This document shows, one piece after another, positions 1 through 47,925 of a stretch of DNA of 47,925 bases. The notes beneath the pieces are model-generated. The model saw only the letters and a program-made list of their open reading frames with translations. It made no database searches and was not told where the DNA came from. The number at the start of each line of letters is the position of its first letter. Positions within the stretch are counted from its first letter, which is position 1. Origin of the DNA: a virus (Duplodnaviria > Heunggongvirae > Uroviricota > Caudoviricetes); IMG/VR virus record IMGVR_UViG_3300045988_143263. One strand, 5' to 3'. The position numbers were made by a program, and so were the translations under genes.

Positions 1-60
1 TAGGAAATTTTTTCCCACCTGTAAAGCACTTTTTATATAAATCTATAATTATATAAGCAC
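1..60 (-). promoter_or_regulatory. 3' half of repeated promoter-leader cassette (partial copy at window start; continues from window end if circular)
   Basis: Near-identical to 38578..38636 and 32196..32253; contains TTTACA -35-like box (reverse strand) and TATATAATTATAGATTTATATAA motif. Confidence 0.5.
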
Positions 61-86
61 AAAAAAGCCCCTTTGCAACAGGGGCT
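61..86 (-). terminator. rho-independent terminator downstream of antitoxin gene
   Basis: Minus-strand hairpin (GCCCCU / AGGGGC stem) followed by a U6 run, ~16 nt past the stop of 102..401. Confidence 0.5.
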
Positions 87-101
87 TATCATTCGTTCTG
101 A

Positions 102-401
102 TCAGATGTTAAACGCTATTCGTTTTCCTGTGGGAAGCTCAACATCCAGGCTTAATTTGCCTCCCATAGCTTCAACGTAACGCTTTAATGTCGCCAGCTT
201 TAAATCATTTCCGCGCTGCTCCAGCTTTGTTACTGCTGGCTGGCTTATACCCATCGCCTCAGCAACCTGTTTTTGTGATAACTGGAGTTCTTCACGCATC
301 ATCTGCAAGCCGACCTCAAGAATCATCTCATCTGCCATTTCTTTAATTCGCGCCTGGCTTTCCGGTGAACGGCTGGCAATCGCCTCATCTAATGTTCTCA
401 T
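102..401 (-). CDS. higA: HigA-like antitoxin (HTH XRE-family DNA-binding protein)
   Basis: 99 aa; HTH segment SQKQVAEAMGISQPAVTKLEQ; immediately downstream of and overlapping a RelE/HigB-like toxin gene. Confidence 0.65.
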   Translation of the reverse strand: MRTLDEAIASRSPESQARIKEMADEMILEVGLQMMREELQLSQKQVAEAMGISQPAVTKLEQRGNDLKLATLKRYVEAMGGKLSLDVELPTGKRIAFNI

Positions 402-754
402 TACTTGCTCTCCAGTGTGTTCAGATGTGCTGCAAACTCATCCTCAGCTATACGCACCAGTTTTTCATAAAACCGCTTATCGTTACTTTTGTCTCCTGCA
501 CAAAGAACGATGGCCCGGCGAATCGGATCGAACGCATAAAAGGCTCTTATCGGACGGCCAGAAAACTGAACGCGAAGCTCTTTCATATTTTTGTACCGAG
601 AACCTTTTACGGTATCGGCATATGGCCTGGGTAACTCAGGTCCGTAAACCTGTAGCTTTTTCAAATCAGCCAAAACCTTTTCCTGAAGAGCGTCTTCTTG
701 CTCATTTAGCCAGTCGTCAAATCGCTGGCTAAAAAGTACCGTCCACATGCTCAA
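401..754 (-). CDS. higB: HigB/RelE-family toxin (Gp49-like addiction-module killer protein)
   Basis: 117 aa; N-terminus MWTVLFSQRFDDWL and overall pattern typical of phage Gp49/HigB-like toxins; toxin-first operon with HTH antitoxin. Confidence 0.65.
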   Translation of the reverse strand: MSMWTVLFSQRFDDWLNEQEDALQEKVLADLKKLQVYGPELPRPYADTVKGSRYKNMKELRVQFSGRPIRAFYAFDPIRRAIVLCAGDKSNDKRFYEKLVRIAEDEFAAHLNTLESK

Positions 755-757
755 TCC

Positions 758-803
758 TATAACCTGTAGTTTATATCACTAACTATATAACCTGTGAGTT
801 ATA
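758..803. promoter_or_regulatory. tandem operator-like repeats upstream of the TA operon
   Basis: Two copies of TATAACCTGT(A/G)GTT(T)ATA, each with internal dyad symmetry, directly upstream of the toxin start. Confidence 0.4.
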
Positions 804-992
804 ATTTCAAGAAAAACGGGGCTATTTAACATAATGGACGTTATCGGCACCACCGGATCACCGTTCATTGTCGGATCTAAAAAATCCGCTCAAAAGATCA
901 TGTTTTCCTAGGCGTTTTCCACCGTTTTTTATGTTGCTTATTTGTTAATGAAATCTCGTTTTCAGTTTCGCCTCATTTTCGACGCGAAAGCC

Positions 993-1283
993 CTATTTTT
1001 GTGACTTTACTCCTGGCATATGGACTTCCCAGCGACGAATCCCCATAGCTGCGCAAAAATCAGCCACATAATTCAATCCCGCCCATTCGCGGATACCACC
1101 ACGGGCTTTTTCAATGAAAACGGCAATCCCTTTTTTATTGAGAGCAAAAAGCCGCCAGCTTTTTGTCACTTCGTCCTGGGTAGCCACAACACAAGTGAAA
1201 GCTCCCATGCGATACAGGTCCAAGAACTCTTTGCGTGTTTTGCGTACAAGTTCCATAACAAACCTCATATTTGCATGTTTCAA
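993..1283 (-). CDS. hypothetical protein
   Basis: 96-aa ORF, codirectional with neighbours; no family recognised by eye. Confidence 0.35.
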   Translation of the reverse strand: MKHANMRFVMELVRKTRKEFLDLYRMGAFTCVVATQDEVTKSWRLFALNKKGIAVFIEKARGGIREWAGLNYVADFCAAMGIRRWEVHMPGVKSQK

Positions 1284-1579
1284 ACATCTGTTTTGTTATC
1301 AATGAAGATTAACCCTAACCCAGCGAAGTAACACAGCAGCGCCCAGGCTGCATACGGAATGCTGGATCTGGATGTGGACTCCTTTAACATCTGCCAGTTG
1401 CGAACATTGCGACTATCTTTTAAGCCTAGTTTTTTGGCCAACTGCGAGCCGCTCATTCCGGTCAGGCCAATGACTGCCCGAACTTCTCCACATGTAGGAG
1501 ATTCCCATTCATCCGCTTTTTTTAAACAAGCCGGATTCAACATTTTTAAAACAGTATCTTTATCCATAACCATCTCCAT
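1280..1579 (-). CDS. putative HTH DNA-binding protein (start may be an internal Met near 1567)
   Basis: 99-aa ORF with HTH-like segment GMSGSQLAKKLGLKDSRNVRNW. Confidence 0.35.
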   Translation of the reverse strand: MEMVMDKDTVLKMLNPACLKKADEWESPTCGEVRAVIGLTGMSGSQLAKKLGLKDSRNVRNWQMLKESTSRSSIPYAAWALLCYFAGLGLIFIDNKTDV

Positions 1580-1765
1580 TTATTATATCTACGATGGTAG
1601 GAAATCTTTTCCTATGTGGCAATAGAAATTTACTACATTGCGTATAAGACAAGTTTTCTATGTCTAATAGGAAATGATGTTTCTTACGTTTTATCGCGTT
1701 CTGATGGCTACTGTGTGCGTATTTATCGACGTTTATTGATAAGGCTCGCCCCTTCCTCCTGCAAA

Positions 1766-1926
1766 GCCCGGCCGTAGGCCTTATTTCGGCCTTATATAAA
1801 TTGATTTTGTATAGTTCGAAACGCGCCGTTTCGAAAAGGATGATCAGGCTGCTCCATGCCTCCGGCAAGTGCCGGAGGAGGTATATTTGAGCGTAGCGAC
1901 TCGAACCGGCGCGAGCTTTAGCTCGC
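1766..1926. repeat. cluster of GC-rich perfect palindromes
   Basis: ttcgaaacg-cgc-cgtttcgaa (1815..1835), cctccggca-ag-tgccggagg (1859..1878), gcgagc-ttta-gctcgc (1911..1926), plus ggcc-rich dyads at 1766..1800. Confidence 0.5.
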
Positions 1927-1959
1927 TGCAAGGGCGAACATATTCACAGGCAAAGCCTG

Positions 1960-2200
1960 CGTAAGTTAAATAAAGAAAGTCTTAATAAAAGAAAGTGATT
2001 TTGCATTTATTTGTTTAGTGCATCTATTATAAAAAACCATTTGCATATACATATCAAAACTGTGGATAACTTTATTAGCCGATGCCTGTAAAGGCGATAT
2101 TTTTGCTGTGTTCCGGTTTAGAGAAAATTAATTTAGATTGTTTTTTGAACAGATATTTTATTGCGACGTAGATAATCCTCCGGTAAAACCGGATTCATCA
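1960..2200. other. putative plasmid-type replication origin (AT-rich region with DnaA box) downstream of repA
   Basis: AT-rich tract 1960..2160 containing a perfect DnaA box TGTGGATAA at 2061..2069; lies 3' of the RepA gene as in IncFII oriR. Confidence 0.45.
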
Positions 2201-2210
2201 TTCAGGTGGG

Positions 2211-3059
2211 TTAATGTTGGAGTGATTTCCAGGTCTTTCTTAACCTGTTATAACGCTGCTCAACGAGGGATCGTAAATATGCAAGGTCAGCTCCAGGATA
2301 CATGCCATCAGCAAATTCCTGGCTAACCTCTCTAGTGATTTGATGACGAAGTTCGGCCTCTCCCTTTTCCCGAACAAGACGCGCAGCTCTCTCCGCTGCT
2401 TTCTGTTTTGCCTTTATCTCTCTGGCCGTCTTCCTCTGACGCCATACATTCTCCATCTGCTCCTGAATAACAATACGCTTATAATCAGCCTCCGTTATCG
2501 CTTTTTTAAGCCGTTCGCTATTCTTCGCATTGAAGTAATTAAGTTTCTGACTAACCGCACGTCTCCATGCTTGTTCAGTAATACCAACGGTTTCCAGCAG
2601 TTGATCACGAATCTCTATTTTCGCTGGCCAATACTGTTTATTCACCCGATCCCAGCGACGTTCATAATCAATAAAACCTAACGCTTTCAGTTGCGACAAC
2701 GCCCTTGTACAGCGCGTTATAGACTTGTTCCCAGCTTCGGATACGGTAGACAGGCCGCAAAAATCAGCCAACGCCTCAGCACTAGCCAGAACCCGCTTAG
2801 AAATGATGTTTACATGGTGCAAAATCGCAGCGATCACAGCATTAATCGCCCGACGACGATGCTCGTTTATCCGGCGCTTCCGCTCTGACGGTTGATTAAC
2901 GTAGAACGCAACCTCACACGTAAGATCACGCCCATTAATGCGCTGTAAAGCATCAGATAACACCAGCGGCAGCTTGTGCGTATGGTGCTTTGGAGGCTGG
3001 AACTCCGGCGACAAATTACAAACGTAAGCTGAACGTAGAGACGGCATTGGTCTATCCAT
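2211..3059 (-). CDS. repA: plasmid replication initiator RepA (IncFII RepA1-like)
   Basis: Segment GNKSITRCTRALSQLKALGFIDYE resembles the IncFII RepA1 core (…SITRATRAL…); start placed at internal MDRPMP (3059) rather than the ORF-track start at 3188, giving ~283 aa. Confidence 0.65.
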   Translation of the reverse strand: MDRPMPSLRSAYVCNLSPEFQPPKHHTHKLPLVLSDALQRINGRDLTCEVAFYVNQPSERKRRINEHRRRAINAVIAAILHHVNIISKRVLASAEALADFCGLSTVSEAGNKSITRCTRALSQLKALGFIDYERRWDRVNKQYWPAKIEIRDQLLETVGITEQAWRRAVSQKLNYFNAKNSERLKKAITEADYKRIVIQEQMENVWRQRKTAREIKAKQKAAERAARLVREKGEAELRHQITREVSQEFADGMYPGADLAYLRSLVEQRYNRLRKTWKSLQH

Positions 3060-3072
3060 ATGTTCGCTCTTG

Positions 3073-3185
3073 CGTCCACGGAAAACCAACGTATAATGGG
3101 AGTTGTCGAGGCGCCCATGGTTAATTGTTGGTTTTCCGTGGATGTCGCAAGAAGCCCGCAGATTTATCTGCGGGCTTTTTGTTTC
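3073..3185 (+). ncRNA. CopA-like antisense RNA in the repA leader (long imperfect hairpin plus terminator)
   Basis: Plus-strand inverted repeat 3074..3090 / 3127..3143 (16/17 bp), then a 12-bp perfect stem 3152..3177 followed by T5; antisense to the repA 5' region. Confidence 0.4.
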
Positions 3186-3369
3186 CATATCTGGTCACTT
3201 TCCAACCAGACACCCACAATCATAACCACGTTACGTGGTTTTAAGAGAACTCTACCACAACACTTTCGGTCATGCACGAAGTCTCTCACTGATCGAACGA
3301 TAATCCACCAGTAAAAGGATCTAAATTGGATCTCGTTTTGCGAGCATCATACTACTGGCCTAACTCCAG

Positions 3370-3924
3370 TCAATGATTCCCAGCCGGAAACCTGCGGTAA
3401 AGCGTGGATAAGGTAACATCGAAGATAATCGCTATCCGCTTACGTGAAACACCATTCGCAATAAGCCTTCCGATCTGTTCCCATTGCTCTGGTGCCAGCT
3501 TTGAGCGGCGTCCTCCTATCCTGCCGTTAGCCCTTGCCACCGCCAATCCTGCACGCGTTCTTTCAATCATATTTTCCCGCTCCATCTCTGCGACTGCACT
3601 CAGCATCGTGTAGGCAAAGCGGCCAATTGAAGTGCTAATTTTTATTCCTTCCGTAATCGAAATGAACTCAATGTTGTTTGATAAAAAATGGTTAAGTAAA
3701 TCAACAAGATGAATCAGAGAACGCCCCATTCGGTCCAGCTTCCAGACAATAACCGTATCGCCCGGTCGTAACACCTTCAGTAGCTTATCAAGTCCTGGTC
3801 GTTTTGATTTAGCACCGGATATTTTATCTTCAAAAATTCGGTCACATCCTGAACTCCTGAGCGCCTCCAGTTGTAATTCCAAATTCTGGTCAAAAGTTGA
3901 CACCCTCGCATAACCATATTGCAT
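3370..3924 (-). CDS. serine DNA invertase (Gin/Cin/Hin/Pin family)
   Basis: 184 aa; N-terminus MQYGYARVSTFDQNLELQ, resolvase catalytic domain and C-terminal HTH; adjacent to invertible tail-fibre segment. Confidence 0.85.
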   Translation of the reverse strand: MQYGYARVSTFDQNLELQLEALRSSGCDRIFEDKISGAKSKRPGLDKLLKVLRPGDTVIVWKLDRMGRSLIHLVDLLNHFLSNNIEFISITEGIKISTSIGRFAYTMLSAVAEMERENMIERTRAGLAVARANGRIGGRRSKLAPEQWEQIGRLIANGVSRKRIAIIFDVTLSTLYRRFPAGNH

Positions 3925-3988
3925 ACTTTCTAAACCGCGATTGTTGCTAAAAGCGGAAAAAAATATCGTTCAGACGACACAGAGGCAA

Positions 3989-4014
3989 TTCGCAAAAACC
4001 TCGGTTTACAGGAA
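3989..4014. other. gix-like inversion crossover site (left)
   Basis: Reverse complement reads TTCCTGTAAACCGAGGTTTTTGCGAA, closely matching the Mu gix consensus TTCCTGTAAACCGAGGTTTTGGATAA. Confidence 0.7.
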
Positions 4015-4038
4015 ACGGTAAACAGGGCTGGTAACGCC

Positions 4039-4875
4039 GTGCAAAAAAATGGCGATACCTTGTCCGGTGGGCTTACTTTTGAAAATGACTCAATCCTTGC
4101 CTGGATTCGAAATACTGACTGGGCGAAGATTGGATTTAAAAATGATGCCGATGGTGACACTGATTCATACATGTGGTTTGAAACAGGCGACAACGGCAAT
4201 GAATATTTCAAATGGAGAAGCCGCCAGAGCACCACAACAAAAGACCTGATGACGCTGAAATGGGATGCACTAAATATTCTGGTAAATGCCGTCATTAATG
4301 GCAGTCTTGGAGTTGGTACGACGAATGCGTTAGGTGGTAGCTCTATTGTTCTTGGTGATAATGACACCGGATTTAAACAGAATGGAGACGGTATTCTGGA
4401 TGTTTATGCTAATAGTCAGCGTGTATTCCGCTTTCAGAATGGAGTGGCTATTGCTTTTAAAAATATTCAGGCCGGGGATGGTAAAAAATTCACGCTATCC
4501 AGCTCCAACACCTCCACAAAGAATGCAACGTTTAATTTATGGGGTGCTTCAACCCGTCCAGTAGTTGCAGAGTTAGGCGATGAGGCAGGATGGCATTTCT
4601 ATAGCCAGCGAAATACAGATAACTCGGTAATATTTTCTGTTAACGGTCAGATACAGCCCAGCAACTGGGGGAATTTTGATTCACGCTATGTAAAAGATGT
4701 TCGCCTGGGTACGCGTGTTGTTCAATTGATGGCGCGTGGTGGTCGTTATGAAAAAGCCGGACACGCAATTACCGGATTAAGAATCATTGGTGAAGTAGAT
4801 GGCGATGATGAAGCCATCTTCAGACCAATACAAAAATACATCAATGGCACATGGTATAACGTAGCACAGGTGTAA
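4039..4875 (+). CDS. alternative tail-fibre C-terminal variable segment (silent orientation; would fuse to the constant region after inversion)
   Basis: In-frame upstream peptide …LGLQETVN… matches the junction in the active fibre gene; C-terminus RPIQKYINGTWYNVAQV parallels the active fibre's [17 protein letters not shown]. Confidence 0.6.
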   Translation: MQKNGDTLSGGLTFENDSILAWIRNTDWAKIGFKNDADGDTDSYMWFETGDNGNEYFKWRSRQSTTTKDLMTLKWDALNILVNAVINGSLGVGTTNALGGSSIVLGDNDTGFKQNGDGILDVYANSQRVFRFQNGVAIAFKNIQAGDGKKFTLSSSNTSTKNATFNLWGASTRPVVAELGDEAGWHFYSQRNTDNSVIFSVNGQIQPSNWGNFDSRYVKDVRLGTRVVQLMARGGRYEKAGHAITGLRIIGEVDGDDEAIFRPIQKYINGTWYNVAQV

Positions 4876-4878
4876 ATT

Positions 4879-5406
4879 ATGCAGCATTTAAAAAATATTA
4901 AGTCAGGAAATCCAAAAACAAAAGAACAATATCAGCTAACAAAAAATTTTGATGTTATCTGGTTATGGTCCGAAGACGGTAAAAACTGGTATGAGGAAGT
5001 AAATAACTTTCAGGACGACACCATAAAGATTGTATACGACGAGAATAATATTATTGTCGCCATCACCAAAGATGCCTCCACGCTTAACCCTGAAGGCTAT
5101 AGCGTCGTTGAGATTCCAGATATAACAGCCAATCGTCGTGCCGATGATTCAGGGAAGTGGATGTTTAAGGACGGAACTGTGGTTAAGCGGATTTATACAG
5201 CAGACGAACAGCAACAACAGGCCGAATCACAAAAGGCCGTGTTGCTTTCTGAAGCTGAAAGCGTTATTCAGCCACTGGAACGTGCTGTCAGGCTGAATAT
5301 GGCGACGGATGAGGAACGCACACGACTGGAGTCATGGGAACGCTACAGCGTTCTGGTCAGCCGTGTGGATACAGCAAAGCCCGAATGGCCACAAAAGCCT
5401 GAGTAA
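4879..5406 (+). CDS. tail-fibre assembly protein (alternative copy, U'-like)
   Basis: 175 aa, paralogous to 5435..5974 ([18 protein letters not shown] vs [17 protein letters not shown]). Confidence 0.7.
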
Positions 5407-5411
5407 AAATT

Positions 5412-5430
5412 AAGGCCCAATATTGGGCCT
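5412..5430. terminator. bidirectional hairpin between convergent tail-fibre assembly genes
   Basis: aaggcccaatattgggcctt perfect hairpin between the stops at 5406 and 5435. Confidence 0.4.
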
Positions 5431-5434
5431 TCTC

Positions 5435-5974
5435 TCATTCTGGTTGTTCGGGAAACGTTACTGGCAGGCTGGAGGTGTCTGTAGATTCGACTTTCTGCGC
5501 ATAGAGCATCCACTCGGTTAATTTTTGTTTATTCTCGTCGGAAATGATGCCCAGCCGTAGCTGTGAGTCCCATAGCTGGGTTTTGTCCCTGACAAGTTGC
5601 AACAGGCTTTGTTTTTCATTTTCCGCTTGTTGTCGCTGCTCTTCCTCGGTATAAGTTCGCTTTATCACCGCGCCATCTTTGAACATCCAGTTACCCGAAA
5701 TATCAGCCCGTCTATTGGCTGTTATATCAGGCAACTCAACAACGCTTAAACCTTCTGGATTAATTACCGATACATCCTTATCAATAGCAACAATAATTCC
5801 CTCTGCTGTGTAAGCTAGCTTTATTGTGTCTTCCTGAAAGTTCTTTTGTTCTTCATACCAGTTTTTACCGTCTTCGGACCATAACCAGACAACGCCTGAG
5901 TTTTTAGTTAACAGGTACTGCTCTTTGGTTTTTGGATTGCCGGGTTTTATATTTTTTAAATGCATCATATTCAA
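5435..5974 (-). CDS. tail-fibre assembly protein (active orientation, U-like)
   Basis: 179 aa; overlaps the tail-fibre stop by 4 nt; paralogue of 4879..5406. Confidence 0.7.
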
Positions 5975-8466
5975 ACACTCGATATGTTATACCATGTACC
6001 ATTGATATTTTTTTGAATTGGTCTGTAATAAACGCCACCAATATTATCAGCAGAGTTAGAGCCTGTATCCTGAACGATAATCCCGGTATATGCGCAACCA
6101 GATGGAGCCTGATGTGTCCATGTTGTACCATTATTGGCTGGTTTATATGATGATGCACCACCAAGCCGGATATCCCGGACATAGCGTGAATCAAAATTAC
6201 CGTAATCTGATGGGTTAACACGTCCAGTAACATTTAATCCATGCCCAATTGAAACAGCACCATTGGCGTTGTTAATAGTAAGTGGTCTTAAATTATTCCA
6301 TGAGCCAAATCTGTCACCAGATGCAGTCAGCATAAAATAAGAATCTTTGCCGTCATTTCTGATAAAGAAACCATAATTGCCATAAGCAACGCGCAGACCA
6401 TTGGCATAGAGCGATGTAATTTCACCTCTTGAACGAAGACCATAAGCAGAGCTGAGTGATAATTCTTCCTGAGCATCAGTATTACCGGTCGCCCAGCGAA
6501 TTACCCCGCCCTGTACTGTTTCATGCCAGATAGTGTCTCCTTCTCCACCACGAAACTTTCTGAGATATTTTTTGCCGCCTCTGGTGCCGTAACATAAGGC
6601 CGTAGACATATAGGCATTCTGGCTTCCACTATCCTGATTAATAGTTCCAGACATAGAATCGCCATAACGGTTCCAGTCACGCCGCCAGCCAGGAGCATAG
6701 TTGTCCCCGTGGTTAATATAAGTAAATTGCGCGCTTGTAGCGCCCCCACCGCTTGATGTTGTTGGTGTGGTAATACGAATAGTCATTGCAGACTTTATTC
6801 CCATTACCTCAATAACAGCGCCAGCAAGATGAATATTGCCACAGCCCGTATCGGTAATAAGTTTATTATTGGCATATGACCAGGAGCCTTTGCACATCCA
6901 GTATGGATGATTAAAAGCGCCTACCGAATCAAGCCACTCAATAAACTGAGCTGTAGTCCAGTTTCCACCTTCTGTGCTGTAAGAGCCGCTAAAAGCACGA
7001 GCTGCACTAATATTTTTTGCAAAAGTGTCTTTACTTGGAATATCTGCGCCGTTCTGGTTTTTCTGCAACGCGCCAGAAGCCTGATTTACCGTTTCCTGCA
7101 AACCGAGGTATTCGATAACGGCGGCAACGGTCGATTTCGCAAGAATATCCCGCCCGACTTTTGTCAGAGTTGCCAGGCTGGCGACATCATTCCCCGTAAA
7201 ATACGGAAACCTGTCTGCCGCAGTAGCAAGCCCGGCCAGCGCCGTCAGGGTGGCATCTTTCGGTTGCTTACCCGCAAGCGCGTTAGTCATGGTGGTCGCA
7301 AAATTCGGGTCATTGCCCAACGCCGCAGCCAGCTCGTTCAGCGTATTCAGTGCGTCAGGCGACGAGTCCACGAGGGCAGCGATCGCAGCCATAACATAAG
7401 CCGTGCTTGCGATCTGAGTATTGTTAGTACCTTTTGGCGCAGTTGGTGTTGTTGGTGTTCCGGTCAGCGCCGGACTGTTCAGGGGCGCTTTCTTGTTCGT
7501 TTCATCCATTACCACCTTTACAGCTTTCGATGTCGCGGCCAGTGTTTCAGACGTGCTGTTGGTGGCACTACTGAGCTGAGTTATTCCCCTTACAGTCAGT
7601 GAAGCTACAGGCACATTTGTTATCTGCTCCCACGAATGCGTGTGATTGGACGGAGCCTTTCCGGCCGCAAGATCATACGCTGCCTTAACAGCCTTTGGTG
7701 TTGCTGCCAGCGTTTCAGACGTGCTGTTGGTGGCACTACTGAGCTGAACAATCCCTTTTCGCGCTGTGGTAGCGTCCTGTGCGGTGTATTTAGCGTTAGC
7801 CAGGTCATATGCTGCCTTAACAGCCTTAGGCGTCGCAGCAAGCGTTTCAGACGTGCTATTGGTGGCGCTGCTAAGTTGAACAAAGCCTTTTAAGGTTAAA
7901 GTTGCATCAGGATGATTACGTGATTGCTCATGTTTCACAATGGCTTGCTTAAGCCGCTTTGCTGAAACAGCAAGGGAATCATCTGTACCTGCATCAATTT
8001 CTTGTTCATTAGCAAATCTTGCCACCCCAACAACAGTTTCGGTCGCGGGAGGATTAATAAACTCAATATCACCAAATGTAATATTTTTAGTATCAAGAGT
8101 TTTAATTGCTATATCACTTGATATTAAAGCGATAGTAGATGATGCTTTATTTATTATTGCTTGTTCTTGTGAGTATACAGCAAACAACGTACCCTTATTC
8201 GTATACAATCCTATTGTATGGACAACGTACTCATCTTTACTATCATCCTTCGCTGTTACATGAATTGTATCAGGGGAAACAACTTTGCCACCTATTGTGG
8301 TAAGTCGTTTTATTTCGTTTGTTATATTTGTTTGTGAAGTTGACGTGACATAATATCTACTACCTAAACCAACAGAAACAATCTCAACTTTATTTGTTCC
8401 TGTTTTGTTGGCATTAACCAGCTCCTGACGCCCGGCGTCAGTCATCGTAAATAATAATTTACTCAC
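5971..8466 (-). CDS. tail fibre protein (constant N-terminal region ~7106..8466 plus invertible C-terminal region)
   Basis: 831 aa; three internal repeats of [30 protein letters not shown]; C-terminal receptor-binding module shared with the alternative segment. Confidence 0.8.
7093..7118. other. gix-like inversion crossover site (right, inside tail-fibre gene)
   Basis: TTCCTGCAAACCGAGGTATTCGATAA, inverted relative to the left site; coincides with the LGLQETVN junction of the fibre protein. Confidence 0.7.
7540..7880. repeat. intragenic ~132-bp tandem repeats (three 44-aa repeat units in tail fibre)
   Basis: Near-identical blocks cgtttcagacgtgctgttggtggcactactgagctga at ~7540, ~7708 and ~7840. 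Confidence 0.6.
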
Positions 8467-8496
8467 GCTTAATTCCTTGAATTAACAAATTGCGAA

Positions 8497-9078
8497 TTAG
8501 CACTCGCCAATTAATCGTACATAAGACACAGGCTGACAAGCACCAACAATACCGACACCACCAGAAACATTGGCTGCTTGCGAAAATGTAAATAATGTTC
8601 TTGCCGACTTTGCGCTCTTGATACTTCTTAACGTATCTTCCAACATCTCTTTCGAAGGAACGGCACCATCAAAAGAGTTAATCGAAGCAACAATTGAGGC
8701 TGTATATGGTTCGCCAGGTGGTGATGTTTCAAACCATTCTGTTATGTTTACCTCTCCACCCAAGCTATTTACTACATCTTCAACCGCTGCCCTTGTACCC
8801 TTTATTCGCTTTGTTCGTATTATTGATTTAAAAACAGAGCGCTTTAACGATACAGGCCAACTATCCCTCCATGTATCAGCATTCCATTGCCAGGCTAAAT
8901 GATCGAGAACAACTGAATCCAGGTTATCAACAACGCTATATATTTCTGTCTTATATATTAAATTGTTAATTGCTTGTAGTTCATCATCGATAGCTTTCGA
9001 CATAGCTATCACGTTGGGATCTCTAGCTAAGTTAGGAGGTAAAACATCCAACAAGCTAACATTAAAGATATCAGCCAT
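8497..9078 (-). CDS. baseplate/tail protein (P2 gpI-like)
   Basis: 193 aa; position between baseplate J-like gene and tail fibre; gpI-like sequence character. Confidence 0.55.
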   Translation of the reverse strand: MADIFNVSLLDVLPPNLARDPNVIAMSKAIDDELQAINNLIYKTEIYSVVDNLDSVVLDHLAWQWNADTWRDSWPVSLKRSVFKSIIRTKRIKGTRAAVEDVVNSLGGEVNITEWFETSPPGEPYTASIVASINSFDGAVPSKEMLEDTLRSIKSAKSARTLFTFSQAANVSGGVGIVGACQPVSYVRLIGEC

Positions 9079-10195
9079 CCTCTAACCCCGCATACTGGCA
9101 ATTTATATTTCTCTCTCTGGCGACCTGCGTCTCTCCAACCACAGTAAATACAGGACTTGATATTTCTAATCTTTTAGCCCCGGCATTTTTTAAACGTTGA
9201 ATAATTTCATCTGGATTTATATCTCTTCCCATAACCGAACGTTGCCATTGTTTATACTCATCAATAGCTTTCTCAACCTCACTTTGAATTAAAGTTGTTC
9301 TGTTTTTGTCCGATGAGTTAATCCAGTATTTAATTATTATATCGTATTCAATGCTCTCTGGTTTCTTAACAAGAACTTTATCTGTGAATGGTCGAATATT
9401 AGTTGCAGAGAGAACGCTATTTATCTGCTCTAATAATTCATCAGAAGGTATATCTCCGTTCTCTAACAAAGAACGGATTTCTACAGTTCCGGGCGATGGT
9501 GTATATACATTCACATCTTTTATATTCTGATTGGCTGTTCTTGTCCAATATTTATAAGAATCCTCCGGCCCTGCTGTAGATAGTTTTTCCGGCGAAAGTT
9601 TTATTCTTTCAGCATAATTATCATCTGACTCTGTATCAGCACCAGAATTAGATGTTGTTAGATTCCTTACGCTGGAAACATACGGCAACGGAGTCACCAA
9701 CTCATTTATTTGCCCTGGTAAAAATCCATTCCCCGATAAACCAGGTATAACAGCATATCCTGAGACTGTACCAACTGTTTTCCCAGCTGGTATTTCCAAC
9801 AAAACATCTGTTTGGAAAATAACACTATTTCCAGTTGAAATTTGAGTGCCAGCAGGTATTGTATATATCCCCGATAATTTTGTTGACAGATTAAACTCAA
9901 ATGTAGTCAAGGCAGATTGAGCTTCCAGCCTAGGCGTATCCGTCAGATAGCCTATATGGTCGAGATATTCACCTTCACCATATGTAAGAAGGTTTTGTTT
10001 TGCAGAAAAATCGATAGCTTTTCTTTGCTGTATAATAATCTCACACAATGATAAGATGAATAATCTACGTGGATCAGCAGGTGCTAATGTTTCACCTGTT
10101 ATACTCTCAAAAGCCCTGATTGAACGAGTTGTTATATCAGTCGGGTTAGAATCTGCGAAAGTAATATCTGGCAAACCACCGCGCGGCAACGTCAT
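9071..10195 (-). CDS. baseplate protein J-like
   Basis: 374 aa; size and position between the gp25/W-like and I-like genes, conserved myovirus baseplate order. Confidence 0.65.
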   Translation of the reverse strand: MTLPRGGLPDITFADSNPTDITTRSIRAFESITGETLAPADPRRLFILSLCEIIIQQRKAIDFSAKQNLLTYGEGEYLDHIGYLTDTPRLEAQSALTTFEFNLSTKLSGIYTIPAGTQISTGNSVIFQTDVLLEIPAGKTVGTVSGYAVIPGLSGNGFLPGQINELVTPLPYVSSVRNLTTSNSGADTESDDNYAERIKLSPEKLSTAGPEDSYKYWTRTANQNIKDVNVYTPSPGTVEIRSLLENGDIPSDELLEQINSVLSATNIRPFTDKVLVKKPESIEYDIIIKYWINSSDKNRTTLIQSEVEKAIDEYKQWQRSVMGRDINPDEIIQRLKNAGAKRLEISSPVFTVVGETQVARERNINCQYAGLEDG

Positions 10196-10512
10196 TCTCT
10201 AACTCCTATCACAAGTTTTGGCCTAATAAAACCATCAGAAACGTCCGTTCTTTCAAAAGTAACAGAATGGATAATCGCTCTAGGCTCAAACTCACTAATT
10301 TTTTGAATTATTTCTCGTGTTGCTGTAGCAATAAAAATTGGGCTGGGGCTATCAACAAGACTTGAATTAACTCCTAATTTTCTGGCATATGGTACAGTGC
10401 CAATCTGAGTATTAATAATAGTAGAGACATTTTGCAAAACTTCTTCTACAACTGTTTTGGGCGACCAATCAATCGAGTAAGAAGGTGATGATATGGTAAA
10501 CGTATTATTCAT
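10192..10512 (-). CDS. baseplate protein GPW/gp25-like
   Basis: 106 aa; typical size and position for the gp25-like wedge protein. Confidence 0.55.
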   Translation of the reverse strand: MNNTFTISSPSYSIDWSPKTVVEEVLQNVSTIINTQIGTVPYARKLGVNSSLVDSPSPIFIATATREIIQKISEFEPRAIIHSVTFERTDVSDGFIRPKLVIGVRE

Positions 10513-10976
10513 AATAATTTACCTAACGCACTTCTAGTTTTTGACTCTATATTGCCAGCAATATCAACTAATGCTTCTTTCAGAGAGGTCTGTCCGACTT
10601 CCTGTAATTTAATGCCGACGATTATCACTCGTGGATTCCCAGTTGGACCGAAATAAGTCCATGATTCCTCTATATCTGTAATTATAAAATTACCAAAATA
10701 CTGAATACCAATTACAACAGGATTTACTTCCTGAATTGATTGCATTGTCCTAAGTAATGAAAGCGCAGCCAATGGAACAATGCCAAGTGTTGTATCCAAC
10801 CGCATATTAAAACTAACTTCATCCAGATCTGGACCTATATCCTCCAGAACAGGTTTAAGCCCAATAACATCATGGCGCGCTACACGACGCTTTGACGTCC
10901 TTTTAAAATTGTTGAACGTATTCACCACTATTGATGAGGCAACAAAAGGCATTGTACCAAGCATACCCACAATCAT
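10509..10976 (-). CDS. hypothetical baseplate-associated protein
   Basis: 155-aa ORF translationally coupled between the V-like and W-like baseplate genes. Confidence 0.3.
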   Translation of the reverse strand: MIVGMLGTMPFVASSIVVNTFNNFKRTSKRRVARHDVIGLKPVLEDIGPDLDEVSFNMRLDTTLGIVPLAALSLLRTMQSIQEVNPVVIGIQYFGNFIITDIEESWTYFGPTGNPRVIIVGIKLQEVGQTSLKEALVDIAGNIESKTRSALGKLL

Positions 10977-11593
10977 GCCTGAGCCTCCGTTGTCGGAGCG
11001 TATTCCCCCTGAGCTGTGTGATGGTGGCCTTTAGATTTAATCCCATCAACATCTATATCACCACCAACAACCTTAACATCCCCAGAAATTGTAGCTGCAA
11101 CACCTCCAGCAGAAGATCCTTTCATTCCACCTTTGAAGGTTAGTAATCCTTCAACTGTAGCATTTCCGGTAATGATGGTTTCTGGAGCATCAATAGTTAC
11201 GGTTCCTGTAGCCTTAACGGTTACATCTCCGACAGCATCAACAAGGAGTAAATTAGATTCTCTGTCTACCTCAATACGAGTTCCGTTATTAAATCTAATG
11301 ACGCGTTTATTAACCGTATTAGATGGCGGCTTCTGTGTTTCATCATAAAAACTACCAAGAATAAAACCTTGTTGCGGCCCTGCGGGATGAAAGATACACA
11401 AAACTTGCTCACCAATATCTGGCATCCAGTAATCAGCATTCTTATCCGTATTTTTCACAATAACTGATAACTTTGCCGAAGTGACGTTATCCTGATCATC
11501 GAAAGTAACTCTTGCTGTAACATCACCATCATCAATATCAGAAACAACGCCAACTCTTATAGTCTGACGTAATAATGTTTCTAAATCATTCAT
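10973..11593 (-). CDS. baseplate assembly protein V-like (central spike)
   Basis: 206 aa; N-terminal OB-fold-like region and C-terminal Gly-rich beta-helix-like repeats (TVKATGTVTIDAP… VEGLLTFKGG). Confidence 0.55.
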   Translation of the reverse strand: MNDLETLLRQTIRVGVVSDIDDGDVTARVTFDDQDNVTSAKLSVIVKNTDKNADYWMPDIGEQVLCIFHPAGPQQGFILGSFYDETQKPPSNTVNKRVIRFNNGTRIEVDRESNLLLVDAVGDVTVKATGTVTIDAPETIITGNATVEGLLTFKGGMKGSSAGGVAATISGDVKVVGGDIDVDGIKSKGHHHTAQGEYAPTTEAQA

Positions 11594-11595
11594 AA

Positions 11596-12597
11596 TTAAT
11601 ACCCATTAATTACTCTTCGGACATCAATCGAGGTGGTATAACCACTAGCCCCAATTGAATGCACAGCTTTCGATATAAGATATTTTCCAGAAAATGAACC
11701 GAATCCGTCTAGATTTATAGTTACACCAGCAACCAATCTGGTGTCTCCAACCAATACTAAAGATCCTGTATTTTGATATCTATTTTTAAGCCGCAAAGCA
11801 GCCTTTGCCTTACGTTTTGCTTCATCTAAATTAGCTACCAGTTTTCTTATCTTAAGATTCGACCCTTCTTCTACGGATGGATCTACCCAAGTATACGAAA
11901 GCGACTTTCTTTTTTTAGGTACGCGATATTTGCACGTGCAACTTTTATACAAATCTGTAGATTGTGTGCTAAAGCTATATCTGATTATCTCATCAATACC
12001 TAACGTAAGCGTAGCGATAGGATCTTTTTGCTCAAACATCTCTTGAGCAAATATTATTAATTGGCTATCAGTGACCTTTAACGACAACCCTTCATCCTGG
12101 CAAAGTCGATGGAGAAATTTTAAATCGCTTTCCTCCATTTGATCTTCACGCGCATAATATGGATTACTATCACCATCAATAAGAAACAACAGTTCAAGGT
12201 TAGCTAATTTAGCTATAGAAGTTGCTATATCTTTAAGAGTTGTTTTTTCCCATGCATTACTTTTTAAATCACGTCTAATGCCTGATGAAACAGGAACAGA
12301 AACAGCAGTCACCTCAACAACAGAAGGTGGTCCAGAGCAAGTTATGCCATCCACCTGGAATTTCCCGCACTCAAGGACGATTTGATTTATAGGCTTAAAG
12401 CTCAAATCAATAAAATCACCCTTTTTAGGTGTCCAGTCTCCAGACCATTTCCCATCATCATTTTTTAATATAATAGAAATATCATCGACCTGACCATCTT
12501 CATTATCTGTATAAGACATTGACAAAACATCAGGTGACATATGAGCGGTAATATTTACATTCTGATATATAACATCAAAAATCGTTTTACGTAACAC
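11596..12597 (-). CDS. tail protein D-like (late control D / baseplate hub family)
   Basis: 333 aa; position after tape measure and X-like gene; gpD-like composition. Confidence 0.55.
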   Translation of the reverse strand: MLRKTIFDVIYQNVNITAHMSPDVLSMSYTDNEDGQVDDISIILKNDDGKWSGDWTPKKGDFIDLSFKPINQIVLECGKFQVDGITCSGPPSVVEVTAVSVPVSSGIRRDLKSNAWEKTTLKDIATSIAKLANLELLFLIDGDSNPYYAREDQMEESDLKFLHRLCQDEGLSLKVTDSQLIIFAQEMFEQKDPIATLTLGIDEIIRYSFSTQSTDLYKSCTCKYRVPKKRKSLSYTWVDPSVEEGSNLKIRKLVANLDEAKRKAKAALRLKNRYQNTGSLVLVGDTRLVAGVTINLDGFGSFSGKYLISKAVHSIGASGYTTSIDVRRVINGY

Positions 12598-12805
12598 TAT
12601 TGCGTCTCCACGGAGGCAAATTGTTTACTGATATTGGCATAACCGGAGCATCAGGAACTTTAAGAATAATTCCCGCAGAAAAAAGCACCGTAAAGCGGTG
12701 CTCAGTATTAGCATCAATAAGAAGATAAGACAGGTACTCATTACCATACAACTTTAACGCGATACTATCCCATGAGTCCCCTTGAACCGTTCTATAATCA
12801 TCCAA
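12587..12805 (-). CDS. tail protein X-like (LysM-type small tail protein)
   Basis: 72 aa; MDDYRTVQGDSWDSIALKLYGNEYL resembles the LysM-like N-terminus of P2 gpX-family proteins. Confidence 0.5.
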   Translation of the reverse strand: MDDYRTVQGDSWDSIALKLYGNEYLSYLLIDANTEHRFTVLFSAGIILKVPDAPVMPISVNNLPPWRRNSVT

Positions 12806-15590
12806 AACTTAATCTCCGTTGTTGGAACATATGAGCACTCAATTTCTTCTCAAAATCAGAATATCCCGCATCTAATGCTCTTTTAGCTGCCGCCTCAGTT
12901 TCCTTTGGTGAACCAGCCGGAAGATTGATTACAGGTGAATAGGTTATTCCACCAGTCACAGCGTTAACGTTCTGGCGAGGTCCAGAAGCCCCGGCGGCAG
13001 ATATCCCGTGAGGTGATAAATTTGATTGCCCGAACTTGGTTGCTATTGCATTCTGTAAGCTGTTATTCCTGCTAACACCTGATGCCAGAGTAGTCATTAT
13101 TGCACCACCTGACTTTGTTAGCTGTGAGAATGGACCTTTTTTCGCGTCAGAGAACGGTAAATACTCACGTACAGAAGAAAAAACGCCTTTCACTTCATTA
13201 ATTAAAGCATTTGCTTTTGATTTTATCCCAATGATTAACGTCTCAATTATTTTTGCACCTGACTCACTCCAGTTTATTCCAGATAAATAAGCCGTTACAG
13301 ATTGGAATGCTCTTATAAAGAGTCCAACTGGCGAAAAACGCATAAAAACAGATACCAGTGTATCTATGATTTTCTTTCCTGTTTCGCTCCAGTTAATGCC
13401 AGAAAGGTAATTTGTTGTAAGTTTAAATGCTTTAATTAAGAACGGAAGCGGAGACATCAATTTAAAAGCACTAATTAATGTACTGTAAATTCTTACTCCT
13501 GCCGAACTCCAGTTTATGTTGGAAAGATAATCCCATGCTTTACCAAACATAGATATAATCCATCCATTGAGATCAAAGTTTAAGATAAAGTTTTTTATAG
13601 CCTCAAACGATTTAACTGTATATTCCTTAACAGAAGGCCAAACTCTGACAGCATAATCTCTGATCTTATCCCAGTTCTGATAGAGCAATATTCCTGCGGC
13701 AACCAGCGCAGATATAGCCATCTGAATCCACCCGAAGGGTGTTAGCTTTGTCGCTACAGATAAAGCCAGCATAGCTACCCTACACGCTATAACCACACTT
13801 TTCATGGTTAGAAACGCACCTGCCGCCATCACTATCTGAGACACAAAATTGGGGTTGTTAGCTACAAATTCACTAATTTTTGTAATCAGCGGAACCAAAA
13901 CACTAAGCGCGGCATTCAAAGCAGGTTGCAAGGCCTGACCAAAACTTAATGATGCATTGCTAGCCTGAATACGTAATTGTTTCAATCGCTCCGCATTATC
14001 TTTCGTTATGTTGGCAAAATCGCGGTCAATAACAGCACTTCCAGCTCCAAGAGATGTTGCTTTGATTCTCTGGTATTCCTTCCAGTTTTGAATCATCGGA
14101 CGAACAAAGTTCTGAACCTGCATATCGCCAAATAGTTCACCAAGTAACTTCTGATCTCCGTTCTTAGTCATTTTCATGACAGAATGCATTGCAGCTTCGA
14201 ATGGATTCTTCCCTTTTTTCTGCGCTGTTGTGACAATTTTATATAAATCTACACCGAAATTTTTCTTTGCTTTTTTTAGTGTTTCAGGGGAAAGTATTTT
14301 TGCCAAAAAGTTGTTCATATTATTAGCAGCCTCATCCGAAGTTGCAGCACCTTTGCGAGCTATCTGCAAAGCTGCCCCCATCGTCGCGGCGGCTTCTTTA
14401 CCTCCCATTTTTAATGCCTGGAACTGAGCACCAAGCACAGGAAGATTTTTGGCCATATCTTTAAATTCAAAGTTTCCCTCTTTCCCTGCCTGAACCAGAA
14501 TCCCCATTGCAGACTTCATTTGAGATGGATCAATCTTCAATGAGTCACTTAATGTAAATGATGCTTTCGAGACATCGAGGATATCAGAGCCAGTAGCTGT
14601 AGCTGTTCGCCCAATAGTTAGTAGATTCGCCTGAGCCTCTTTATAATCCTGCCCAGCAGCGACGAGAAAACCCTGAGCGGCCTGAATATCAGATGCAAAC
14701 TGGTTGGTGGCCGTTCCGGTAACAAGCATCGCCTGCCCCATCGCCTGAACTTCTTCCGGCTTCATATCTGCCGTAAGACCAATCATTTTGTTTTCACGAT
14801 TGAAATTTGCTGCATTGTTAGCAGCAGCAAATGCACCAGCCGCTACAGCACCAGTTTGTAATCCTGACCTTACAAGTTGACTCTTTGCCTCACCAAGATG
14901 CTCTCGCTTCAATTCACGCTGCCTTTCCAACGCGCGGTTTAACTCCTCCTGAGCACGTTTTACTGCAAGAACATTTTTCCGTGCTTCAGCCAACGCATTT
15001 TTATAGCTGTTAATTTTATCAATACGTTGTTTTTCTAATGCCCGGTTAAGTTCCTCCTGCTGTTTTTTCACTTGCTGAACATTTGCTCTGGCTAAAGCCA
15101 AAGCCGTTCTGTAGCGGTTAACCTGCTCAACGCTACGGGCCTGAGCCTCACGATTACGATCAATGCTTGCTTTAAGCTCTTTCTCTCTTGAGGCCAAAGC
15201 TCTGGCAGATGTATCAGCTCCCTGATACGCAGACTTTAAAGCGGCCAGTTCTTCACGCTGAGAACGTAGTGATGCTCGTAAATTTGATGAATGTGTTTTT
15301 GCCTTCTCAAAGTCACGAAGCATCGCTCTGGTTGGATTGGCCGTGTTTTTTATTTGCTTCTGTAACTCTTCAACGCGAGCGGCAGCTTTATGATATTCGA
15401 GGGCAGTCTGTCCAACCTTTACTTTTACAGATTGTAGCTTTTGAATTTCCCCATGTTCTTTCGTTAATCCAGCAAGCTCGGCATTTAATTTAGCAACAGC
15501 CTGATTAGCTGTAGTAAAACTTTTGGGGAGAGAGGCGGCAACTTTGCCGCCAATTTCAAAAGCCAGCTTAAAGTTCTTATTGCTGGCCAT
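12798..15590 (-). CDS. tail tape measure protein
   Basis: 930 aa; long Ala/Gln/Lys-rich coiled-coil N-terminal region, hydrophobic segments and C-terminal repeats; follows the chaperone pair. Confidence 0.8.
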   Translation of the reverse strand: MASNKNFKLAFEIGGKVAASLPKSFTTANQAVAKLNAELAGLTKEHGEIQKLQSVKVKVGQTALEYHKAAARVEELQKQIKNTANPTRAMLRDFEKAKTHSSNLRASLRSQREELAALKSAYQGADTSARALASREKELKASIDRNREAQARSVEQVNRYRTALALARANVQQVKKQQEELNRALEKQRIDKINSYKNALAEARKNVLAVKRAQEELNRALERQRELKREHLGEAKSQLVRSGLQTGAVAAGAFAAANNAANFNRENKMIGLTADMKPEEVQAMGQAMLVTGTATNQFASDIQAAQGFLVAAGQDYKEAQANLLTIGRTATATGSDILDVSKASFTLSDSLKIDPSQMKSAMGILVQAGKEGNFEFKDMAKNLPVLGAQFQALKMGGKEAAATMGAALQIARKGAATSDEAANNMNNFLAKILSPETLKKAKKNFGVDLYKIVTTAQKKGKNPFEAAMHSVMKMTKNGDQKLLGELFGDMQVQNFVRPMIQNWKEYQRIKATSLGAGSAVIDRDFANITKDNAERLKQLRIQASNASLSFGQALQPALNAALSVLVPLITKISEFVANNPNFVSQIVMAAGAFLTMKSVVIACRVAMLALSVATKLTPFGWIQMAISALVAAGILLYQNWDKIRDYAVRVWPSVKEYTVKSFEAIKNFILNFDLNGWIISMFGKAWDYLSNINWSSAGVRIYSTLISAFKLMSPLPFLIKAFKLTTNYLSGINWSETGKKIIDTLVSVFMRFSPVGLFIRAFQSVTAYLSGINWSESGAKIIETLIIGIKSKANALINEVKGVFSSVREYLPFSDAKKGPFSQLTKSGGAIMTTLASGVSRNNSLQNAIATKFGQSNLSPHGISAAGASGPRQNVNAVTGGITYSPVINLPAGSPKETEAAAKRALDAGYSDFEKKLSAHMFQQRRLSFG

Positions 15591-15595
15591 TAGTA

Positions 15596-15778
15596 TTAAT
15601 CCTCATTAAACACATCAATCCATGCGACGATTCGCCTCAACCGAAGCGAAAGCCAGTAGGATATAGGTGTTGATTGAGATGATTGAGATAGAGAACTCGC
15701 GGCCCTCATTATTTGCTTATCAATAGGTTTTTGCTCATCAAAACCTACGAGAGCAAAAAATTCTGTACCTTTTGACAA
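15596..15778 (-). CDS. tail assembly chaperone frameshift extension (-1 frame ORF)
   Basis: Overlaps the 3' end of 15745..16026 in the -1 frame; slippery-like TTTTTTG at 15754..15760 (minus strand). Confidence 0.4.
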   Translation of the reverse strand: MSKGTEFFALVGFDEQKPIDKQIMRAASSLSQSSQSTPISYWLSLRLRRIVAWIDVFNED

Positions 15779-16026
15779 ACTTTAACAAAGTCTTTCGCTG
15801 GCAATCCATTCAGATACTCTATTGGACGGCCAATACAGCGAGCAGCCAAGGCTGCATGGACTTTATTATCAAGTGATGTTTGAACTGAAACATGCCCTTG
15901 AGATTGCAGTAAGTCCGATACCTCTAAAATATCACTGCCTTTTAGGCTGTCTAAATCAAGGTTGAGTTCAGTCACCGGCTCAAAGTCTTCAAAACGATAT
16001 TCTTTACTTAATTTAACGGTTTCCAT
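15745..16026 (-). CDS. tail assembly chaperone
   Basis: 93-aa acidic protein between tail tube and tape measure genes. Confidence 0.5.
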   Translation of the reverse strand: METVKLSKEYRFEDFEPVTELNLDLDSLKGSDILEVSDLLQSQGHVSVQTSLDNKVHAALAARCIGRPIEYLNGLPAKDFVKVCQKVQNFLLS

Positions 16027-16035
16027 TTTGTCACC

Positions 16036-16557
16036 TTATAAACCTAAATCATCACGAACGCTTTTTAATATATCTTCACCATCAAAGATACAAATAAAGT
16101 TCAACTTATCAATTTCCAAGACTTCTTTTCCATCAATAAATAATTTGATATAGAGAACTTCAAATTCATTCTCTGAATCAGTAGCCTTTGCCACCTGTAG
16201 CGAACCTAAATCCAGTTTTTTAGGGTTTAGCTTCATTGAAGCCCGAATAGGAACCGTTTTATATTTTCCTGTTCCTGCATCATAAACCTGCTGGCTACCG
16301 CGAAAATCTACCTGATGAGATGAGGATAGAAATAATTTTGTACCAGCAGAGGTCAGAGTTCGCCATTTAAGAGAGACGGTCATTGGTTTGAAATGCCCCA
16401 GCGTTCCGCTCTCAAGCTCTCCAGCGATACCTGCACCACTAACTGTCTCTGTCATCATCTCAATTGATGGCAGCTTTGCGTCAGCAACACCGATAATACG
16501 GTTTCCTTCACCGTATACTGTAAAGTTAATAAGTCTCTCAGGAATTTGATTGCTCAA
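16036..16557 (-). CDS. tail tube protein
   Basis: 173 aa, immediately downstream of the sheath gene. Confidence 0.6.
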   Translation of the reverse strand: MSNQIPERLINFTVYGEGNRIIGVADAKLPSIEMMTETVSGAGIAGELESGTLGHFKPMTVSLKWRTLTSAGTKLFLSSSHQVDFRGSQQVYDAGTGKYKTVPIRASMKLNPKKLDLGSLQVAKATDSENEFEVLYIKLFIDGKEVLEIDKLNFICIFDGEDILKSVRDDLGL

Positions 16558-16573
16558 AGCAACCTCCTATTAT

Positions 16574-18037
16574 TTATTCAGAAAACAAGTTCAGCAGATA
16601 ATCAGGATTATATTCCATGACGAACTCAATATCTCTGGCAGGTGAGAATGGTGTCATTTTTACATGGAATTTAACAATCCCGTCCATTAATGACGTAATC
16701 GTGTTTTCAGACTGATCAAAGGTAACAACACCACCTGCAATATCCTGATTACCTGTGAGGCCGTTAAGCCAAATATTCGCACTTGTAACAATCGATTCAA
16801 TTAATCGACGGTTTGCAGGATTGTCTATTTTTGACCAATGCGAAAGAATTAACGTATTACCCACCCAGTTAAACATACGTCGGCAAACACGAAATGCGTC
16901 TTTGGGGTCTGTAGATGTTGGATAAATAGCATTACGGTTTCCCCATGATTTCCAACCATCAAAATTAAGGCTTGTTACAATCCCCTGTCCATTTAAGTAG
17001 TTTGCCTGGCTAATGTTAAGCCATACTTCACTGCCATCTTTACGTACAGCACCGTCCATCTGTAGTTTTATATTTGACGGAGAACGTGATGGAATATCAC
17101 CATACTGACTATCCAGCAAGCATGTTGCGGCCGCTAAATGGGTTGAGTGATGGTAAATATTGTCACCAAGTTTCACCATCGGCCAGCACACTGTCTGGTT
17201 AGCGGCCATGTGATTATTGTTCTGTTTCCATTCAGGAACAGCCGAGTAATCACTGATAGTAGATTTATCGGTCGGCGCATCCGTTATAGCTTCTGCTTTG
17301 AACAATTCACTAATCAGCGCGGCTTTAGCCGCCATTAGCTGACCAACTTCACTATCAGAACTAAATCCAGGTGCAATCACTTGTCCAGGAACTAACTTGA
17401 AGCGGGGATACACATCTGACAGTAACTCAAGCCCTGTATTGGCTTTAGTGTTGGAATCCACACCACCGATAATGTCATTTTTAGTTACGGCACCGGGATC
17501 AAGATGCGTATAACTAACCTTAAGAGTAGCGTCTTTTTCGGTAATTTTTCCTCCGCTAATAGCTGTAATGACCGTATAGCCATTATCATCCAGCGCCAGC
17601 ACATAATCGGTATCAACCGTTAACCCAGGCGAATCACCATCTGCTTTTTTCACAACAACAGATTTATATAAGACACCATCGTTAGAGAGCGTACCTTTCC
17701 CGCCAGAAAGTTTTACTAACTCATCAGTAACGTCTTTCTTATGCTTTGCTGGATCAAGCACATTGATAAATACAACTGGCGCAACACCATATATTCCAAA
17801 TGCGACTTTAATTACTTCGCTTAAAGTATATTTCTCGAAGTTTGTGCTATATCCTATTTTAGATACGGCCTCTGCGTATGTATAAGCAATGATAGGTTTA
17901 TTTACCGCTGAGGCTGGATCTTCTAACTGATTAACAGGAGCCGTACCAAATGCGACAATCAACCCAGCACTAACTTGCACTGGAGGAGTTATAGATGTAG
18001 CCAGTTCAGATATATAAATACCGTGGCGATATCCCAT
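16574..18037 (-). CDS. contractile tail sheath protein
   Basis: 487 aa; sheath-like size and sequence character; followed by tube gene. Confidence 0.8.
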   Translation of the reverse strand: MGYRHGIYISELATSITPPVQVSAGLIVAFGTAPVNQLEDPASAVNKPIIAYTYAEAVSKIGYSTNFEKYTLSEVIKVAFGIYGVAPVVFINVLDPAKHKKDVTDELVKLSGGKGTLSNDGVLYKSVVVKKADGDSPGLTVDTDYVLALDDNGYTVITAISGGKITEKDATLKVSYTHLDPGAVTKNDIIGGVDSNTKANTGLELLSDVYPRFKLVPGQVIAPGFSSDSEVGQLMAAKAALISELFKAEAITDAPTDKSTISDYSAVPEWKQNNNHMAANQTVCWPMVKLGDNIYHHSTHLAAATCLLDSQYGDIPSRSPSNIKLQMDGAVRKDGSEVWLNISQANYLNGQGIVTSLNFDGWKSWGNRNAIYPTSTDPKDAFRVCRRMFNWVGNTLILSHWSKIDNPANRRLIESIVTSANIWLNGLTGNQDIAGGVVTFDQSENTITSLMDGIVKFHVKMTPFSPARDIEFVMEYNPDYLLNLFSE

Positions 18038-18327
18038 TATTTAATCTCCATGATAGAAGAAGAAACTCTAGAGTACATTACATACTCGACACTGGTTTTA
18101 TCAGAAAGTCTTTTCTCTGCATCTGCAAAATCACTGGTTGCCACAAACAAACACTTTGCACCAGGAATATGTGATATTAATTTTTTACACTCTGGAGATA
18201 AGCCATTCTTAAATAGTTTATGCTTCAAAATTGAGAGTTGAGGGATTGTTGGTCCTATATATACAAATGTTTGAGCAACATCTTCCTTCTTTTCTATATC
18301 TTCTTTACTACTTTTCTTATTAGCCAT
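18037..18327 (-). CDS. hypothetical protein (head-tail region)
   Basis: 96-aa ORF coupled to the sheath gene. Confidence 0.3.
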   Translation of the reverse strand: MANKKSSKEDIEKKEDVAQTFVYIGPTIPQLSILKHKLFKNGLSPECKKLISHIPGAKCLFVATSDFADAEKRLSDKTSVEYVMYSRVSSSIMEIK

Positions 18328-18813
18328 TTAGATAAACTCCTGAGACTGAATATTCTGAGGCTTTAATACTATCCACGTTCCAGTTGCTTCCGTTATCCAA
18401 TATGGATACGGTTGATCATCAAACATTCGCCATCTGATATCGCCCTGAAAGAGAAATTTCTCTTCAAGTAAAGGCTTCTCCTGAAAATGAAACATCATCC
18501 TTTCAAGAAGAGCCATTACCCATTCATATCCAGTATGGTCCTCACAAAAACCACCTAGAAGAAACTTAACCTTAACTTCATCCGTTTCAGGCTGCATTCC
18601 TCCTTCCGTGGGCCTGATAATCACATGAGGAAATTCTGGCGGTTTATCTGGAGATGGTTGTGATTTAGGAGGCAAGTACCCTTTAAATATTGTTGGAACA
18701 AACAATTTAATATCGCTGTCTGTTTCATCATAAGGAGGTCCCTGCACTAATAAATCATGGAAAACCTCATGTTCCAACCGATTTTTTATTGCATCTATCA
18801 AAAGATTAATCAA
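18328..18813 (-). CDS. hypothetical protein, possible neck/tail completion protein
   Basis: 161-aa ORF between head and tail modules. Confidence 0.3.
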   Translation of the reverse strand: MINLLIDAIKNRLEHEVFHDLLVQGPPYDETDSDIKLFVPTIFKGYLPPKSQPSPDKPPEFPHVIIRPTEGGMQPETDEVKVKFLLGGFCEDHTGYEWVMALLERMMFHFQEKPLLEEKFLFQGDIRWRMFDDQPYPYWITEATGTWIVLKPQNIQSQEFI

Positions 18814-19154
18814 ATCGGCATTCCTCTGTTAGTATTAACAGTGAGAGTTATTTCCAATACACCAACATTATCTGATACTTCATCAACAATATAATTTTTA
18901 CCGTTGATTTTCATTGACTGGTCTTTGACAGGGAGAACAGGAAAATCTTTTCTTGAAACAAATAATATTATTTGCCCCTGATTTATTCCCTCTGCAAACT
19001 CAGCATATGAGCGTTTATTCCGCTCATGAATAAGGTCTGTATCAATAACGGCAAGGATATCCTTGCCGTCTATGTTATATGTATCGGCAAACTCTTTTTC
19101 ATTGAGGAATATTGCAGAAATATCTTGCGCTATAACCTCTTTGAAGGAGTTCAT
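18810..19154 (-). CDS. hypothetical protein, possible head-tail connector
   Basis: 114-aa ORF overlapping neighbours by 4 nt. Confidence 0.3.
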   Translation of the reverse strand: MNSFKEVIAQDISAIFLNEKEFADTYNIDGKDILAVIDTDLIHERNKRSYAEFAEGINQGQIILFVSRKDFPVLPVKDQSMKINGKNYIVDEVSDNVGVLEITLTVNTNRGMPI

Positions 19155-19546
19155 TACTTCTTATTACCTTTTTTTTGCGTTGATTTTTTCGCATTACTGG
19201 TATCAGAAGTAGCTACAGATTCAGATGAATCATCAGCAACCGTTTCCTCATTGCCGCCATCATCCTCAAACTCAACCTCGAATACACAGCTACCCGCCTC
19301 CGTTCGCGTAATCAACCCCGCGTCCACAGCATCATTAACAGCAGATGCGTATCCATGCTCAAAAGCTAACTTAGCAGCATCATAGCCCCCAGCCGATGCC
19401 AAATCACCATCCTCTTCGGTGGCAATAGCATGTCCTGACGCAATCAGTTCGGCAATTCTGGAGTTATCCATTAGCCCATTAAGCAAACGGCCCGCTTTTA
19501 GCGAGCCGTGGCTTATCGTATCAATGTTTTTAATCAGTCTGGCCAT
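19154..19546 (-). CDS. hypothetical head-associated protein (acidic C-terminus)
   Basis: 130-aa ORF directly downstream of the major capsid gene. Confidence 0.3.
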   Translation of the reverse strand: MARLIKNIDTISHGSLKAGRLLNGLMDNSRIAELIASGHAIATEEDGDLASAGGYDAAKLAFEHGYASAVNDAVDAGLITRTEAGSCVFEVEFEDDGGNEETVADDSSESVATSDTSNAKKSTQKKGNKK

Positions 19547-20590
19547 TTAAACCACCTTAGCCACCAGATAGGCATCAGCCACACCAGGATTAGGCAGTGG
19601 AGATGACTTCATGGCAACATAACGGCCAGCCGGCTTACGAGTTACCCAGGTGTCTGGAACTCGTGGTGACTCAACAATCGTTAGAGTCTTTTCGGCGTCA
19701 TCTACAAGCTCTACAGCACCATACAGCATCGTTCCTCGACCAGGAGAGCCAAAGAGGATCTTATCTTCCGGTACTAATGGTTCTGGTTTTCCTGTTTTAT
19801 CATTGCGAATAAGTTCGTCGTAACCATAAAAATCGACACCTTCAAGATTGCCATAATGAGTTACGCCTTCTTCTAACTCCTTAGGCTCAATATACCCAAG
19901 CTCTTTTCGGCGATTATCAAGATATTTAGTTACTGCTTCATTTTTAACGAAAGCATCAACAACTTTTGCGCCCATTACGGCAACACGAGGTGTAAAACCT
20001 GAAGTTAGTGATACCCGACGTTTCCAGTTGCGAACATTGACCAACGGATCTGATTTTGCTGCACTCCATAAATCATCACCTGTCAGTTCAAGATATGGTT
20101 TATCTCCTTCCTCTTCAGGCCAAAAATAAACTGTGTCATCCACACCTTCACCAACAATATCAACCTGCCCCGTAAACAAGACTTGTGCACACATCCATTC
20201 TTCACGGCGGTTAACCATTTCATCAAGCTCAAGCAAATCTTTACCTAATTGCTCGGCAGCTCGTTCTGCTGGCGATTTTGCGTTGTAAATATTCTCACCC
20301 GGAAGCCTGTTTAAAAGCAGCTCTGCTGTTGTTACCAAATCAGGTGCAACAAGTGGTGGCTCCAGAGTTCTCGTTACAAAGCCGCGTCGCTCAACGGTTT
20401 TTGAGCCAAAACCTTTACCAACAAACGGAGCCATAGTACGGCCACCGCGAACAAAATCCAGATCAACTTTCTTTGTATTAAAGGTCTGAACACCAGGAAA
20501 AAAGGTACGAAGAAGAAAACGACGAGCCTTGAAATTCTGAATAACAGGCTCAAGCATTGTACGTCGTTCAAAAATATCAATATTCGGCAT
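19547..20590 (-). CDS. major capsid protein (lambda gpE-like)
   Basis: 347 aa; follows a decoration-protein-like gene in lambda head order. Confidence 0.7.
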   Translation of the reverse strand: MPNIDIFERRTMLEPVIQNFKARRFLLRTFFPGVQTFNTKKVDLDFVRGGRTMAPFVGKGFGSKTVERRGFVTRTLEPPLVAPDLVTTAELLLNRLPGENIYNAKSPAERAAEQLGKDLLELDEMVNRREEWMCAQVLFTGQVDIVGEGVDDTVYFWPEEEGDKPYLELTGDDLWSAAKSDPLVNVRNWKRRVSLTSGFTPRVAVMGAKVVDAFVKNEAVTKYLDNRRKELGYIEPKELEEGVTHYGNLEGVDFYGYDELIRNDKTGKPEPLVPEDKILFGSPGRGTMLYGAVELVDDAEKTLTIVESPRVPDTWVTRKPAGRYVAMKSSPLPNPGVADAYLVAKVV

Positions 20591-20610
20591 AAAAATACGA
20601 CCTCTTTATA

Positions 20611-20994
20611 TTATGCAGATGGATTTTGTTGTGCGGTGTTAAGGAATATCCCAACCTTCCGGCAAGCCAGATATACATCGGCAATCTTTGCTGATTCAGG
20701 AAGGATAACCGCATGTGCATTGAACATTCCGGTCAGCCATGCTGTTCCAACTTGCGCTGAATCAGTCGCATCAATACTGTGTTGAGCGATACAATACGGT
20801 TCTTTTGCCACCCCCTCACCAGAGAGATTTATTGGTGCTACAGTGACAACATTTGTTGTCTGATCAATACTGACAAAAGCAAGCAACTCACCTCGATTTA
20901 CTTTACCGCTGGCAAGTTTAATACTTGTTGTAATTGCTGGCATACCACCAGAAATAATCAGATTATCTGGTTCAAATGAAAAAGACTCTCGCAT
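20611..20994 (-). CDS. head decoration protein (lambda gpD-like)
   Basis: 127 aa; located between protease/scaffold and major capsid genes. Confidence 0.55.
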   Translation of the reverse strand: MRESFSFEPDNLIISGGMPAITTSIKLASGKVNRGELLAFVSIDQTTNVVTVAPINLSGEGVAKEPYCIAQHSIDATDSAQVGTAWLTGMFNAHAVILPESAKIADVYLACRKVGIFLNTAQQNPSA

Positions 20995-21003
20995 AAACTC
21001 ACC

Positions 21004-22092
21004 TTAATTTTTATCGCGGTTTTTAAATACTGACCCAATAACATTTTTTACTACTTCAGCTTGTTTATCGCCGTTGTTTTCTGGTTGATTAACATCAACT
21101 GAATCATTCACCTCATTTGCGTCTTCTTGCCGTTGATTAAGAAAGTTTTTGTTACGCGCTCGCTCTGCATTCATAATTTCCAAAGCAAGTTCAGCCGCAG
21201 AAACTCCCGTTTTGAATTTTGCATTCTTAACCAGGTCGTCATGACCTGGAATCACGCTATTCTCGATTGTTTCAATGCGCTCACGTTCTGATTTAACGCC
21301 CTCGTCTTTACCAGCATTAAAAACCTGATTGTATAATTCTGGATGTTTATTTTTTAATTCATCAAGAGTCACAACATCGTCCTCGGTTTGTTCATTTAAT
21401 TCAGTAGATAATTCATTTTTATTTTGTGGCAACTTTGCGAGCGAATCAGGTAATTTTGAAAACCTTGATGCTTCAAAAGTTATTCCATTGAGCGAAAGCA
21501 TCCCTTCCTTTATAGAAGCGGATAAACGCATTGGTTTTTCAACTTCGTCAGCAAACCCAAGCTCAACAGCTTCTTCTGCATTTAGCCAAGTTTCCTGATC
21601 CATTAGTTCAATTAACTTATCTTCAGAAAGTCCTGTCTTCTCCTTATATGCAGATAAAATACTATTTCGTATCTTATCCATCATCTCAGCAATATCACGC
21701 AATTCATCCGCATCCCCCATTGCCCATGTCCACGGATTATGGATCATCATCATAGCATTAGATGGGATAACAACTTTATCACCTGCCATTGCAATAATGG
21801 TTGCAGCCGATGCAGCAATACCATCAATATAAACTGTAATATTAGCCTTATGACGTTTTAATGAAGAAAGAATAGCTTGAGCTGTAAAAACAGAACCACC
21901 ATAACTATTAATTTTTACGTTGATAGCATTTGATGAAATATCCTTTAATTTATTAACTATATCAGAAGAAGAAACCTCATCAAATTCACCAATATACCCG
22001 TATATTAAAAGCTCAGCCGGAGTGTCATCTTCACCCGTGCTATTTTTTATTTCCCACCAATTAGGCATCATCAGTCTCCATATTTTGTTCAT
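21004..22092 (-). CDS. head maturation protease / scaffold (ClpP/S49-type peptidase, lambda gpC-like)
   Basis: 362 aa; ClpP-like core (…KINSYGGSVFTAQAI… IDGIAASAATIIAMAGD…) with a C-terminal charged scaffold-like region. Confidence 0.7.
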   Translation of the reverse strand: MNKIWRLMMPNWWEIKNSTGEDDTPAELLIYGYIGEFDEVSSSDIVNKLKDISSNAINVKINSYGGSVFTAQAILSSLKRHKANITVYIDGIAASAATIIAMAGDKVVIPSNAMMMIHNPWTWAMGDADELRDIAEMMDKIRNSILSAYKEKTGLSEDKLIELMDQETWLNAEEAVELGFADEVEKPMRLSASIKEGMLSLNGITFEASRFSKLPDSLAKLPQNKNELSTELNEQTEDDVVTLDELKNKHPELYNQVFNAGKDEGVKSERERIETIENSVIPGHDDLVKNAKFKTGVSAAELALEIMNAERARNKNFLNQRQEDANEVNDSVDVNQPENNGDKQAEVVKNVIGSVFKNRDKN

Positions 22093-23635
22093 TTACCTCA
22101 GAAACAGGAGGATTAATAAGCCCCAACTCACGGCGAGCATTCTCTTCTCTGCCACAAATTTGTGCGGTTTCTTCCCAGTTAAGACCTGACATTTCAGCCG
22201 CTTCCTTTTCACGGGTAGAGAATGTTTCCTCAACACGCAGTTTTGCAGCTTTGACTTCTTTAAGGGGATCTAATTGGCCTTGTGATGGGCCATACCATTG
22301 AGCGCCACTCCATGCAGCGCGATATTCAGGCCCATAAAAAAAACCAGGGGCAATAACACGACCTTTAGCCACGGCTTCGGCCAACCATTCCTCATAGATC
22401 GGTTGGCAAAATGACTGAACCATCCAGTCACGTCGCATACGGAACATTTTCCAGGCTTCAAGTAATGCGGCCCTGCTTGCGCTATAACTTGCTGTAAAAT
22501 GCTTTACCAAGAGTTCGTAAGGGAGTTCTAAAGCAGCCCCAATTTGACGGCATATGGCGACAACAAAACCATCAAATGCCGTATTTGGTCGCCCGGGATT
22601 TGCTGTATCTATCGACTCACCTTCACCCAAACTTACTATGGAGCCATTCCCCATTTCTTGGGTGTTATCATCATGGTTATCGATCTGCTCGTACTGAGGG
22701 ATACCCGATTCACCGACTGGTCCATCAGGAGCGTCTGTTTTAATAAAGACAGTAAACATCCCTGACACAACCGCAGCAACCAATTCAGCATCGGTGTATC
22801 GTCCTAACTGCTTCAATGCTTCAATTACAGGAGCAAGGACAGGAACGCCACGGCGTTGACCAGGCCTTTCAAAATCCTGCATGACATGCAGAATATTTCT
22901 TCTTCCTGTTTTACTCCCATATGCGGGAATACGTTCCCACTTGCGGGTTACAAAACCAGAAGTCCCGGCTGGGTGATGTTTTGCAACCCAGTACGCCACA
23001 GGCTCGCTAAATTCACCAACCTCTACGCCACCGTAAAGATTTGGTATAAAACGATCCTCTGGATTGCAAACACGATCACCTTCAATTAAATAGACGCACA
23101 AATCATATATAACACCCTTACGCTTAATAACTGGTAGCGCAGCAAATATATCGCCAGATGTTAACGCAGATATTTGGACCAATGATTGCAATTGTCCAAA
23201 AGTACACATTCTTGATGCATCACAATTTGGAGAATCAGCCCATAATCTAAACTCACGCTCAACATGCTTTTCCCATGCTCGCGCTTCTTCCTGCGTCATC
23301 CCCAAGAAATCGGCATCAATGTTCGCATTTAGTTTTAAACCGGAACCAACAACGTTTGTCCTGATAGTTTTTATTGCGCCAACCGATAGCGGGTTTCCCA
23401 TGAAGAGATCACGAGAACGCTCACGCAATTTATCTATATTTTTAACAATATCATCATCAGGAGAACCAGCTTTACTAAACCAACCCCTTAATGATTTTTT
23501 ATGAGTGCTTGCACCATGACGTGAATATCCAAGGTTATTAATACCTTCAAGTGCCTCTAACCGTTTTCTTGCCAAAGCTCGATTTAATGCCCTCTGAGGT
23601 GAAAACGGCGCAATAACTCGATCAAGAATATTCAT
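22061..23635 (-). CDS. portal protein (lambda gpB-like)
   Basis: 524 aa between the W-like gene and the protease. Confidence 0.75.
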   Translation of the reverse strand: MNILDRVIAPFSPQRALNRALARKRLEALEGINNLGYSRHGASTHKKSLRGWFSKAGSPDDDIVKNIDKLRERSRDLFMGNPLSVGAIKTIRTNVVGSGLKLNANIDADFLGMTQEEARAWEKHVEREFRLWADSPNCDASRMCTFGQLQSLVQISALTSGDIFAALPVIKRKGVIYDLCVYLIEGDRVCNPEDRFIPNLYGGVEVGEFSEPVAYWVAKHHPAGTSGFVTRKWERIPAYGSKTGRRNILHVMQDFERPGQRRGVPVLAPVIEALKQLGRYTDAELVAAVVSGMFTVFIKTDAPDGPVGESGIPQYEQIDNHDDNTQEMGNGSIVSLGEGESIDTANPGRPNTAFDGFVVAICRQIGAALELPYELLVKHFTASYSASRAALLEAWKMFRMRRDWMVQSFCQPIYEEWLAEAVAKGRVIAPGFFYGPEYRAAWSGAQWYGPSQGQLDPLKEVKAAKLRVEETFSTREKEAAEMSGLNWEETAQICGREENARRELGLINPPVSEVNEQNMETDDA

Positions 23636-23871
23636 AAATCTCTTATCACCACTCGTTTAATTCGTGGGCCTCGGCGTATACCTGCTGATAATCTTTCTAC
23701 TTCATTACGCCAGTAATCCATCTCTTTTCTGACTTCTGATAAATCCGCACGAGTTAACTGCCGCGTACCAAATTTATATGACTGACCGCCAATAGCAATA
23801 GCGCGATATGCTTCCCGCCAGACAGATAACATCTCTCTGGCTTCAGTCAGAGAAAATGCTTCATTGTTCAT
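23632..23871 (-). CDS. head-tail joining protein (lambda gpW-like)
   Basis: 79 aa; position between terminase large subunit and portal. Confidence 0.5.
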   Translation of the reverse strand: MNNEAFSLTEAREMLSVWREAYRAIAIGGQSYKFGTRQLTRADLSEVRKEMDYWRNEVERLSAGIRRGPRIKRVVIRDL

Positions 23872-23882
23872 TTATATTTCCT

Positions 23883-25739
23883 CTATATGGTTACGCCTTT
23901 ACTTATAACTCTACGGCGTCTTCTACGTATACCTGACGAGTTCTGCACATACACATTACCTCGCATTTCCTGTTCGGCAAGCCAGTTAAAATTAGGGTTC
24001 AGAATTTCCATCGCGGCAGTTGCATAGTTACGGCAATCAAGAGGCTCGTTACGCTCGTAGACTTTCACCCACTTTTCTTTTGTCTGCCCATTTTTATATT
24101 CAAATATTTTTTTCTCTGATAATAATCCTTTAAAGTATTCGGTATCATATCCTCTGTCAGAATCTAATGGGAAATGCATATAACCAGGACCAGGATCATG
24201 TAGTTTAATTCTTGCCATGATGGTCCCTTTACCATCATCAACCCCCAAATTAAACAACATAGCCCCCACACGGTTATTATTACTTGGCTTTCCTATAAAT
24301 GGTAAACCTACCCCACCACGCCCCCTGATAGAGTATATTCGCCTTGATTCTCTCGGCTTAGTAAAGCGATATACTTCTGTCGTAAAATGCCCACCAGAGT
24401 CAATACAAACGGAAGAAATCTGTAATTTTCGACCGTCACGGAATGACCAGCTACGGAGTAAGTATTCATCAAGTTGTTTCCAGACAACATCTTGTGCGGG
24501 ATCACCTGGGAATATTTTATATTCTATCCCCCATGACTCCTTACCTTTTCCCCAACCGACCAATTCACAAACTAAATACGTGTCCTGTACGTCAACACCA
24601 GCACTTAACAATAAAACATCATCTGGTAAAAACTCTTCAAACCTTATTCTGCGTTGCAACAAGTATTCAGGATCGATATCGTCTTTAGCATCCTCTTTCC
24701 ATGGCTCACCCAGCTTAAGGTTAATAAACTCCATTAATCCATTTTTATCGCGGTTTCTGGTTGCTTCCGTAAATTCTTCAACCAGCTCTGACAATGCAAC
24801 CCACGGGGAGTAAAGACTGTTAATATGAAAACCAACAATACCTTTAACTCCAGTATGTTCAGCTATCCATACCCCCTTCGCCAACCAATCAACGTCTGGT
24901 TTACCAGATCCGCGCATAATCCCGCCGCACTCACAGCACTCATATCTGGCCGTTTCCGGTAACGCCTCACCTGAATCGCTCTTATCCCATCTGACTTGCG
25001 ACCATTTCATCACCTGCATGGTGCCACAACATGGGCAAGGAACATGGTAGTAACGCTGATCGGAGAGCTTAAACCACTTGTGGATTTTGCTCGTTTCCTC
25101 CAAAACAGGAGTAGAAACAAAAACTTTCTTACGATTATGAAAGTTGGTAGTACGCTGAATACCTAGTTTTAGTGGGTCGCCCTCCTGCGTCACACCGTAA
25201 CGATCAATCTCATCAGCTAACAGTATTCGAATTGGCCTGGATGCAAGACCTGCTGGGGAATTAGCACCAACAAGTGCTATATATCCACCAGCGTAATGCT
25301 TCATACGTATAGTCGTGCTGGACTTTTTGGCTGCACCGCGCCCCTCTTTCCCTTCATGCAGCTTGTGTTTCAAACCAGGGGAATATTTGAACGTCGGATC
25401 AATACGCTCTTTTGAAAAAGCCTCAGCCGCCTCTACCGTTGGATAAATCATCAACTGAGGAGATGGCTCCTGATCTGCAAAGTAACCCATAACATTTAGC
25501 TGTAATTCGGATTTACCAATTTGCGAGCTACATTGCATCACTACTGTTTCTGTATCAGCGTCACCAATAACATCCATTGGTTCACGCAAATATGGCACTC
25601 GGCTTGTACGCCACGGCCCTGGCTCTGGAGACGTTCCCGGCGCTACATGACGATACTTATCAGCCCATTCGGAAACAGTTAGCCGTGATTTAGGGCGAAG
25701 CGCACGGAAAAAAGCGGTGCTCCATACTGTTTCGCCCAT
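23883..25739 (-). CDS. terminase large subunit (lambda gpA-like)
   Basis: 618 aa; terminase-like ATPase/nuclease character; follows the small-subunit gene. Confidence 0.85.
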   Translation of the reverse strand: MGETVWSTAFFRALRPKSRLTVSEWADKYRHVAPGTSPEPGPWRTSRVPYLREPMDVIGDADTETVVMQCSSQIGKSELQLNVMGYFADQEPSPQLMIYPTVEAAEAFSKERIDPTFKYSPGLKHKLHEGKEGRGAAKKSSTTIRMKHYAGGYIALVGANSPAGLASRPIRILLADEIDRYGVTQEGDPLKLGIQRTTNFHNRKKVFVSTPVLEETSKIHKWFKLSDQRYYHVPCPCCGTMQVMKWSQVRWDKSDSGEALPETARYECCECGGIMRGSGKPDVDWLAKGVWIAEHTGVKGIVGFHINSLYSPWVALSELVEEFTEATRNRDKNGLMEFINLKLGEPWKEDAKDDIDPEYLLQRRIRFEEFLPDDVLLLSAGVDVQDTYLVCELVGWGKGKESWGIEYKIFPGDPAQDVVWKQLDEYLLRSWSFRDGRKLQISSVCIDSGGHFTTEVYRFTKPRESRRIYSIRGRGGVGLPFIGKPSNNNRVGAMLFNLGVDDGKGTIMARIKLHDPGPGYMHFPLDSDRGYDTEYFKGLLSEKKIFEYKNGQTKEKWVKVYERNEPLDCRNYATAAMEILNPNFNWLAEQEMRGNVYVQNSSGIRRRRRRVISKGVTI

Positions 25740-25744
25740 GAGGT

Positions 25745-26305
25745 TTATTCTTCCTGCTTAATAAATCGGGATTCCTGGAGCGCCTGAAGCGCAAAATTAA
25801 TCTCGTCTTCAATAATGCGTTCGATCTCCCTGGCTGTTTTACCTTCACAACGGGGAGCTGCTCTTGGAGCAATACTAAATAAGCGGCTACGCAATTCATT
25901 AGCTGCCAGAAATGCATCATCCCTGACCGCATCTTTAGCGATGAGAGAGCCTTCCTTTTCTTCAAATTCAAGGCGTTTCAGCTTTGCCTGATAAATTTTT
26001 TCTGCGGTCTTAGCCTTGTTGAATTGCACCGCAACACCGGAAGTACCACCAGCTAATCCGGCATCATCAGCGGGTAACTCTGGTTGTTCCGAAGATATCC
26101 CATGCCCTCTTTTTCCGTTTTCAGCAGATACCTCACGACCAACCTGTCGGCTCGCTTCATAAGCCGCACTTGCTTTATCAAAATCCAGCTTGCCGCTTTT
26201 CAGCACTGGAATGCGACCGGAACGACAGAGCTTCGTAACCATTGCCGGAGAAATACCTTTCCGGCGGGCAAACTCTGACTTACTGACGATGGCCATTACT
26301 TGCAA
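25745..26305 (-). CDS. terminase small subunit (Nu1-like, N-terminal HTH)
   Basis: 186 aa; N-terminus SKSEFARRKGISPAMVTKLCRSGRIPV resembles the Nu1 HTH. Confidence 0.5.
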   Translation of the reverse strand: MQVMAIVSKSEFARRKGISPAMVTKLCRSGRIPVLKSGKLDFDKASAAYEASRQVGREVSAENGKRGHGISSEQPELPADDAGLAGGTSGVAVQFNKAKTAEKIYQAKLKRLEFEEKEGSLIAKDAVRDDAFLAANELRSRLFSIAPRAAPRCEGKTAREIERIIEDEINFALQALQESRFIKQEE

Positions 26306-26886
26306 CCATTAGCAAGATACTGAACAAATCCCTCATGCGTTTCATGCGCGTCGTGGTACTGACGATAAACATCCAGCAACAATGCAATTTCCATATCCGT
26401 CGCGGGAATACGTTCTTTATCAATAGCCAGGTACTTAATTTGAACAACAGGGGAAGAATTATCGTCTTCTTCCTGCGGCTGTTCATCGCTTAACATTTCG
26501 TCAAGCTCTGCATCATTAAACCCAAGCAGATCAATATCAAAATCATCATCCATTAACTCTTTGACTTCTTCGGCCAGAAGCTGCATATCCCAGCCAGCAT
26601 TTAAGGCCAGCTTGTTATCTGCAATCCTGTAAGCCTTCTTCTGTTTTTCAGAAAGGTTACTCAACCGAATCGCCGGAACTTTATCCATTTCCAGAATTTC
26701 GGCTGCTGCAAGCCGACCATGCCCCGCAATCAGTTCATTCTTTTCATCGATCAGCACAGGATTAGTGAAACCGAACTCACGGATACTGTTCACCAACTGT
26801 TCAACTTGCTCATCTGAATGAGTCCGTGAATTTTTGGCATATCTGAGCAGCTTACCGACTGGTAAATATTCGATTTTTAGAGCCAT
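26296..26886 (-). CDS. ParB-like nuclease domain protein
   Basis: 196 aa; ParB N-terminal motif NPVLIDEKNELIAGHGR; paralogue of 29553..30176. Confidence 0.7.
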   Translation of the reverse strand: MALKIEYLPVGKLLRYAKNSRTHSDEQVEQLVNSIREFGFTNPVLIDEKNELIAGHGRLAAAEILEMDKVPAIRLSNLSEKQKKAYRIADNKLALNAGWDMQLLAEEVKELMDDDFDIDLLGFNDAELDEMLSDEQPQEEDDNSSPVVQIKYLAIDKERIPATDMEIALLLDVYRQYHDAHETHEGFVQYLANGCK

Positions 26887-27443
26887 TTTTTAACCGCCAT
26901 AACACAACAGGTTAAAGAAAACTGTTTAACTTATTGATACTAAAAGAGAAAAATGACGATCTTTTTACTCATAAAAAATCACACAAACCAGCATAATTAT
27001 CTGATTTTATTAAGTTTTTATAAGTAAAAAGGATCTTGCGATGGTGTTTTGGTTAAAAGATTGGATGTATTTGCATGATTTATAACGATTTTTATCAGAA
27101 CAACATCACATTGGTTAAAGATCTGCGCGTATCTTGATGATCTAAAAGAAAATTTTCTACTTTCTTTTTACCAGCACAAATACAGCAAAAAATCACGTTT
27201 TCCCGATATTTTTCAATGAGATGAGTAAATTTCTTTTACCGCAACTTTTAACCTAACTTTTTTCACGTTTAGCTAGCCGAACATCGGGGTTCGAATGACC
27301 CGCATCCAACGCTTTTGGCCAGAAGGACCCAATTCTGCCGGACGATGAAACGATGCTCGTGCTCCCCCACAGACAGCCAGCGAGCGACGCTACAGAACAC
27401 AGTGAATACACTCTGCATAACAACACCATCAACCACACGATGA

Positions 27444-28163
27444 TTAACGAGAGAAGGTCTTAGAAAGAATGTCATCAATAGCCTTTGTGACTTCATCAGC
27501 AAACGCATCCTCACCAGCACGCAGCGCCACGCCATGCCAATCAAGACGCTGCGAATAGTTAGGTTGCTGGATAAACGTAAGGATCAACGTAGGACGCCGC
27601 CCAACGCGCTGCCAGACACCTGGTTGAAGCGGGTTACTTGTACCAGGTCGAACAACAAAAAACTCCGTAGGCTTGCCCTGACGGCGATTTTGATGCGCAT
27701 CTCGCTGAACTCTTAGGCCAGATAAGACCTGCTGTAATTGCCCCCGCGAAATATTCCCATATTTGTCCAGCTTTGCGCCGGGACCAGGAGCAAGCTGCCA
27801 GCCGTTAGGCAAATATCCACCAGCCCTTAGCGCCCCTTCTGAGCGTTTGTACTGTCGTTGGCCACCTTCGATTTGCGGGGTCAACGTTACAGGGGCTGGC
27901 GTTCCTCCCCATTCACGAGCATACACAATGGCTGTAGGATCGCTCTTCTTTGCGGCCAAAACGTAAGTAGAGTTCTGAATCCACGGCGTGGGCCTGTCAA
28001 ATACCCGATTAATTTCATTCTTAATCGCAGCCTGAGAAGCCTTTGCCGTTCTGGTTGCCGCAAGCGCCATTGCGAACGGCAATTCGCGTTCTTCAAGGCG
28101 CTGGAGTTGTCGTTGAATATCCTGAGAAGAAAAATCCATCTTTATCTCAATTCTGTCAGCCAC
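27444..28163 (-). CDS. hypothetical protein
   Basis: 239-aa ORF between two ParB-domain genes; Gly/Pro/Gln-rich, no family recognised. Confidence 0.35.
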   Translation of the reverse strand: MADRIEIKMDFSSQDIQRQLQRLEERELPFAMALAATRTAKASQAAIKNEINRVFDRPTPWIQNSTYVLAAKKSDPTAIVYAREWGGTPAPVTLTPQIEGGQRQYKRSEGALRAGGYLPNGWQLAPGPGAKLDKYGNISRGQLQQVLSGLRVQRDAHQNRRQGKPTEFFVVRPGTSNPLQPGVWQRVGRRPTLILTFIQQPNYSQRLDWHGVALRAGEDAFADEVTKAIDDILSKTFSR

Positions 28164-28179
28164 CAGCGCCTCCTACAGA

Positions 28180-29559
28180 CTACTTAATCAACGGCCGGAA
28201 AGCCGCCAGCACATCATCAGATCGTCCGATTGTTGAACCACCAGGCAACGGCAACTCAAACTCAAAACGAACAGCTTTCTCCAGACTCGCCCAACTAAGG
28301 GAATCATCGTTAATGACGTGCAAATACCAGCTCTTACAGTTGAATATTGACCGCTTAATCCTGAAACCATGTACACGGCACAACTGCTTCACTTCATCAT
28401 CAGAGTGAAACTTCTGGTAAAACCAGTGCCCCTTCCGGTACAACGCGGTAAAACCGTTATGATCAATAAAATAAAGCCGGCTTTTGGAACTCGCCGCTTG
28501 TGTTTGCTTCAGGACTGTTTCCAGCTCTCCACGGCTACGACCAGAAAAGAATATTGACCCACCAGCTTTACACAGGCCTTTCAGAACCGTCAGAACGGAC
28601 CATTCAGCCTCGACACTATCGACCGAGTTCAAAACGCTATCGCAAATCACGTAGTCGTAACGCCCTCGCGTTTTTAAGTCGTCCACCAGCGTATCAATCA
28701 TCCGGTTTGTTGCGGTCCTATCCAGAGTGTTTCCAGCGCCCTTACGGCGAAAAAGCTCGAGATCATGCAGGTTATATCCCTTTGCCCTGAGCATTCGCGC
28801 GTAGTCTCCCTGCCCCGAACCAAAATCAATTCCTCTTGGCGTCTTGGCAATGATCGGGAGGATCAACGACTCATACAGATTTGATTTCAGGCTGCCACCA
28901 TTACGCAACCGCATAAGCTGCGCATACGTCTGGATATATGTTGTTTTCTCCAGATGAGAATACTCAAATACACCATAAGTTTTATTCAGATAACTTTGGT
29001 ATTTTTCCTTCTCAACATCAGGGATCACAAACACCGTTAGCGGTGTGCGCGTCATTTTCGCTGCTAATGCATACTGAGCACAGTGAATAACCTCACCAGA
29101 CTGAGTAGCAACACAACCACCCCACGGACCATACTTGATAACCAGTTCCGCTATGTTCTTTCGAACATATGCCATTTTCGCGCGCATATTGCCTGAGATC
29201 TGGCTTGCCGATACCTGAACAAAACCATGCTTATCTTCCAGACCGGACACCCTGCAACGCTCATCTCCGCTATCAAAATCCGTTCCGTTATGCAGTTGGT
29301 TAAACCGTACTTCATCGTATACCGTCGTTTCACAGGGCAACACATACACCGCAGCACGCGTTATTCCCAACTTACGTAGCGCCTTCGTCCTTTGGTGTCC
29401 CGCCACCAGCAAATCGCCGCGCACTATCAATGGCTTCACAAGCCCCAGCTCCCTGACGCTTTCCGCCAGCCTCGCAAGATCATCCTCACCGATAAAACGC
29501 GGGTTATATTCCGCGCCGCGTAGGTGCGTTATGTCGTAATTCAGGTGAAGCATCAGCAC
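28180..29559 (-). CDS. ParB-like N-terminal domain fused to a class I SAM-dependent methyltransferase (putative DNA methyltransferase)
   Basis: 459 aa; N-terminal ParB-like segment (…LIVRGDLLVAGHQR…) and methyltransferase motif I IDFGSGQGDY. Confidence 0.6.
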   Translation of the reverse strand: MLMLHLNYDITHLRGAEYNPRFIGEDDLARLAESVRELGLVKPLIVRGDLLVAGHQRTKALRKLGITRAAVYVLPCETTVYDEVRFNQLHNGTDFDSGDERCRVSGLEDKHGFVQVSASQISGNMRAKMAYVRKNIAELVIKYGPWGGCVATQSGEVIHCAQYALAAKMTRTPLTVFVIPDVEKEKYQSYLNKTYGVFEYSHLEKTTYIQTYAQLMRLRNGGSLKSNLYESLILPIIAKTPRGIDFGSGQGDYARMLRAKGYNLHDLELFRRKGAGNTLDRTATNRMIDTLVDDLKTRGRYDYVICDSVLNSVDSVEAEWSVLTVLKGLCKAGGSIFFSGRSRGELETVLKQTQAASSKSRLYFIDHNGFTALYRKGHWFYQKFHSDDEVKQLCRVHGFRIKRSIFNCKSWYLHVINDDSLSWASLEKAVRFEFELPLPGGSTIGRSDDVLAAFRPLIK

Positions 29560-30176
29560 ACCTCCCCAGCCAGCAATGCGGATACAAATCCGATATAGCT
29601 GCCATTATCATCAACATAACGAGACACCGCGCAGTCAAAACGATCCGCTTCCTCATCCGTTGCCGGGATTTTATGACCTCCAAATGACAGGTACTGAACT
29701 TTTACGCCTGATTTGGCCTCATCCTTCTCAAATGGGATATCCATACCCTCTGTGTCATCGTAGACCGCCGCACTCAATAAGTTATCCAGTTCGCGCTGAG
29801 TAAAACCAATTGAGTCCAGAGCAAAATCATCGGCCGCAAGATCTGCAAGCTCCGCGCTTAACAACTCTTCATCCCAACCAGCATTCAGCGGAATACGGTT
29901 GTCGGCCAGACGATATGCCTTCTTCTGATTCTCCGTTAGCCCTTCCAGAACAATGCAGGGAACGTCATCCATCCCCAACTGAGTGGCCGCAGCAATTCGA
30001 CCATGACCAGCAATTACAACGTTGTTCTCGTCTATCAGGATCGGATTAGTCCATCCGTACTCCTGTATGCTGGCAACAATCTGATCTACCTGCTCCACGG
30101 AGTGTGTGCGAGCGTTCTTTTCATAACCAATCAACACAGAAAGTGGTAAAGAAACCACATTAAGATGTTTTGTCAT
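29553..30176 (-). CDS. ParB-like nuclease domain protein
   Basis: 207 aa; NPILIDENNVVIAGHGR motif; paralogue of 26296..26886. Confidence 0.7.
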   Translation of the reverse strand: MTKHLNVVSLPLSVLIGYEKNARTHSVEQVDQIVASIQEYGWTNPILIDENNVVIAGHGRIAAATQLGMDDVPCIVLEGLTENQKKAYRLADNRIPLNAGWDEELLSAELADLAADDFALDSIGFTQRELDNLLSAAVYDDTEGMDIPFEKDEAKSGVKVQYLSFGGHKIPATDEEADRFDCAVSRYVDDNGSYIGFVSALLAGEVC

Positions 30177-30421
30177 GCCGTTTATCCGCTAAAATCCCCT
30201 CGCTTGTGCAAGCAAGTGGGCCTCGGTTTGTATCCACGGCACCCTGTGGGTATGAATGACTGTCGTCAGGTCGCAACTGACGGCGGTCGCCCACCTTCCA
30301 GTAATAAAAAAGCCACCAGCATTAACTCCACAGCGAGCTGGAGTTAATGAGGCAGCTTTGGTTTGCGCATTATCGCAGCCCCTGATTAGCACAAGAGCTG
30401 CTGTAATGCGTTACGCAGGGA

Positions 30422-30739
30422 TCAAACGGAGGCAGCCGTTTCGTCGTCTTCAAGTACCGCGCCTTCTGGCAAATCAACACAGGCAAAAACAGGGCAGCCA
30501 GGATAACGATCATCTTCCATCGCAATCAGCATCGACTCACCGAACCACTCTGTGGTAGCACGGCCATCAGCCGCCTGATAGTGAATCAGATACTGGTTTT
30601 CGCCATTTGCATACTGAGCACGGGCTTGAACTTCTCCCCACTCTTCACTGATACGCATTGTTACCAGTTGGGATAATTCAAACTTAAACGGAACAGACTC
30701 TGCACCAATGGCAATCGGTTTATCTTCTTTCTTTTCCAT
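30422..30739 (-). CDS. hypothetical protein (start trimmed to MEKKEDK)
   Basis: Internal ATG at 30739 preceded by an AGGTGA RBS and an upstream terminator; ORF-track start at 30808 would run through that terminator. Confidence 0.35.
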   Translation of the reverse strand: MEKKEDKPIAIGAESVPFKFELSQLVTMRISEEWGEVQARAQYANGENQYLIHYQAADGRATTEWFGESMLIAMEDDRYPGCPVFACVDLPEGAVLEDDETAASV

Positions 30740-30750
30740 AACATCACCTG

Positions 30751-30780
30751 AAAATAAAAAGCCCCGCGACACCGCGAGGC
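30751..30780 (-). terminator. rho-independent terminator
   Basis: Minus-strand hairpin gcctcgcg-gtgt-cgcggggc followed by UUUUUAUUUU. Confidence 0.45.
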
Positions 30781-30937
30781 TGTAAGAGTTACTTTCGATA
30801 TAAATCAAGGCGCATTTGCTCCCGCTTAAGCCGAAAAGCTCTCTGCGCCACTAAGATGCGCCACAAGACACCAGCAATAACCACCAGCGAGATACAAAAA
30901 CACACGGCCACAACCATCAGAAAAATGCCAAGACCAT

Positions 30938-31144
30938 TCATGAAACTATCCATTCTTCAATGAATATCTCCAGTAATGTCAAGAGATACGCCGTCCCCAG
31001 CGCGGTTCCTACCGATATAGCTAAGACAAACCTCAAAGATAACGAGGTGTCTTTCGCTTTTCTCCAGACGTAAGCGCCAGCCAGAAATACCAACAAATCT
31101 CTTATTGGAAGCGGAAACCAGAACAAATCACTCGGCAAGTCCAC
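30938..31144 (-). CDS. small putative membrane protein
   Basis: 68-aa ORF with two hydrophobic segments. Confidence 0.3.
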   Translation of the reverse strand: MDLPSDLFWFPLPIRDLLVFLAGAYVWRKAKDTSLSLRFVLAISVGTALGTAYLLTLLEIFIEEWIVS

Positions 31145-31146
31145 GG

Positions 31147-31602
31147 TTATATCCTTCCATTCATTTTTATCGGATGACCAGATAGCCTTACGCAGTTGAG
31201 CTGTAAAGCTCCGGTATCAACTAAATAATCAACTAACATGATTAGAGATTCATATTCAGCCAGATAGCTAACCTGACGCATTCGACCGCCGTTGTTCTCC
31301 AGAATGTCGGCCACCTTTGCAGCCAACTCGCTTAGACAGGAGAACTTATTCCCATATATCGTTTTATACTCGCGCTTCTGGCATTCTTCGGCTTGCGGCT
31401 GGTTATCGAGAACTATCAGCGACCGATAACTATCAAGGAAGTCCACAATCTCATTCAGGCACTCTTTGGCTGCCTCATCGTGACTTTTTCCGTATGCTTC
31501 ATGGAGGACTTTCATCCTCATCATTGCTCCGTCACATATAGTCGAAAGCGCGTAAAGCACATCACTAACCGCCATTTCTTTTTCGGTGCTTGTCGAAGGC
31601 AT
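31147..31602 (-). CDS. hypothetical protein
   Basis: 151-aa ORF co-oriented in an operon-like array. Confidence 0.35.
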   Translation of the reverse strand: MPSTSTEKEMAVSDVLYALSTICDGAMMRMKVLHEAYGKSHDEAAKECLNEIVDFLDSYRSLIVLDNQPQAEECQKREYKTIYGNKFSCLSELAAKVADILENNGGRMRQVSYLAEYESLIMLVDYLVDTGALQLNCVRLSGHPIKMNGRI

Positions 31603-31676
31603 CCCATGTTCTCCTTTGTCTGGATGTAAAAAAGCCCCGGCAATTGCCGAGGCTCGTTGTTCGTTATCGTTACGGT

Positions 31677-31877
31677 TTAATGCTCGCGTCGTCCGGCGAC
31701 AACTTCGGATTTGTATTTCAGGTCGCCCAGCAAGAATTGCAGTTTAAGCATCTTTGCCGCTGTGTAGTTCCCTGATTCCACAACCTCTTTCATGAGGTCA
31801 TAAACGGTCGCTACATCATCAGCCAGGAACTCTTTGCGTTGCTGCTCAGTCGCACGTTTGAAGGAAATACGCATCAC
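31677..31877 (-). CDS. hypothetical protein
   Basis: 66-aa ORF overlapping the upstream gene by 4 nt. Confidence 0.3.
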   Translation of the reverse strand: MMRISFKRATEQQRKEFLADDVATVYDLMKEVVESGNYTAAKMLKLQFLLGDLKYKSEVVAGRREH

Positions 31878-32143
31878 TCATCATCTCCTGCCGCACATAC
31901 AACCTCACAAAAAACATCAGCGGAATGTTTCTCCTTGAACGAATGACGCTCAAAACCGCACTCAATATCAGGCGCAAAAACATCCACCACATACGGTCTT
32001 TCAGAATGTTTGTTTTCCCAACGATAAACCGTAGTGACGTTGAAATGTTTTAACGCTTCACGGAACTCAACGCTGCCCGTCAGGTTTTTTGAGGTCAGGT
32101 ATTGCAGGAGGTTTTTTACTACTTCACGGTCTTGTACTTTCAT
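31874..32143 (-). CDS. hypothetical protein (first gene downstream of a repeated promoter-leader cassette)
   Basis: 89-aa ORF; ATG at 32141..32143 directly follows the conserved leader …ccggagataacccg. Confidence 0.4.
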   Translation of the reverse strand: MKVQDREVVKNLLQYLTSKNLTGSVEFREALKHFNVTTVYRWENKHSERPYVVDVFAPDIECGFERHSFKEKHSADVFCEVVCAAGDDE

Positions 32144-32255
32144 CGGGTTATCTCCGGTTTAACCAGGGCGGGTATCGCTCGGTTTCGGGTATAACCATAG
32201 GAAATTTTTTCCCATCCGTAAAGCACTTTTTATATAAATCTATAATTATATAATT
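32144..32255 (-). promoter_or_regulatory. repeated promoter-leader cassette, copy A
   Basis: Near-identical to 38527..38645 and to window end plus start; minus strand reads TATATAATTATAGATTTATATAAAAAGTGC-TTTACG-17 nt-TATGGT-leader with GGAGA RBS. Confidence 0.5.
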
Positions 32256-32843
32256 CTATGACACTTGCCAGAGAGCATCATGCAACTGGATACCTCCGTT
32301 GCACTGGTTGCCCCAGCCATGCCAGCCATCAGGTAAATCACCGCGAGCAAACAGCTCAATACGAGGAACATCGCCTAACAGCTTTACCAGCTTGTCACGG
32401 ACCACATCAGGCTTCCGAGAATGCTCCAGACGAGGCGATGTAAACGACTGAATGATCCCCGCATCAAGACGTGTCGGTAGTTTGCCTTTCACTGCAAACA
32501 AGCAATCTTCACTGTTTGCACGAGTCATATGCCCCATCCCCATCACCAGCTTATCTGGTTGTCGGCTACCACATTTGTTCCATGTGAAGCCCTTCATGGT
32601 CATCAGCCTGAATCCCCATGCTTTCACCACCAGCAACGCTTCTTCTGGCTGAGTCGGAACCCACCACATGGCCAACAAACACGATTCAGGATTAGCAAGC
32701 TGCCAGACAGGAATACGAGCAATATCCTCAGCTTTCATCGTTGGATACTTAAAACCAGCGCCACGATTCCCATCCTTACACTTGTCTTTGTATTCCCAGG
32801 GGGGATCTGCATAAATCAGATTAAACAATGCAATTGCCTCCAT
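32256..32843 (-). CDS. MT-A70 family N6-adenine DNA methyltransferase
   Basis: 195 aa; catalytic DPPW motif (LIYADPPWEY). Confidence 0.75.
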   Translation of the reverse strand: MEAIALFNLIYADPPWEYKDKCKDGNRGAGFKYPTMKAEDIARIPVWQLANPESCLLAMWWVPTQPEEALLVVKAWGFRLMTMKGFTWNKCGSRQPDKLVMGMGHMTRANSEDCLFAVKGKLPTRLDAGIIQSFTSPRLEHSRKPDVVRDKLVKLLGDVPRIELFARGDLPDGWHGWGNQCNGGIQLHDALWQVS

Positions 32844-33151
32844 GTTAGTTGTGTCTCCGGCGCTTATCTCCGGCAGTCATAACGCTGGCCAGCTCTACAG
32901 CAAACACAACGAAAAGGGCACTAACCAGACTGATTAATGCCCTTGCCTGTTGTGTGCCGGATATCGCCCGACAACGCTGTTTTGGTAACACGGCTACAGT
33001 TCCGTGCCGCTCCAGCTTTTACCCCTTTGCGGATAACAGGCCCTGCCTGTAACTTAGCCCCACGTTCGCCCGAAATGCGCACCAGGCACGCATAAAGATG
33101 AGCACGAAGGAAGTAACTCCACCGCGCTTATCTTTATGTGTGAGAGTGAAT

Positions 33152-33227
33152 TGGTGGCCCCTACCGGATTTGAACCGATGACCGTGCGATTATGAGTCGC
33201 CTGCTCTAACCACTGAGCTAAGGGGCC
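33152..33227 (-). tRNA. tRNA with CAU anticodon (tRNA-Ile2/Met-like)
   Basis: 76 nt; cloverleaf with acceptor GGCCCCU/AGGGGCC, GCUC/GAGC D-stem, anticodon loop CUCAUAA, GGUUCAAAUCC T-arm and 3' CCA; 5' half resembles E. coli ileX from memory. Confidence 0.8.
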
Positions 33228-33396
33228 ATATTTGATCTGTTTGTCTGGTGTGGCGCCGCGCACGAAAATCCCAGCCAATAAATTCAGGATTTTTGGGCGC
33301 GGCGGCATATCAGACAAACATGGTTGATGCGTGCGCTAATGAGAAAAGCGCATAGAATGTTGTAACTATATATTTATATAATTATAGAAATATATA

Positions 33397-33606
33397 TTAC
33401 TTTGGACAGTTGATTTCCCATGCCCTGTTATGAGCCAGAATATCTTTCTTTGTCTGGCGGTCCATAACATCGATATCGTGATCAGTCAGGTAGATGGGCT
33501 TTACCCAATCACAGGCGGTATCAACCACCACCGGGACGCTTCCACGACTCCCGCAGCTCGCGATCAACATCGTCATCAGCCATATGGTTAACACTCTGCT
33601 GTACAT
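33397..33606 (-). CDS. Rz1-like outer-membrane lipoprotein spanin (o-spanin)
   Basis: 69 aa; signal peptide with lipobox LIASC; overlaps the 3' end of the Rz-like gene in another frame. Confidence 0.55.
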   Translation of the reverse strand: MYSRVLTIWLMTMLIASCGSRGSVPVVVDTACDWVKPIYLTDHDIDVMDRQTKKDILAHNRAWEINCPK

Positions 33607-33799
33607 TGCCCACCTCTTTTGTCACTTCTATACGCCGCTCCGCAGTGGCTTTTACGGCGGCTGCATTCTCATTAATGCGCTGCTTTTCAGCTTCATCTTC
33701 GGCCTTTTCTCGCCCCTTCATACGACCAAAACCAAACGCGCCGAATGCAACCAATATAATTGTGCCAATAAATGACAAAACGGCCTTCAAACCAGTCAT
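33521..33799 (-). CDS. Rz-like inner-membrane spanin (i-spanin)
   Basis: 92 aa; N-terminal TM helix followed by a charged coiled-coil region; directly downstream of the endolysin. Confidence 0.55.
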   Translation of the reverse strand: MTGLKAVLSFIGTIILVAFGAFGFGRMKGREKAEDEAEKQRINENAAAVKATAERRIEVTKEVGNVQQSVNHMADDDVDRELRESWKRPGGG

Positions 33800-34338
33800 A
33801 CCACCACTCGCTCTTTCATCCAGCCGTAGACAAACGACTCATTCGCCTCGCGCTTCTCCGCCAACTCCAGATAGCGTTCGCCCTGCGTACAGTTCAGCGA
33901 CGTCAGCATCACCCGTTCGCCGTCTTTTCCCCGATTCCCAAGATAAGCACGCAGCGCATTAATGGTACGTGGACCGATTCGTCCATCTGCATCCAAATCG
34001 GGATACAGCTTCCCACGCAGATTGAACACATTCAGCCAGCGTTGAAGCATTTTGGACGCCACTGTTGGCCCCATATTCACACCGGTATCACACAGCTCTG
34101 CGGCAATATCAGAGGATAATGCGGCCACCTGATCAAAGCGTGGTCCGTACCAGTAATCAGCCTCAAGGATTTCTAGTGCCTGTTCGCGGGTTAAATCGCG
34201 CATATCGCCACGGTATCCATGAGCACGGGCAGTGTTCTGAGTAATGCCCCACTTTGTTGGGCCTCCCTTGTCGTCAGGGTGATCCACATAGCCGCCCTCT
34301 TTTCCAAGAATGCTGTTAAAAATCTCATCTTTGGTCAT
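33796..34338 (-). CDS. endolysin (GH108-type N-terminal domain with peptidoglycan-binding C-terminal domain)
   Basis: 180 aa; N-terminus MTKDEIFNSILGKEGGYVDHPDDKGGPTKWGIT typical of GH108 lysins. Confidence 0.75.
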   Translation of the reverse strand: MTKDEIFNSILGKEGGYVDHPDDKGGPTKWGITQNTARAHGYRGDMRDLTREQALEILEADYWYGPRFDQVAALSSDIAAELCDTGVNMGPTVASKMLQRWLNVFNLRGKLYPDLDADGRIGPRTINALRAYLGNRGKDGERVMLTSLNCTQGERYLELAEKREANESFVYGWMKERVVV

Positions 34339-34621
34339 GATTAAATCCTAATGCGTCAACTATCCGCGCCAGATTGCCCCTGAAATACAGAACAACGATG
34401 CAGATAATCAGATTTCCAATAACCACCAGCCAGTGGGATTCTTGATAAAGACCGAACACATAACGGAAGGGAACATTGGCGTATACAATGACGTAGATAT
34501 AAGCCAGAAAGGAAACAAATGGACGATGCCTGGAGTCTTTCCGTCGATAAAGCATCAGCGCCATTACTATTACTGTGCAAAGCACCGCATTAATCAGTGC
34601 TGACGGGTCACTGCTTACCAT
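34325..34621 (-). CDS. lysis-associated membrane protein (possible second holin/antiholin)
   Basis: ~98 aa from internal Met; three hydrophobic segments; between holin and endolysin. Confidence 0.35.
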   Translation of the reverse strand: MVSSDPSALINAVLCTVIVMALMLYRRKDSRHRPFVSFLAYIYVIVYANVPFRYVFGLYQESHWLVVIGNLIICIVVLYFRGNLARIVDALGFNHDQR

Positions 34622-35003
34622 TTGAACCCCCTCCACGTAAGCGGGAAAGCATTCCAAAGATGCTACCGAGATCCTGGCTGTTTACGAACGTGAGGATTTT
34701 AATTGTCAATGCAGCCACAATAACCGCACCAAGCGCATCAAGAGGTCGATCGTTGTAGCTGGTCCATTTGGCAAGAAATGAGCCAACTAACGGCGCTCCA
34801 ATCACTCCAACAATGAACGATGTAAAGAAATAGCCAATCAGCTTGAGACGGCTAATATTCACCGCTGTAGCAACATAGAAAACAGCGCCAGCAAATGCCC
34901 CGAATACAACGCCGTAATCAATACCAGTTGCAATACCAAAAACGCTGGCACCCATCAGGCCACCAGCAGCAACGGCCGTACCGGAAATTGGTTCTGCTGA
35001 CAT
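34608..35003 (-). CDS. putative holin (start trimmed to MSAEP)
   Basis: ~131 aa, Gly/Ala-rich TM helices; ATG at 35001..35003 has a GAGGA RBS and sits 12 nt after a terminator, so the ORF-track start at 35051 is rejected. Confidence 0.5.
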   Translation of the reverse strand: MSAEPISGTAVAAGGLMGASVFGIATGIDYGVVFGAFAGAVFYVATAVNISRLKLIGYFFTSFIVGVIGAPLVGSFLAKWTSYNDRPLDALGAVIVAALTIKILTFVNSQDLGSIFGMLSRLRGGGSNGKQ

Positions 35004-35015
35004 TGAAATCCTCGT

Positions 35016-35047
35016 TAAAAAAAAGCCCCGCCGAAAAAGGCAGGGCT
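35016..35047 (-). terminator. rho-independent terminator immediately upstream of the lysis cassette (tR'-like)
   Basis: Minus-strand hairpin AGCCCUGCC-UUUUUC-GGCGGGGCU followed by U8. Confidence 0.55.
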
Positions 35048-35553
35048 TCATAAAGCAACAAATTACGCGGTAATCGCTTAACGCAGTTTTACTACGTTAA
35101 ATGAAACACTACACCCAGTTACCACCTAAAACAAGGTTTTCCCATAAAAAAACCTTCATATCGTGGTTAATCGATCAATAAAAAAGCAATGTTCAACTTT
35201 TTACCAACCGAACATCCCGACCAGGACTTCCATAATATTCGCCGATATGCCACTGCTTAAGTTGAGTAATCTTCTCCAACTTAACTCCCATAGAGTCCAG
35301 TTTCTGCCATGTTTTCGGTTGTATGTGCTTCATTACCCGCTCTGAATATCTGAATACTGCTCGTAAGCGCATGGTTTCTCACTACAGCTTATATAAGTGG
35401 TTTTTCCAGCGGTTTTGCGCCGCGCTGCGCTTATCTTTGATTCCCTCTCTGGCAATTCCAGAATATAAGTACAACACCACACGGCGATTGCTAACTCTCA
35501 ACCACTGGCTGGGATAGCAACGTCTGTATACACGGGAAATAAGCATCTTTGCT

Positions 35554-35841
35554 TTACGGTTTTTCATCGTTTGCCCCCTGCTTTTCTGCCCTTAACACCA
35601 TGTGAGAACCATCATCCAGCTCCCAATTGATTTCACCGCCTTCTGCCATGACAAGATGCCAAACGAGTTGTGCGGCCTCGTTGGTTACATCACGACCGCG
35701 ATCATTGCCTACACGGCGTTTTGTTCCGTCACCTAAATCGCGCATTTTGGCCAACACGATGGTTTTTGATAGCGGTGAAAAACCAAGCTGTAGCCGTGCG
35801 GAATTACTCACTGGTTGCCCCCTGAATACGTTTAAACTCAA
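35554..35841 (-). CDS. hypothetical protein
   Basis: 95-aa ORF in a co-oriented accessory array. Confidence 0.3.
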   Translation of the reverse strand: MSLNVFRGQPVSNSARLQLGFSPLSKTIVLAKMRDLGDGTKRRVGNDRGRDVTNEAAQLVWHLVMAEGGEINWELDDGSHMVLRAEKQGANDEKP

Positions 35842-36481
35842 TTACCCATACCCACGGGTTAGATAGCCAGTTCTCTTGCCCGTAAATACCGCGCCAGATA
35901 TCACCAAAGCCAACGCGATAAACAGCTTCAGGTGGCGTAATCTTGTACGTCGCCGGAGTTGCGCCTTCTGCTTTAGCATCTGCCTCGCTCATGTCATGCA
36001 GCCGTTCCACACGCACGTCGGTAATTTCCAGCAAAATACGCGAAGCCCAGCGCGGCATGTGAATTGATGGACACCACCCGCCATCAAACTTTTCATTCAC
36101 AGTGTGAGGTTTCCAGTCAGTATCATCGGGTATCGACCACAGGCCGTAATCACCAGGCTTTTGCTCGCAACTGGCCCGATAAATCCTTGCTGCGTTCTTC
36201 TCATCGCCACGACAAAGGTTGTCGTTCCAGTCCACACTGCAACCATCCTCATTGCCTAATATCGCCCACGCTTCACGGACCCATATGCGATCACCAACGT
36301 TACCGAACGGGCATAAACCATGTTCCGGTGCATCCATAACGTGGGTATAGACACCATTGCGTTTCTTTGTCGGTTTACGGATAACCAGGCAGTTATCGGC
36401 CCTGACATTTTTTACAGGTCGGCGAGTCTGCGTTTTCCTTCCTTCGAGGATGGCCCGGACCATCTCATCGTTAAAAATCAT
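35804..36481 (-). CDS. hypothetical protein with ASCH-like N-terminal motif
   Basis: Start placed at MIFNDEMVRAILEGRKTQTRRP (the GRKT.T.R signature resembles ASCH/PUA-like domains); Cys/His-rich C-terminal region. Confidence 0.35.
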   Translation of the reverse strand: MIFNDEMVRAILEGRKTQTRRPVKNVRADNCLVIRKPTKKRNGVYTHVMDAPEHGLCPFGNVGDRIWVREAWAILGNEDGCSVDWNDNLCRGDEKNAARIYRASCEQKPGDYGLWSIPDDTDWKPHTVNEKFDGGWCPSIHMPRWASRILLEITDVRVERLHDMSEADAKAEGATPATYKITPPEAVYRVGFGDIWRGIYGQENWLSNPWVWVIEFKRIQGATSE

Positions 36482-36492
36482 GCCGCGCTCTT

Positions 36493-36804
36493 TCACTCTC
36501 CCTCCCACGTTTTCAGACTTTCACCACAAAACGGGCAAAATGAGACTCGAATAGGTGATTTAGAAAACTCACCGGAACGCAACATCACCAAATCAGGTCC
36601 ACGGGTTAAACTCTCATTCCAGATTTTGTATAGCAGTAAGCCTTTTCTTACTGAGCATTCAGCATCGTGCTCAAGAGACTTTGCCAATGCAGCACACGGC
36701 TCTATTCGATTGCCATTAATTCGACAATTTGATCCACTCACTTCAACTCCTCCCGACGACGTTCCTGAAGCTCTAGCATTGCGGCTCGGAAATCCTGCCA
36801 CCAT
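36493..36804 (-). CDS. hypothetical protein with C-terminal CxxC zinc-ribbon-like motif
   Basis: 103-aa ORF ending …SFCPFCGESLKTWEGE. Confidence 0.3.
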   Translation of the reverse strand: MVAGFPSRNARASGTSSGGVEVSGSNCRINGNRIEPCAALAKSLEHDAECSVRKGLLLYKIWNESLTRGPDLVMLRSGEFSKSPIRVSFCPFCGESLKTWEGE

Positions 36805-37103
36805 TCCTCATCTGCAACGGGGGTGTTCCGCTCCAGCACCTTGCCCGCATCGGCGATCAGGTTTGCCAGACTCTTGTCTGAAATCTTCGTTACCGGAGTC
36901 GTTGGTGGCTCAACCTGCCCGATAGGTTTTATCGTGCTCAAAAGGAGGCGACGGCGGGAAAGTGGTGCCCCACAACGACGGCCATCTTCCTTGCGATATG
37001 TTTCTTTCGGACCAACACACCAGGTTGTCGGCGTTTCGCGCAACTTCACTCTTTTCTCACCATCATTGGTAATGATTATTCCGGTATGGGTTTTGATGCT
37101 CAT
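36738..37103 (-). CDS. hypothetical protein
   Basis: 121-aa ORF. Confidence 0.3.
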   Translation of the reverse strand: MSIKTHTGIIITNDGEKRVKLRETPTTWCVGPKETYRKEDGRRCGAPLSRRRLLLSTIKPIGQVEPPTTPVTKISDKSLANLIADAGKVLERNTPVADEEWWQDFRAAMLELQERRREELK

Positions 37104-37381
37104 GCCACAGCCCCTCTCAACGGCTTAACTTTGGCTAATAAGGTGTTAAACAACATGGAGTTAGGATTCATGCCAAATGGCAATTCCGGTTTAGCGGAGT
37201 AGTACAGGCAACCATTTATTTTCCTGGTTGTTATCTGTCCTTCGGCAACCATGCTTCTCAGTCTGCAACGCATAGAGTTCTGCGACACACCAATGTGCTC
37301 CGCGATTACGTCCACTTTTGAACATGGGTGATCGGTCAGGAAATTAATCACATCTTGGGGGTTAATAATTTTGCGTTTCAT
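37100..37381 (-). CDS. putative winged-helix DNA-binding protein
   Basis: ~93 aa from MKRKIINPQD; wHTH-like segment VDVIAEHIGVSQNSMRCRLRSMVAEGQI. Confidence 0.35.
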   Translation of the reverse strand: MKRKIINPQDVINFLTDHPCSKVDVIAEHIGVSQNSMRCRLRSMVAEGQITTRKINGCLYYSAKPELPFGMNPNSMLFNTLLAKVKPLRGAVA

Positions 37382-37420
37382 TGTCGAGGCGTCCTTATAC
37401 ATTTATATAAATATATAATT

Positions 37421-37440
37421 CTATATACGGCGGGAGACGT
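37421..37440. terminator. GC-rich hairpin downstream of 37459..38526 (possible terminator/attenuator)
   Basis: cggcggga-gacg-tcccgccg, 8-bp perfect stem; no clean U-tract. Confidence 0.3.
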
Positions 37441-37458
37441 CCCGCCGTAGGCTTACTG

Positions 37459-38526
37459 TCAGGCTTTCAATAGCGATTCTTTTAAATATCGGGCATCAGC
37501 CAGGGCGTTTGGAGTAATCTTGCGAACCCATGCATTACGGGTTGGACTCCACTTAAAGGCGCGTGATTTAAGCAGCGAACGAATGTTTGCCTCTGGTTTG
37601 CCAGGGAAATAAAACAGGATGCGGTTATCCTCTGGATCTATCTCCATAGAAAAGCCGTCGTATTCTTCGCGCTGTGCTCCTGTTACAGACTTGACCGATT
37701 CAAGCTCCTTAATACGGCTCTGTAGTCGTTTGATTTCGGCGTTATTGTTGCTCAGTGCGTATGAAGGGAATCCGATGCGCCCACAGAAATCTCCGGCCAG
37801 TAACTCTTTGGCTTCGCTTTCTGTAAACCTGAGATCGATTAATGCAGAAAGCTGCTGTATTTGGTCTTTTTTGTATTTGCGAATGGCCTTATTTGCGGCC
37901 TTCATTTTGACGTGTGACTTCATGCAGCCTTGCAGCTTACGAAGCAACTTAAATAGCGCATCAGGATCATCAGACGAAATTCCATTACGCCCAACACCTG
38001 CGGCTTTGCTCTCGTAGTGTGATGCTTTACTTTCGCATTCAACAAACGCTTTTCTGAATAACGCATCAGCTTTAGACAAACGGCGGCGATGGCCTTTCGC
38101 GCTATAATGGTCAACTAAAATCGGCTGGCCTAACGGGATCACATCCAACAGGTCATGCGCTCGCTTATGCGCTACCGCACCTTCTTTTCTGGCTTTTTCT
38201 GCACGAGCAATATATCGGGCAAGACGCGCGTTCTGGCGTTCCTGATAGGTGTTTACGTAATCATCTCCGCGCTGCTGCTGTTCAAGCCATGCTTTGCGCA
38301 GATCTTCTGTTACGTCCACCAGCTCCGCAGGGATACAACCTGTTTGGGCTTCATAAGAGTAACCATCCTCATAGATGCGCCCATCGTCTTCAACAAAGAA
38401 AAAGGTTTCGTGCTCATCGCTTTTGACCATACGACCATTAACATGGCGTAATAGGTAGCCAGTATCAGTGCTCAACAGGCTGTTAGGGTTGTTGATCCAG
38501 TCAGAAATAATTACTTGTTTATTCAT
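37459..38526 (-). CDS. DUF3560-like phage protein (start trimmed to MNKQVIISD)
   Basis: ~355 aa; ATG at 38524..38526 directly follows the conserved leader of the repeated cassette, which the ORF-track N-terminal extension would read through. Confidence 0.45.
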   Translation of the reverse strand: MNKQVIISDWINNPNSLLSTDTGYLLRHVNGRMVKSDEHETFFFVEDDGRIYEDGYSYEAQTGCIPAELVDVTEDLRKAWLEQQQRGDDYVNTYQERQNARLARYIARAEKARKEGAVAHKRAHDLLDVIPLGQPILVDHYSAKGHRRRLSKADALFRKAFVECESKASHYESKAAGVGRNGISSDDPDALFKLLRKLQGCMKSHVKMKAANKAIRKYKKDQIQQLSALIDLRFTESEAKELLAGDFCGRIGFPSYALSNNNAEIKRLQSRIKELESVKSVTGAQREEYDGFSMEIDPEDNRILFYFPGKPEANIRSLLKSRAFKWSPTRNAWVRKITPNALADARYLKESLLKA

Positions 38527-38647
38527 CAGATTTCTCCGGTTTAACCAGGGCGGGTATCGCTCGGTTTCGGGTATAACCTTAGGAAATTTTTTCCCACCTG
38601 TAAAGCACTTTTTATATAAATCTATAATTATATATTTATAGATTTTC
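38527..38647 (-). promoter_or_regulatory. repeated promoter-leader cassette, copy B (immediately downstream of Q-like gene)
   Basis: -35 TTTACA (rc of 38599..38604), 17-nt spacer, -10 TAAGGT (rc of 38576..38581), AT-rich upstream motif, ~45-nt leader with GGAGA RBS. Confidence 0.5.
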
Positions 38648-38696
38648 CGATGTTCCCGATGCCTACAAATCACCAAAACAGCTCAAAATGACACTT

Positions 38697-39074
38697 TCAC
38701 TCTCTTCGTTTTTTCAAATAGTCGACAACATACGCCCTGGCTTTTGCCAGCTTCCGGCGATACTGTCTGAGACTAAGAGAAAGGGCGTGGGCTTTATCAA
38801 TATGCGGTGCATTTATGTCGAGGCCCCGAATCTCCCACGCCCCGTATTCAATTCTGACAACCAGCGCCGCAGTCTCATCAACTACCGTGAGGGCCGTCAC
38901 CGCTCCCTCGATACTGGTTTCCAGTGAGTCATTTGGTGCGCCGCCCCCTCCGGTAAACTGGCAGCGCGTAACCATCATCATTTCTAACATCGACGCGAAA
39001 CCGCTACGGGCGTTGCAGCCATTGCGCACCCACAGCGCCCATAGCTCAAACAAGCTATCCAGATCGCGTCTCAC
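38697..39074 (-). CDS. putative antitermination protein Q-like (small Q family)
   Basis: 125 aa; N-terminal pattern LFELWALWVRNG…SGFASML resembles small phage Q-type antiterminators (from memory); position in a nin-like region. Confidence 0.4.
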   Translation of the reverse strand: MRRDLDSLFELWALWVRNGCNARSGFASMLEMMMVTRCQFTGGGGAPNDSLETSIEGAVTALTVVDETAALVVRIEYGAWEIRGLDINAPHIDKAHALSLSLRQYRRKLAKARAYVVDYLKKRRE

Positions 39075-39077
39075 TGT

Positions 39078-39410
39078 TCAGATCTCCCGTATCGTGACGG
39101 GATAAAGCGCCTCTACCTGCTTTTTCTTCATGATGTAGACGTCTGTTCGTACACCTTTAGTGTCGACACAATCAATCGTCCCATCGTCATAAAACACCAT
39201 GAAATCAAGTTTATAAACGACACCACCTGGCAGATGAAAAGGCACCTGCATAAGAAACGTCACAACGCGGCCAGCTTTTCTCAGTAGCTTCAGTTCGCAG
39301 TAGTAATCAGCCTCTTTTTTGCTATCAAAAGCGATATCATCGACAACCGTTTTTTTATTGCCGTATTTGCTTTTCCTTGTCGCTGGTTTGCGAAAGCCGG
39401 TATATCTCAT
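39078..39410 (-). CDS. DUF1064-like phage protein
   Basis: 110 aa; N-terminus …SKYGNKKTVVDDIAFDSKKEADYYCELK typical of DUF1064 nin-region proteins. Confidence 0.5.
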   Translation of the reverse strand: MRYTGFRKPATRKSKYGNKKTVVDDIAFDSKKEADYYCELKLLRKAGRVVTFLMQVPFHLPGGVVYKLDFMVFYDDGTIDCVDTKGVRTDVYIMKKKQVEALYPVTIREI

Positions 39411-39811
39411 TTGGTATCCCCTGGTACTTCACCAAGACTAAGATCAAACCCAATTTCGTCTTTAACTGACTGCGGCAACAGCTCCCACGTCTGCGCACAC
39501 AAAAATTCATCTGTGCCATAACGCTCAACAAAGCGAGCACAATTACTCAGGGGAGGGTGACGAACGGCAATATGCGGAGGCACGCGCCCACCACCAGGCA
39601 CAACACCGCGATGATGTGGTGCGCACAGCCCAAAGCTATGGAAGTGGCAATTCTCATCAACGCTGCCGTAATCAGGATCGTGATGCAGCTCCGTCCACAG
39701 CTCTGGATTCTCAATTTCACGGCCATCAATAATGCAAGCTATGCAACCCACGTGAGTGAGCACCGCTTGTATATAAAGTTTCTCTTTCTTCGTTGGTGTA
39801 CGTCCGTTCAT
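39407..39811 (-). CDS. Ref-like HNH nuclease (recombination enhancement function family)
   Basis: 134 aa; N-terminus MNGRTPTKKEKLYIQAVLTHVGCIACIIDG and His/Cys-rich core resemble P1 Ref-family proteins. Confidence 0.45.
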   Translation of the reverse strand: MNGRTPTKKEKLYIQAVLTHVGCIACIIDGREIENPELWTELHHDPDYGSVDENCHFHSFGLCAPHHRGVVPGGGRVPPHIAVRHPPLSNCARFVERYGTDEFLCAQTWELLPQSVKDEIGFDLSLGEVPGDTK

Positions 39812-40044
39812 CAGCGCCCCTTACCATTGATAAAGAGGTTGAACTCGTTGATTAACTGGACATACATGCTTCTGGCCGCGTAGTTCTTTGCCAGCTCTTT
39901 ACGTGATGAGATCCCGCAAAACTCACGCAGAATCACAGAGGCCTCAGAACTGTTCGAAACGTTCTTCCCTGTTTTACTGGTCAGAAAGCGCCAGAATTGG
40001 GGATTCTGGCAATGCATCGCAGCACCGCGAACATAACTACTCAT
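39811..40044 (-). CDS. hypothetical protein
   Basis: 77-aa ORF, translationally coupled. Confidence 0.3.
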   Translation of the reverse strand: MSSYVRGAAMHCQNPQFWRFLTSKTGKNVSNSSEASVILREFCGISSRKELAKNYAARSMYVQLINEFNLFINGKGR

Positions 40045-40556
40045 TGATGGCCCCCGTCATTTCTGGTGCTTTTCACCGTGCGGCTGATTAAAAATCTGCC
40101 ATCACGAGAAACAGACACATCTCGTTTACCCAACCTCATTTCACGGCGGTAACATTCAGAAAATGCCTCGTCCGGCAGCATATAAATGCGGCGTTTCGCC
40201 TCCGTATCCAGAAGAGAACGGCTTGGGGTTACATATAAAAACGACTCATCAATAGGGACAAAACCACGAGCAAGAATTGCTGGCAGAATGCCAGGAAGAA
40301 CGCAGAAAACAGCTCCACGATGCAGCAACATCTGGTACTCCATGACCTCCGTTATCCCCGTGACTACTGTTACGGTGTCACGTCTGTTACGGCTGGCAAC
40401 CAGTCGCTGCACACGTCCAATTTTCTGATCTACAGATAGATGTTTGCTATCGTTATCAATATGATCGATAACAAATCCTTTAATCGTTTGATCAAGGTAG
40501 TGCACCACCTGCGATTGAATCTGGTGATTATCACCAAAGAAGGCCAGAATCATCAT
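40041..40556 (-). CDS. hypothetical protein
   Basis: 171-aa ORF downstream of the Cro-like gene. Confidence 0.3.
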   Translation of the reverse strand: MMILAFFGDNHQIQSQVVHYLDQTIKGFVIDHIDNDSKHLSVDQKIGRVQRLVASRNRRDTVTVVTGITEVMEYQMLLHRGAVFCVLPGILPAILARGFVPIDESFLYVTPSRSLLDTEAKRRIYMLPDEAFSECYRREMRLGKRDVSVSRDGRFLISRTVKSTRNDGGHQ

Positions 40557-41047
40557 TCCTCAAGCCTCCCAAGTGCTGAACGCCGGGCGTTGCTAATCTC
40601 CTTATGAATCAGCTCGATATCGCTGGAATCTTTATTCTTAAACTCCAGCATGGCAATCGCATCACGAACCTCTGAAACGGTTACGTGTGAGTGTTTCCAG
40701 CGAGCAATGAATCGCGGACCGCGTAGATTGCAACGCTCCGCAGGCATCCCCAGCTCAGAGAAAACCGCTTTCAACCTTGATAAGCAGTTAACAGGGAGAT
40801 TCCCTTTGATCTTGTTCTGCCGAACCGATGTGCCATCGCTACGCTGGCGCTGACGTTCGGCAAAATCTGCCGCCCATTGCTGGACGTTAATCCGGCCTTC
40901 CGAATACGCTACCAGCAGCGTCAGGTTATCCGCACGAGGGAATCTCTCGAAGCGATACCAGGCACCAATCAGTGATGACGTAAAGCCAAACTTTCTGGCA
41001 ACACCAATTTGGCCTCCATTTTCGTCAACCCACTCCTGAAAGGTCAT
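40553..41047 (-). CDS. Cro/CII-like early regulatory protein
   Basis: 164 aa; N-terminal HTH-like segment ENGGQIGVARKFGFTSSLIGAWYRF; divergent from the CI-like repressor gene. Confidence 0.45.
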   Translation of the reverse strand: MTFQEWVDENGGQIGVARKFGFTSSLIGAWYRFERFPRADNLTLLVAYSEGRINVQQWAADFAERQRQRSDGTSVRQNKIKGNLPVNCLSRLKAVFSELGMPAERCNLRGPRFIARWKHSHVTVSEVRDAIAMLEFKNKDSSDIELIHKEISNARRSALGRLEE

Positions 41048-41065
41048 TTAACGAACTCCAGTTAA

Positions 41066-41183
41066 ACCACGATATGTGGTATTAAAACCACATATCGTGA
41101 GTTTTTCAATGGGCGAAACAAAAAATAACCTTCTATTTGTGGTCCACCTCTCGTCTTACCATGTGAAAACCACTAAATGTGGT
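41066..41183. promoter_or_regulatory. immunity operator/promoter region with ACCAC-N5-GTGGT sites
   Basis: ACCACGATATGTGGT (41066..41080), ACCACATATCGTGAG (41087..41101), ACCACTAAATGTGGT (41169..41183); TATAAAT -10-like box at 41188..41194. Confidence 0.5.
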
Positions 41184-41220
41184 AATGTATAAATAACCCA
41201 CCATTCACGATTGATGAGAC

Positions 41221-41877
41221 ATGAAAAGCAACGACGAGAACATCAAGAAAGAAATAGGTCTGCGCATTCAGACTCTACGGAAACAATCCGGCATGACTGC
41301 CGGAGATCTCCAGCAAGTCACTGGAATAGGCTTAAGCACCTTGCAGAACTATGAGGCCGGATTAAGACAACCATCTATACCTGCCATCAAGAAAATCGCG
41401 CACGCCCTGAAAGCATCAGCGCCTTATATCGCGTGCTTAACAGATAACCCGTTCCCACCCCAGAATACTAACGCTCCTGTTATTCCTGGGCTTGTAGCTA
41501 TAAAAAATGACATAGCATCGCACGCCGGAGAAAAGCCAGTGCTGGCGATAGAACAGGAGATTCTACGAAGCAAGAACATCAACCCATCGTCTCTGTCAGT
41601 TCTCCAGAGCAACGATGAGTTAATGTCACCAACAATATCCCCTGGCTCCCAAGTCCTGATTGATACAGACGATACAGAGATTCATGAGGGGATCTATGCC
41701 CTTGAAGACAGAAATGGCCTGGTTGTTTTGAGGCACTGTAGAGTCATACCGGGTGACAATGCTGTTATGCTGTCAACCGAAAGGGATGCTGAAATGAACA
41801 CTAAGCATCTGAATAACGAGGAATTTAAGCGTTATAAAGTTCTTGGCCGCGTAGTTAGTGTTGTCAACTGGTTATGA
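41221..41877 (+). CDS. CI-like prophage repressor (N-terminal HTH, C-terminal S24 LexA-type peptidase domain)
   Basis: 218 aa; HTH TAGDLQQVTGIGLSTLQNYEAG and C-terminal S24-like fold. Confidence 0.75.
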   Translation: MKSNDENIKKEIGLRIQTLRKQSGMTAGDLQQVTGIGLSTLQNYEAGLRQPSIPAIKKIAHALKASAPYIACLTDNPFPPQNTNAPVIPGLVAIKNDIASHAGEKPVLAIEQEILRSKNINPSSLSVLQSNDELMSPTISPGSQVLIDTDDTEIHEGIYALEDRNGLVVLRHCRVIPGDNAVMLSTERDAEMNTKHLNNEEFKRYKVLGRVVSVVNWL

Positions 41878-41969
41878 TACACAGCACGGCGAAAGCCGTG
41901 CATTTCTACGCTCAAAAAAACCACATTTTGTGGTTTTGACAACATGTAAAAGTATAAAAGAGGCTACGC

Positions 41970-42344
41970 ATGGAATTACATACAGCCAATAAAAACGAAA
42001 CTCTGATCACTGCTGGAATCGAAATCCAAGCGTTGAACATAGCGATTGAGTGTATGTTATGCCAAATCATTGATAATGAGAAAGATATCGACTGGATAGA
42101 ATCTATCCTTCATCTGGCATCAGAACAAAAAGTCTGCCTCAAAACGGCCTTACAATACGATGTGCCAGCGGTATCGAAGCTGTGCCAGCCATTGATGGCA
42201 TATAACAGGGCTATTATTTCTGTATGCCTCATGATTCTTGATGAAAACACCCCTCTTAGCGACCGCTCAGAAGCTGCTCTAACCCTCTCACGTAAACAGC
42301 GACAGCTAGCAAATCAACTGATATCAACGATAGCTGACCTCTGA
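41970..42344 (+). CDS. hypothetical protein downstream of repressor
   Basis: 124-aa ORF with AAGAGG RBS. Confidence 0.4.
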   Translation: MELHTANKNETLITAGIEIQALNIAIECMLCQIIDNEKDIDWIESILHLASEQKVCLKTALQYDVPAVSKLCQPLMAYNRAIISVCLMILDENTPLSDRSEAALTLSRKQRQLANQLISTIADL

Positions 42345-42360
42345 CTGCAAGCGGGCTAAC

Positions 42361-42475
42361 GCCCGCTTATATGATTATAGATTTATATAATTATATAAAA
42401 CGCTTTCCATCCGCCAAAAAGTTGGTTATGCTTACCTCGTTCTATAAATATAGATTTATAGAATTATATAACCAA
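42361..42475. repeat. AT-rich iteron cluster upstream of parA (candidate centromere/operator)
   Basis: ATGATTATAGATTTATATAATTATATAA and ATAAATATAGATTTATAGAATTATATAA blocks. Confidence 0.5.
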
Positions 42476-42494
42476 ACACATGGAGTCTCGACAA

Positions 42495-43148
42495 ATGACT
42501 ATCTCTGTAGGTATTTTCAACGGAAAAGGCGGCGTAACCAAATCAACAATTGCCCGTGCTTTAGCAGTTGCTTATGCAAAGGCTGGCTGGAATGTATGCC
42601 TGATCGATATGGATGTGCTTAACGGAACGGTAACACGTTGGGTACAACGCAGAATGGCCAACAATATCGAACCAGCAATCGCGGCGCAGCCGTGCGGCAC
42701 ACCATCACAAGTCCAGAAAATCATCGAATCAGAAGTATACGACCTGGTTATCGTCGATGGCGGTGCCTACGCATCTGAATCAGTACCGAAGCTCTCTGAA
42801 TTTCTGGATATGGTTATTTTGCCAACCAGATTCTCTACCGATGACCTGGAAACCACCGTTAACACAGCTCACGGCATCGTTAAAAAGGGTGTACCAATCA
42901 AGAAAATTTGCATGGTGTTTTCCGGCGCGGCTGAAAACGAAGCTGACTATATTGAAGCCCAAGAGTACCTGGCTAATACGCCATACTTTGTTGTCGATAA
43001 GTACATTCCCCACAAGCCAGCTCTGAGCAAAGCTCAGGATAAGGGCTTAAGCCTCATTGAGTGCTCATACGTTGCGCCACGCAAAAAGGCAGACGACGTT
43101 ATTCAGGGGATTATCAACCAGCTTGAGGCTCTGACTACTGCCGCGTAA
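42495..43148 (+). CDS. parA: ParA-family partition ATPase
   Basis: Deviant Walker A box NGKGGVTKST ten residues from the chosen start; start set at the second ATG (GGAG RBS). Confidence 0.8.
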   Translation: MTISVGIFNGKGGVTKSTIARALAVAYAKAGWNVCLIDMDVLNGTVTRWVQRRMANNIEPAIAAQPCGTPSQVQKIIESEVYDLVIVDGGAYASESVPKLSEFLDMVILPTRFSTDDLETTVNTAHGIVKKGVPIKKICMVFSGAAENEADYIEAQEYLANTPYFVVDKYIPHKPALSKAQDKGLSLIECSYVAPRKKADDVIQGIINQLEALTTAA

Positions 43149-43180
43149 TATATAATTATAGTTTTATAGATTTATATAAG
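43147..43180. repeat. AT-rich iteron block between parA and the ParG-like gene
   Basis: ATATATAATTATAGTTTTATAGATTTATATAA. Confidence 0.45.
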
Positions 43181-43191
43181 AGGGGATACAC

Positions 43192-43440
43192 ATGGCCGCA
43201 CCATCAAAACCACCAAAGAAGAACAGCAAAGGCGTACCGCCATCGATCGAACAACCGCAGGTTTTCGACCCGACTGAAACGCCAACCAGAACCAAATCAG
43301 GTGGGGCACAAATGGCGTTTAACGTCGACCCTGAATTTAAACGCGAGTACAAAACGTTCGCCAGCTCAATGGATATGTCATTGAAAGAAGTGCTGACAAA
43401 GTCTTTTGAGTTACTCAAGGCTCAATACAACCAGAAGTAA
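43192..43440 (+). CDS. ParG-like ribbon-helix-helix centromere-binding protein
   Basis: 82 aa; disordered basic N-terminus and C-terminal RHH-like segment MAFNVDPEFKREYKTFASSMDMSLKEVL; directly downstream of parA. Confidence 0.5.
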   Translation: MAAPSKPPKKNSKGVPPSIEQPQVFDPTETPTRTKSGGAQMAFNVDPEFKREYKTFASSMDMSLKEVLTKSFELLKAQYNQK

Positions 43441-43502
43441 GAGAAGGTGACGGCCTCCAGCGCCAACTGTTGGCCGTCGCGACACAACAAGGGGAATTTG
43501 TT

Positions 43503-43652
43503 ATGTCCGAGCAACAATATACACGGTTACTGAAAACTCGTCTAACCGACCTCAAACGGCTGCAAGCTGGCTGCTTATTTGCCCTGCTATCCACCAGGCC
43601 AGAATGGGTACGTGAAGCAGTTCTGAAAGGCTTAATGCGCTCCAGCGTTTAA
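43503..43652 (+). CDS. small hypothetical protein
   Basis: 49 aa from ATG at 43503. Confidence 0.25.
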   Translation: MSEQQYTRLLKTRLTDLKRLQAGCLFALLSTRPEWVREAVLKGLMRSSV

Positions 43653-43662
43653 ATTCAGCCAT

Positions 43663-43686
43663 AAAAAAAGGCCCCCGAAGGGGCCT
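43663..43686 (-). terminator. rho-independent terminator (minus strand; hairpin shared with plus-strand gene end)
   Basis: ggcccc-cgaa-ggggcc 7-bp stem; A7 run on plus strand gives a U7 tail on the minus strand. Confidence 0.5.
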
Positions 43687-43691
43687 AATCG

Positions 43692-43814
43692 CTACTTGCT
43701 GCTAATGTTTATCGTCACATTCAGAGCGTTATCAGTAATCTTCCAACCCTCCCCATGTGGCGTAAACAAAGCTCCAGTAACAACGATAAAAATACACATG
43801 TAGTATTTTTTCAT
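43692..43814 (-). CDS. small hydrophobic peptide (signal-peptide or membrane-like)
   Basis: 41 aa MKKYYMCIFIVVTGALFTPHGEGWKITDNALNVTINISSK; followed by a terminator; ~170-nt structured upstream leader. Confidence 0.3.
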   Translation of the reverse strand: MKKYYMCIFIVVTGALFTPHGEGWKITDNALNVTINISSK

Positions 43815-44231
43815 TGTGTGGCCCTTACAGGCCGTTTCACGGCATCCCCACCGACGAAAATGACGCGAGAGCAAGCACGCTGTTTGTGCCTGCGTGGTAC
43901 GGCAAGTGGATAATCCTTTCCTGAAAGTCGGTGCCCGGTTGCGAATCGGCGAAAAGGCCCCGCGTAATGTTACACCGCAGCCCCTTCATAATGAAGGGAT
44001 AAAAATGTATTGTTTTTCATTAAGTTAAATACACACCACAAAAATCACTCGCTTTTGTGCTCTAACAAACCAAATTTATTTGGACAATTTTATTCAGTTA
44101 GGTAAGAATATGATTGCTGTTTGTGCTTGCGTGGTTGTATTTATACAACAACGTAATGCTGAAAGGACCGCGAATCCGATCAGCACGAAAGAACCGTCCT
44201 CAATAGGGCGGTTTTTTTGTTTCTTCACTCA

Positions 44232-44771
44232 TTAAAACAGTCCAAGACCTGTTAATGGCTTCTGATAATCTCGATTATTCATATCAGCGCCGTTATCGAC
44301 CCAATTTCTATATGCTTCATCGCAACAATACATTACAGCAGTTGGAGTAACAGGGATGCCCCCCCCAAATGAGAACCCCATTGAGCTTATGCTAATTCTT
44401 TCGAATGGCCTATTTCTCAATGCTTCAAACCCCTTGCTATTAAAGTAACGCAGCATCAGAGGCAAAAGACTATCTTCTTCCAGAGGAATGGTTCCTGGAT
44501 GGAAGTGGTAACCATAACGGTTAAATTCGGAAATAAGATTTTCTGCCAATGACATGAAATTCACTGGAGTAATATTAAGGGCTGTGAAAGCACCAAAAAG
44601 GGCGTCAACTGTTAATACAGACTGCCCGTTCTCTATCTTTGTCCATGCGTTCGGTGTTTTACCAGCAGCTTGAGCTAGCATCCCTTGATGCACACCTCTT
44701 TCTAGCCTAAGTTCTTTTATGATCATTAGGTGAATTGTTGAAAAACATGAGTTTTTTGACGGTTCAATCAT
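44232..44771 (-). CDS. HTH (XRE-like) domain protein with C-terminal domain of unknown function
   Basis: 179-aa ORF; HTH-like segment GMLAQAAGKTPNAWTKIENGQSVLTVDALF; true start may be the internal Met near 44726. Confidence 0.4.
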   Translation of the reverse strand: MIEPSKNSCFSTIHLMIIKELRLERGVHQGMLAQAAGKTPNAWTKIENGQSVLTVDALFGAFTALNITPVNFMSLAENLISEFNRYGYHFHPGTIPLEEDSLLPLMLRYFNSKGFEALRNRPFERISISSMGFSFGGGIPVTPTAVMYCCDEAYRNWVDNGADMNNRDYQKPLTGLGLF

Positions 44772-44959
44772 TTTTTATCCCCATACTGGATTTTTTTCTT
44801 GTTCCCGACTTTAACAAAACACTACAACTCAAGACTGATTAATTCCTTACAGGAACTATACATTCCCGTTTTCAGCATATCAAGAAAATTAAAAGCCCCG
44901 AATTCAAACCCACACTATGTGGTTTAGTCTGTTAAAATCCCTCTGTATTGACATGAATG

Positions 44960-45056
44960 CGCCATTGGTGGACACTTTCCGAGCCGTAGCAAAATCTACG
45001 GCCGGGATTGGAACCCCGTAGACACAATGGCGCATACCGCGTTAGCGGTTTTTTTA
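44960..45056 (+). ncRNA. candidate c4-like regulatory small RNA
   Basis: Three predicted hairpins (44984..45001, 45002..45018, 45036..45048) ending in T7; two blocks are complementary to the downstream leader at 45128..45148. Confidence 0.35.
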
Positions 45057-45221
45057 TGCGTAAAGCACTGCTACACCCAAATTATGGTGGGGCGTGCGGG
45101 GGAGTCGTAAGACTCGCCGGTTCGTCATTGTGTCCGGTAGTTCCAACCCTGCACGTCTCACCACCCAATGATTGGAACCTGACGGTGGTGAGTATCCTTA
45201 ACCTTTAAGGGAATCATCACA

Positions 45222-45413
45222 ATGACAAACCTACCCCATGACTATTACGTCAACCTCGTAAAGATCCTTCTCAAGAAAGCCTCATACGCCGATAAATTAC
45301 GCCTGGCTGAAATCATCGAGCGCGAAGCTATGCGCATCGCCAGCAACGATAACGCTGTTTCTGACGCAAAAATCTCCCTCGTAACCAAAGTAGTTATGGG
45401 AGGTGCAAAATGA
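45222..45413 (+). CDS. small protein translationally coupled to antirepressor gene (Icd-like position)
   Basis: 63 aa; AAGGGA RBS; stop overlaps the antirepressor start (ATGA). Confidence 0.35.
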   Translation: MTNLPHDYYVNLVKILLKKASYADKLRLAEIIEREAMRIASNDNAVSDAKISLVTKVVMGGAK

Positions 45414-46552
45414 AAACGCTTCCGACCGTTAACACCCTACAGCCTATCCTGCATAACCAGATCCCCGTTATCACTAGTGAACTTCTGGCGCAGTTATACG
45501 GAACAAAAATCAAAAACATTTCTGATAATTTTCTGAACAACACGACGCGATTCGTAGCCGGAAAGCATTACTTTAAAATTGAAAAAAACGAATTACGCGA
45601 GTTCAAGAACAGACCCGAAACAATCGGGTTAGTTGGTAAAAATGCCCGCTCCCTAATTCTCTGGACCGAACGCGGGGCTGCACGTCACGCTAAAATGCTC
45701 GAAACCGATCAGGCGTGGGATGTATTCGAACGGCTGGAAGACTGCTATTTCAACCAGAACGCGCAAACGGCCGCGACCGTAACCGTCTCGCCAAACAATG
45801 CTCGTGAGGTTGTCGATACGCTCAACGCCAAACCGATGTTTTACATTAAGGTGTGCAATAACGAGCCACTCACAACCTCAGCCGATGTTGCCCAGGCATT
45901 CAGCACCACAAACAATTCCATCGTTATGGCCATCGATGCGTTACGCATTCCTCGCACAGCTGCGGCGCGTCACTTCTTTAAAGAACAACGACCGCTGGAA
46001 GGAAGCGACCGCGAAATAACAATCTATCGCATGACAAAAGACGGATTTACCTTGCTCATGGAAAGTATCGACGGTCCAGGCGTGAAGGATATCAAGCTGG
46101 CCTACATTGAAGCCTTTAACGCTATCAGCAGCGTGTTAAAAACACAGTACGAGCGCGATCTGGCTAAACGACTGTACCAGGAAAAAACGATTATCCGCGC
46201 GGCAACAGAGCATAATCGGCTATTAACGGAACCGAACTACAGGAAGGAACTAATCAAGGAGTTTGACAAGGCAACAGGGAAAACCAAAGCGGCGCTAAAT
46301 CTGCCAGCAATGACTCAGGAAAATGTGATATCAGCCTTACTTCTTGATCTGCTCAGAAACGCCAGAGCACTGATCAGCTTTGACGAAAACCTGAATCCTC
46401 AGCTCAAGCTACTACCACCGACAGGCAAAGTAGTCGACCAGGCAGATCACAACAGCATACTCAGCGTACTGGATGCAAACCTGCCAGCCAGGACACTACA
46501 GGAGCTGATAAAAACATGTGCTGATAAGCTCGCACAGAAAAGCAGACCATAA
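45410..46552 (+). CDS. phage antirepressor (Ant-like, ORF6N/Rha-type domains)
   Basis: 380 aa; N-terminal segment ITSELLAQLYGTKIKNISDNF…FKIEKNEL and a second Rha-like region LTTSADVAQAFSTTNNSIVMAIDAL. Confidence 0.5.
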   Translation: MKTLPTVNTLQPILHNQIPVITSELLAQLYGTKIKNISDNFLNNTTRFVAGKHYFKIEKNELREFKNRPETIGLVGKNARSLILWTERGAARHAKMLETDQAWDVFERLEDCYFNQNAQTAATVTVSPNNAREVVDTLNAKPMFYIKVCNNEPLTTSADVAQAFSTTNNSIVMAIDALRIPRTAAARHFFKEQRPLEGSDREITIYRMTKDGFTLLMESIDGPGVKDIKLAYIEAFNAISSVLKTQYERDLAKRLYQEKTIIRAATEHNRLLTEPNYRKELIKEFDKATGKTKAALNLPAMTQENVISALLLDLLRNARALISFDENLNPQLKLLPPTGKVVDQADHNSILSVLDANLPARTLQELIKTCADKLAQKSRP

Positions 46553-47087
46553 CAACAAAGGGGCTACGGCCCCTTTAAGACACACCCCCCCTCCCCCCAT
46601 ACAGGGTGCCCTTTACCGGAGTTCCGGCCCCTTCTCAAAAGCATCAAAAAAAGCTCGAGATAGAGTACCGGAACTCATGCCACCAGATAGCTCCACATCG
46701 TTTCCAATGCTTCGCCGCCGTGTGCGCCCTGTGGCCCACAATCATGCCATTGGTCGTCTGATATACCTTCTTCTGCTCATAGAGCACAGGCGAGTTGTCG
46801 CACTCCTGCCTTTCTCAGACTCGACTTAGTTTAGATCGCTGTTCCTGGCTTGCGTCAGCACACTTTCCCCTTGTACGCATACCCGCGCGCCACTTCGCCC
46901 AAAAACACCGAACCCAACGAAGTGGCAAAGACAACGACGCGAGCGTGAGTCTGAAATGGGCACCAGTAAAAAAGGGGTTGCAGGCGCAAAAAGATTTGAT
47001 TATCTTTAGACGCAAGAAAGCCGCCCCAATCAAGAGGTGTCTTTTTAAATCCAGCCTACCAAGCAAGATTTAAATTTCAGACTGAAA

Positions 47088-47109
47088 ACCGCCCGGCAAG
47101 GCGGTTTTT
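47088..47109. terminator. bidirectional rho-independent terminator
   Basis: accgcc-cggcaa-ggcggt hairpin followed by T5 on plus strand; ~50 nt past the stop of the minus-strand HTH gene. Confidence 0.45.
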
Positions 47110-47157
47110 GTCTTTCTGGCGCTTACATTACACCACCATAAAACGATCCGTAAAGGA

Positions 47158-47430
47158 TCATTTGATCCCTTGTTCCAATTCTGCCGACACTTTAACCTTT
47201 TCCCATACAAGGGTTTGCAGCCTTAACAGAATCGCATCTTTATCAAGGTGTGAAAGATCCTTCACCATATCGTCAAACGACAGAACGCGAATGGCCATCT
47301 CAATGACCCTCGGCGGCTCCCCCTTCTCATATCGCTTATATGTAGCCAACGATATCCCAAATTCTTCGGCGGCTCGCTCCTGCGTCCAGTTCATCCCACG
47401 ACGCCATAATTTCAATTCATAACCCGTCAT
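47158..47430 (-). CDS. HTH XRE-family regulator (start trimmed to MTGYELK)
   Basis: ~90 aa; HTH GMNWTQERAAEEFGISLATYKRYEKG; strong GAGGAGG RBS upstream of ATG 47430; ORF-track start at 47463 is a TTG. Confidence 0.5.
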   Translation of the reverse strand: MTGYELKLWRRGMNWTQERAAEEFGISLATYKRYEKGEPPRVIEMAIRVLSFDDMVKDLSHLDKDAILLRLQTLVWEKVKVSAELEQGIK

Positions 47431-47458
47431 AGCACCCTCCTCGCACAATATTAACACT

Positions 47459-47485
47459 CGCAAAGTGTCAAAATGACACTTTGCG
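47459..47485. promoter_or_regulatory. 27-bp perfect palindrome operator overlapping a TTGACA -35 box
   Basis: cgcaaagtgtca-aaa-tgacactttgcg; the minus strand reads TTGACA within the left arm; ~30 nt upstream of the HTH gene. Confidence 0.5.
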
Positions 47486-47493
47486 CATTGTGT

Positions 47494-47874
47494 TTACTTA
47501 ACGAGGAATAAAAATGGTTTATTGTTCGGCGGTGTAATCGGGGCTGGCTCGCTTTTGCTCATGCGATCAGTGTACCAGGCCAACTCCTTGTCAAAGTAAG
47601 CCTGATTAAAATAGGCCATGAATGTAGTTTCAAATCCATAACGACCGCTAATACGCAGCATCTGATTGCCGTTCTCTGTTTCCAGATATACCTGGGCACG
47701 TTCCTGATTCTCCTTCAGCCAGGTTAAAGCCTCATCGCATGAGGACACACGATACTCATCATCGTAGCAGTCATCGATGCGGCTTGAGGAAGAACGGCAA
47801 ATCACGCCAACAGAACCAGCCAGGATAGTTTGAATTTTAAGGAAAGCGTTTTTGCGGATTTTAATCATGCTCAT
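47494..47874 (-). CDS. hypothetical protein (first gene downstream of a repeated promoter-leader cassette)
   Basis: 126-aa ORF; ATG at 47872..47874 directly follows the conserved leader …ccggagataacccg. Confidence 0.4.
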   Translation of the reverse strand: MSMIKIRKNAFLKIQTILAGSVGVICRSSSSRIDDCYDDEYRVSSCDEALTWLKENQERAQVYLETENGNQMLRISGRYGFETTFMAYFNQAYFDKELAWYTDRMSKSEPAPITPPNNKPFLFLVK

Positions 47875-47925
47875 CGGGTTATCTCCGGTTTAACCAGGGC
47901 GGGTATCGCTCGGTTTCGGGTATAA
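47875..47925 (-). promoter_or_regulatory. 5' half of repeated promoter-leader cassette (partial copy at window end)
   Basis: Identical to 32144..32194 and near-identical to 38527..38578; continues into window positions 1..60 if the replicon is circular. Confidence 0.5.

What the first reader, a model, noticed from the sequence alone, without database searches (positions are those of the whole stretch)
32144..32255. A ~110-bp promoter-leader cassette repeated at least three times (32144..32255, 38527..38647, 47875..47925 continuing at 1..60)
Three near-identical copies sit immediately 5' of minus-strand start codons (31874..32143, 37459..38526, 47494..47874). Each copy reads on the minus strand as AT-rich block TATATAATTATAGATTTATATAAAAAGTGC, a -35-like TTTAC(A/G), a 17-nt spacer, a -10-like TA(A/T)GGT, then a second -10-like TATACC and a ~45-nt leader with internal direct repeats (GGTTTAACC…GGGTATC / GGTTTC-GGGTATAACC) ending in a GGAGA RBS. 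A second -10-like element just downstream of the real -10 is how sigma70-dependent promoter-proximal pauses are built at lambdoid late promoters, and one copy lies directly downstream of the Q-like gene. These could therefore be Q-modified or otherwise co-regulated promoters driving several accessory operons. Multi-copy identical promoter cassettes in a ~48-kb phage are unusual.
Basis: partly seen in the sequence, partly recalled or inferred. Interest (0 to 1): 0.75.

Follow-up and report, generated by a model that had tools for sequence, protein, structure and literature searches.

The report
Plasmid-style KorC-repressed promoter cassettes
The three near-identical 110-bp blocks are real promoters with a shared leader. 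They are not lambda-Q late promoters but copies of the repressor-controlled "kil-kor" promoter module of broad-host-range plasmids, here switching three operons of a 48-kb E. coli phage-plasmid on and off together.

Summary
Three copies lie on the minus strand, at 32141-32260, 38524-38642 and 47872-47925 joined to 1-55. Their 44-nt leader and 35-nt AT block are identical.

The Q interpretation is not supported. The "Q-like" gene is an MT-A70 methyltransferase, no Q family was found in 40 proteins tested, and the "second -10" is not conserved in relatives.

Each cassette has four parts:
1. An array of 8-bp repeats (TATA[G/T]AWW). The same arrays flank the parA promoter and precede the small parG-like gene. 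In a Serratia relative, all eight sites switch together to TAAA[G/T]A.
2. A sigma-70 promoter, TTTACA-17-TA(A/T)GGT (TTGCAG-17-TAATAT in Serratia).
3. A 17-bp palindrome, T(A/G)GGAAA-N3-TTTCCTA, in the spacer and overlapping the -10. A fourth, perfect copy sits in the promoter of orf99 (1280-1579). Orf99 is 52% identical to the IncP-1 repressor KorC.
4. A leader with a bulged hairpin followed by AAACCGGAG. The hairpin covaries across Alpha-, Beta- and Gammaproteobacterial plasmids.

The IncP-1 klcA and kleA promoters, and copies in an IncU/IncX3 plasmid that match RA3 orf02p and klcAp by start codons and operator, have the same design and a homologous leader.

Verdict: a new variant of the known KorC regulon, found in a phage-plasmid, with partition-protein arrays where IncP-1 has KorA and KorB operators. 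The function of the hairpin is unknown.

The parts
32229..32260 (-). Copy 1: array of four 8-bp units (CATAGAAT TATATAAT TATAGATT TATATAAA). The first unit overlaps the MT-A70 stop codon.
32217..32222 (-). Copy 1: -35 hexamer TTTACG
   Evidence: aligned with TTGCAG and TTGATG of Serratia and TTGACA of IncP-1
32198..32214 (.). Copy 1: 17-bp KorC-type operator TGGGAAAAAATTTCCTA, in the spacer and overlapping the -10
32194..32199 (-). Copy 1: -10 hexamer TATGGT, 17 nt after the -35
   Evidence: TAATAT at the same position in Serratia and IncP-1
32161..32184 (-). Copy 1: leader hairpin AACCG-A-GCG[AUACC]CGC-CC-UGGUU
32141..32160 (-). Copy 1: AAACC, GGAG (32152-32155), 8 nt, then ATG (32141-32143) of the 89-aa gene
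38611..38642 (-). Copy 2: octamer array (TCTATAAA TATATAAT TATAGATT TATATAAA)
38576..38604 (-). Copy 2: core promoter. TTTACA (38599-38604), operator 38580-38596, TAAGGT (38576-38581).
38524..38566 (-). Copy 2: leader hairpin (38543-38566), GGAG (38534-38537), ATG (38524-38526) of the DUF3560 gene
1..55 (-). Copy 3, upstream half: three octamers (32-55), TTTACA (20-25), operator (1-17). Continues at 47925.
47872..47925 (-). Copy 3, downstream half: leader hairpin (47892-47915), GGAG (47883-47886), ATG (47872-47874) of the 126-aa gene. 3 nt are missing at the junction relative to the other copies.
61..86 (-). Intrinsic terminator of the RelE/HTH toxin-antitoxin operon, immediately upstream of copy 3. 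It insulates the cassette.
   Evidence: AGCCCCT-GTTGCAA-AGGGGCT then T6
1280..1579 (-). orf99, a KorC homologue (HTH) and the proposed repressor of the cassettes
1594..1622 (-). orf99 promoter: TTGCCA, 17 nt, TACCAT, with the perfect operator TAGGAAAAGATTTCCTA as read on the minus strand (1598-1614). It has no octamer array and no leader hairpin.
   Evidence: same arrangement in Salmonella and Serratia
42367..42479 (+). parA promoter (TTTCCA, 17 nt, TATGCT) flanked by two octamer arrays (42367-42398 and 42440-42479)
42480..43148 (+). ParA-type Walker ATPase. The likely true start is 42495.
43148..43187 (+). Octamer array immediately upstream of the parG-like gene
43192..43440 (+). 82-aa ParG-like protein with a disordered basic N-terminus, a short strand and two helices. 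Proposed binder of the octamer arrays.
   Evidence: fold inferred; no PDB match
37387..37426 (-). Octamer array without a KorC operator, upstream of the 100-aa winged-helix/MarR-like gene
33358..33405 (.). Octamer array without a KorC operator, between the lysis genes and tRNA-Met
32256..32843 (-).
31632..31655 (-). Intrinsic terminator after the two small genes (89 and 66 aa) driven by copy 1

Best explanation
Each cassette is a KorC-type repressible promoter with a conserved 5' leader. It is homologous in design to the klcA, kleA and kleC promoters of IncP-1 plasmids and to orf02p and klcAp of IncU plasmid RA3.

Proposed mechanism:
- A sigma-70 promoter (-35, 17-nt spacer, -10) carries a 17-bp palindrome (TAGG-N9-CCTA class) in the spacer, overlapping the -10.
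- A dimer of the plasmid-encoded KorC homologue Orf99 binds there and blocks RNA polymerase. Orf99 also represses its own promoter through a fourth operator.
- Directly upstream of the -35, an array of three or four 8-bp repeats is bound by the small ParG-like partner of ParA. The same arrays form the par promoter/centromere region. The partition protein therefore probably co-represses the cassettes, taking the place that KorA and KorB operators hold in IncP-1.
- The transcript begins a few nucleotides before a bulged hairpin, followed by AAACC-GGAG and the start codon. This probably gives a stable, efficiently translated mRNA.

Net behaviour: three operons (89+66 aa; DUF3560 and following genes; 126 aa + HTH) are silent in the established plasmid-prophage. 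They fire together whenever the repressors are absent, for example just after the DNA enters a naive cell.

Shown here: the sequence anatomy, homology of Orf99 to KorC, homology of the cassette to IncP-1 and IncU-type promoters, co-variation of the octamer core between the par locus and the cassettes, and covariation in the hairpin.

Inferred: actual binding and repression, the role of ParG, the timing of expression and the hairpin's function.
For: Promoter:
- Alignment of 11 copies from E. coli, Salmonella and Serratia keeps the -35, the 17-nt spacing and the -10. Serratia has TTGCAG-17-TAATAT.

Operator:
- T(A/G)GGAAA-N3-TTTCCTA occurs in all three cassettes, and as a perfect copy at 1598-1614 in the orf99 promoter.
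- Salmonella and Serratia each have four TAGGA-N7-TCCTA sites (three cassettes plus the orf99-homologue promoter), against 0.5-0.9 expected.

Orf99 is a KorC homologue:
- Its best hits outside the family are annotated korC genes of IncP-1 plasmids (52% identity, 1e-14).
- pAKD34 KorC matches the window with E 2.6e-18.
- The motif IPYAAWALLCxxAGLGxI is shared.
- Orf99 is one of the few regulators shared by all three cassette-bearing lineages.

Same design in plasmids:
- pAKD34 klcAp and kleAp read OB, OA, TTGACA, GC[TAGGGCAATTTGCCCTA]ATAT, a GGCC...GGUC hairpin, then AAAACCGGAGAA-N-CGATG.
- The same layout appears in Xylella, Klebsiella pKP13d, Chromobacterium, Zavarzinia and a Pseudomonadaceae MAG.

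Literature:
- KorC regulates the klcA, kleA and kleC promoters in RP4, and the predicted KorC site in pOXA-48 lies between the -35 and -10 (10.1101/2025.01.23.634512).
- RA3 orf02p and klcAp are strong promoters repressed by KorC (PMC7414963).
- klcA is induced about 224-fold in new transconjugants (PMC7314908).

Octamer arrays:
- Seven arrays of 3 or more units, against 0 in 200 shuffles.
- Eight TATA[GT]A clusters in the window and eight in Salmonella, with none in Serratia. Serratia instead has eight TAAA[GT]A clusters; the window has none and Salmonella one stray cluster unrelated to these sites. Six of Serratia's eight lie at the equivalent places: three cassettes, the par promoter twice, and upstream of parG.
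- A conjugative plasmid with a ParA/ParG-like pair but no orf124 also has TATA arrays at its par locus and at a cassette remnant.
- TP228 parH is likewise an array of tetramer boxes with AT-rich spacers bound by the RHH protein ParG (PMC3130281).

Hairpin:
- Every lineage's leader folds into a hairpin ending 4-6 nt before GGAG.
- 110 of 110 cells are paired, 5 of 9 pairs change on both sides, and the covariation score is 0.49 against 0.21 in shuffles, 0 of 500 reaching it.
Against: - There is no experimental datum for this phage-plasmid: no mapped start sites and no binding data.
- The E. coli -10 (TAAGGT/TATGGT) is weak, and the tool's consensus scan did not call these promoters.
- In E. coli, the left arm of the operator in the three cassettes has one mismatch (TGGGA).
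- The RHH fold of the 82-aa protein is not demonstrated. The AF2 model has mean pLDDT 66 with only two helices, and there is no PDB match by sequence or fold.
- The octamer arrays could be bound by another par-linked protein.
- The hairpin alignment was made by hand to fit the structure, so its statistics lean towards it. Single-sequence folding z-scores are unremarkable (-0.7 to -1.5).
- No KorA or KorB homologues or operators are present, so this is not a full kil-kor regulon.
- It is unclear how, or whether, repression is lifted during lytic growth. It is also unclear whether copy 1 contributes to late-gene transcription past the terminator at 31632-31655.
Confidence: 0.78

Rival explanations
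1. Lambda-type Q-modified late promoters. A Q protein would load at the promoter on a sigma-70-dependent paused complex created by a second -10-like element, and the modified polymerase would read through terminators.
For: - The palindrome lies between the -35 and -10, where lambda's Q-binding element lies.
- TATACC follows the -10 in the E. coli copies.
- An intrinsic terminator follows the first two genes of copy 1.
Against: - The supposed Q gene is MT-A70.
- No Q or antiterminator family was found in 40 proteins or in three annotated relatives.
- TATACC sits in the discriminator, upstream of the expected +1, and is not conserved.
- The palindrome matches the KorC operator class, and a KorC homologue is encoded with its own copy of the operator.
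Confidence: 0.03
2. Activator-dependent middle or late promoters. The palindrome or the upstream arrays would bind a phage-encoded activator that turns on three operons during lytic growth, as Mu Mor/C, P2 Ogr or P1 Lpa do.
For: - The -10 is weak in E. coli (TAAGGT).
- Protein sites lie directly upstream of the -35, a classical class I/II activator position.
- Copy 1 lies at the head of the packaging and structural gene region.
Against: - The Serratia and IncP-1 versions have near-consensus hexamers with 17-nt spacing and need no activator.
- A site overlapping the -10 is a repressor position.
- KorC is an experimentally established repressor at homologous promoters (PMC7414963; 10.1101/2025.01.23.634512).
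- ParG and omega-type RHH proteins are known as repressors.
Confidence: 0.08
3. The AT-rich block is not a specific protein site. It would be an UP element or curved, H-NS-prone DNA, and only the KorC operator would regulate.
For: - An A-tract (AAAAAG) sits at about -44 to -39, resembling a proximal UP subsite.
- AT-rich DNA is generally bound by H-NS.
Against: - The strict 8-bp periodicity and reuse of the same units at the par promoter and upstream of parG.
- 7 arrays against 0 in shuffles.
- The concerted TATA to TAAA switch in Serratia: all eight of its clusters are the TAAA type and none the TATA type, six of them at sites equivalent to the window's.
Confidence: 0.07
4. The leader hairpin is a nut- or put-like RNA antitermination signal. 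It would modify RNA polymerase so that the three transcripts read through downstream terminators.
For: - The hairpin is conserved and covarying in the leader of all copies.
- Terminators lie downstream of copy 1, at 31632-31655, and within the copy 2 operon region, at 35022-35049.
Against: - No N-like arginine-rich protein is evident.
- The same hairpin precedes single short genes (klcA, kleA, orf02) in conjugative plasmids.
- Loop sequences vary freely (AUACC, AUAGU, UUCU, UGU, ACCC), unlike boxB.
- There is no boxA-like element.
Confidence: 0.06
5. A small mobile or repetitive element (MITE, REP or similar) that happens to carry promoter-like sequence.
For: Three near-identical copies in one 48-kb genome.
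Against: - No terminal inverted repeats or target duplications.
- Each copy is in register with a start codon.
- In 5,426 complete E. coli genomes it occurs in 74 genomes, with 214 places on plasmids and 3 on chromosomes, and a median of 3 per genome.
- Within a genome all copies share lineage-specific substitutions, which fits concerted evolution of a functional module.
Confidence: 0.02

Closest known systems
KorC-regulated promoters of IncP-1 plasmids (RK2/RP4 klcAp, kleAp, kleCp; seen here in pAKD34)
   Same: - -35, 17 nt, -10, with a 17-bp TAGG-N9-CCTA palindrome overlapping the -10.
- A KorC-family repressor on the same replicon.
- Several near-identical copies per replicon.
- Further repressor sites just upstream of the -35.
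- A homologous leader: a short single-stranded 5' end, a bulged hairpin, then A(A)AACCGGAGA and the ATG.
   Different: - The operator inner bases differ (GGAAA against GGGCA).
- There are no KorA or KorB proteins or OA/OB operators. Arrays of 8-bp repeats shared with a type Ib-like par locus take their place.
- The genes driven are unrelated to kle and klc.
- The host replicon is a myovirus-type phage-plasmid, not a conjugative plasmid.
- The korC homologue has its own autoregulated promoter.
KorC regulon of IncU plasmid RA3 (orf02p, klcAp and others)
   Same: KorC acts as a global repressor coordinating several backbone modules. Two tandem cassettes in pKP13d have the same promoter, operator, hairpin and SD design (PMC7414963).
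   Different: RA3 KorC also controls replication and transfer promoters. RA3 partition uses IncC and KorB (a ParB-type HTH protein), not a small ParG-like protein.
Omega of pSM19035 and ParG of TP228 (RHH centromere-binding proteins that double as transcriptional repressors)
   Same: A small protein encoded next to a Walker ParA. Its binding sites are arrays of short repeats with a fixed 7-8-bp period, at the par promoter and at other promoters. This links partition to gene control (PMC3130281 for parH; the omega comparison is from my own knowledge).
   Different: - No detectable sequence similarity.
- The unit sequence is different.
- Eight dispersed arrays, three of them fused to KorC-type promoters.
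- Binding has not been shown.
Dispersed repressor or centromere sites in other phage-plasmids (P1 C1 operators; N15 SopB sites near phage promoters)
   Same: One plasmid-prophage protein acts at many scattered sites to keep several operons silent (from my own knowledge).
   Different: The proteins and site architectures are different. Here there are two site types, a palindrome and an array, at the same promoter.
Lambda PR' with Q
   Same: Only the position of a protein site between the -35 and -10, and a terminator downstream of copy 1.
   Different: No Q gene, no conserved pause-inducing element, and a different protein family.

Membership tests
KorC (kil-kor) regulated promoter | 17-bp palindromic operator of the TAGG-N9-CCTA class, between the -35 and -10 and overlapping the -10 | tested here: met
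   Present at 32198-32214, 38580-38596 and 1-17 with 1 mismatch each. Perfect copies in Salmonella and Serratia. Same position as TAGGGCAATTTGCCCTA in pAKD34 klcAp and kleAp.
KorC (kil-kor) regulated promoter | A KorC-family repressor encoded on the same replicon | tested here: met
   orf99 (1280-1579) is 52% identical to IncP-1 KorC, E 2.6e-18. The C-terminal motif is shared.
KorC (kil-kor) regulated promoter | Autoregulation: an operator in the repressor's own promoter | tested here: met
   A perfect palindrome at 1598-1614 lies inside TTGCCA-17-TACCAT upstream of orf99. This is conserved in Salmonella and Serratia. It is sequence evidence only.
KorC (kil-kor) regulated promoter | Repression of the promoter by KorC in vivo or in vitro | not testable with these tools
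   Needs reporter fusions or EMSA. It has been shown for the homologous RA3 and RP4 promoters (PMC7414963; 10.1101/2025.01.23.634512).
KorC (kil-kor) regulated promoter | Co-regulation by KorA and/or KorB through OA and OB operators, as in IncP-1 | tested here: not met
   tblastn with pAKD34 KorA found no homologue in the window; KorB itself was not searched. PGAP annotation of the near-identical plasmid L001 lists no KorA or KorB. The cassette sequences carry octamer arrays, not OA or OB, where pAKD34 has both (sequences confirmed in PMC2680271).
KorC (kil-kor) regulated promoter | Shared leader: a bulged hairpin followed by A(A)AACCGGAG and the start codon | tested here: met
   homologous to the pAKD34, Xylella and pKP13d leaders.
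Lambda-type Q antitermination promoter | A Q-family antiterminator gene | tested here: not met
   The candidate is MT-A70. No Q family in 40 proteins. None annotated in relatives.
Lambda-type Q antitermination promoter | A conserved -10-like pause element in the initially transcribed region | tested here: not met
   TATACC abuts the -10, so it lies upstream of the expected +1, and it is not conserved in Salmonella or Serratia.
ParG/omega-type RHH centromere-operator arrays | Arrays of short repeats with a fixed period at the par operon promoter | tested here: met
   8-bp units at 42367-42398, 42440-42479 and 43148-43187. 7 arrays against 0 in shuffles.
ParG/omega-type RHH centromere-operator arrays | A small ribbon-helix-helix protein encoded after a Walker-type ParA | tested here: inconclusive
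   ParA is confirmed. The 82-aa protein has a disordered N-terminus, an FNV strand-like segment and two helices. There is no Pfam, NCBIfam, PDB or Foldseek match.
ParG/omega-type RHH centromere-operator arrays | The same protein recognises the sites at par and at the other promoters | tested here: met
   Indirect evidence: Serratia has eight TAAA[GT]A clusters and no TATA[GT]A clusters, the reverse of the window, and six of them lie at sites equivalent to the window's. Residues on the presumed strand also change: QMAFNV to AMNFNV. Binding itself is untested.
MITE/REP-type repeat | Terminal inverted repeats or target duplications, with dispersal in unrelated chromosomal contexts | tested here: not met
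   214 of 217 places are on plasmids of one family, always in register with a start codon.
Known RNA family (Rfam) | A match to a curated covariance model | tested here: not met
   No hit at gathering score. Only chance-level hits at E up to 10.

The most novel reading that the evidence does not exclude
A temperate myovirus-type phage-plasmid has taken over a conjugative-plasmid 'kil-kor' circuit. A KorC repressor and the partition protein's centromere-like arrays jointly silence three operons, and eight ParG arrays are dispersed over the genome. Segregation machinery and global gene silencing would therefore be physically coupled, and the operons would fire as a burst on entry into a naive cell.

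In addition, the covarying 5'-UTR hairpin with ACCGGAG is shared by IncP-1 plasmids, an IncU/IncX3 plasmid, Xylella and Chromobacterium replicons and this phage-plasmid. It would be an undescribed cis-regulatory RNA element, absent from Rfam, with a specific function such as binding a factor or controlling mRNA stability or translation of establishment genes.
Probability: 0.35. Interest if true: 0.65.

Novelty: new variant of a known kind. Interest (0 to 1): 0.5.

Why it matters
- It replaces a wrong mechanistic label (Q antitermination) with a testable one. A KorC-family repressor, and probably the ParG-like partition protein, control three operons of a phage-plasmid found in about 1.4% of complete E. 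coli genomes, including the reference strain ATCC 25922.
- It shows that regulatory hardware thought of as typical of broad-host-range conjugative plasmids also runs part of a phage genome. This bears on how phage-plasmids merge the two lifestyles.
- It suggests that the genes behind the cassettes (DUF3560 and several unknowns) are entry or establishment functions.
- It exposes a deeply conserved leader hairpin in KorC regulons whose function has apparently never been addressed.

Tried and rejected
- **C4 antisense RNA.** Rfam found a P1-like C4 RNA at 45080-45168. I tested whether it targets the shared leader. Its loops are complementary to TTGGAACC and ACACAATG in its own operon, not to the leader. 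Rejected.
- **Single-sequence folding of the leader.** It gave only weak z-scores. Structure became convincing only through comparison across lineages.
- **First IMG/VR scan.** The direct repeat ATACCCG-N10-ATACCCG returned mostly chance hits, and all true relatives were at least 96% identical. That repeat is in fact not conserved.
- **Second pattern (operator plus ACCGGAG).** This one was productive.
- **cI-like repressor as the palindrome or array binder.** I considered the 218-aa protein with HTH and S24 domains. Its operators are ACCAC-N6-GTGGT. Rejected.
- **Other HTH candidates for the palindrome.** The HTH gene downstream of copy 3 and the 179-aa HTH are both absent from Serratia, which keeps the operators. 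Rejected.
- **orf124 as the array binder.** The conjugative plasmid L124 has the arrays but no orf124. Rejected.
- **Family name.** pSLy3 turned out to be an SSU5-type group of about 100 kb, not this family. No paper on the Yersinia phages vB_YpM_39/41/44 was found.
- **Original RK2 papers.** Thomas 1988 and Kornacki 1990/1993 are not held, so the RK2 operator was checked on the pAKD34 sequence instead.
- **ParG-like protein.** PDB sequence search, an AF2 model and Foldseek gave no statistical support for an RHH fold.
Full report
**What the window is.**
- The window is a circularly permuted genome of a ~48-kb E. coli phage-plasmid.
- It is 97-98% identical, over most of a 10-kb sample, to Yersinia phages vB_YpM_39/41/44.
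- The cassette is present at 95-99% identity in about 60 non-mobilizable ~48-kb plasmids of E. coli, E. fergusonii and E. albertii, including the plasmid of ATCC 25922 (NZ_CP009073.1).
- That annotation shows a P2/Mu-like tail and HK97-type head module, RepA, a RelE/HTH toxin-antitoxin pair, ParA, a cI-like HTH-S24 repressor and an ORF6N/Rha antirepressor.

**The observation.**
- All three copies are real and lie on the minus strand, each ending at a start codon.
- The 44-nt leader and the 35-nt AT block with TTTAC are each found exactly three times with no mismatch; none is expected by chance.
- Copy 3 runs across the window ends.
- At that junction, 3 nt present in every other copy are missing, and no fetched relative has that junction. 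I treat it as a possible artefact of how the window was cut.
- In 5,426 complete E. coli genomes the cassette occurs in 74 genomes. 214 places are on plasmids and 3 on chromosomes, with a median of three per genome. It is therefore not a REP- or MITE-like element.

**The Q interpretation fails.**
- The gene immediately upstream of copy 1 (32256-32843) is an MT-A70 methyltransferase (Pfam 4e-23; so annotated in relatives).
- Forty window proteins scanned against Pfam, NCBIfam or PHROGs gave no antiterminator family.
- The "second -10" TATACC directly abuts the -10 hexamer, so it lies upstream of the expected start site.
- It is replaced by AGTAAC in Salmonella and by ATCTCT or GTTTTC in Serratia.

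**The AT-rich block.**
- It is an array of 8-bp units, TATA[G/T]A[A/T][A/T], with three or four units per cassette, ending 6 nt before the -35.
- The same arrays flank the parA promoter (42367-42398 upstream of TTTCCA-17-TATGCT, and 42440-42479 downstream).
- They also sit immediately upstream of the small gene after parA (43148-43187), and occur at 37387-37426 and 33358-33405.
- Arrays of three or more units occur 7 times, against 0 in 200 dinucleotide shuffles.
- The decisive comparison is a Serratia marcescens relative (CP083756.1). It has three cassettes of its own, 83-94% identical to each other.
- The window and the Salmonella relative each have eight clusters of TATA[GT]A. The window has no TAAA[GT]A cluster; Salmonella has one stray cluster unrelated to these sites.
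- Serratia has none of the first kind and eight of the second. Six lie at the equivalent places: three cassettes, the par promoter twice, and upstream of parG. The other two lie elsewhere.
- One protein must therefore read all these sites, and its specificity changed once.
- The cI-like repressor is excluded, because its operators are ACCAC-N6-GTGGT.
- orf124 is excluded, because a conjugative plasmid (NZ_CP037908.1) has TATA-type arrays at its own ParA/small-protein locus, and at a cassette remnant cut by IS26, but has no orf124.
- The best candidate is the 82-aa protein (43192-43440). It has a basic disordered N-terminus, a short FNV segment and two helices. This is the layout of ParG-type ribbon-helix-helix centromere-binding proteins.
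- Its presumed DNA-reading strand differs between E. coli and Serratia: QMAFNV against AMNFNV.
- The fold assignment remains an inference. There was no match in Pfam, NCBIfam, PDB or Foldseek.
- TP228 parH, bound by ParG, is likewise an array of tetramer boxes separated by AT-rich spacers (PMC3130281).

**The core promoter.**
- The alignment of 11 copies from E. coli, Salmonella and Serratia keeps a -35 (TTTACA, TTGCAG or TTGATG), a 17-nt spacer and a -10 (TAAGGT, TATGGT, TAGTGT or TAATAT).
- The consensus scanner missed the E. coli copies only because their -10 matches 3-4 of 6 positions.

**The operator and its protein.**
- The spacer contains an inverted repeat that runs into the -10:
  - TGGGAAA-AAA-TTTCCTA in E. 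coli;
  - TAGGAAA-ATA-TTTCCTA in Salmonella;
  - TAGGACT-AAA-AGTCCTA in one Serratia copy.
- Each genome has exactly one further, perfect copy. In the window it is at 1598-1614.
- That copy lies inside a promoter of the same build (TTGCCA-17-TACCAT), upstream of orf99 (1280-1579).
- Orf99 is an HTH protein (related to the AcrIF24/Aca HTH).
- Its best matches outside the family are genes annotated korC on IncP-1 plasmids (52% identity, 1e-14).
- pAKD34 KorC hits the window with E 2.6e-18, and the motif IPYAAWALLCxxAGLGxI is shared.
- Of the HTH regulators checked, only Orf99 and the cI-like repressor are shared by the E. coli, Salmonella and Serratia lineages. The 179-aa HTH and the HTH gene downstream of copy 3 are absent from Serratia.

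**Homology with known plasmid promoters.**
- A pattern scan asking only for TAGGA-N7-TCCTA followed 30-45 nt later by AAACCGGAG found the same design in:
  - Zavarzinia (Alphaproteobacteria);
  - Chromobacterium (Betaproteobacteria), with two divergent copies;
  - an IncP-1-like Pseudomonadaceae MAG.
- In the IncP-1 plasmid pAKD34, the klcA and kleA promoters read OB (TTTAGCCGCTAAA; present at klcAp only), OA (GTTTAGCTAAAA), TTGACA, GC[TAGGGCAATTTGCCCTA]ATAT, about 10 nt, GGCC-G-GGCA-UGU-UGCU-CA-GGUC, then AAAACCGGAGAA-N5-6-ATG. The OA and OB sequences are confirmed in PMC2680271.
- The same design precedes a klcA-like gene in Xylella pXF879-41.
- It also precedes two genes in Klebsiella pKP13d. 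Their start codons and operator match the RA3 orf02 and klcA primers in PMC7414963.
- According to the literature:
  - KorC regulates klcAp, kleAp and kleCp in RP4, and the predicted KorC site in pOXA-48 lies between the -35 and -10 (10.1101/2025.01.23.634512);
  - RA3 orf02p and klcAp are strong promoters repressed by KorC, which is RA3's main global regulator (PMC7414963);
  - klcA is among the most tightly repressed RP4 genes and is induced about 224-fold in fresh transconjugants (PMC7314908).
- The window's cassette is therefore a member of this promoter class.
- The window has no kle, klc or korA homologues. Only the repressor and its promoter-leader module are shared.

**The leader.**
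- Every lineage's leader folds, as its minimum-free-energy structure, into a bulged hairpin that ends 4-6 nt before GGAG, although the stem sequences differ:
  - AACCG/UGGUU with GCG/CGC in E. coli;
  - GGCC/GGCC with GGC/GCC in Serratia;
  - CGGC/GCCG with GGGC/GCCC in Zavarzinia;
  - GGCC/GGUC with GCC/GGC or AGC/GCU in Chromobacterium;
  - GGCC/GGUC with GGCA/UGCU in IncP-1;
  - GACCG/CGGUC with GGC/GCC in pKP13d.
- On a hand-made structural alignment of 14 distinct sequences:
  - all 110 cells form standard pairs, against 83% in shuffles;
  - 5 of 9 pairs show changes on both sides;
  - the covariation score is 0.49 against 0.21, reached by 0 of 500 shuffles;
  - sliding the partners destroys pairing.
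- Because I fitted the alignment to the structure, these numbers lean towards it. The independent MFE predictions are what reassure.
- Loop sequences vary freely.
- The hairpin is absent from the autoregulated orf99 promoter and from a KorC-operator promoter in a Neisseria plasmid. It is therefore not needed for repression and belongs to the expression of the cargo genes.
- With a start 6-8 nt after the -10, only 3-6 unpaired nucleotides would precede the hairpin. This is the geometry of 5'-terminal stem-loops that protect E. coli mRNAs from 5'-end-dependent decay (my own knowledge).
- That, plus keeping the SD unpaired, is my preferred but unproven function.
- Rfam has no such family.

**Concerted evolution.** Within each genome the copies share lineage-specific substitutions. 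For example, all three Salmonella copies read ...GTAGTAACCAG...GATAGTCGCC, and all E. coli copies read ...GTTATACCCG...GATACCCGCC. This indicates gene conversion or strong common constraint.

**What the cassettes drive.**
- Copy 1 drives two small unknown genes (89 and 66 aa), followed by a strong intrinsic terminator (31632-31655). Further unknown genes, ParB/Srx-domain genes and the packaging genes lie beyond it.
- Copy 2 drives a DUF3560 protein with a primase-like C-terminal region, a MarR-like 100-aa gene and several unknown genes.
- Copy 3 drives a 126-aa unknown gene and an RstR-like HTH gene.
- Copy 3 is insulated from the upstream toxin-antitoxin operon by a terminator (61-86).
- By analogy with klcA and kle, these are probably entry or establishment genes. 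They would be silent in the lysogen and fire when Orf99 and the ParG-like protein are absent.
- Whether copy 1 also feeds late transcription is open.

**Verdict.**
- The Q mechanism is rejected.
- The cassettes are KorC-type repressible promoter-leader modules, a known kind. The variant here is new: it sits in a phage-plasmid, with dispersed partition-protein arrays in place of KorA and KorB operators.

Noticed in passing
window 44983-45168 (+), with 45222-45413 and 45410-46552: A P1 immI-like module. It contains isrK (70 bits) and C4 antisense RNA (78 bits), followed by a 63-aa icd-like ORF and an ORF6N/Rha antirepressor. The C4 target boxes (TTGGAACC, ACACAATG) are repeated before and after C4. 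A cI-type operator-like palindrome, CCACACTATGTGG (44910-44922), sits in the promoter region.
   Followed up: partly
window 43664-43962 (-): A full-length match to ryfA RNA (137 bits, E 6e-35), right after the par operon. It is possibly a type I toxin-antitoxin-like stability element of the plasmid.
   Followed up: no
window 41047-41221: The divergent promoter region between the early operon and the cI-like HTH-S24 repressor carries several ACCAC-N5-6-GTGGT palindromes. These are presumably the primary immunity operators, and they are distinct from both cassette site types.
   Followed up: partly
window 33358-33405 and 37387-37426: Two octamer arrays are not attached to a KorC-type promoter. 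One follows a GC hairpin upstream of a MarR-like 100-aa gene; the other lies between the lysis genes and tRNA-Met. Equivalent arrays exist in Salmonella. Their role, whether extra centromere sites or roadblocks, is unknown.
   Followed up: partly
window 47925/1 junction: Read as a circle, copy 3 lacks 3 nt between TTTCCTA and TTATACCC. This would turn its -10 into TATTAT. No fetched relative has this junction, so it may be an artefact of linearisation or assembly.
   Followed up: partly
window 33152-33227 (-): A tRNA-Met (CAT) gene sits between the lysis cassette and the MT-A70 gene, followed by a terminator at 32914-32944.
   Followed up: no
window 26296-30176 (-): Three ParB/Srx N-terminal-domain proteins lie ahead of the terminase. 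One (28180-29559) is fused to a methyltransferase domain. With MT-A70, that makes two DNA-methylase-like genes in this region.
   Followed up: no
window 3370-5974: A serine recombinase (Hin/Cin-like) lies next to oppositely oriented tail-fibre assembly genes. This is probably an invertible host-range segment.
   Followed up: no
window 7499-7891 and 13249-13533: Diverged tandem-like repeats lie inside large ORFs in the tail-gene region: 93-nt units spaced 132-168 nt apart within ORF 5971-8466, and 45-nt units with a 120-nt period within ORF 12798-15590. From ORF sizes and the L001 gene order these are probably the tail-fibre and tape-measure genes, but I did not map them directly.
   Followed up: no
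L139 (NZ_CP024829.1, 32 kb) and NZ_CP172156.1 (39 kb): These are deletion derivatives of the phage-plasmid. They keep KorC and only one or two cassettes, and have lost the par, early and lysis region. They are natural variants that might show what the circuit is needed for.
   Followed up: partly
L124 (NZ_CP037908.1) 4001-4048: A 28-kb conjugative cfr plasmid carries the same AT block and -35 as the cassette, cut off by IS26, next to the same RelE/HTH pair and a ParA/ParG-like pair. The cassette and the maintenance module therefore circulate between ordinary plasmids and the phage-plasmid.
   Followed up: partly
L137 (Neisseria gonorrhoeae conjugative plasmid) 17129-17145: A KorC-type palindrome, TAGGATAATTTATCCTA, lies in a TTGACA-17-TATAAT promoter preceded by a KorB operator but without the leader hairpin. 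This shows that the operator and the leader are separable modules.
   Followed up: no

What the first reader, a model, noticed from the sequence alone, without database searches (positions are those of the whole stretch)
35382..38526. Accessory block between the Q-like gene and the lysis terminator: DUF3560-like, winged-helix, zinc-ribbon and ASCH-like ORFs
Cassette copy B directly downstream of the Q-like gene drives a ~355-aa DUF3560-like protein, followed by a hairpin (37421..37440), a wHTH protein, two small ORFs (one ending in CPFCGESL), a 226-aa protein with an ASCH-like GRKTQTRR N-terminus, and further small ORFs, before the tR'-like terminator and holin. The block sits where lambdoid phages carry moron or nin-type cargo, and its functions are unknown.
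Basis: partly seen in the sequence, partly recalled or inferred. Interest (0 to 1): 0.5.

Follow-up and report, generated by a model that had tools for sequence, protein, structure and literature searches.

The report
Swappable cargo operon before phage lysis genes
This is a real but fairly ordinary stretch of ten small, mostly uncharacterised "cargo" genes that a 48-kb phage-plasmid of E. coli carries between its late-gene regulator and its lysis genes; relatives swap parts of it, and its lead gene belongs to a family typical of the first-entering region of conjugative plasmids.

Summary
On the minus strand, between a Q-like gene (39074-38697) and a strong intrinsic terminator (35049-35022) ahead of the holin, lie ten tightly packed ORFs. 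They are a 355-aa DUF3560 protein, a 93-aa winged-helix protein, 121-aa and 82-aa ORFs, a 230-aa PmgT/ASCH-like protein, DUF7446, and 61-aa and 59-aa ORFs.

The window is a whole circular phage-plasmid, with near-identical copies in 63 plasmids, including one in E. coli ATCC 25922. The Q-like call is supported: a family profile hits phage 21 Q at E=3.7e-5.

No ORF falls in a characterised replication, recombination or defence family. Relatives keep the head (DUF3560, wHTH, p121) and the tail (p59) and swap the middle. More distant relatives carry quite different cargo after the Q-like gene.

DUF3560 is the YdbA family, which is enriched in conjugative-plasmid leading regions and is fused elsewhere to ArdC-N. 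Its fold gave no functional match.

Best reading: a mosaic accessory operon in the promoter-proximal part of a Q-controlled late unit, probably with establishment or anti-defence roles (inferred, not shown). It is ordinary in kind. The repeated promoter cassette and the TATA-box arrays around it are more interesting than the ORFs.

The parts
38697..39074 (-). Q-like gene (125 aa), a distant Q21-type antiterminator candidate encoded immediately upstream of the block
   Evidence: phrog_5285 E=3e-58. A 113-member family profile hits phage 21 Q (PDB 6JNX/6P18) at E=3.7e-5. The six best Foldseek PDB hits of the model are all Q21, but with weak statistics (E 0.3-0.65, TM 0.42-0.52). Of the 113 family members, 18 have sub-threshold PF06530 hits and 20 have ECF-sigma hits.
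38522..38643 (-). Promoter/leader cassette copy B. It contains a TATA-box array (38640-38615), -35 TTTACA (38604-38599), a 17-nt spacer holding the inverted repeat GGAAA-N3-TTTCC (38594-38582), -10 TAAGGT (38581-38576), a leader of about 45 nt, SD GGAGA (38537-38533) and ATG 38526
   Evidence: Three copies 95-100% identical (A 47871-47925 plus 1-64, B, C 32140-32260). It is conserved upstream of DUF3560 in a Klebsiella relative whose proteins are only 70% identical. The inverted repeat is found 4 times against 0.08 expected. Promoter function is inferred; the -10 is too weak for the consensus scan.
37459..38526 (-). DUF3560 (YdbA-family) protein, 355 aa: an N-terminal beta-rich domain of about 90 aa plus a DUF3560 module of about 265 aa
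   Evidence: PF12083 E=5e-31. AlphaFold model pLDDT 91.2. No informative fold match. Homologues are fused to ArdC-N or to LPD29/LPD30. Homologues sit in leading-region contexts.
37426..37449 (-). Conserved GC-rich hairpin after DUF3560, at most a weak or partial terminator
   Evidence: -19.4 kcal/mol, z -3.85, no U-run. The stem GGCGGGA/TCCCGCC is conserved in Klebsiella relative L004 with a different loop.
37396..37425 (-). Array of four 8-bp-phased TATA boxes immediately upstream of the wHTH ribosome-binding site
   Evidence: The pattern gives 26 hits against 0.16 expected in the window, clustered at 8 loci. The same position is conserved in L004.
37100..37381 (-). Winged-helix (MarR/FaeA-like) protein, 93 aa
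   Evidence: phrog_1687 E=5e-32. Pfam HTH_24, FaeA and TrmB hits are sub-threshold. It is 100% conserved in E. coli relatives and 47% identical in Klebsiella.
36738..37103 (-). p121, unknown function; its start overlaps the wHTH stop (ATGA)
   Evidence: phrog_7520 E=1e-81, made of two sub-modules (phrog_1226 and phrog_14672). Only the N-terminal part is conserved in Klebsiella.
36493..36741 (-). p82, a small Cys-containing ORF ending in CPFCGESL; GTG start overlapping the p121 stop (GTGA); variable among relatives
   Evidence: phrog_4030 E=9e-37. Present in only 1 of 6 relatives compared. About 85% nucleotide identity to lambdoid and Stx phages next to ead/Eae genes.
35804..36496 (-). PmgT-family, ASCH-like protein (230 aa from GTG 36496; 226 aa from ATG 36484)
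   Evidence: phrog_874 E=7e-90. P1 pmgT is 92% identical at nucleotide level over 519 nt. PF04266 scores 16.9 bits against a cutoff of 21.2, and 26 of 37 homologues match below threshold. PGAP names the orthologues 'ASCH domain-containing'.
35554..35811 (-). DUF7446 protein (85 aa; the longest ORF starts at 35841)
   Evidence: PF24233 E=2e-17 and phrog_1578 E=3e-33. Absent from some relatives. Present in the cargo of distant relative L019.
35382..35567 (-). p61, unknown function, variable
   Evidence: phrog_1380 E=1e-30. 100% nucleotide identity over 172 nt to phiV10 and O157 typing phage 9. 54-91% identity among relatives.
   Evidence: phrog_9594 E=9e-46. 97-100% identity in E. coli relatives and 60% in Klebsiella.
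35022..35049 (-). Strong intrinsic terminator separating the block from the lysis genes
   Evidence: 11-bp stem with 7 GC pairs, U8 tail, -21.8 kcal/mol, z -4.5.
34608..35003 (-). First holin of the lysis cassette (context; it marks the downstream boundary)
   Evidence: PF16931 E=2e-37 and phrog_198. It is followed by a second holin, a GH108 endolysin and an Rz-like ORF.

Best explanation
The block is the promoter-proximal, pre-terminator part of one of three late transcription units of a ~48-kb circular, myovirus-type phage-plasmid.

Each unit starts with the same ~125-nt cassette. The cassette holds a TATA-box array, a weak sigma-70-like promoter with an inverted repeat in its spacer, a conserved leader and a ribosome-binding site.

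A distant Q21-type antiterminator is encoded just upstream of copy B. It most likely loads onto RNA polymerase at these cassettes. Transcription would then pass the hairpin after DUF3560 and the strong terminator at 35049-35022 and reach the holin and endolysin. Likewise it would pass two strong terminators in unit C to reach the packaging and morphogenesis genes.

The ten ORFs between cassette B and the terminator form one translationally coupled operon of mosaic accessory cargo. It has a conserved head (DUF3560/YdbA-family protein, wHTH protein, p121) and a conserved tail (p59). The middle is exchangeable (p82, PmgT/ASCH-like, DUF7446, p61) and is traded with P1 and with lambdoid and other enterobacterial phages.

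The most likely role is non-essential host-interaction or establishment (anti-defence-type) functions acting on nucleic acid. DUF3560 is the family enriched in the leading regions of conjugative plasmids and fused elsewhere to the ssDNA-binding ArdC-N domain. The PmgT-like protein carries a PUA-like (ASCH) nucleic-acid-binding core.

Shown: the ORFs, their family memberships, the mosaicism, the repeated cassette and the terminators. Inferred: promoter activity, Q-dependent read-through, and any biochemical function.
For: Element identity: RepA, ParA, a toxin-antitoxin pair, a CI-like repressor and a P2-like tail. There are 63 related plasmids of 46-52 kb, including one in E. coli ATCC 25922, and three Yersinia phage genomes.

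Gene families.

Single operon:
- Gene starts overlap the preceding stops by 4, 4, 2, 8 and 14 nt from wHTH through p61 (sequence).
- No sigma-70-like promoter is found in 34900-39200, against 5.9 +/- 2.2 expected.

Cassette: three copies, conserved in a relative whose DUF3560 protein is only 70% identical.

Q-type regulator: profile hit to Q21 at E=3.7e-5, and Q21 is the top fold hit.

Terminators sit downstream of the cassettes and ahead of the essential late genes in both unit B and unit C.

Cargo nature:
- Presence/absence matrix among relatives.
- Alternative ORFs in the same slot: ead/Ea22-like, DUF551 and others.
- Distant relatives with the same Ref-DUF1064-Q backbone carry instead a C5 DNA methylase plus other ORFs, or only small ORFs.

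Link of DUF3560 to establishment or anti-defence:
- Fusions with ArdC-N and with LPD29/LPD30.
- Neighbours are SSB, an orphan methylase, KorA, a SprT-like protein, toxin-antitoxin pairs and relaxase/coupling protein genes.
- In pO157 the gene sits between the antirestriction and ssb genes.
- Family 28 'DUF3560/YdbA', with 1913 members, appears in the supplementary gene-family table of Samuel et al. 2024, the study of gene families enriched in plasmid leading regions (PMC11541004, supplementary file 3).
- Klebsiella CRISPR spacers target the family (PMC6965323).

No replication, recombination or defence family was found.
Against: - No function was demonstrated for any ORF.
- Leading-region genes act on entering ssDNA during conjugation, a situation that a dsDNA-injecting phage does not share.
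- Here the gene sits in what looks like a late unit rather than an early one.
- The Q assignment rests on a distant profile hit and statistically weak fold matches. The family looks equally like ECF sigma region 4, so the protein could be an activator rather than an antiterminator.
- The -10 element is weak, and the consensus scan calls no promoter there.
- The inverted repeat in the promoter spacer also occurs in the promoter of an HTH gene near repA. The cassettes may therefore be repressor-controlled, which leaves the timing of expression open.
Confidence: 0.6

Rival explanations
1. The conserved head of the block (DUF3560 plus wHTH, perhaps p121) is a regulatory module of the phage-plasmid rather than cargo. 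The wHTH protein would bind the 8-bp-phased TATA-box arrays, one of which lies directly upstream of its own gene. Through them it would tune the late cassettes and the parA operon, for example to couple or time lytic transcription against plasmid maintenance.
For: - An array lies immediately upstream of the wHTH ribosome-binding site, and further arrays lie upstream of all three cassettes and around parA (26 hits against 0.16 expected).
- The positions are conserved in the Klebsiella relative.
- DUF3560 and wHTH are the parts of the block conserved across E. coli and Klebsiella members.
Against: - A more distant relative (L019) has related arrays at parA and just after its Q-like gene, but no wHTH or DUF3560 homologue in the 14 kb available.
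- L019 does keep a homologue of the 82-aa ParG-like ribbon-helix-helix protein, which is therefore the better candidate array binder.
- DUF3560 also occurs widely in conjugative plasmids that have no such arrays.
Confidence: 0.15
2. The block is a nin-like DNA replication/recombination module that supports lytic replication. It would continue the Ref-nuclease and DUF1064 genes that precede the Q-like gene.
For: - It lies directly downstream of a Ref-family HNH nuclease and a DUF1064 (resolvase-like) gene.
- The C-terminal half of the DUF3560 protein hits phrog_19458, which is labelled 'primase' (E=4e-37).
- The element has no recognisable lytic replication genes apart from the plasmid RepA.
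Against: - No primase, helicase, polymerase, SSB or recombinase domain appears in any of the ten ORFs with Pfam, NCBIfam or PDB searches.
- The 'primase' label most likely comes by annotation transfer from ArdC-N/TraC-type fusions of DUF3560 (and the author's own knowledge that ArdC-N occurs in TraC primases).
- The slot holds unrelated genes in relatives, which is not expected for an essential replication module.
Confidence: 0.1
3. The proteins are virion-associated or morphogenetic, as implied by the P1 name PmgT ('putative morphogenetic function'). Alternatively they are packaged and injected with the DNA, like P1 Dar proteins or polyvalent proteins, to protect it on entry.
For: - The block lies in a late-type unit shared with the lysis genes.
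- DUF3560 co-occurs with LPD29/LPD30 and ArdC-N, domains of polyvalent proteins proposed to enter the cell with the DNA (PMC5512222).
- Public records name some orthologues 'morphogenetic protein'.
Against: - The P1 label is only 'putative'.
- P1 pmgT sits behind sigma-70 promoters with a C1 operator (Op88), meaning it is repressor-controlled and not a late gene.
- The ASCH core points to nucleic-acid binding.
- The middle ORFs are dispensable among relatives.
- No structural-protein family was hit.
Confidence: 0.1
4. The block is largely decaying or non-functional filler: spurious ORFs between the regulator and the lysis genes.
For: Functions are unknown, and several ORFs are short (59-95 aa).
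Against: - Every ORF matches a PHROG family at E between 1e-30 and 1e-234.
- The ORFs are densely packed with overlapping starts and stops.
- Head and tail ORFs are conserved at protein level in a diverged relative.
- The PmgT family has more than 8000 members.
Confidence: 0.03

Closest known systems
Q - pR' - tR' - cargo - S/R/Rz late region of lambdoid phages (lambda, 21, 82, Stx phages such as 933W)
   Same: A small Q-type regulator gene is followed by a promoter with a conserved early-transcribed region, by intrinsic terminators and then by the lysis genes. Non-essential cargo sits between regulator and holin, as stx and its neighbours do in Stx phages (established knowledge). The Q-like family profile hits phage 21 Q.
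   Different: - The promoter/leader is present in three near-identical copies, each heading a separate unit.
- The strong terminator lies 3.5 kb downstream, after ten ORFs, not about 200 nt after the promoter. The cargo is therefore upstream of the main terminator, not downstream of it.
- The element is a circular plasmid-prophage with a P2-like tail.
- The Q protein does not reach the Pfam PF06530 threshold.
YdbA / DUF3560 genes of the leading regions of F-like and other conjugative plasmids and ICEs
   Same: The same Pfam family (PF12083, E=5e-31), with 44-55% identity to plasmid and ICE versions. The family is uncharacterised and keeps company with ssb, orphan methylases, antirestriction genes and toxin-antitoxin pairs.
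   Different: - Here the gene is in a phage-plasmid, behind a late-type promoter cassette, with a private ~90-aa beta-rich N-terminal domain instead of ArdC-N.
- There is no ssDNA-entry step and no Frpo-type context.
- In phages of other lineages the family stands alone at about 265 aa.
Phage P1 PmgT ('putative morphogenetic function')
   Same: Same protein family (phrog_874 E=7e-90), with 92% nucleotide identity over about 520 nt. Same size class and same conserved N-terminal GRKTQTRR motif.
   Different: P1 pmgT is the first gene of a C1-operator-controlled pmgT-pmgU-pmgV unit. Here it is the fifth gene of a ten-gene operon and is replaceable: the Yersinia phage carries a variant with 74% amino-acid identity, and ATCC 25922 has a different ORF in that place.
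ea / Ead-Ea22 ('exo-xis') accessory regions of lambdoid and P22-like phages
   Same: Runs of short, overlapping ORFs of unknown function that are exchanged as modules. The p82 and DUF7446 segments match such regions at 82-85% nucleotide identity, next to ead/Eae/EaD genes. Relatives carry ead/Ea22-like genes in this very slot.
   Different: In lambdoid phages these genes lie in the early-left (pL) operon. Here they lie downstream of the Q-like gene and upstream of lysis.

Membership tests
DUF3560 (Pfam PF12083; YdbA family) | Match to the family HMM above the curated gathering score | tested here: met
   107.8 bits against a cutoff of 27.2, E=5e-31, covering profile positions 2-124 of 124. The invariant motifs IPxGQPxL..H.S and F.F.GKP...R..LK..FKWSP are shared across 54 homologues.
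ArdC-type antirestriction proteins | N-terminal ssDNA-binding ArdC-N domain (PF08401) and/or a C-terminal metalloprotease | tested here: not met
   No PF08401 hit in the window protein. hhalign of its N-terminal domain against the ArdC-N parts of fused homologues gives probability 0.3%. Only other DUF3560 proteins carry ArdC-N.
ASCH domain (Pfam PF04266, PUA-like) | Match to the family HMM above the gathering score | tested here: not met
   16.9 bits against a cutoff of 21.2, E=0.011. Of 37 homologues, 26 match below threshold (best E=3.9e-4). A profile search against PDB finds nothing. A single-sequence search hits ASC-1 ASCH chains weakly (E=0.006).
ASCH domain (Pfam PF04266, PUA-like) | N-terminal GxKxxExR-type motif and a split beta-barrel core (motif recalled from memory) | tested here: inconclusive
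   GRKTQTRR is nearly invariant in the family (G15, K17, T20, R21). The C-terminal LLEITDVRVERL..SE.DA.AEG segment is what aligns to the ASCH profile. No structure was predicted for this protein. PGAP names the orthologues 'ASCH domain-containing'.
P1 PmgT family (phrog_874) | Full-length similarity to P1 PmgT and its PHROG | tested here: met
   phrog_874 E=7e-90. 91.7% nucleotide identity to P1 pmgT over 519 nt. More than 8000 homologues.
Q21/Q82-type antiterminators (Pfam PF06530) | Sequence membership: match to the family HMM or to a solved member | tested here: inconclusive
   The window protein has no PF06530 hit. A 113-member profile of its family hits phage 21 Q (6JNX/6P18) at E=3.7e-5 over residues 4-89. 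Of the 113 members, 18 have sub-threshold PF06530 hits and 20 have ECF-sigma hits.
Q21/Q82-type antiterminators (Pfam PF06530) | Q21-like fold | tested here: inconclusive
   The six best of 350,542 PDB chains are all Q21, but at E 0.3-0.65 and TM 0.42-0.52. The model has pLDDT 77.5, with residues 21-46 below 50.
Q21/Q82-type antiterminators (Pfam PF06530) | Loads at a promoter-proximal binding element and pause site, and makes RNA polymerase read through terminators | not testable with these tools
   The anatomy is compatible: conserved promoter/leader cassettes, each followed by terminators ahead of essential late genes. No functional data.
Winged-helix (MarR-like) transcription regulators | Match to a wHTH family model | tested here: inconclusive
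   phrog_1687 'MarR family' E=5e-32. Pfam HTH_24, FaeA and TrmB hits are all below their cutoffs. PDB hits NolR and GntR at E 0.2-0.9. PGAP calls it 'helix-turn-helix domain-containing'.
Zinc-ribbon proteins | Two CxxC (or CxxH) pairs forming a knuckle pair | tested here: not met
   p82 has a single CPFC near its C-terminus. The other three cysteines are not in CxxC spacing (translation). No Pfam or NCBIfam hit.
DUF7446 (Pfam PF24233) | Match above the gathering score | tested here: met
   63.4 bits against a cutoff of 24.1.
Morons (autonomous prophage cargo genes) | Own promoter and terminator flanking the gene, allowing expression from the repressed prophage | tested here: not met
   No sigma-70-like promoter inside the block (0 found against 5.9 expected). 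The genes overlap and share the cassette promoter and one terminator. Expression in the carrier state was not tested.
Known anti-phage defence systems (PADLOC-DB) | Match to any defence-protein model | tested here: not met
   No hit for nine of the ten ORFs. The wHTH gives a non-significant SoFic match (E=0.006).
Intrinsic (Rho-independent) terminator | GC-rich stem-loop followed by a U-run | tested here: met
   35049-35022: 11-bp stem, U8, -21.8 kcal/mol, z -4.5. The hairpin at 37449-37426 fails the U-run criterion.

The most novel reading that the evidence does not exclude
The block may be a phage-plasmid counterpart of a conjugative-plasmid leading region: a set of establishment and anti-defence genes led by a YdbA/DUF3560 protein. 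It is placed upstream of the terminator that guards the lysis genes. It could therefore be transcribed from the cassette promoter without Q, in the carrier state or immediately after entry, while lysis stays locked.

Its output may also be tied to plasmid partition. The same ParG-like TATA-box arrays flank parA, all three late cassettes and the wHTH gene.
Probability: 0.15. Interest if true: 0.6.

Novelty: new member of a known kind. Interest (0 to 1): 0.3.

Why it matters
As it stands this is a well-delimited example of a familiar thing: a mosaic accessory-gene slot in a temperate phage.

Its practical value has three parts:
1. It places a YdbA/DUF3560 gene in a small, inducible phage-plasmid. 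[quoted passage not shown] That gives a convenient genetic handle on the family.
2. It shows gene flow between conjugative plasmids, P1-type phage-plasmids and lambdoid phages into a single slot.
3. The regulatory anatomy around the block is unusual for a Q-type system and would repay transcript mapping. That anatomy comprises a triplicated Q-type promoter/leader cassette, terminators placed after accessory genes, and partition-type repeat arrays at late promoters.

Tried and rejected
[quoted passage not shown] It is not.
- **Family and structure databases.** NCBIfam and PADLOC gave nothing useful for the block. PDB sequence searches were uninformative for DUF3560, wHTH, the PmgT profile and the ParG-like protein.
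- **Leader RNA.** Folding the leader gave only marginal structure (z about -2). No Rfam family lies in the block.
- **Element family.** I first guessed the element belonged to the pSLy3 phage-plasmid group. The literature shows pSLy3 belongs to the ~100-kb SSU5 supergroup, so the guess was dropped.
- **Literature dead ends.** The Yersinia phage HQ103 paper concerns an unrelated 32-kb phage. A search for PmgT returned nothing relevant.
- **Shared translation start.** The motif CTCGACAA(A)TG at wHTH and parA is not statistically supported.
- **wHTH as array binder.** This idea was weakened by relative L019, which has arrays but no wHTH.

Full report
**What the window is.** The 47,925-bp window is an entire circular phage-plasmid.
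- Near-identical 46-52-kb circular plasmids occur in E. coli and a few other enterobacteria. Thirty-three of 5,426 complete E. coli genomes hold at least 80% of the query region, and 63 PLSDB plasmids carry its ParG-like gene.
- The 48.5-kb plasmid of the reference strain E. coli ATCC 25922 is a member.
- Three 'Yersinia phage vB_YpM_39/41/44' genomes are 98% identical over the region.
- PGAP annotation of a relative shows RepA, ParA, a RelE/ParE toxin-antitoxin pair, a CI-like XRE/S24 repressor, a P2-like contractile tail, terminase, portal, capsid, two holins and a GH108 endolysin.
- All genes of the finding are on the minus strand.

**The observation.** Between the Q-like gene (39074-38697) and the holin (35003-34608) there are ten ORFs, every one matching a phage protein family.

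| ORF | Coordinates | Length | Best family evidence |
|---|---|---|---|
| DUF3560 | 38526-37459 | 355 aa | PF12083 E=5e-31; phrog_6744 E=7e-234 |
| wHTH | 37381-37100 | 93 aa | phrog_1687 'MarR family' E=5e-32 |
| p121 | 37103-36738 | 121 aa | phrog_7520 E=1e-81 |
| p82 | 36741-36493 | 82 aa | GTG start, ends in CPFCGESL; phrog_4030 E=9e-37 |
| PmgT/ASCH-like | 36496-35804 | 230 aa | phrog_874 E=7e-90 |
| DUF7446 | 35811-35554 | 85 aa | PF24233 E=2e-17 |
| p61 | 35567-35382 | 61 aa | phrog_1380 E=1e-30 |
| p59 | 35372-35193 | 59 aa | phrog_9594 E=9e-46 |

- From wHTH to p61 each start overlaps the preceding stop (ATGA or GTGA type, overlaps of 2-14 nt; sequence).
- The hairpin after DUF3560 is at 37449-37426. 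It is stable (-19.4 kcal/mol, z -3.9) but has no U-run.
- The terminator at 35049-35022 is canonical: 11-bp stem, U8, -21.8 kcal/mol, z -4.5.
- No sigma-70-like promoter is called anywhere in 34900-39200, against 5.9 +/- 2.2 in shuffles.
- No Rfam family lies in the block.

**The Q-like gene.** The 125-aa protein has no Pfam hit and only a weak NCBIfam PA0613_fam match.
- An exhaustive profile search found 130 representatives of its family.
- A profile of 113 of them hits phage 21 Q (PDB 6JNX/6P18) at E=3.7e-5, aligned on the N-terminal LELWARW motif.
- Of the 113 members, 18 have sub-threshold PF06530 hits and 20 have ECF-sigma hits.
- The six best Foldseek hits of the AlphaFold model in the whole PDB are Q21 chains, with weak statistics (E 0.3-0.65, TM 0.42-0.52).
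- I accept 'distant Q21-type factor' as the best reading. A sigma-region-4-like activator is the alternative.

**The cassette.** Three copies of about 125 nt, 95-100% identical, lie at 47871-47925 plus 1-64 (A), 38643-38522 (B) and 32260-32140 (C).
- Reading 5' to 3' on the minus strand, each copy has:
  - four 8-bp-phased TATA boxes;
  - a -35 TTTACA;
  - a 17-nt spacer containing the perfect inverted repeat GGAAA-N3-TTTCC;
  - a weak -10 (TAAGGT or TATGGT);
  - a conserved leader of about 45 nt;
  - GGAGA and then the ATG.
- The whole arrangement is conserved upstream of DUF3560 in a Klebsiella aerogenes relative whose DUF3560 protein is only 70% identical.
- Copy B heads the block and then the lysis genes.
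- Copy C heads two small ORFs, then a strong terminator (31655-31632), more ORFs, a second terminator (30781-30760), and then the ParB/Srx-like, terminase and morphogenesis genes.
- Copy A heads a 126-aa ORF and an HTH gene.
- Promoters followed by accessory ORFs, and then by terminators ahead of essential late genes, is what a processive antitermination regime looks like. This is inference.

**The proteins: DUF3560.**
- The AlphaFold model is confident (pLDDT 91.2, pTM 0.80). It shows an N-terminal five-strand domain (residues ~10-60), a bundle of long helices carrying a highly conserved but less confident loop (IPxGQPILVxHxS, residues 130-142), and a small C-terminal alpha/beta domain.
- Homologues are mostly stand-alone ~265-aa proteins. 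Some carry N-terminal ArdC-N or LPD30-LPD29 domains. The window's N-terminal domain is unrelated to ArdC-N.
- Contexts of homologues are conjugative elements:
  - KorA, KorB, ParA and LPD29 in Dickeya;
  - toxin-antitoxin pairs, Rep3 and TrbC in Proteus;
  - LPD30-29, KorA, SSB, a C5 methylase, a SprT-like protein, a coupling protein and a relaxase in Pseudomonas;
  - between the antirestriction gene and ssb in pO157 (PMC11125564).
- Some unrelated phages also carry the family.
- Samuel et al. 2024 (a study of gene families enriched in plasmid leading regions) list family 28, with 1,913 members, as 'Uncharacterized; DUF3560' with the name YdbA in their supplementary gene-family table (PMC11541004, supplementary file 3).
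- Klebsiella CRISPR spacers target the family on roughly 1,000 plasmids (PMC6965323).
- Polyvalent-protein domains such as ArdC-N, LPD29 and LPD30 are proposed to act at DNA entry (PMC5512222).

**The proteins: the PmgT-like ORF.**
- It belongs to a family of more than 8,000 members named after P1 PmgT.
- In P1, pmgT is controlled by a C1 operator, not by a late promoter.
- The ASCH assignment is sub-threshold but consistent: 26 of 37 homologues match below threshold, the GRKTQTRR motif is conserved, and PGAP names the orthologues ASCH.

**The proteins: the rest.** PADLOC and NCBIfam give nothing for any ORF.

**Cargo character.** A tblastn matrix shows three patterns.
- DUF3560, wHTH, p121 and p59 are kept in all close relatives, and in Klebsiella at 70%, 47%, 42% (partial) and 60% identity.
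- p82 is present in 1 of 6 relatives. The PmgT-like ORF varies (74% in the Yersinia phage, absent in Klebsiella). DUF7446 is missing in some, and p61 is 54-91% identical.
- Relatives hold ead/Ea22-like, DUF551 and other ORFs in the same slot.

Segments of the block are shared at 82-100% nucleotide identity with P1, phiV10, O157 typing phages, and lambdoid and Stx phages next to ead/Eae/EaD genes.

Two more distant phage-plasmids have the same XRE, early-operon, Ref, DUF1064 and Q-like backbone. After the Q-like gene they carry either only small ORFs, or a C5 DNA methylase plus other ORFs including DUF7446. The interval downstream of the Q-like gene is therefore a cargo slot, and DUF3560 is one of its alternative occupants.

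**Interpretation.** The best-supported account is a mosaic accessory operon occupying the promoter-proximal, pre-terminator part of a Q-type late unit (confidence about 0.6 for this architecture-level statement). The specific suggestion that its conserved head acts in establishment or anti-defence rests on guilt by association for DUF3560 and on the nucleic-acid-binding nature of ASCH. It deserves about 0.3. Rivals, listed with their tests in the rival-explanations section, are:
- a regulatory module built on the wHTH protein;
- nin-like replication functions;
- virion-associated proteins;
- junk.

Timing of expression is open. The main terminator lies after the block, so the block could be transcribed without Q. 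However, the inverted repeat in the promoter spacer recurs in the promoter of an HTH gene near repA, which hints at a dedicated repressor.

**Verdict.** In kind it is ordinary: a new member of a known kind. Interest is 0.3. The surrounding regulatory features are the more unusual part and are recorded under things noticed in passing.

Noticed in passing
window 47871-47925 plus 1-64 (A), 38522-38643 (B), 32140-32260 (C), minus strand: A ~125-nt promoter/leader/RBS cassette in three copies, 95-100% identical, each heading a separate transcription unit. A drives a 126-aa ORF plus an HTH gene. B drives the cargo block and then lysis. C drives small ORFs and then packaging and morphogenesis. A triplicated late promoter is unusual for a Q-type system, which normally has one. 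It is conserved in a Klebsiella relative at 70% protein identity.
   Followed up: partly
window 36-55, 32233-32260, 33367-33396, 37396-37425, 38615-38640, 42368-42395, 42449-42468, 43149-43176: Arrays of 3-4 TATA boxes phased at 8 bp (about TTATAKAW repeated): 26 pattern hits against 0.16 expected. They lie upstream of the -35 of all three cassettes and of the parA promoter, directly before the RBS of parA, of the 82-aa gene and of the wHTH gene, and after the lysis genes. The positions are conserved in relative L004, and a variant box occurs in L019. They look like binding sites for one protein that would link partition to late promoters.
   Followed up: partly
window 43192-43440 (+): The 82-aa ORF after the type-Ib ParA has a disordered, basic, proline-rich N-terminus and a C-terminal strand-helix-helix pattern (MAFNVDPEFKREYKTFASSMDMSLKEVLTKSFELL), like ParG-type ribbon-helix-helix centromere-binding proteins. 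It has no Pfam or PDB hit and is restricted to this phage-plasmid family (63 plasmids). A homologue is present in L019, which has arrays but no wHTH, so it is the favoured candidate binder of the TATA-box arrays.
   Followed up: partly
window 1600-1612 and the ORF 1567-1280 (minus strand): The inverted repeat GGAAA-N3-TTTCC sits in the 17-nt spacer of all three cassettes. It occurs a fourth time in the spacer of a similar promoter (TTGCCA-17-TACCAT) in front of a 95-aa HTH gene downstream of repA (4 sites against 0.08 expected). That HTH protein is a candidate autoregulated repressor of the cassettes. Alternatively the repeat is the Q-binding element.
   Followed up: partly
window 31632-31655 and 30760-30781 (minus strand): Two strong intrinsic terminators lie inside the unit headed by cassette C, ahead of the ParB/Srx-like, terminase and structural genes. 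This is the same 'accessory ORFs, then terminator, then essential late genes' layout as in unit B.
   Followed up: partly
window 44983-45055, 45080-45168 (+), 43664-43962 (-): Rfam matches above gathering score to isrK and to the C4 antisense RNA (P1/P7 immI type), just upstream of a 380-aa ORF that corresponds to an ORF6N/Rha-type antirepressor in relatives. There is also a full-length ryfA-like RNA. The element thus seems to combine a CI/LexA-type repressor with a P1-like c4-ant immunity module.
   Followed up: no
window 47459-47485: A perfect 12-bp inverted repeat (CGCAAAGTGTCA N3 TGACACTTTGCG) lies between the first ORF of unit A and the following HTH gene. It has no U-run on the transcribed strand, so it looks more like an operator than a terminator.
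   Followed up: no
window 33152-33227 (minus strand): A tRNA with a CAT anticodon lies between the lysis genes and the MT-A70 methyltransferase. ARAGORN calls it tRNA-Met. PGAP annotates the orthologue as tRNA-Ile, which implies a lysidine-modified CAT, while the Yersinia phage record calls it tRNA-Met.
   Followed up: no
window 28180-30176 and further downstream in unit C (minus strand); L003 38023-41902: Three ParB/Srx-family N-terminal-domain proteins are encoded in the late unit before the terminase. They are reminiscent of the DdrB-like ParB nucleases discussed for polyvalent and injected proteins.
   Followed up: no
L020 (NZ_CP009073.1, E. coli ATCC 25922 plasmid, 48,488 bp): The widely used quality-control strain ATCC 25922 carries a member of this phage-plasmid family. 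It has the same Q-like, DUF3560, wHTH and p121 head but a different middle (86-aa and 214-aa ORFs and an ead/Ea22-like gene). It is a convenient experimental system.
   Followed up: yes
window 34900-39200: Sigma-70-like promoter matches are depleted on both strands (0 found, 5.9 +/- 2.2 expected). They are also depleted in 27000-33500 (2 against 8.8 +/- 3.4), but not in the plasmid-maintenance and immunity region 41000-47925 (11 against 10.5).
   Followed up: no

What the first reader, a model, noticed from the sequence alone, without database searches (positions are those of the whole stretch)
42361..43180. AT-rich TATAGATTTATATAA motif family at eight or more loci, concentrated around parA/parG and inside the promoter cassettes
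Variants of ATTATAGATTTATATAA occur at 34..56, 32231..32253, 38614..38647, 33361..33395, 37400..37430, 42373..42400, 42445..42470 and 43148..43180. The blocks flanking parA and preceding the ParG-like gene look like centromere/operator iterons of a type Ib partition system. The same motif is also embedded upstream of the -35 box of every promoter-cassette copy and near the tRNA. This suggests either a dispersed centromere or a single DNA-binding protein (the RHH ParG-like protein is the obvious candidate) coupling partition to promoter control across the genome.
Basis: partly seen in the sequence, partly recalled or inferred. Interest (0 to 1): 0.6.

Follow-up and report, generated by a model that had tools for sequence, protein, structure and literature searches.

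The report
Partition-protein binding arrays scattered over phage-plasmid promoters
Eight 32-bp AT-rich arrays in this E. coli phage-plasmid are most likely binding sites for the small DNA-binding partner of its ParA partition ATPase, and five of them sit at phage promoters far from the partition genes, so one protein may link plasmid inheritance to phage gene control.

Summary
The window is a nearly complete ~48 kb E. coli myovirus phage-plasmid. It holds exactly eight arrays of three to four tandem 8-bp units (WTATAKAW, core TTATATAA), all intergenic; none occurred in 100 shuffles.

Three arrays bracket a small ParA operon. One ends 5 nt upstream of the -35, one starts at about +1, and one abuts the ribosome-binding site of the 82-aa downstream gene. 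That protein has a disordered basic tail plus a ribbon-helix-helix-like (RHH-like) domain, supported only by weak profile matches. The other five arrays lie upstream of the -35 of three copies of a promoter cassette, upstream of tRNA-Met, and against the ribosome-binding site of a MarR-like gene.

Comparative evidence points to the ParA partner protein:
- Ordinary plasmids sharing only ParA, this protein and a toxin-antitoxin pair have the same three-block layout.
- Two Serratia phage-plasmids keep the homologous cassettes but carry a different array type at both par and the cassettes.
- The CI-like repressor has separate operators.

Binding and the direction of regulation are untested. The closest analogues are omega of pSM19035, ParG/parH of TP228 and the dispersed N15 centromeres. 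I rate it a new variant of a known kind.

The parts
42367..42398 (+). par array 1: four 8-bp units (TTATATGA TTATAGAT TTATATAA TTATATAA). It follows the terminator hairpin of the preceding gene and ends 5 nt upstream of the parA -35 box.
42404..42432 (+). Putative parA promoter: TTTCCA, 17 nt, TATGCT. It lies between arrays 1 and 2. It matches 8 of 12 consensus positions, below the threshold of the scan tool.
   Evidence: read from the sequence; the same layout appears in Serratia (TTTACA, 17 nt, TAATCT); not listed
42440..42471 (+). par array 2: four units (TTCTATAA ATATAGAT TTATAGAA TTATATAA). It starts at about +1 of the putative parA promoter and ends 23 nt before the parA ATG.
42495..43148 (+). 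parA: 217-aa ATPase with a deviant Walker A motif and no N-terminal DNA-binding domain (type Ib-like).
   Evidence: Pfam CbiA/ParA/MipZ; distant match to TP228 ParF 4dzz, E=3e-4; annotated as a ParA family protein in relatives
43148..43179 (+). par array 3: four units (ATATATAA TTATAGTT TTATAGAT TTATATAA). It overlaps the last base of the parA stop codon (43146-43148) and ends 12 nt before the ATG of the RHH gene, abutting its ribosome-binding site.
43192..43440 (+). Gene for the 82-aa putative centromere-binding protein. It has a disordered basic tail (residues 1-40, with K13-G14 invariant among its closer relatives), a putative strand around 41-46, and helices at 47-59 and 64-80. It is RHH-like.
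38612..38643 (-). Array of cassette B: four units, ending 7 nt upstream of the -35-like TTTACA (38604-38599). The -10-like box is TAAGGT (38581-38576). The cassette drives the DUF3560/primase-like gene 37459-38526.
32230..32261 (-). Array of cassette C: four units upstream of TTTACG, 17 nt, TATGGT. The cassette drives gene 31874-32143 and, downstream on the same strand, the packaging and structural genes.
   Evidence: gene order
33..56 (-). Array of cassette A: three clear units. The rest of the cassette lies at the other end of the window (47871-47925) and drives genes 47494-47874 and 47158-47463 (HTH_3).
33366..33397 (-). Array upstream of tRNA-Met (33152-33227): four units, directly followed by TTACAA.
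37395..37426 (-). Array that follows a terminator-like hairpin and ends 13 nt before the probable ATG (37381) of a MarR-like regulator gene (37100-37381). It abuts the ribosome-binding site, as par array 3 does.

Best explanation
The eight arrays are binding sites for the 82-aa protein encoded directly downstream of parA. This protein is a ParG/omega-like ribbon-helix-helix centromere-binding protein with a flexible basic N-terminal tail.

Inferred by analogy with ParG, MetJ and omega: one dimer reads each 8-bp unit (WTATAKAW) through its beta-ribbon, and neighbouring dimers coat three to four tandem units cooperatively.

At the par operon, three arrays clamp the weak parA promoter from both sides and precede the protein's own gene. 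Together they would serve as autoregulatory operator and centromere. The coated DNA would recruit nucleoid-bound ParA-ATP, and the tail would stimulate its ATPase.

The other five arrays place the same protein at phage and plasmid promoters:
- immediately upstream of the -35 of all three copies of a conserved promoter cassette (the DUF3560/primase-like gene, the operon leading into the packaging and structural genes, and an operon with an HTH gene);
- upstream of tRNA-Met;
- against the ribosome-binding site of a MarR-like gene.

I think these sites most likely act as extra centromere sites and also damp those promoters while the element lives as a plasmid, for example by occupying the UP-element position. 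The positions, the periodicity, the co-variation and the link to the par module are shown by sequence. Binding, cooperativity, partition activity and the sign of regulation are inferred.
For: 1. The arrays are real, periodic and intergenic.

2. The gene pair fits a type Ib partition module. ParA is small and has no HTH domain. The 82-aa protein's family has about 60 clusters at 50% identity. Of 49 members scanned, 17 hit Pfam RHH_10, 11 hit Antitox_RHH and 1 hits ParG. hhalign of the family against ParG 1P94 gives E=1.9e-4 with the strand and both helices in register. AlphaFold models a disordered tail plus two confident helices.

3. Homologues lie directly downstream of small ParA genes in Pantoea, Saprospiraceae, Methylococcales and Caldilineaceae. 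Each has its own short repeats upstream of parA.

4. Ordinary plasmids have the same layout of array, promoter, array, parA, array, RHH gene, with TA-rich units. These are L014/L016 (24 kb, conjugative) and L015 (IncFII). Of the window's proteins, L016 shares clearly only ParA and a RelE/HTH toxin-antitoxin pair, plus weak partial matches to RepA and to the CI-like HTH domain. Its RHH protein is a family member found with P0021.

5. Co-variation. Salmonella L003 keeps TA-type arrays at all eight syntenic loci. There ParA is 95% and the RHH protein 91% identical, while the CI-like protein is 66% and the MarR-like protein 65%. Two Serratia phage-plasmids (RHH protein 38-45% identical) keep homologous cassette promoters and leaders. 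They carry TTTAAATA/AATCTTTA-type arrays both at par and at the cassettes. Dispersed arrays share 0.25-0.40 of their 9-mers with par arrays of their own specificity group and 0-0.03 with the other group.

6. The beta-strand sequence tracks the unit sequence. M[A/S]FNV goes with TTATATAA-type units. MNFN[V/M] goes with TTTAAATA-type units, and this vocabulary is shared by Pantoea and S. marcescens. LNFKV goes with CG-containing TTCGTT/AACGAA boxes.

7. Other regulators are poor candidates. The CI-like repressor has its own ACCAC-N6-GTGGT palindromes at 41063-41184 and no array there. The MarR-like gene is absent from the Serratia elements. The toxin-antitoxin types differ between the two Serratia elements although they share an array type.

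8. Precedents. ParG binds one dimer per box at 8-bp spacing (PMC3130281). Omega has six parS arrays overlapping three promoters and needs at least four contiguous repeats (PMC9499535).
Against: - No binding, footprint, ChIP or stability data exist for this protein or this family.
- The three cassette arrays within one genome could have arisen by duplication of the whole cassette, so within the window they are not independent observations.
- Co-variation shows one lineage-specific binder that travels with the par module. It does not strictly prove that this binder is the RHH protein.
- The predicted cassette and parA promoters are weak and were not picked up by the consensus scan, so promoter assignments are provisional.
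- The direction of any regulatory effect is a guess.
Confidence: 0.72

Rival explanations
1. The dispersed arrays are bound by the RHH protein but have no regulatory role. They are only extra centromere sites, or passengers copied along with the cassette, and only the par-proximal arrays matter for expression.
For: N15 uses four separate centromere sites (PMC7205306). The three cassettes are about 108-nt near-identical copies that include the array. The ordinary plasmid L016 has arrays in intergenic gaps inside its type IV secretion operon where no promoter is obvious.
Against: In Serratia the cassette core and leader are conserved, but the array has been replaced by the lineage's own type at the same place relative to the -35 box. 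That replacement needs selection for an array at that spot. Arrays also abut ribosome-binding sites (par array 3, the MarR-like gene, and virB10 in L016), positions that bear on expression.
Confidence: 0.15
2. The arrays are protein-independent AT-rich promoter DNA, that is UP elements or bent or easily melted DNA that boosts weak promoters.
For: Four or five arrays occupy roughly -38 to -70 of promoters with weak -10 boxes (TAAGGT, TATGCT). The arrays are almost pure A+T.
Against: - The arrays have a strict 8-bp periodicity of a defined unit.
- Three arrays are not upstream of any -35 box; they lie at about +1 or against a ribosome-binding site.
- The unit sequence switches between lineages living in closely related hosts, in step with the par locus.
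- The same arrays bracket parA on unrelated plasmids.
Confidence: 0.05
3. Another regulator encoded by the element binds the arrays: the CI-like repressor, the MarR-like protein, one of the small HTH proteins, or the HigA-like antitoxin.
For: The element encodes several HTH proteins. One MarR-like gene is itself preceded by an array. The RelE/HTH toxin-antitoxin pair is shared with the TA-type ordinary plasmids.
Against: - The CI-like repressor has separate palindromic operators, and no array lies in its own control region.
- The MarR-like gene and the 47158-47463 HTH gene have no detectable homologue in the Serratia elements, which still have arrays.
- No array precedes the toxin-antitoxin operon, and the two Serratia elements share an array type despite having MazF-type and HicAB-type systems.
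- Ordinary plasmids with the arrays lack the phage regulators.
Confidence: 0.05
4. Host nucleoid proteins (H-NS, IHF, Fis) bind the arrays and silence or bend these promoters.
For: TA-step-rich AT DNA is a typical target of such proteins.
Against: These host proteins are nearly identical in Escherichia, Salmonella and Serratia, yet the array sequence is lineage-specific and tracks the par module. This does not exclude additional opportunistic H-NS binding.
Confidence: 0.03

Closest known systems
Omega/delta/parS of pSM19035 (Streptococcus; type Ib-like partition with an RHH ParB that is also a global regulator)
   Same: Both have a small ParA and a small RHH protein with an N-terminal tail. 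Both have several separate arrays of short tandem repeats that overlap promoter regions of more than one operon and act as operator and centromere at once. About four contiguous units make a functional block (PMC9499535).
   Different: The pSM19035 units are non-palindromic 7-bp heptads (WATCACW); here they are 8-bp WTATAKAW. No sequence similarity between the proteins was detected. The host is Gram-negative. The extra sites here are at phage promoters, a tRNA gene and a MarR-like gene, not at copy-control genes. Nothing has been tested experimentally.
ParF/ParG/parH-OF of plasmid TP228 (type Ib)
   Same: Both have a small ParA followed by an RHH protein with a flexible tail. In both, arrays upstream of the operon have an 8-bp repeat spacing; in TP228 this is a 4-bp box plus a 4-bp AT-rich spacer with one dimer per box. 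The arrays act as both operator and centromere (PMC3130281). The RHH domains align in register.
   Different: The box sequence differs (ACTC against TATA-type). TP228 has 20 boxes in one region, whereas this element has 3-4 units in each of eight places. The window protein fails Pfam ParG. ParA matches ParF only at E=3e-4. TP228 has no dispersed sites.
Dispersed sop centromeres of the linear phage-plasmid N15 (type Ia)
   Same: Both are phage-plasmids whose centromere sites are scattered over the genome rather than clustered at the partition operon (IR1-4, PMC7205306). The N15 partition system has been reported to affect late gene expression (Ravin et al. 2008, known here only from its title in the reference list of PMC11652158).
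   Different: N15 uses SopA/SopB, with an HTH ParB and single palindromic sites. This element uses a small ParA and an RHH-like protein with tandem 8-bp arrays, and it keeps three arrays at the par operon itself.
MetJ and its tandem 8-bp metboxes (own knowledge)
   Same: An RHH dimer binds each 8-bp palindromic unit, with two to five tandem units bound cooperatively. This is the same geometry as the TTATATAA arrays.
   Different: MetJ is a chromosomal metabolic repressor that needs a co-repressor. It has no ParA partner and no centromere role.

Membership tests
Type Ib plasmid partition system | Small Walker-type ParA (about 200-220 aa) with a deviant Walker A motif and no N-terminal HTH domain | tested here: met
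   The protein is 217 aa with KGGVTKS at residues 10-16. It hits only CbiA/ParA/MipZ-type domains. It is a distant relative of ParF 4dzz.
Type Ib plasmid partition system | Small centromere-binding protein with an RHH fold and a flexible N-terminal tail, encoded directly downstream of parA | tested here: inconclusive
   Gene order is met, with a 43-nt gap after parA. The fold is supported at family level: 17 of 49 members hit RHH_10 and 1 hits ParG, hhalign against ParG gives E=1.9e-4 at 47% probability, and AlphaFold models a disordered tail plus two helices. The window protein itself hits no Pfam family, and structure searches found nothing.
Type Ib plasmid partition system | Centromere made of short tandem repeats next to the operon, which also acts as the operator | tested here: met
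   Three arrays of four 8-bp units bracket the promoter and precede the second gene. The same layout is found on ordinary plasmids and in distant homologues. This is a test of sequence layout only.
Type Ib plasmid partition system | The protein binds the repeats and the module stabilises a plasmid | not testable with these tools
   Needs EMSA or footprinting and plasmid-loss assays.
ParG family (Pfam PF09274) | Sequence match to the ParG profile above the curated threshold | tested here: not met
   The window protein has no Pfam hit. Only 1 of 49 family members touches PF09274, at E=0.018. I therefore treat it as an analogue or distant relative, not a ParG family member.
Omega-type global regulator (pSM19035) | Binding arrays at promoters of several separate operons | tested here: met
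   Arrays lie at parA, the RHH gene, three promoter cassettes, tRNA-Met and the MarR-like gene. This shows position only, not regulation.
Omega-type global regulator (pSM19035) | 7-bp WATCACW heptad repeats | tested here: not met
   The units are 8 bp and read WTATAKAW.
N15-type dispersed centromere | SopA/SopB type Ia proteins with an HTH ParB and palindromic IR sites | tested here: not met
   ParA is small and has no HTH domain, and its partner is an 82-aa RHH-like protein. Only the dispersal of the sites is shared.
Sigma-70 UP element | AT-rich element at about -40 to -60, acting without a dedicated protein and independent of element lineage | tested here: not met
   Three of the eight arrays are not upstream of a -35 box. 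The unit sequence is lineage-specific and co-varies with the par locus.

The most novel reading that the evidence does not exclude
The partition protein doubles as a sensor of the plasmid state for the phage. When unbound, the AT-rich arrays act as UP-like enhancers of the otherwise weak cassette promoters. When coated by the RHH protein, they shut that boost off. Cassette-driven genes (primase-like gene, packaging and structural operon) would then fire on infection of a naive cell, before the protein accumulates, or when the protein is titrated by runaway replication. During stable plasmid carriage they would stay quiet. This layer of control would be separate from the CI-like repressor and the C4/isrK antirepressor circuit. 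Because arrays also occur inside the transfer operon of an ordinary plasmid of the same par family, it may be a general property of that family.
Probability: 0.3. Interest if true: 0.75.

Novelty: new variant of a known kind. Interest (0 to 1): 0.55.

Why it matters
This phage-plasmid family occurs in about 1.4% of complete E. coli genomes (74 of 5426). A 2026 preprint describes a p-p47 family of 47-49 kb E. coli phage-plasmids that spread blaTEM-1 by lysogenisation (10.64898/2026.08.19.745698). It is probably the same family, though I could not confirm this by accession. That paper does not mention partition.

The ParA/RHH module is uncharacterised: the RHH protein has no Pfam family, and its PHROG family has unknown function. 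Yet it is found on at least 171 plasmid records, including conjugative resistance plasmids.

If the RHH protein binds all eight arrays, it gives:
- a defined centromere/operator code (an 8-bp unit with lineage-specific variants) that predicts incompatibility groups;
- a simple handle for curing or destabilising these elements, since cloned arrays should titrate the protein;
- a second, mechanistically different example, after N15, of a phage-plasmid wiring its partition protein into phage promoters.

The natural specificity variants (TTATATAA, TTTAAATA and TTCGTT types, paired with MAFNV, MNFNV and LNFKV strands) form a ready-made set for studying how RHH proteins recognise DNA.

Tried and rejected
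- **PDB sequence searches.** The close-relative profile found nothing relevant. The wide profile placed ParG third at E=0.77.
- **The search for related loci.** The narrower alignment A3 worked.
- **pSLy3 group.** I first guessed the element belonged to it. I rejected this because pSLy3 belongs to the SSU5 supercommunity.
- **Replication iterons.** Rejected. No array lies near repA (2211-3188), and the probable family replicates with RepA under predicted CopA/CopT antisense control.
- **pB171 par2.** I could not compare it because its record is not in the collection.
- **N15 paper.** The 2008 paper on N15 late gene expression is not held.
- **Integrated relatives without par.** I looked for them as a natural knock-out. 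The cassette is almost only on plasmids (214 of 217 places), so this test was not possible.
- **47-nt exact cassette match on plasmid L018.** It is a fragment cut by IS26 and carried along with the toxin-antitoxin module, so it is not independent evidence.
- **Phage collection.** It added only Rhizobium phages with a partial match.

Full report
**What the window is.** The 47,925-base window is almost a whole circular phage-plasmid. It is 95-99% identical to about 60 non-mobilizable E. coli plasmids of 46-52 kb, including the 48.5 kb plasmid of ATCC 25922, and to three Yersinia myophages. Annotated relatives carry RepA, ParA, a RelE/HTH toxin-antitoxin pair, a CI-like repressor, a Rha-type protein, and a full set of head, contractile-tail and lysis genes. 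The window ends cut through one copy of a repeated promoter cassette. The cassette is present in 74 of 5426 complete E. coli genomes, nearly always on plasmids and usually three times per genome. A 2026 preprint describes a 'p-p47' family of 47-49 kb E. coli phage-plasmids with RepA under predicted CopA/CopT antisense control (10.64898/2026.08.19.745698). The descriptions fit and this is probably the same family, but I could not confirm it by accession. That paper says nothing about partition or AT-rich repeats.

**The observation.** The motif is real and far above chance: 30 matches at up to 3 mismatches against 2.6 expected, five of them exact. The arrays are built from 8-bp units in register. 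Self-similarity peaks at shifts of 8 and 16 bases. A degenerate four-unit pattern, (WTMTAKAW)x4 at >=27 of 32 positions, finds exactly eight clusters in the window and none in 100 dinucleotide-preserving shuffles. Each array has three to four units. The commonest unit is the palindrome TTATATAA, and TTATAGAT/ATCTATAA and TTATAGAA/TTCTATAA occur in either orientation. All eight arrays are intergenic.

**Anatomy.** There are two position classes.
- *Class 1, just upstream of a -35-like box.* par array 1 ends 5 nt before TTTCCA, 17 nt, TATGCT. The three cassette arrays end 7 nt before TTTAC(A/G), 17 nt, TA(A/T)GGT. The tRNA-Met array is directly followed by TTACAA.
- *Class 2, against a ribosome-binding site or at the transcription start.* par array 2 begins at about +1 of the parA promoter. 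par array 3 ends 12 nt before the ATG of the 82-aa gene. The array at 37395-37426 ends 13 nt before the probable ATG of a MarR-like gene (phrog_1687).

Several arrays directly follow a terminator-like hairpin of the upstream gene. The promoters are weak by consensus and were not reported by the scan tool, so they remain provisional.

**The proteins.** ParA (42495-43148) is 217 aa. It has a deviant Walker A motif near its N-terminus and only ParA/CbiA/MipZ-type Pfam matches. It is a distant relative of TP228 ParF. This is the type Ib pattern.

The 82-aa product of 43192-43440 has no Pfam hit of its own, and its PHROG family has unknown function. An exhaustive HMMER search found about 60 clusters of 74-92 aa relatives. 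They share a basic proline-rich N-terminal tail with a conserved K-G. Their C-terminus has the pattern LNFKV..EF.RE.K.FA...D.SM.ELL...FELYK.

The evidence for an RHH fold is as follows:
- Of 49 members scanned, 17 weakly match Pfam RHH_10, 11 match Antitox_RHH, 3 match 56B_RHH and 1 matches ParG.
- Profile comparison with ParG gives E=1.9e-4 at 47% probability, with the strand and both helices in register.
- AlphaFold models residues 1-40 as disordered and 47-59 and 64-80 as confident helices.
- Fold searches returned nothing.

The RHH assignment is therefore well motivated but not proven.

**The arrays belong to the par module.** Homologues of the 82-aa protein lie directly downstream of small ParA genes in Pantoea, Saprospiraceae, Methylococcales and Caldilineaceae. 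Each has its own short repeats upstream of parA, often in 8-bp register and abutting the ribosome-binding site.

tblastn with a family member finds the protein on 171 plasmid records, 34 of them conjugative. In two such plasmids without phage genes, the layout is the same as in the window: array, promoter, array, parA, array, RHH gene, with TA-rich units such as CTATAAAAATATAATTATA. These are a 24 kb MOBC/MPF_T plasmid and a 21.8 kb IncFII plasmid.

Of the window's proteins, the 24 kb plasmid shares clearly only ParA (45%) and the RelE/HTH pair, plus weak partial matches to RepA and to the CI-like HTH domain. Its RHH protein is a family member. It also has two more arrays in intergenic gaps of its type IV secretion operon, so dispersal is not peculiar to the phage-plasmid.

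**Co-variation.** The Salmonella relative L003 has diverged to about 60-75% protein identity over most of the shared backbone but keeps ParA at 95% and the RHH protein at 91%. It has TA-type arrays at all eight syntenic loci, with units shuffled but the vocabulary kept.

Two Serratia phage-plasmids (L004 with a siphovirus-type tail, L017 with a contractile tail) share the backbone of CI-like gene, hypothetical gene, parA, RHH gene and Rha gene, plus the early operon. Their RHH proteins are 38-45% identical to the window's. They carry clearly homologous promoter cassettes:
- the same -35/spacer/-10 layout;
- the same inverted repeat in the spacer (GGAAAAAATTTCC against AGGAAAAAAAGTCCT);
- the same leader, ending AACCGGAGATAA.CCGATG.

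The array upstream of the -35 is of a different type (TTTAAATA, AAATATTT, AATCTTTA). That same type brackets their parA and precedes their RHH gene.

Dispersed arrays share 25-40% of their 9-mers with par arrays of their own specificity group and 0-3% with the other group.

The putative DNA-reading strand tracks the unit type:
- M[A/S]FNV goes with TTATATAA-type units.
- MNFN[V/M] goes with TTTAAATA-type units. Pantoea and S. marcescens have the same strand and share array words.
- LNFKV goes with CG-containing TTCGTT/AACGAA or TTCGCT/AGCGAA boxes.

A lysine in place of an asparagine going with G/C-containing boxes fits general base-contact preferences (own knowledge). This point is suggestive only.

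**Other candidate binders.**
- The CI-like repressor (41221-41877, HTH_3 plus a weak S24 match) has three or four ACCAC-N6-GTGGT palindromes in its own divergent control region, and no array is there.
- The MarR-like gene and the HTH gene of cassette A have no detectable homologue in the Serratia elements.
- The antitoxin is shared with the TA-type ordinary plasmids, but no array precedes the toxin-antitoxin operon. The two Serratia elements have different toxin-antitoxin systems but the same array type.
- Host nucleoid proteins do not explain a lineage-specific sequence.
- Replication iterons are unlikely, since no array lies near repA.

**Most likely mechanism.** The RHH protein coats each 32-bp array, one dimer per 8-bp unit. 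This matches ParG at its boxes with 8-bp spacing (PMC3130281) and omega at its heptads, where four contiguous repeats are the functional minimum (PMC9499535).

At par, the arrays clamp the promoter from -38 upstream and from +1 downstream, and a third array sits before the protein's own gene. This would give autoregulation and a centromere that recruits ParA through the basic tail.

The five remote arrays would add centromere sites and place the same protein at phage promoters. I favour damping of these promoters in the plasmid state, because the protein must be present then and the cassettes lead into replication-like and virion genes. The sign of the effect is not determined by any result here.

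**Comparison with known systems and novelty.** The logic is that of omega in pSM19035, where the arrays serve as both centromere and operator at several promoters. The scattering of sites resembles N15, whose centromere sites are dispersed (PMC7205306). The geometry is that of ParG and MetJ.

It is not a member of the Pfam ParG family, it does not use heptads, and it is not a Sop system. The protein family and its 8-bp code are undescribed as far as I could find. I rate it a new variant of a known kind, of moderate interest. The main value is a clean, directly testable system with natural specificity variants, in a clinically widespread element.

Noticed in passing
window 32140-32261, 38522-38643, 47871-47925 plus 1-56: There are three ~108-nt copies of a promoter cassette. 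Each has the array, TTTAC(A/G), a 17-nt spacer holding the inverted repeat GGAAAAAATTTCC centred near -22, TA(A/T)GGT, a conserved structured leader, and AACCGGAGA..ATG. Homologous cassettes with the same spacer repeat and leader occur three times in each Serratia phage-plasmid (L004, L017). The spacer repeat may be the site of a second, conserved regulator; from memory, it resembles the layout of P1 late promoters.
   Followed up: partly
window 44983-45168 (+), then 45222-46552: Rfam finds isrK (44983-45055) and a C4 antisense RNA (45080-45168) just upstream of a 63-aa ORF and an ORF6N/Rha-domain protein. This looks like a P1 immI-like antisense-controlled antirepressor module, separate from the CI-like repressor.
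   Followed up: no
window 43664-43962 (-): A full-length ryfA RNA match (136.6 bits, gathering score 80) lies just downstream of the par operon. It may be a small toxin/antisense stabilisation locus.
   Followed up: no
window 41063-41184: Three or four palindromes of the form AAACCAC-N6-GTGGTA lie in the divergent region between the early operon and the CI-like gene. They are probably CI operators and are clearly different from the AT arrays.
   Followed up: partly
window 14214-14253 (-), inside the tape-measure gene 12798-15590: A partial cassette-like stretch (TGTAGATTTATATAA, 1 mismatch, followed by AATTGTCACAACAGCGCAGAAAAAA) is 71% identical to the cassette core over 38 nt. It does not reach the array threshold. 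It could be an internal promoter or a relic.
   Followed up: no
window 43503-43652 (+): A small ORF of about 49 aa, preceded by a GC-rich hairpin, directly follows the RHH gene. It is conserved in Salmonella (88%) and in both Serratia phage-plasmids (47-49%). It has no Pfam hit, and the ordinary plasmid L014 has no such gene next to its par genes. It may be a third gene of the phage-plasmid par region.
   Followed up: partly
window 42482-42497 and 37379-37394; L004 27714-27729; L017 38093-38107: A conserved translation-start context, (G)GA..C(C/T)TCGACAA(A)TG, follows the class-2 arrays of parA and of the MarR-like gene. It also follows the arrays before a Lar-family gene and another gene in Serratia. 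The array-plus-leader may therefore move as a unit.
   Followed up: no
L016 (NZ_CP122627.1) 4777-4822 and 6554-6591: This ordinary 24 kb conjugative plasmid has the same ParA/RHH family. It carries two further par-type arrays in intergenic gaps of its type IV secretion operon, one of them against the virB10 ribosome-binding site. Dispersed arrays are therefore a trait of the par family, not only of phage-plasmids.
   Followed up: partly
L018 (CP100008.1) 7441-7487: A 47-nt exact copy of the cassette -35 region plus array abuts an IS26 terminal repeat, next to a RelE/HTH toxin-antitoxin pair, on a cfr plasmid. It is a captured fragment of a phage-plasmid of this family.
   Followed up: yes
window 33054-33317 (-) and 37100-37402 (-): Two entries in the mechanical ORF list are misleading. 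The first overlaps tRNA-Met (33152-33227) and is probably spurious. The second starts at an ATG inside the array, and the real start is probably 37381 (93 aa, as annotated in Salmonella).
   Followed up: yes
window 7499-7891 and 13249-13533: There are in-frame tandem repeats inside structural genes: three 93-nt copies at spacings of 168 and 132 nt in the 831-aa ORF 5971-8466, and three 45-nt copies at 120-nt spacing in the tape-measure gene.
   Followed up: no

Follow-up and report, generated by a model that had tools for sequence, protein, structure and literature searches.

What kind of genetic system is built around the small hydrophobic peptide gene in the region 43692–44771 of a 47,925-nt stretch of viral DNA (IMGVR_UViG_3300045988_143263; hereafter the window)? 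The original prediction was a type I toxin with an antisense RNA, or a membrane peptide regulated by a small RNA. That reading is borne out: the peptide mRNA falls in the ryfA family, a TimR-type sRNA is encoded on the other strand, and the 5' end of the sRNA pairs with the mRNA leader. This pairing lies where that of Salmonella TimR does. The region, carried by a 48-kb phage-plasmid, is very probably a divergent timP/TimR (ryfA) type I toxin–antitoxin module that, judging from its sequence, would function as in Salmonella.

The ryfA RNA has been renamed timP; its product in Salmonella is a toxin of 38 aa, located in the inner membrane, whose Sec-like signal sequence is not cleaved off, and translation of timP is repressed by the divergent sRNA TimR, whose 5' region pairs with 18 nt of the 5'UTR (PMC7667032). 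Both the family and the mechanism have been described before; the mobile, divergent copy on a phage-plasmid is what is new. No plasmid- or phage-borne timPR was found in the timPR papers or in full-text searches of an open-access library. The features of the region are as follows.

43664..43687, minus strand: intrinsic terminator of timP (terminator scan, Rfam alignment)
43664..43962, minus strand: timP (ryfA-family) toxin mRNA, full length, with 148-nt 5'UTR, 40-codon ORF and 3' terminator (Rfam RF00126)
43692..43814, minus strand: timP ORF, 40 aa plus stop, hydrophobic signal-like N-terminus (ORF call, NF040796 alignment)
43820..43833, minus strand: SL4, GGCCU-GUAA-GGGCC, covering the Shine-Dalgarno sequence (MFE fold, pair counts; role per PMC11228461)
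43849..43855, minus strand: pseudoknot site 3, GUCGGUG, RNA nt 108–114, in the loop of SL3 (alignment pairing)
43879..43898, minus strand: predicted TimR binding site in SL2 of the timP leader, RNA nt 65–84, ACCACGCAGGCACAAACAGC (pairing, Rfam alignment)
43927..43933, minus strand: pseudoknot site 1, CACCGAC, RNA nt 30–36 (alignment pairing, centroid fold)
43967..43972, minus strand: putative -10 of the timP promoter, TAACAT (sequence reading and allele comparison)
43982..43998, no strand: 17-bp perfect palindrome, CCCTTCATAATGAAGGG, over the putative timP -35 region (sequence)
44081..44109, plus strand: promoter-like site of the sRNA, TGGACA-17-AAGAAT (promoter scan)
~44116..44219, plus strand: TimR-type antitoxin sRNA, ~104 nt, 5' end ±3 nt (alignment, fold, promoter-like site, terminator)
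44225..44905, minus strand: cargo cassette with a 179-aa XRE-HTH gene, outside the toxin–antitoxin module (absence in relatives)

The peptide mRNA is a ryfA-family RNA

Family membership of the mRNA was judged by a score of at least 80 bits, the gathering score of RF00126 ryfA, over the full model. In an Rfam covariance-model scan, the minus strand of 43664..43962 scores 136.6 bits and covers positions 1–296 of 296, and the relatives L006 and L009 score 138–144 bits. The fold of the mRNA has a z-score of -4.84. The window timP is ~70% identical to chromosomal timP over 199 nt.

The ORF, predicted at 43692..43814 as a 41-aa peptide, is present there on the minus strand, its length being 40 codons plus the stop. 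Its product is MKKYYMCIFIVVTGALFTPHGEGWKITDNALNVTINISSK. It spans +149 to +271 of the RNA and begins with MKKYYMCIFIVVTGALF; the start at +149 compares with +145 in Salmonella and with +147 to +151 across all alleles. A small ORF of the family type, starting near +145 and encoding ~38–41 aa with a hydrophobic signal-like N-terminus, is thereby found at 43692..43814. Directly 3' of the ORF, where the prediction had also placed a terminator, the terminator scan finds a strong stem (43669..43686) followed by a minus-strand T-run.

The 40-aa peptide aligns along its whole length (1–40 of 40) to the NCBIfam model of toxic TimP (NF040796) with E = 1.2e-4 and 22.2 bits, which is below the curated cut-off of 45. 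The window TimP peptide belongs to a divergent subfamily. The score below the cut-off explains why the locus is unannotated in related records: chromosomal copies are labelled 'timP' by PGAP, whereas the locus is blank in all related plasmid and phage records examined, and the peptide is present in public databases only as 'hypothetical'.

The coding frame of the locus is conserved. Between L018 and L028, the most divergent mobile alleles of equal length, there are 10, 2 and 18 differences at codon positions 1, 2 and 3, respectively, a third-position bias, and 12 codons have changed synonymously and 10 non-synonymously. This pattern points to a timP coding frame under constraint.

A TimR-type sRNA is encoded on the opposite strand

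The sRNA consists of a seed (44116..44135), two internal hairpins and a terminator (44191..44218). Two chromosomal TimR copies from E. coli align with it from end to end, 59 columns being invariant, and the middle hairpin of the sRNA contains compensatory pairs relative to chromosomal TimR. The calculated fold has an energy of -42.5 kcal/mol (z = -5.48) and leaves the first ~13 nt almost entirely unpaired. Both hexamer positions of the promoter-like site are conserved in all alleles. The hairpin and T-run noticed earlier after the second repeat copy form the terminator of the sRNA, with the stem at 44194..44211 and seven T residues at 44212..44218. The features expected of the divergent sRNA, namely location on the opposite strand, 5' complementarity to SL2 of timP and an intrinsic terminator, are thus all found at 44116..44219.

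A search of Rfam with the sRNA matched no TimR family. Chromosomal TimR also gave no match, and the result is therefore not evidence against TimR identity. RNAI, Phe-leader and Thr-leader identities were considered for the sRNA; the Rfam matches are weak and all below threshold, and these identities were rejected.

The seed and its target covary

The paired direct repeats are real, 19 of 20 positions being identical, and lie 1–3 nt away from where they had been placed, at 43879..43898 (GCTGTTTGTGCCTGCGTGGT) and 44116..44135 (GCTGTTTGTGCTTGCGTGGT), with a spacing of 237. This 20-nt repeat is the sole repeat family within 43600..44300, and chance alone would give a 19/20 match within 700 nt ~1e-5 times (estimate). 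The copies had been read as two antisense genes. Instead, one copy is the seed of the sRNA, and the other corresponds, as a mirror image, to the seed's target: on the plus strand, the first copy reads as the antisense of the TimR target in the timP leader. The predicted target (nt 65–84) comprises the 5' arm and loop of SL2, matching the location of the TimR site both in Salmonella and in the Rfam alignment.

The seed and target form a duplex of 20 bp, including one G.U pair. The energy of the cognate duplex is -40.0 kcal/mol, compared with -20.0 ± 2.8 kcal/mol for shuffled seeds. Extended complementarity of the sRNA was found only to the timP leader, where it covaries.

To compare alleles, relatives were drawn from plasmid and phage records, IMG/VR viral contigs and an E. 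coli chromosome. The IMG/VR contigs were searched by a TimR core pattern, which gave 14 matches, nine of which also contain ryfA. Seven distinct seed–target alleles were set in register on their conserved cores. Pairing is retained in 98.4% of 126 cells, and 13 of the 18 seed–target pairs have compensatory changes on both sides, values reached by none of 500 shuffles. When the partner is slid by 1–3 columns, pairing falls to 21–48%. Both RNAs are thereby placed in their families by homology, and their pairing covaries across the alleles.

In a cross-matrix of seeds and targets, each group has its highest stability in the cognate duplexes (-36 to -46 kcal/mol), and chromosomal TimR with the window timP gives -33.5 and -22.9 kcal/mol. 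The weaker non-cognate duplexes, as energy estimates that ignore intramolecular structure, suggest partial insulation from host antitoxins.

One position in the middle of the duplex varies in pairing type. It is a G.U pair in the window and L018 and a G/A mismatch in L028; one chromosomal copy pairs perfectly there, as do the L006 and L009 alleles. The variation may tune RNase III sensitivity or be neutral.

The leader retains the pseudoknot of the translational switch

The timP leader had been put at ~170 nt of structured RNA. Homology to the Rfam model places the RNA start at ~43962, and the leader is therefore ~148 nt (43815..43962). It is predicted to fold into four stem-loops. In Salmonella, the Shine-Dalgarno sequence of timP is trapped in SL4, translation requires a 7-bp SL1–SL3 pseudoknot (sites 1–3) and a site 2–4 interaction, and a site 1–2 interaction locks the inactive state (PMC11228461, PMC13000454).

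The pseudoknot is conserved at the locus. Sites 1 and 3 form 7 bp that are 100% paired in all seven aligned sequences, and two of these pairs differ from E. coli by compensatory changes (C-G versus U-A, and A-U versus G-C). The centroid fold of timP also shows the site 1–3 pairing. The Shine-Dalgarno sequence AAGGG (43822..43826, minus strand) is positioned within SL4, 7 nt before the AUG. SL4 is shorter here than in E. coli, with 5 bp; in the seven-sequence alignment it is 90.5% paired, with two compensatory pairs. The site 2–4 interaction has a 5-bp core in all sequences, which is almost invariant and hence uninformative for covariation. The site 1–2 pairing of the mobile alleles has only 4 bp, with an energy of -6.5 kcal/mol versus -8.3 and -12.5 kcal/mol in the E. 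coli chromosomal copies.

A palindrome overlaps the putative timP promoter

The putative timP promoter has a weak -35; at the position of its -10 (TAACAT in the window), other alleles have TAATAT or TAAAAT. The perfect palindrome of the original prediction is real, at 43982..43998 rather than 43967..43983. It is not inside the leader, as had been thought, but upstream of the transcript and over the -35 of the inferred promoter. The palindrome is retained in the window and in the L002–L008 alleles despite diverging flanks and is replaced in L009–L011. It may be the operator for a regulator. No further copies were found in the window at up to three mismatches, and the palindrome could therefore not be tied to a regulon. 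The L003–L008 alleles have an extra AATGAAG half-site-like motif ~70 nt upstream of it.

A '-10-like box' had also been noted next to the first repeat copy, following it. Its position is internal to the timP leader and antisense to the mRNA, and the promoter scan shows no matching -35. Nothing was found in support of it as a promoter.

The HTH gene is a separate cargo cassette

The 179-aa HTH protein with an unassigned C-terminal part is encoded as predicted, by an ORF at 44232..44771 on the minus strand with its own promoter-like site. Its only Pfam domain is HTH_3 (residues 18–69). The AlphaFold model has a pLDDT of 86, and PDB structure matches cover the HTH half only. The C-terminal half is helical, conserved and confidently modelled, and neither a family match nor a PDB match was found for it.

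The gene lies in a 681-bp cassette, and relatives that do not have the cassette break cleanly at 44224/44906. Homologs with ~50% identity occur in Vibrio, Photobacterium and Deefgea as solitary genes with no timPR nearby; they adjoin a prophage integrase or sit between ogr and the portal gene of a P2-like prophage. Prophage ends and the ogr–portal interval tend to be places where accessory or defence genes sit. We considered the HTH protein as a part of the toxin–antitoxin module and rejected it: since the cassette is missing from many otherwise identical relatives and the homologs elsewhere are solitary, the gene is outside the module.

The module resides beside maintenance and immunity genes

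The window is a ~48-kb Escherichia phage-plasmid. Its close relatives are non-mobilizable plasmids of 46–52 kb with myovirus structural genes, RepA and ParA, and three isolated Yersinia phages are related to it. The timPR locus is kept in ~60 phage-plasmid records and in the three isolated phages. One such relative is the 48,488-bp plasmid NZ_CP009073.1 of E. coli ATCC 25922, where the locus lies at ~19.1–21.1 kb. The surrounding features are as follows.

41221..41877, plus strand: cI-like XRE + S24-peptidase repressor, 218 aa (domain match)
42480..43148: parA
43192..43652, plus strand: 82-aa ORF (phrog_6024) and 49-aa ORF, downstream of parA (phrog match)
44983..45055, plus strand: isrK, RF01394 (Rfam)
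45080..45168, plus strand: C4 antisense RNA, RF01695 (Rfam)
45222..45413, plus strand: 63-aa ORF, phrog_7886 (phrog match)
45410..46552, plus strand: 380-aa ORF6N+Rha antirepressor-like gene (domain match)

The timPR locus directly follows an operon of parA, the 82-aa ORF, which is possibly a partition adaptor, and the 49-aa ORF. The 49-aa ORF terminates at a shared terminator. On its other side, the module precedes an isrK/C4 antisense-controlled antirepressor operon; the region 44970..46552 (plus strand) is a P1/P7 immI-like operon of this kind, adjoining the toxin–antitoxin module. A sub-threshold match to the c4-a1b1 target lies at 44970..45022. Elsewhere in the window there is a tRNA gene (33155..33227, minus strand), annotated as tRNA-Ile in the record of a close relative. 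Besides ParA, the close relatives also carry a RelE/ParE type II toxin–antitoxin system, and in the relatives RepA is several kb from the sRNA.

A further mobile allele, L018 (identical to L032; IMGVR_UViG_3300036772_000294, Buttiauxella sp. MAG DASXXQ010000285.1), is on an 80-kb P1-like element with DarA, ddrB and Rep3. Its timPR locus (~6586..7200) is between a Rep3-type initiator gene and ddrB/darA. A search for sequences near-identical to this allele gave no match in the plasmid or phage collections, and a genome scan for the ORF motif of the mobile clade matched only the Buttiauxella contig of L018 itself. The element also has three copies of a C4-like RNA and isrK at 1324..1745. In the E. 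coli ABW_A19 chromosome (L001; NZ_CP067307.1, 3546457–3549053), two tandem timPR copies are located between sseA and sseB. Their seed–target sequences differ, and an Rfam IS128 match is present between the copies.

Alternative explanations

The ~300-nt RNA could be mainly a non-coding regulator, as RyfA is in studies of UPEC, APEC and Shigella, with an incidental ORF and an sRNA that merely titrates it. The E. coli literature still describes RyfA in terms of an sRNA and points out that no toxic peptide has been demonstrated in that species, and the window peptide falls under the NCBIfam cut-off. However, all mobile alleles retain the ORF together with its start and frame at a nucleotide divergence of 28–30%, and the changes between L018 and L028 are mostly at third positions, with synonymous codon changes outnumbering non-synonymous ones. 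The Shine-Dalgarno sequence, SL4 and the pseudoknot, all of which serve translation, are conserved as well, and mutation of the timP start codon abolished toxicity in Salmonella (PMC7667032). We regard a mainly non-coding role as unlikely. Slightly less probable still is a decaying, non-functional relic of a chromosomal locus. The ~70% identity to chromosomal timP would fit decay, as would the weaker SL4 and site 1–2 pairing and the weak predicted -35, but at least five mobile alleles have an intact ORF, promoters and terminators, together with a compensated pseudoknot and seed–target duplex. That all these parts are intact across the mobile alleles points to purifying selection on the pair rather than decay.

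The two remaining alternatives concern the neighbours of timP. An HTH protein that represses timP or the sRNA, forming with the palindrome a regulatory unit around the peptide gene, would account for the adjacency of the two genes and for a perfect palindrome over the timP -35; yet the many relatives that have no cassette retain the palindrome, and the homologs in other genomes occur as lone cargo genes without a timPR close by. We consider this as improbable as the relic. The plus-strand sRNA, for its part, lies in a maintenance and immunity region beside isrK/C4 and has a weak Rfam match to RNAI (27.2 bits, below the gathering score of 47), as might be expected of a copy-number or other replication antisense RNA, or of a lysogeny regulator, with only a secondary match to the leader. 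The full-length homology to TimR, the distance of RepA in the relatives and the fact that the only extended complementarity found is the covarying one to the timP leader all speak against such an RNA, which we consider highly improbable. A timP/TimR module accordingly remains our reading of the locus.

Proposed mechanism and role

In the model that we propose, transcription of the minus strand would give a timP mRNA of ~300 nt, whose leader would fold into four stem-loops with the Shine-Dalgarno sequence held in SL4. Translation of the 40-aa TimP would need the SL1–SL3 pseudoknot and probably also the site 2–4 interaction that opens SL4. The free 5' end of the divergent ~104-nt TimR homolog would form the 20-bp duplex with SL2, which should destabilise the active conformation of the leader and block translation, as for Salmonella TimR. 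If TimR is shorter-lived than the timP mRNA, plasmid loss or a shut-off of transcription would result in TimP being made. The toxicity and membrane targeting of TimP, and its translational repression by the sRNA, are carried over from the Salmonella work and would apply here by homology.

From its context, the module could stabilise the phage-plasmid or abort infection by other phages, a role to which we give somewhat less than even chances. We infer it from the location beside maintenance genes in two unrelated phage-plasmid lineages, from a timP mRNA that reportedly outlasts TimR in Salmonella and from precedents such as hok/sok. In Salmonella, the timP mRNA is more stable than TimR, and deletion of timR at the native locus did not impair growth (PMC7667032). 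The harmless deletion and the RelE/ParE system in the relatives speak against a strong addiction effect.

More tentatively, the mobile timPR clade as a whole may be a working addiction and/or abortive-infection module whose seed–target pairs have split into five or more specificities, represented by the window, the L006 and L009 types, L028 and the P1-like L018. If so, the split would shield the module from the chromosomal TimR of the host and from rival phage-plasmids, and the clade would provide the first clear biological function for the timPR family as well as a natural allelic series for sRNA specificity.

Work on timPR has so far dealt with the chromosomal locus only. A conserved copy beside par/rep genes suggests roles that are directly testable, namely plasmid retention and phage exclusion. 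The covarying seed–target alleles and the compensated pseudoknot are natural counterparts of the compensatory-mutation experiments behind the mechanism. There is also an annotation gap: ~60 plasmid records and three phage genomes have the locus unannotated, the peptide falls under the NCBIfam threshold and Rfam has no TimR family.

Comparison with known type I systems

The closest known system is chromosomal timP/TimR (ryfA/STnc2070, RyfB1) of Salmonella, E. coli and Shigella, both RNAs of which are homologous to those of the window. In both, a divergent sRNA pairs through its 5' end with SL2 of a ~145–150-nt leader, the Shine-Dalgarno sequence lies in SL4 (in the window, by prediction), SL1 and SL3 form a pseudoknot and the encoded peptide has ~40 aa and a hydrophobic, signal-like N-terminus. 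The two systems differ in location, the window copy being on phage-plasmids beside par/rep genes and the chromosomal copy between sseA and sseB. The C-terminal half of TimP is GEGWKITDNALNVTINISSK in the window and EVNNNRSLSGNNLLVINNLQSSK in the chromosome, and the window peptide is under the NCBIfam cut-off. The seed of the window sRNA also differs from that of chromosomal TimR, and the promoters are separated by ~150–206 nt in mobile copies, compared with ~75 nt in the chromosome. In addition, unlike the chromosomal locus, the window has a palindrome in the promoter region and a weaker predicted site 1–2 lock.

The E. coli type I systems tisB/istR-1, zorO/orzO, shoB/ohsC and dinQ/agrB have divergent, partly complementary antitoxin sRNAs. 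As in timPR, antitoxin and toxin genes are neighbours that do not overlap, the antitoxin base-pairs with a small part of the 5'UTR at a long distance upstream of the ribosome-binding site, and the toxin is a small hydrophobic inner-membrane peptide (in the window, by homology). There is no sequence homology between these systems and timPR. Translation of the tisB, zorO, shoB and dinQ mRNAs requires that they first be processed by nucleases; in timP the switch is purely structural.

[quoted passage not shown] Like that module, it is of type I and is carried by a mobile replicon; its sequence is unrelated. Unlike TimR, Sok is a cis-antisense RNA that acts through the mok frame, and hok mRNA, unlike timP, is activated by 3' processing.

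Follow-up and report, generated by a model that had tools for sequence, protein, structure and literature searches.

Control of antirepressors by antisense RNA has been known since 1990, and work on P1 by Biere, Citron and Schuster in 1992 and by Hartmann et al. in 1995 is said to have covered RNase P processing of C4 RNA and Rho polarity. The P1 immI region runs from a promoter through a1, b1, a terminator, C4 (with b′ and then a′), a2 and b2 to a small ORF that overlaps the antirepressor gene. In P1, c4 has been defined genetically as a repressor that acts in trans (P1 GenBank annotation; review), and its RNA is processed by RNase P (review). At the Gifsy-1 IsrK/STnc1160/orf45/anrP locus, the short IsrK RNA binds Hfq and trans-activates translation of the antirepressor (PMC4825925); supplied in trans, it raised translation of an anrP′-lacZ fusion more than 100-fold (Hershko-Shalev et al. 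2016, PMC4825925), and STnc1160 is a stable RNA of ~80 nt in Salmonella (PMC4825925). The authors of the IsrK work also pointed to P4 SeqA as structurally homologous to IsrK (PMC4825925). In P4 immunity (seqA, CI RNA, seqC) a small RNA is likewise processed from the leader of the operon that it controls and has complementary sites on both sides, but it acts by premature transcription termination of replication genes and not by occluding the start codon of an antirepressor operon. In P22 immI (sar, ant) a small antisense RNA restrains the antirepressor by blocking translation initiation (review); sar, however, is a cis-antisense RNA in the strict sense, read from the strand opposite to ant and across its ribosome site, whereas in the locus described here all RNAs come from the same strand and pair through short dispersed blocks.

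The window, by which we mean the whole stretch of 47,925 nucleotides that was analyzed, is a circular 48-kb E. coli phage-plasmid with an IncFII RepA, ParA, a lambda-like head and a P2-like tail. Scanned against Rfam over its full length, it matches only C4, isrK, ryfA and one tRNA. The isrK and C4 matches lie in tandem 5′ of an ORF6N-type antirepressor gene, as they do in Gifsy-1, and the RNA family and the order of parts are those of P1 and P7 immI, with the module again carried on a plasmid-prophage; each RNA part is represented both in the P1 c4-icd-ant operon and at the Gifsy-1 IsrK locus. This region is very probably the secondary-immunity (immI-type) module of the phage-plasmid, as the first-pass annotation had recognized when it described an RNA-controlled small ORF and antirepressor amid structural genes that are not P1-like. 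A module of identical a/b specificity is present on plasmid NZ_CP009073 of E. coli ATCC 25922, and the stretch of ~270 nt has no annotation in any of the five RefSeq plasmid records or in the one related phage record examined. Its RNA elements are as follows.

44948..44976, plus strand: putative sigma-70 promoter (−35 TTGACA at 44948-53, 17-nt spacer, −10 GACACT at 44971-76)
44983..45055, plus strand: short terminated RNA, IsrK homologue and equivalent of the P1 a1/b1 element (Rfam, fold, terminator scan)
44983-45002, plus strand: short RNA hairpin 1 (fold)
45003-45018, plus strand: short RNA hairpin 2, with a1 TTGGAAC (45008-14) in its loop (fold)
45021-29, plus strand: b1 GACACAATG, single-stranded in the short RNA (fold)
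45036-45049, plus strand: terminator stem, followed by T7 at 45049-45055 (terminator scan)
45086..45165, plus strand: C4 antisense RNA, predicted mature form of ~80 nt, ends by homology to P1 c4
45124-34, plus strand: b′ GTCATTGTGTC, in the 13-nt loop of C4 hairpin 2 (fold)
45140-46, plus strand: a′ GTTCCAA, single-stranded directly 3′ of C4 hairpin 2 (fold)
45172..45178, plus strand: a2 TTGGAAC, complementary to a′, 7 nt past the C4 3′ end and positioned like P1 a2
45184..45192, plus strand: GGTGGTGAG, complementary to CTCACCACC (45157-65), the 3′ arm of the C4 basal stem
45218..45231, plus strand: b2, whose core CACAATGAC (45218-26) is the exact complement of the b′ loop (45124-45132)

The antisense RNA of the module belongs to the C4 family: RF01695 matches positions 45080-45168 over its full length at 77.8 bits (gathering score, 45), where P1 itself scores 68.8 bits. 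The RNA folds into a 17-bp basal stem that encloses hairpins 1 and 2 and ends in a 3′ overhang ACC (MFE, −46.1 kcal/mol; z = −6.2), leaving a′ and b′ single-stranded at the structural positions where they are also exposed in P1. Over 41 diverse homologues its helices (43 pairs) are 95.9% paired, against ~40% in slid controls. Across the 5′ end annotated for P1 c4, a 15-nt stretch, TTATGGTGGGGCGTG, is identical in the window and P1, as are the surroundings of the P1 cleavage site (UUAU/GGUGGGG, cut at the slash). By homology with P1 we infer the processing, in which RNase P would excise the ~80-nt C4 from the leader.

These results invert the roles that the first-pass annotation had given to the two RNAs. 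It had taken the upstream RNA (44983-45055) for a c4-type antisense repressor acting on a passive downstream leader at 45126-45146, and the pairing that it saw is real: the complementary blocks are present in antiparallel order and constitute the a1/b1 : a′/b′ interaction, its three hairpins are those listed for the short RNA and terminator, and the T7 run lies exactly where it was placed. Block GACACAATG was also located exactly, while the other four of the five blocks exist but were misplaced by 1 to 2 nt (GATTGGAAC at 45006-45014, not 45007-15; CATTGTGTC at 45126-45134, not 45128-36; GTTCCAA at 45140-45146, not 45141-47; and the same-sense copy GATTGGAACC, which is the a2 target, at 45170-45179, not 45169-78). 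The wrong RNA, however, was named the repressor. The upstream RNA, whose own terminator leads one to expect a free small RNA, scores as the a1/b1 element, and the supposed leader holds the true C4, identical to P1 around the annotated c4 5′ end. Pairing at 45126-45146 would occlude no ribosome site, because these positions lie more than 75 nt upstream of the small ORF's start and inside an RNA with a 17-bp stem. The actual mRNA targets are a2 and b2, the second of which, over the start codon, was absent from that annotation; both are same-sense copies of the upstream RNA's blocks, and the upstream RNA therefore cannot pair there. The homologous short RNA of Gifsy-1 activates rather than represses (PMC4825925), and we regard an upstream repressor as extremely improbable.

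The target sites are arranged as in P1: a2 follows the C4 3′ end by a few nucleotides, and b2 lies where translation of the small ORF begins. Extended to 45231, b2 comprises 14 nt at 93% complementarity; it spans the ATG of this ORF (45222-24), which is preceded by an SD-like AAGGGA at 45207-12. In the window b2 thus covers the start codon itself, whereas in P1 it is annotated over the icd ribosome-binding region (the SD), and the distance from a2 to b2 is 39 nt compared with 22 nt in P1. In Gifsy-1, b2 lies on the antirepressor gene's own SD and no separate leader ORF follows C4, unlike the window, where a distinct conserved 63-aa ORF stands between C4 and the antirepressor gene. On the plus strand, the a1b1 and a2b2 sites are the only places in the whole window where TTGGAAC is followed by CACAATG, and no further C4 targets were found elsewhere in the window. 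In RNAduplex calculations on core segments, pairing with the C4 core comes to −36.8 kcal/mol for a1b1, to −13.2 for a2 and to −22.5 for b2. RNAcofold with the dimer partition function, in which loop-loop contacts are impossible unless stems open, gave no net binding: +0.3 kcal/mol for IsrK plus C4 and −0.7 kcal/mol for leader plus C4. Between the two targets, pairing of GGTGGTGAG with CTCACCACC would, in the predicted fold, form an alternative hairpin with a2 exposed in the loop. Exact pairing of this type over 7 bp or more is possible in 72 of the 98 modules, and the helix is 91.9% paired in alignment A1, with all compensatory changes coming from the P1 clade. In folding, GGTGGTGAG is also able to pair with 45214-20, beside the start codon.

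The three-way complementarity of a and b blocks co-varies across the family. Antiparallel blocks of at least 9 plus at least 7 nt arose in 50 of 5,000 dinucleotide shuffles (44983-45055 against shuffled 45056-45221), so that the complementarity by itself is only modestly unlikely to be chance; the comparative data are decisive, because cognate a and b blocks co-vary across a set of 98 distinct relatives of the module (drawn from IMG/VR, P1 and plasmids) and noncognate ones almost never match. This set contains 13 a types and 33 b loops; P1, for example, has TTGACAG/GTTAGTG where the window has TTGGAAC/CACAATG, and the a type of Gifsy-1 is TTGGCGT. Exact cognate matches of at least 7 nt were found for a1 in 99%, a2 in 100%, b1 in 67% and b2 in 89% of the modules, against 0%, 0.1%, 3% and 3%, respectively, for noncognate matches. 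An exact cognate 7-mer occupies the a2 position in all 98, and the a1:a′ helix shows changes on both sides at six of its seven pairs. Sibling plasmids and phages whose sequences around the module are nearly the same differ in a or b blocks, with the change carried through all three sites; for the CACCATG type, upstream b1 accommodates the change only by way of a G-U pair. Both kinds of block behave like exchangeable specificity cassettes.

The same pairing has been tested experimentally in Gifsy-1, where a1:a′ was probed by mutation (PMC4825925): the published pairs G28A/C162U and G31A/C159U fall on a1 (UUGGCGU) and on a′ (ACGCCAA) of the C4 homologue. The published orf45 of Gifsy-1 begins at a conserved AUG within the C4 5′ stem.

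The short RNA has the layout of IsrK: two 5′ hairpins with a1 in the second loop, a single-stranded b1, a Rho-independent terminator, and C4 directly 3′. The isrK model (RF01394) matches 44983-45055 at 70 bits (gathering score, 50), and c4-a1b1 (RF03163) matches at 39.8 bits, below its gathering score of 46.7 (E value, 1.5e-8). Both models match the P1 a1b1 region and Gifsy-1 IsrK alike, and therefore Rfam isrK and c4-a1b1 are one and the same element. In the isrK match, model position 1 corresponds to 44983, and transcription is expected to start near G44983. In Rfam c4-a1b1 alignments of the window and P1, the putative promoter falls on the annotated P1c4/P51b promoter (TTGACC-17-TATAGT). 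A consensus promoter scan did not call the module promoter because its −10 (GACACT) is weak; this −10 is weaker, and the a1b1 terminator stronger, than in P1. No LexA box was found at the module promoter (20-mer consensus, up to 3 mismatches), and the only CTGT-N8-ACAG in the window, at 18826, lies elsewhere. When the whole window was searched for the P1 C1 operator ATTGCTCTAATAAATTT with up to three mismatches, the sole match lay well away from the promoter, at 44072-88 of the minus strand, and at least one such match also arose in 29 of 100 shuffles; a C1 operator at the module promoter was rejected, with no match there.

A hairpin with a T-run follows b1 in 95 of the 98 related modules, and in the window the terminator stem has a competitor, an alternative hairpin at 45028-45044 that the free short RNA adopts in its MFE fold. 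The 5′ arm of this hairpin is overlapped by extended b1 (45021-32), and P1-type modules have an equivalent b1-overlapping hairpin, features that would suit control of the P4 type: C4 binding to nascent b1 (and to a2/b2) would promote termination at 45036-55 or downstream, with its main effect on transcription, as for P4 CI RNA at seqA and seqC. Hershko-Shalev et al. raised this idea for STnc1160 (PMC4825925). We nonetheless consider it very unlikely as the principal mechanism, given that the alternative hairpin is the predicted MFE in some module classes only, that b2 coincides exactly with the start codon, or in other members with the SD, as a translational block predicts, and that the effect of Gifsy-1 IsrK was not weakened by coexpression of STnc1160 (PMC4825925). 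A conserved anti-terminator overlapping b1, seen in the window, P1-type and some other classes but not in all, is put forward here only as a hypothesis.

Downstream of the RNAs, and on the other side of the promoter, lie the following genes and sites.

41221-41877: CI-like repressor gene (lambda CI-like primary repressor)
44232..44771, minus strand: divergent HTH (XRE-type) gene, 179 aa (ORF list, Pfam)
44883-44855, minus strand: promoter-like site of the 179-aa HTH gene, TTGATA-17-TATAGT (promoter scan)
45222..45413, plus strand: orf63, small leader ORF in the place of P1 icd (ORF list)
45410..46552, plus strand: antirepressor gene, 380 aa (Pfam, PHROGs)
46556..46577, strand not assigned: GC-rich hairpin directly after the antirepressor stop codon (terminator scan)

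The first-pass annotation had joined a 63-aa ORF to the antirepressor gene, as is the case: the antirepressor ATG overlaps the orf63 stop as ATGA (45410-45413), the same 4-nt overlap as in P1 icd/ant1, and from this arrangement translational coupling of the two genes is predicted; the antirepressor also has its own SD, GGAGG, at 45399-45403. Its label "Icd-like" is apt for position but not for sequence. BLASTP gives no alignment of orf63 with P1 Icd at E ≤ 100, and the two belong to different PHROGs (phrog_7886, of unknown function, and phrog_1426, respectively), so that orf63 was rejected as an Icd homologue. Homologues of orf63 form 34 clusters at 60 to 97% identity, mostly 63 aa long, in genera that include Escherichia, Salmonella, Yersinia, Klebsiella, Hafnia and Erwinia. 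The 380-aa protein contains ORF6N (residues 12-96) and Phage_pRha (155-239) domains and matches many anti-repressor PHROGs, with E values down to 1e-66. It was rejected as a homologue of P1 Ant1, against which its best BLASTP E value is 5 and from which it differs in domain make-up (ORF6N plus Rha); both proteins match anti-repressor PHROGs, with weak common matches to phrog_63 and phrog_1726. Unlike P1, the window has no C1 operator and its primary repressor is lambda CI-like. In the absence of Icd and Ant1 homology and of a C1 operator at the promoter, the protein side of the module is therefore analogous, not orthologous, to that of P1. The hairpin at 46556..46577, called on the minus strand and with a plus-strand stem that lacks a clean T-run, is the probable end of the operon; the 600-nt noncoding stretch after the antirepressor gene gave no credible Rfam match. 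The 179-aa HTH gene adjoins the module in vB_YpM_39, pHN68-3 and the ATCC 25922 plasmid too, and its product is a candidate transcriptional regulator of the module.

The copy described here is an ordinary, though unannotated, P1-type switch that keeps its antirepressor silent, and we have good confidence in a mechanism of the P1/IsrK type as a whole. Transcription would start near 44983, and most transcripts would end at 45036-55, giving a 73-nt IsrK-like RNA with a1 and b1 on display; Gifsy-1 likewise produces both a short terminated RNA and a read-through mRNA. Read-through transcripts would contain the C4 domain (45086-45165), from which RNase P, as in P1, would release the stable ~80-nt RNA. 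Pairing of its a′ and b′ with a2 (45172-78) and b2 (45218-31) in the mRNA would cover the orf63 start codon and block translation, and the antirepressor would fall silent as well because its gene overlaps orf63, through lost translational coupling and through the Rho-dependent polarity known from P1. The short RNA, with the same two sites side by side, could compete for a′/b′, whether these belong to free C4 or to the C4 part of the long transcript; this competition would switch the operon on, as IsrK does in Gifsy-1. The antirepressor, whose protein target like the sign of each interaction is inferred, would then presumably inactivate the CI-like repressor (41221-41877).

A simple decoy role of the short RNA does not fit everything, since the cis a1 mutation G28A in Gifsy-1 raised, and did not lower, basal translation, for which its authors invoke a cis structural lock (PMC4825925). 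Such a lock could operate here without any trans-acting C4: a1/b1 would pair with a′/b′ in the read-through transcript, free short RNA would invade this silent helix and open the ribosome site, and the C4-like domain would be merely structural. The MFE fold of the full leader (44983-45240; −102.6 kcal/mol, where the separate parts sum to about −87.5) indeed pairs 45003-45035 with 45120-45150, and native-gel and mutant data from Gifsy-1 support two such conformers (PMC4825925). A lock alone, however, leaves the strictly co-varying a2 and b2 without a role and does not explain the conserved RNase P-type end (the 3′ ACC overhang and the P1-identical cleavage-site sequence), and it must contend with the stable STnc1160 RNA in Salmonella (PMC4825925) and with the genetic definition of P1 c4 as a trans-acting repressor. 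We judge it unlikely in this exclusive form, but the cis-lock and trans-C4 models are compatible, not exclusive.

Beyond the trans-C4 switch itself, we tentatively propose a broader and possible, if rather doubtful, scheme of a two-RNA toggle, in which IsrK is the a1/b1 element, the decoy titrates C4, and feedback of C4 on the terminator through b1 sets the ratio of decoy to C4 plus mRNA. Under this scheme, Gifsy-1 orf45 would be mainly a C4 gene read as protein, part of the Pfam family Ash would be translated C4, and dozens of freely recombining a/b specificities would sort the prophages and phage-plasmids of enterobacteria into heteroimmunity groups.

The basic picture of antisense-controlled antirepressors is unchanged by these results. 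For the window itself, ~270 unannotated nucleotides gain a function, as the likely switch for an SOS-independent induction route of a common E. coli phage-plasmid that is carried by ATCC 25922 too. The wider value exceeds that of this instance: the identity of isrK with c4-a1b1, the position of the Gifsy-1 compensatory mutations exactly on a1 and a′, and the a/b cassettes are three side results that join the P1 (repressor) and Gifsy-1 (activator) literatures in one testable model.

Scanned over its whole length against Rfam at gathering thresholds, the window contains a C4 antisense RNA (RF01695; 77.8 bits, 45080-45168) and, adjacent to it, an isrK RNA (RF01394; 70 bits, 44983-45055). It follows that the short RNA read as c4-type in the first-pass annotation is homologous to IsrK, and that the presumed target leader downstream is the C4 RNA itself. 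Structure prediction folds 44983-45055 into the three plus-strand hairpins that had been described, and the seven-T run of the proposed terminator sits exactly at 45049-45055, after a GC-rich hairpin. The complementary blocks also stand, with small shifts in position: TTGGAAC (45008-14) is complementary to GTTCCAA at 45140-46 rather than 45141-47, and GACACAATG (45021-29) to CATTGTGTC at 45126-34 rather than 45128-36; the same-sense copy GATTGGAACC lies at 45170-79 rather than 45169-78. Taken alone, two antiparallel blocks of such size arise by chance in 1% of dinucleotide shuffles (50/5000). The parts of the module, in which a1/b1 and a2/b2 are same-sense sites and a′/b′ the complementary blocks in C4, are listed below.

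Features of the immI-like module (from P1 comparison unless indicated)
44948-53, +, -35 element TTGACA
44971-76, +, -10 element GACACT
44983-45002, +, hairpin 1 of the short RNA (fold)
45003-45018, +, hairpin 2 of the short RNA, TTGGAAC in the loop (fold)
45008-14, +, a1
45021-29, +, b1
45036-45049, +, GC-rich hairpin, then seven T at 45049-45055 (fold, terminator scan)
45036-55, +, terminator
45086-45165, +, C4 (ends set by homology)
45124-34, +, b′
45140-46, +, a′
45172-78, +, a2
45218-26, +, b2; extended to 45231, 14 nt at 93% (complementarity to b′)

These parts follow the same order as those of P1 immI. In the author-annotated P1 genome (AF234173), promoters P2c4 and P1c4 precede a1, b1, the 77-nt c4 RNA, a2, b2, icd, and ant1; a2 lies three nucleotides 3′ of c4, b2 immediately before icd, and the icd and ant1 genes overlap. 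The P1 a1/b1 region scores 51 bits against c4-a1b1 (RF03163) and 35 bits, below threshold, against isrK; the window is above threshold for isrK and below it for c4-a1b1 (39.8 bits, E = 1.5e-8); and IsrK of Gifsy-1 is above threshold for both. Since all three match both models, the two Rfam families describe a single element. Both c4 and c4-a1b1 have been listed as widespread in Proteobacteria and phages (Weinberg et al. 2010), tandem isrK and c4 matches have been noted in APSE phages, and a 2025 review handles IsrK and c4 as separate systems. The window module probably functions like P1 immI and is a member of the C4 and IsrK RNA families, every testable RNA-level feature being present. At the protein level it is no orthologue of the P1 operon: orf63 showed no homology to Icd, nor the antirepressor to Ant1. 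At the module promoter, neither a C1 operator nor a LexA box was found. An 11-nt perfect inverted repeat (ATGCGCCATTG at 44957-44967, CAATGGCGCAT at 45025-45035) links the promoter spacer with sequence overlapping the 3′ end of b1, and would be relevant only for a transcript begun further upstream (compare the second promoter of P1).

The block that would explain repression is b2, which was absent from the first-pass list: the ATG of orf63, the 63-aa ORF, lies within it. The end of orf63 (45222-45413) overlaps the antirepressor gene (45410-46552) by ATGA; the 380-aa product is hit by many anti-repressor PHROGs and has the domains ORF6N and Phage_pRha. In C4, a′ and b′ are exposed. Separated by only 6 nt, a1 and b1 can pair almost without interruption with the C4 core (-36.8 kcal/mol); for a2 and b2, 39 nt apart, the predicted duplexes have -13.2 and -22.5 kcal/mol, respectively. 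Nine nucleotides at 45184-92 (GGTGGTGAG) are complementary to the 3′ strand of the C4 stem, and a hairpin formed by the two would present a2 in its loop; the complementarity is conserved, but independent compensation was seen only once.

With some gene callers orf63 grows to 95 aa, and its product is found under the name "ash family protein" (P0002, P0004, P0008). The added N-terminus (MMTGYANPVRLTT..., 45126-45221) results from translating a2 and the 3′ half of C4, and by itself matches PF10554 Phage_ASH (E = 5.9e-5, profile positions 64-92), so the "Ash" family seems in part to represent C4 RNA genes read as protein. RefSeq (PGAP) splits the 380-aa ORF of at least five plasmids (L002, L125-L128) into an ORF6N pseudogene and a Rha-family gene, the latter flagged as partial in one of the records; the frame is intact end to end in pHN68-3 (380 aa) and annotated whole in the ATCC 25922 plasmid record, and the split is probably an annotation artefact of a two-domain fusion. 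The ∼600 nt 3′ of the antirepressor (46553-47157) hold no convincing ORF and gave no credible match in the Rfam scan; they include a C-rich tract (46588-46600) and end in a strong hairpin with a T-run (47089-47109). A divergent 179-aa HTH gene (44232-44771) is a candidate regulator of the module.

A 15-mer from the 5′ strand of the C4 stem (TTATGGTGGGGCGTG) retrieved 120 IMG/VR loci; with P1 and related plasmids these gave a comparative sample of 98 distinct modules. Stems are conserved and a′/b′ variable: 13 types of a and 33 of the b loop occur in 41 combinations. Counting exact complements of ≥7 nt at the site, cognate matches occur at a1 in 99% of modules (non-cognate, 0%), at a2 in 100% (0.1%), at b1 in 67% (3%), and at b2 in 89% (3%), a three-way, co-varying complementarity. 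When 41 representatives are aligned (A1), pairing in the intramolecular IsrK and C4 helices reaches 95.9% versus ∼40% in slid controls; in the intermolecular a1:a′ helix, both partners have changed at 6 of 7 pairs. A hairpin and T-run follow b1 in 95/98 modules, so a terminated a1b1 RNA looks to be a general trait of the sample and no Gifsy-1 peculiarity.

Block sequences differ even among plasmids and phages of this lineage that are near-identical around the module: b is CACAATG in the window, pHN68-3, and the ATCC 25922 and strain 103 plasmids, and CACCATG in Yersinia phage vB_YpM_39 and the plasmids of strains C311 and 1428, while an IMG/VR contig with the same orf63 and antirepressor (L077) has a = TTGGCGT and b = TCATCATG. 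All three block types keep the ATG start codon inside b2. In the CACCATG-type siblings L001, L125, and L126, the match of b′ to b2 is exact, whereas b1 reads TCATCATGG, identical to the L077-type b block and able to pair with b′ only via G-U; judged from these sequences, two specificity cassettes seem to have recombined in the CACCATG type.

Experiments on Gifsy-1 bear directly on the a1:a′ interaction. Mapped onto NC_010392 (34076-34316, minus strand; IsrK +1 at 34316), the IsrK mutations G28A and G31A fall in a1 (UUGGCGU, nt 26-32), and a C4 homologue scoring 69 bits has the orf45 mutations C162U and C159U in its a′ (ACGCCAA). With the pairs G28A/C162U and G31A/C159U the wild-type conformer returned, and basal translation, which had been raised, was brought down in part (Hershko-Shalev et al., PMC4825925); the two pairs thus test directly whether a1 pairs with a′. 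In the same study, the short RNA in trans raised anrP′-lacZ translation >100-fold and a stable processed RNA of ∼80 nt, STnc1160, was detected; its text, in a search, does not contain "phage P1". The 5′ stem of C4 has a conserved AUG (UUAUGGUGGGG), which in Gifsy-1 is also the first AUG of "orf45" (nt 107), and Gifsy-1 b2 (ATCACCG) lies on the Shine-Dalgarno sequence of anrP itself.

As in P1 (reviewed previously), and with an identical cleavage-site sequence, RNase P would excise C4 from the window transcript. C4 would then pair with a2 and b2 and block orf63 translation, and the overlapping antirepressor gene would be silenced through lost coupling and Rho polarity, both steps modelled on P1. 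Rho polarity was reportedly described in P1 by Biere et al. in 1992. By analogy with Gifsy-1, the short a1b1 RNA would counteract C4 repression. The rise in basal expression caused by a cis mutation in Gifsy-1 a1 is not accounted for by a pure decoy model, and we therefore retain two further models that may coexist: a lock in cis, with a1/b1 pairing to a′/b′ in the read-through transcript, and P4-type control of transcription termination. The IsrK locus has been likened to P4 seqA/CI/seqC (PMC4825925). An alternative hairpin at 45028-45044 (UGGCGC...GCGUUA), the minimum-free-energy form of the free short RNA in folding, overlaps the 3′ end of extended b1 as well as the terminator's 5′ arm (45036-45049); P1-type modules have an analogous hairpin overlapping b1. 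The alternative hairpin may be an anti-terminator, one that would be broken up when C4 pairs.

The module resides in a phage-plasmid. The window is matched best by circular Escherichia plasmids (46-51 kb) and by Yersinia phage vB_YpM_39 (49 kb); it encodes IncFII RepA, ParA, a HigB/HigA-like pair (Gp49/HigB-like toxin and HTH antitoxin, 102-754, minus strand), and a repressor that resembles lambda CI and has a weak S24 domain (41221-41877). The non-P1 structural background noted earlier is borne out by homology with plasmid and phage relatives, which indicates that the head is lambda-like and the contractile tail P2-like. P1-related accessory genes in this otherwise un-P1-like element include a pmgT-like segment (∼35986-36504, 92% identical to P1) and a tRNA with anticodon CAU (33155-33227, minus strand; tRNA-Ile in pHN68-3, tRNA-Met in Yersinia phages). 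A full-length ryfA RNA (RF00126, 136.6 bits; 43664-43962, minus strand) falls in a gap without annotation in the pHN68-3 RefSeq record; an ORF inside it (43692-43874, minus strand) includes a short hydrophobic peptide (MKKYYMCIFIVVTGALF...), and the locus may be a type I toxin-antitoxin addiction module of the plasmid. A serine resolvase/invertase gene (3370-3924, minus strand) adjoins ORFs at the position of the pHN68-3 tail-fibre genes and is probably a host-range switch.

Antirepressors downstream of C4 modules are of Rha, BRO-N, ORF6N, and Icd+Ant types, and orf63 with its ORF6N-Rha antirepressor is one further cargo of such modules. That they form a unified decoy/antisense toggle with exchangeable specificity cassettes is a tentative reading, which we consider somewhat improbable.
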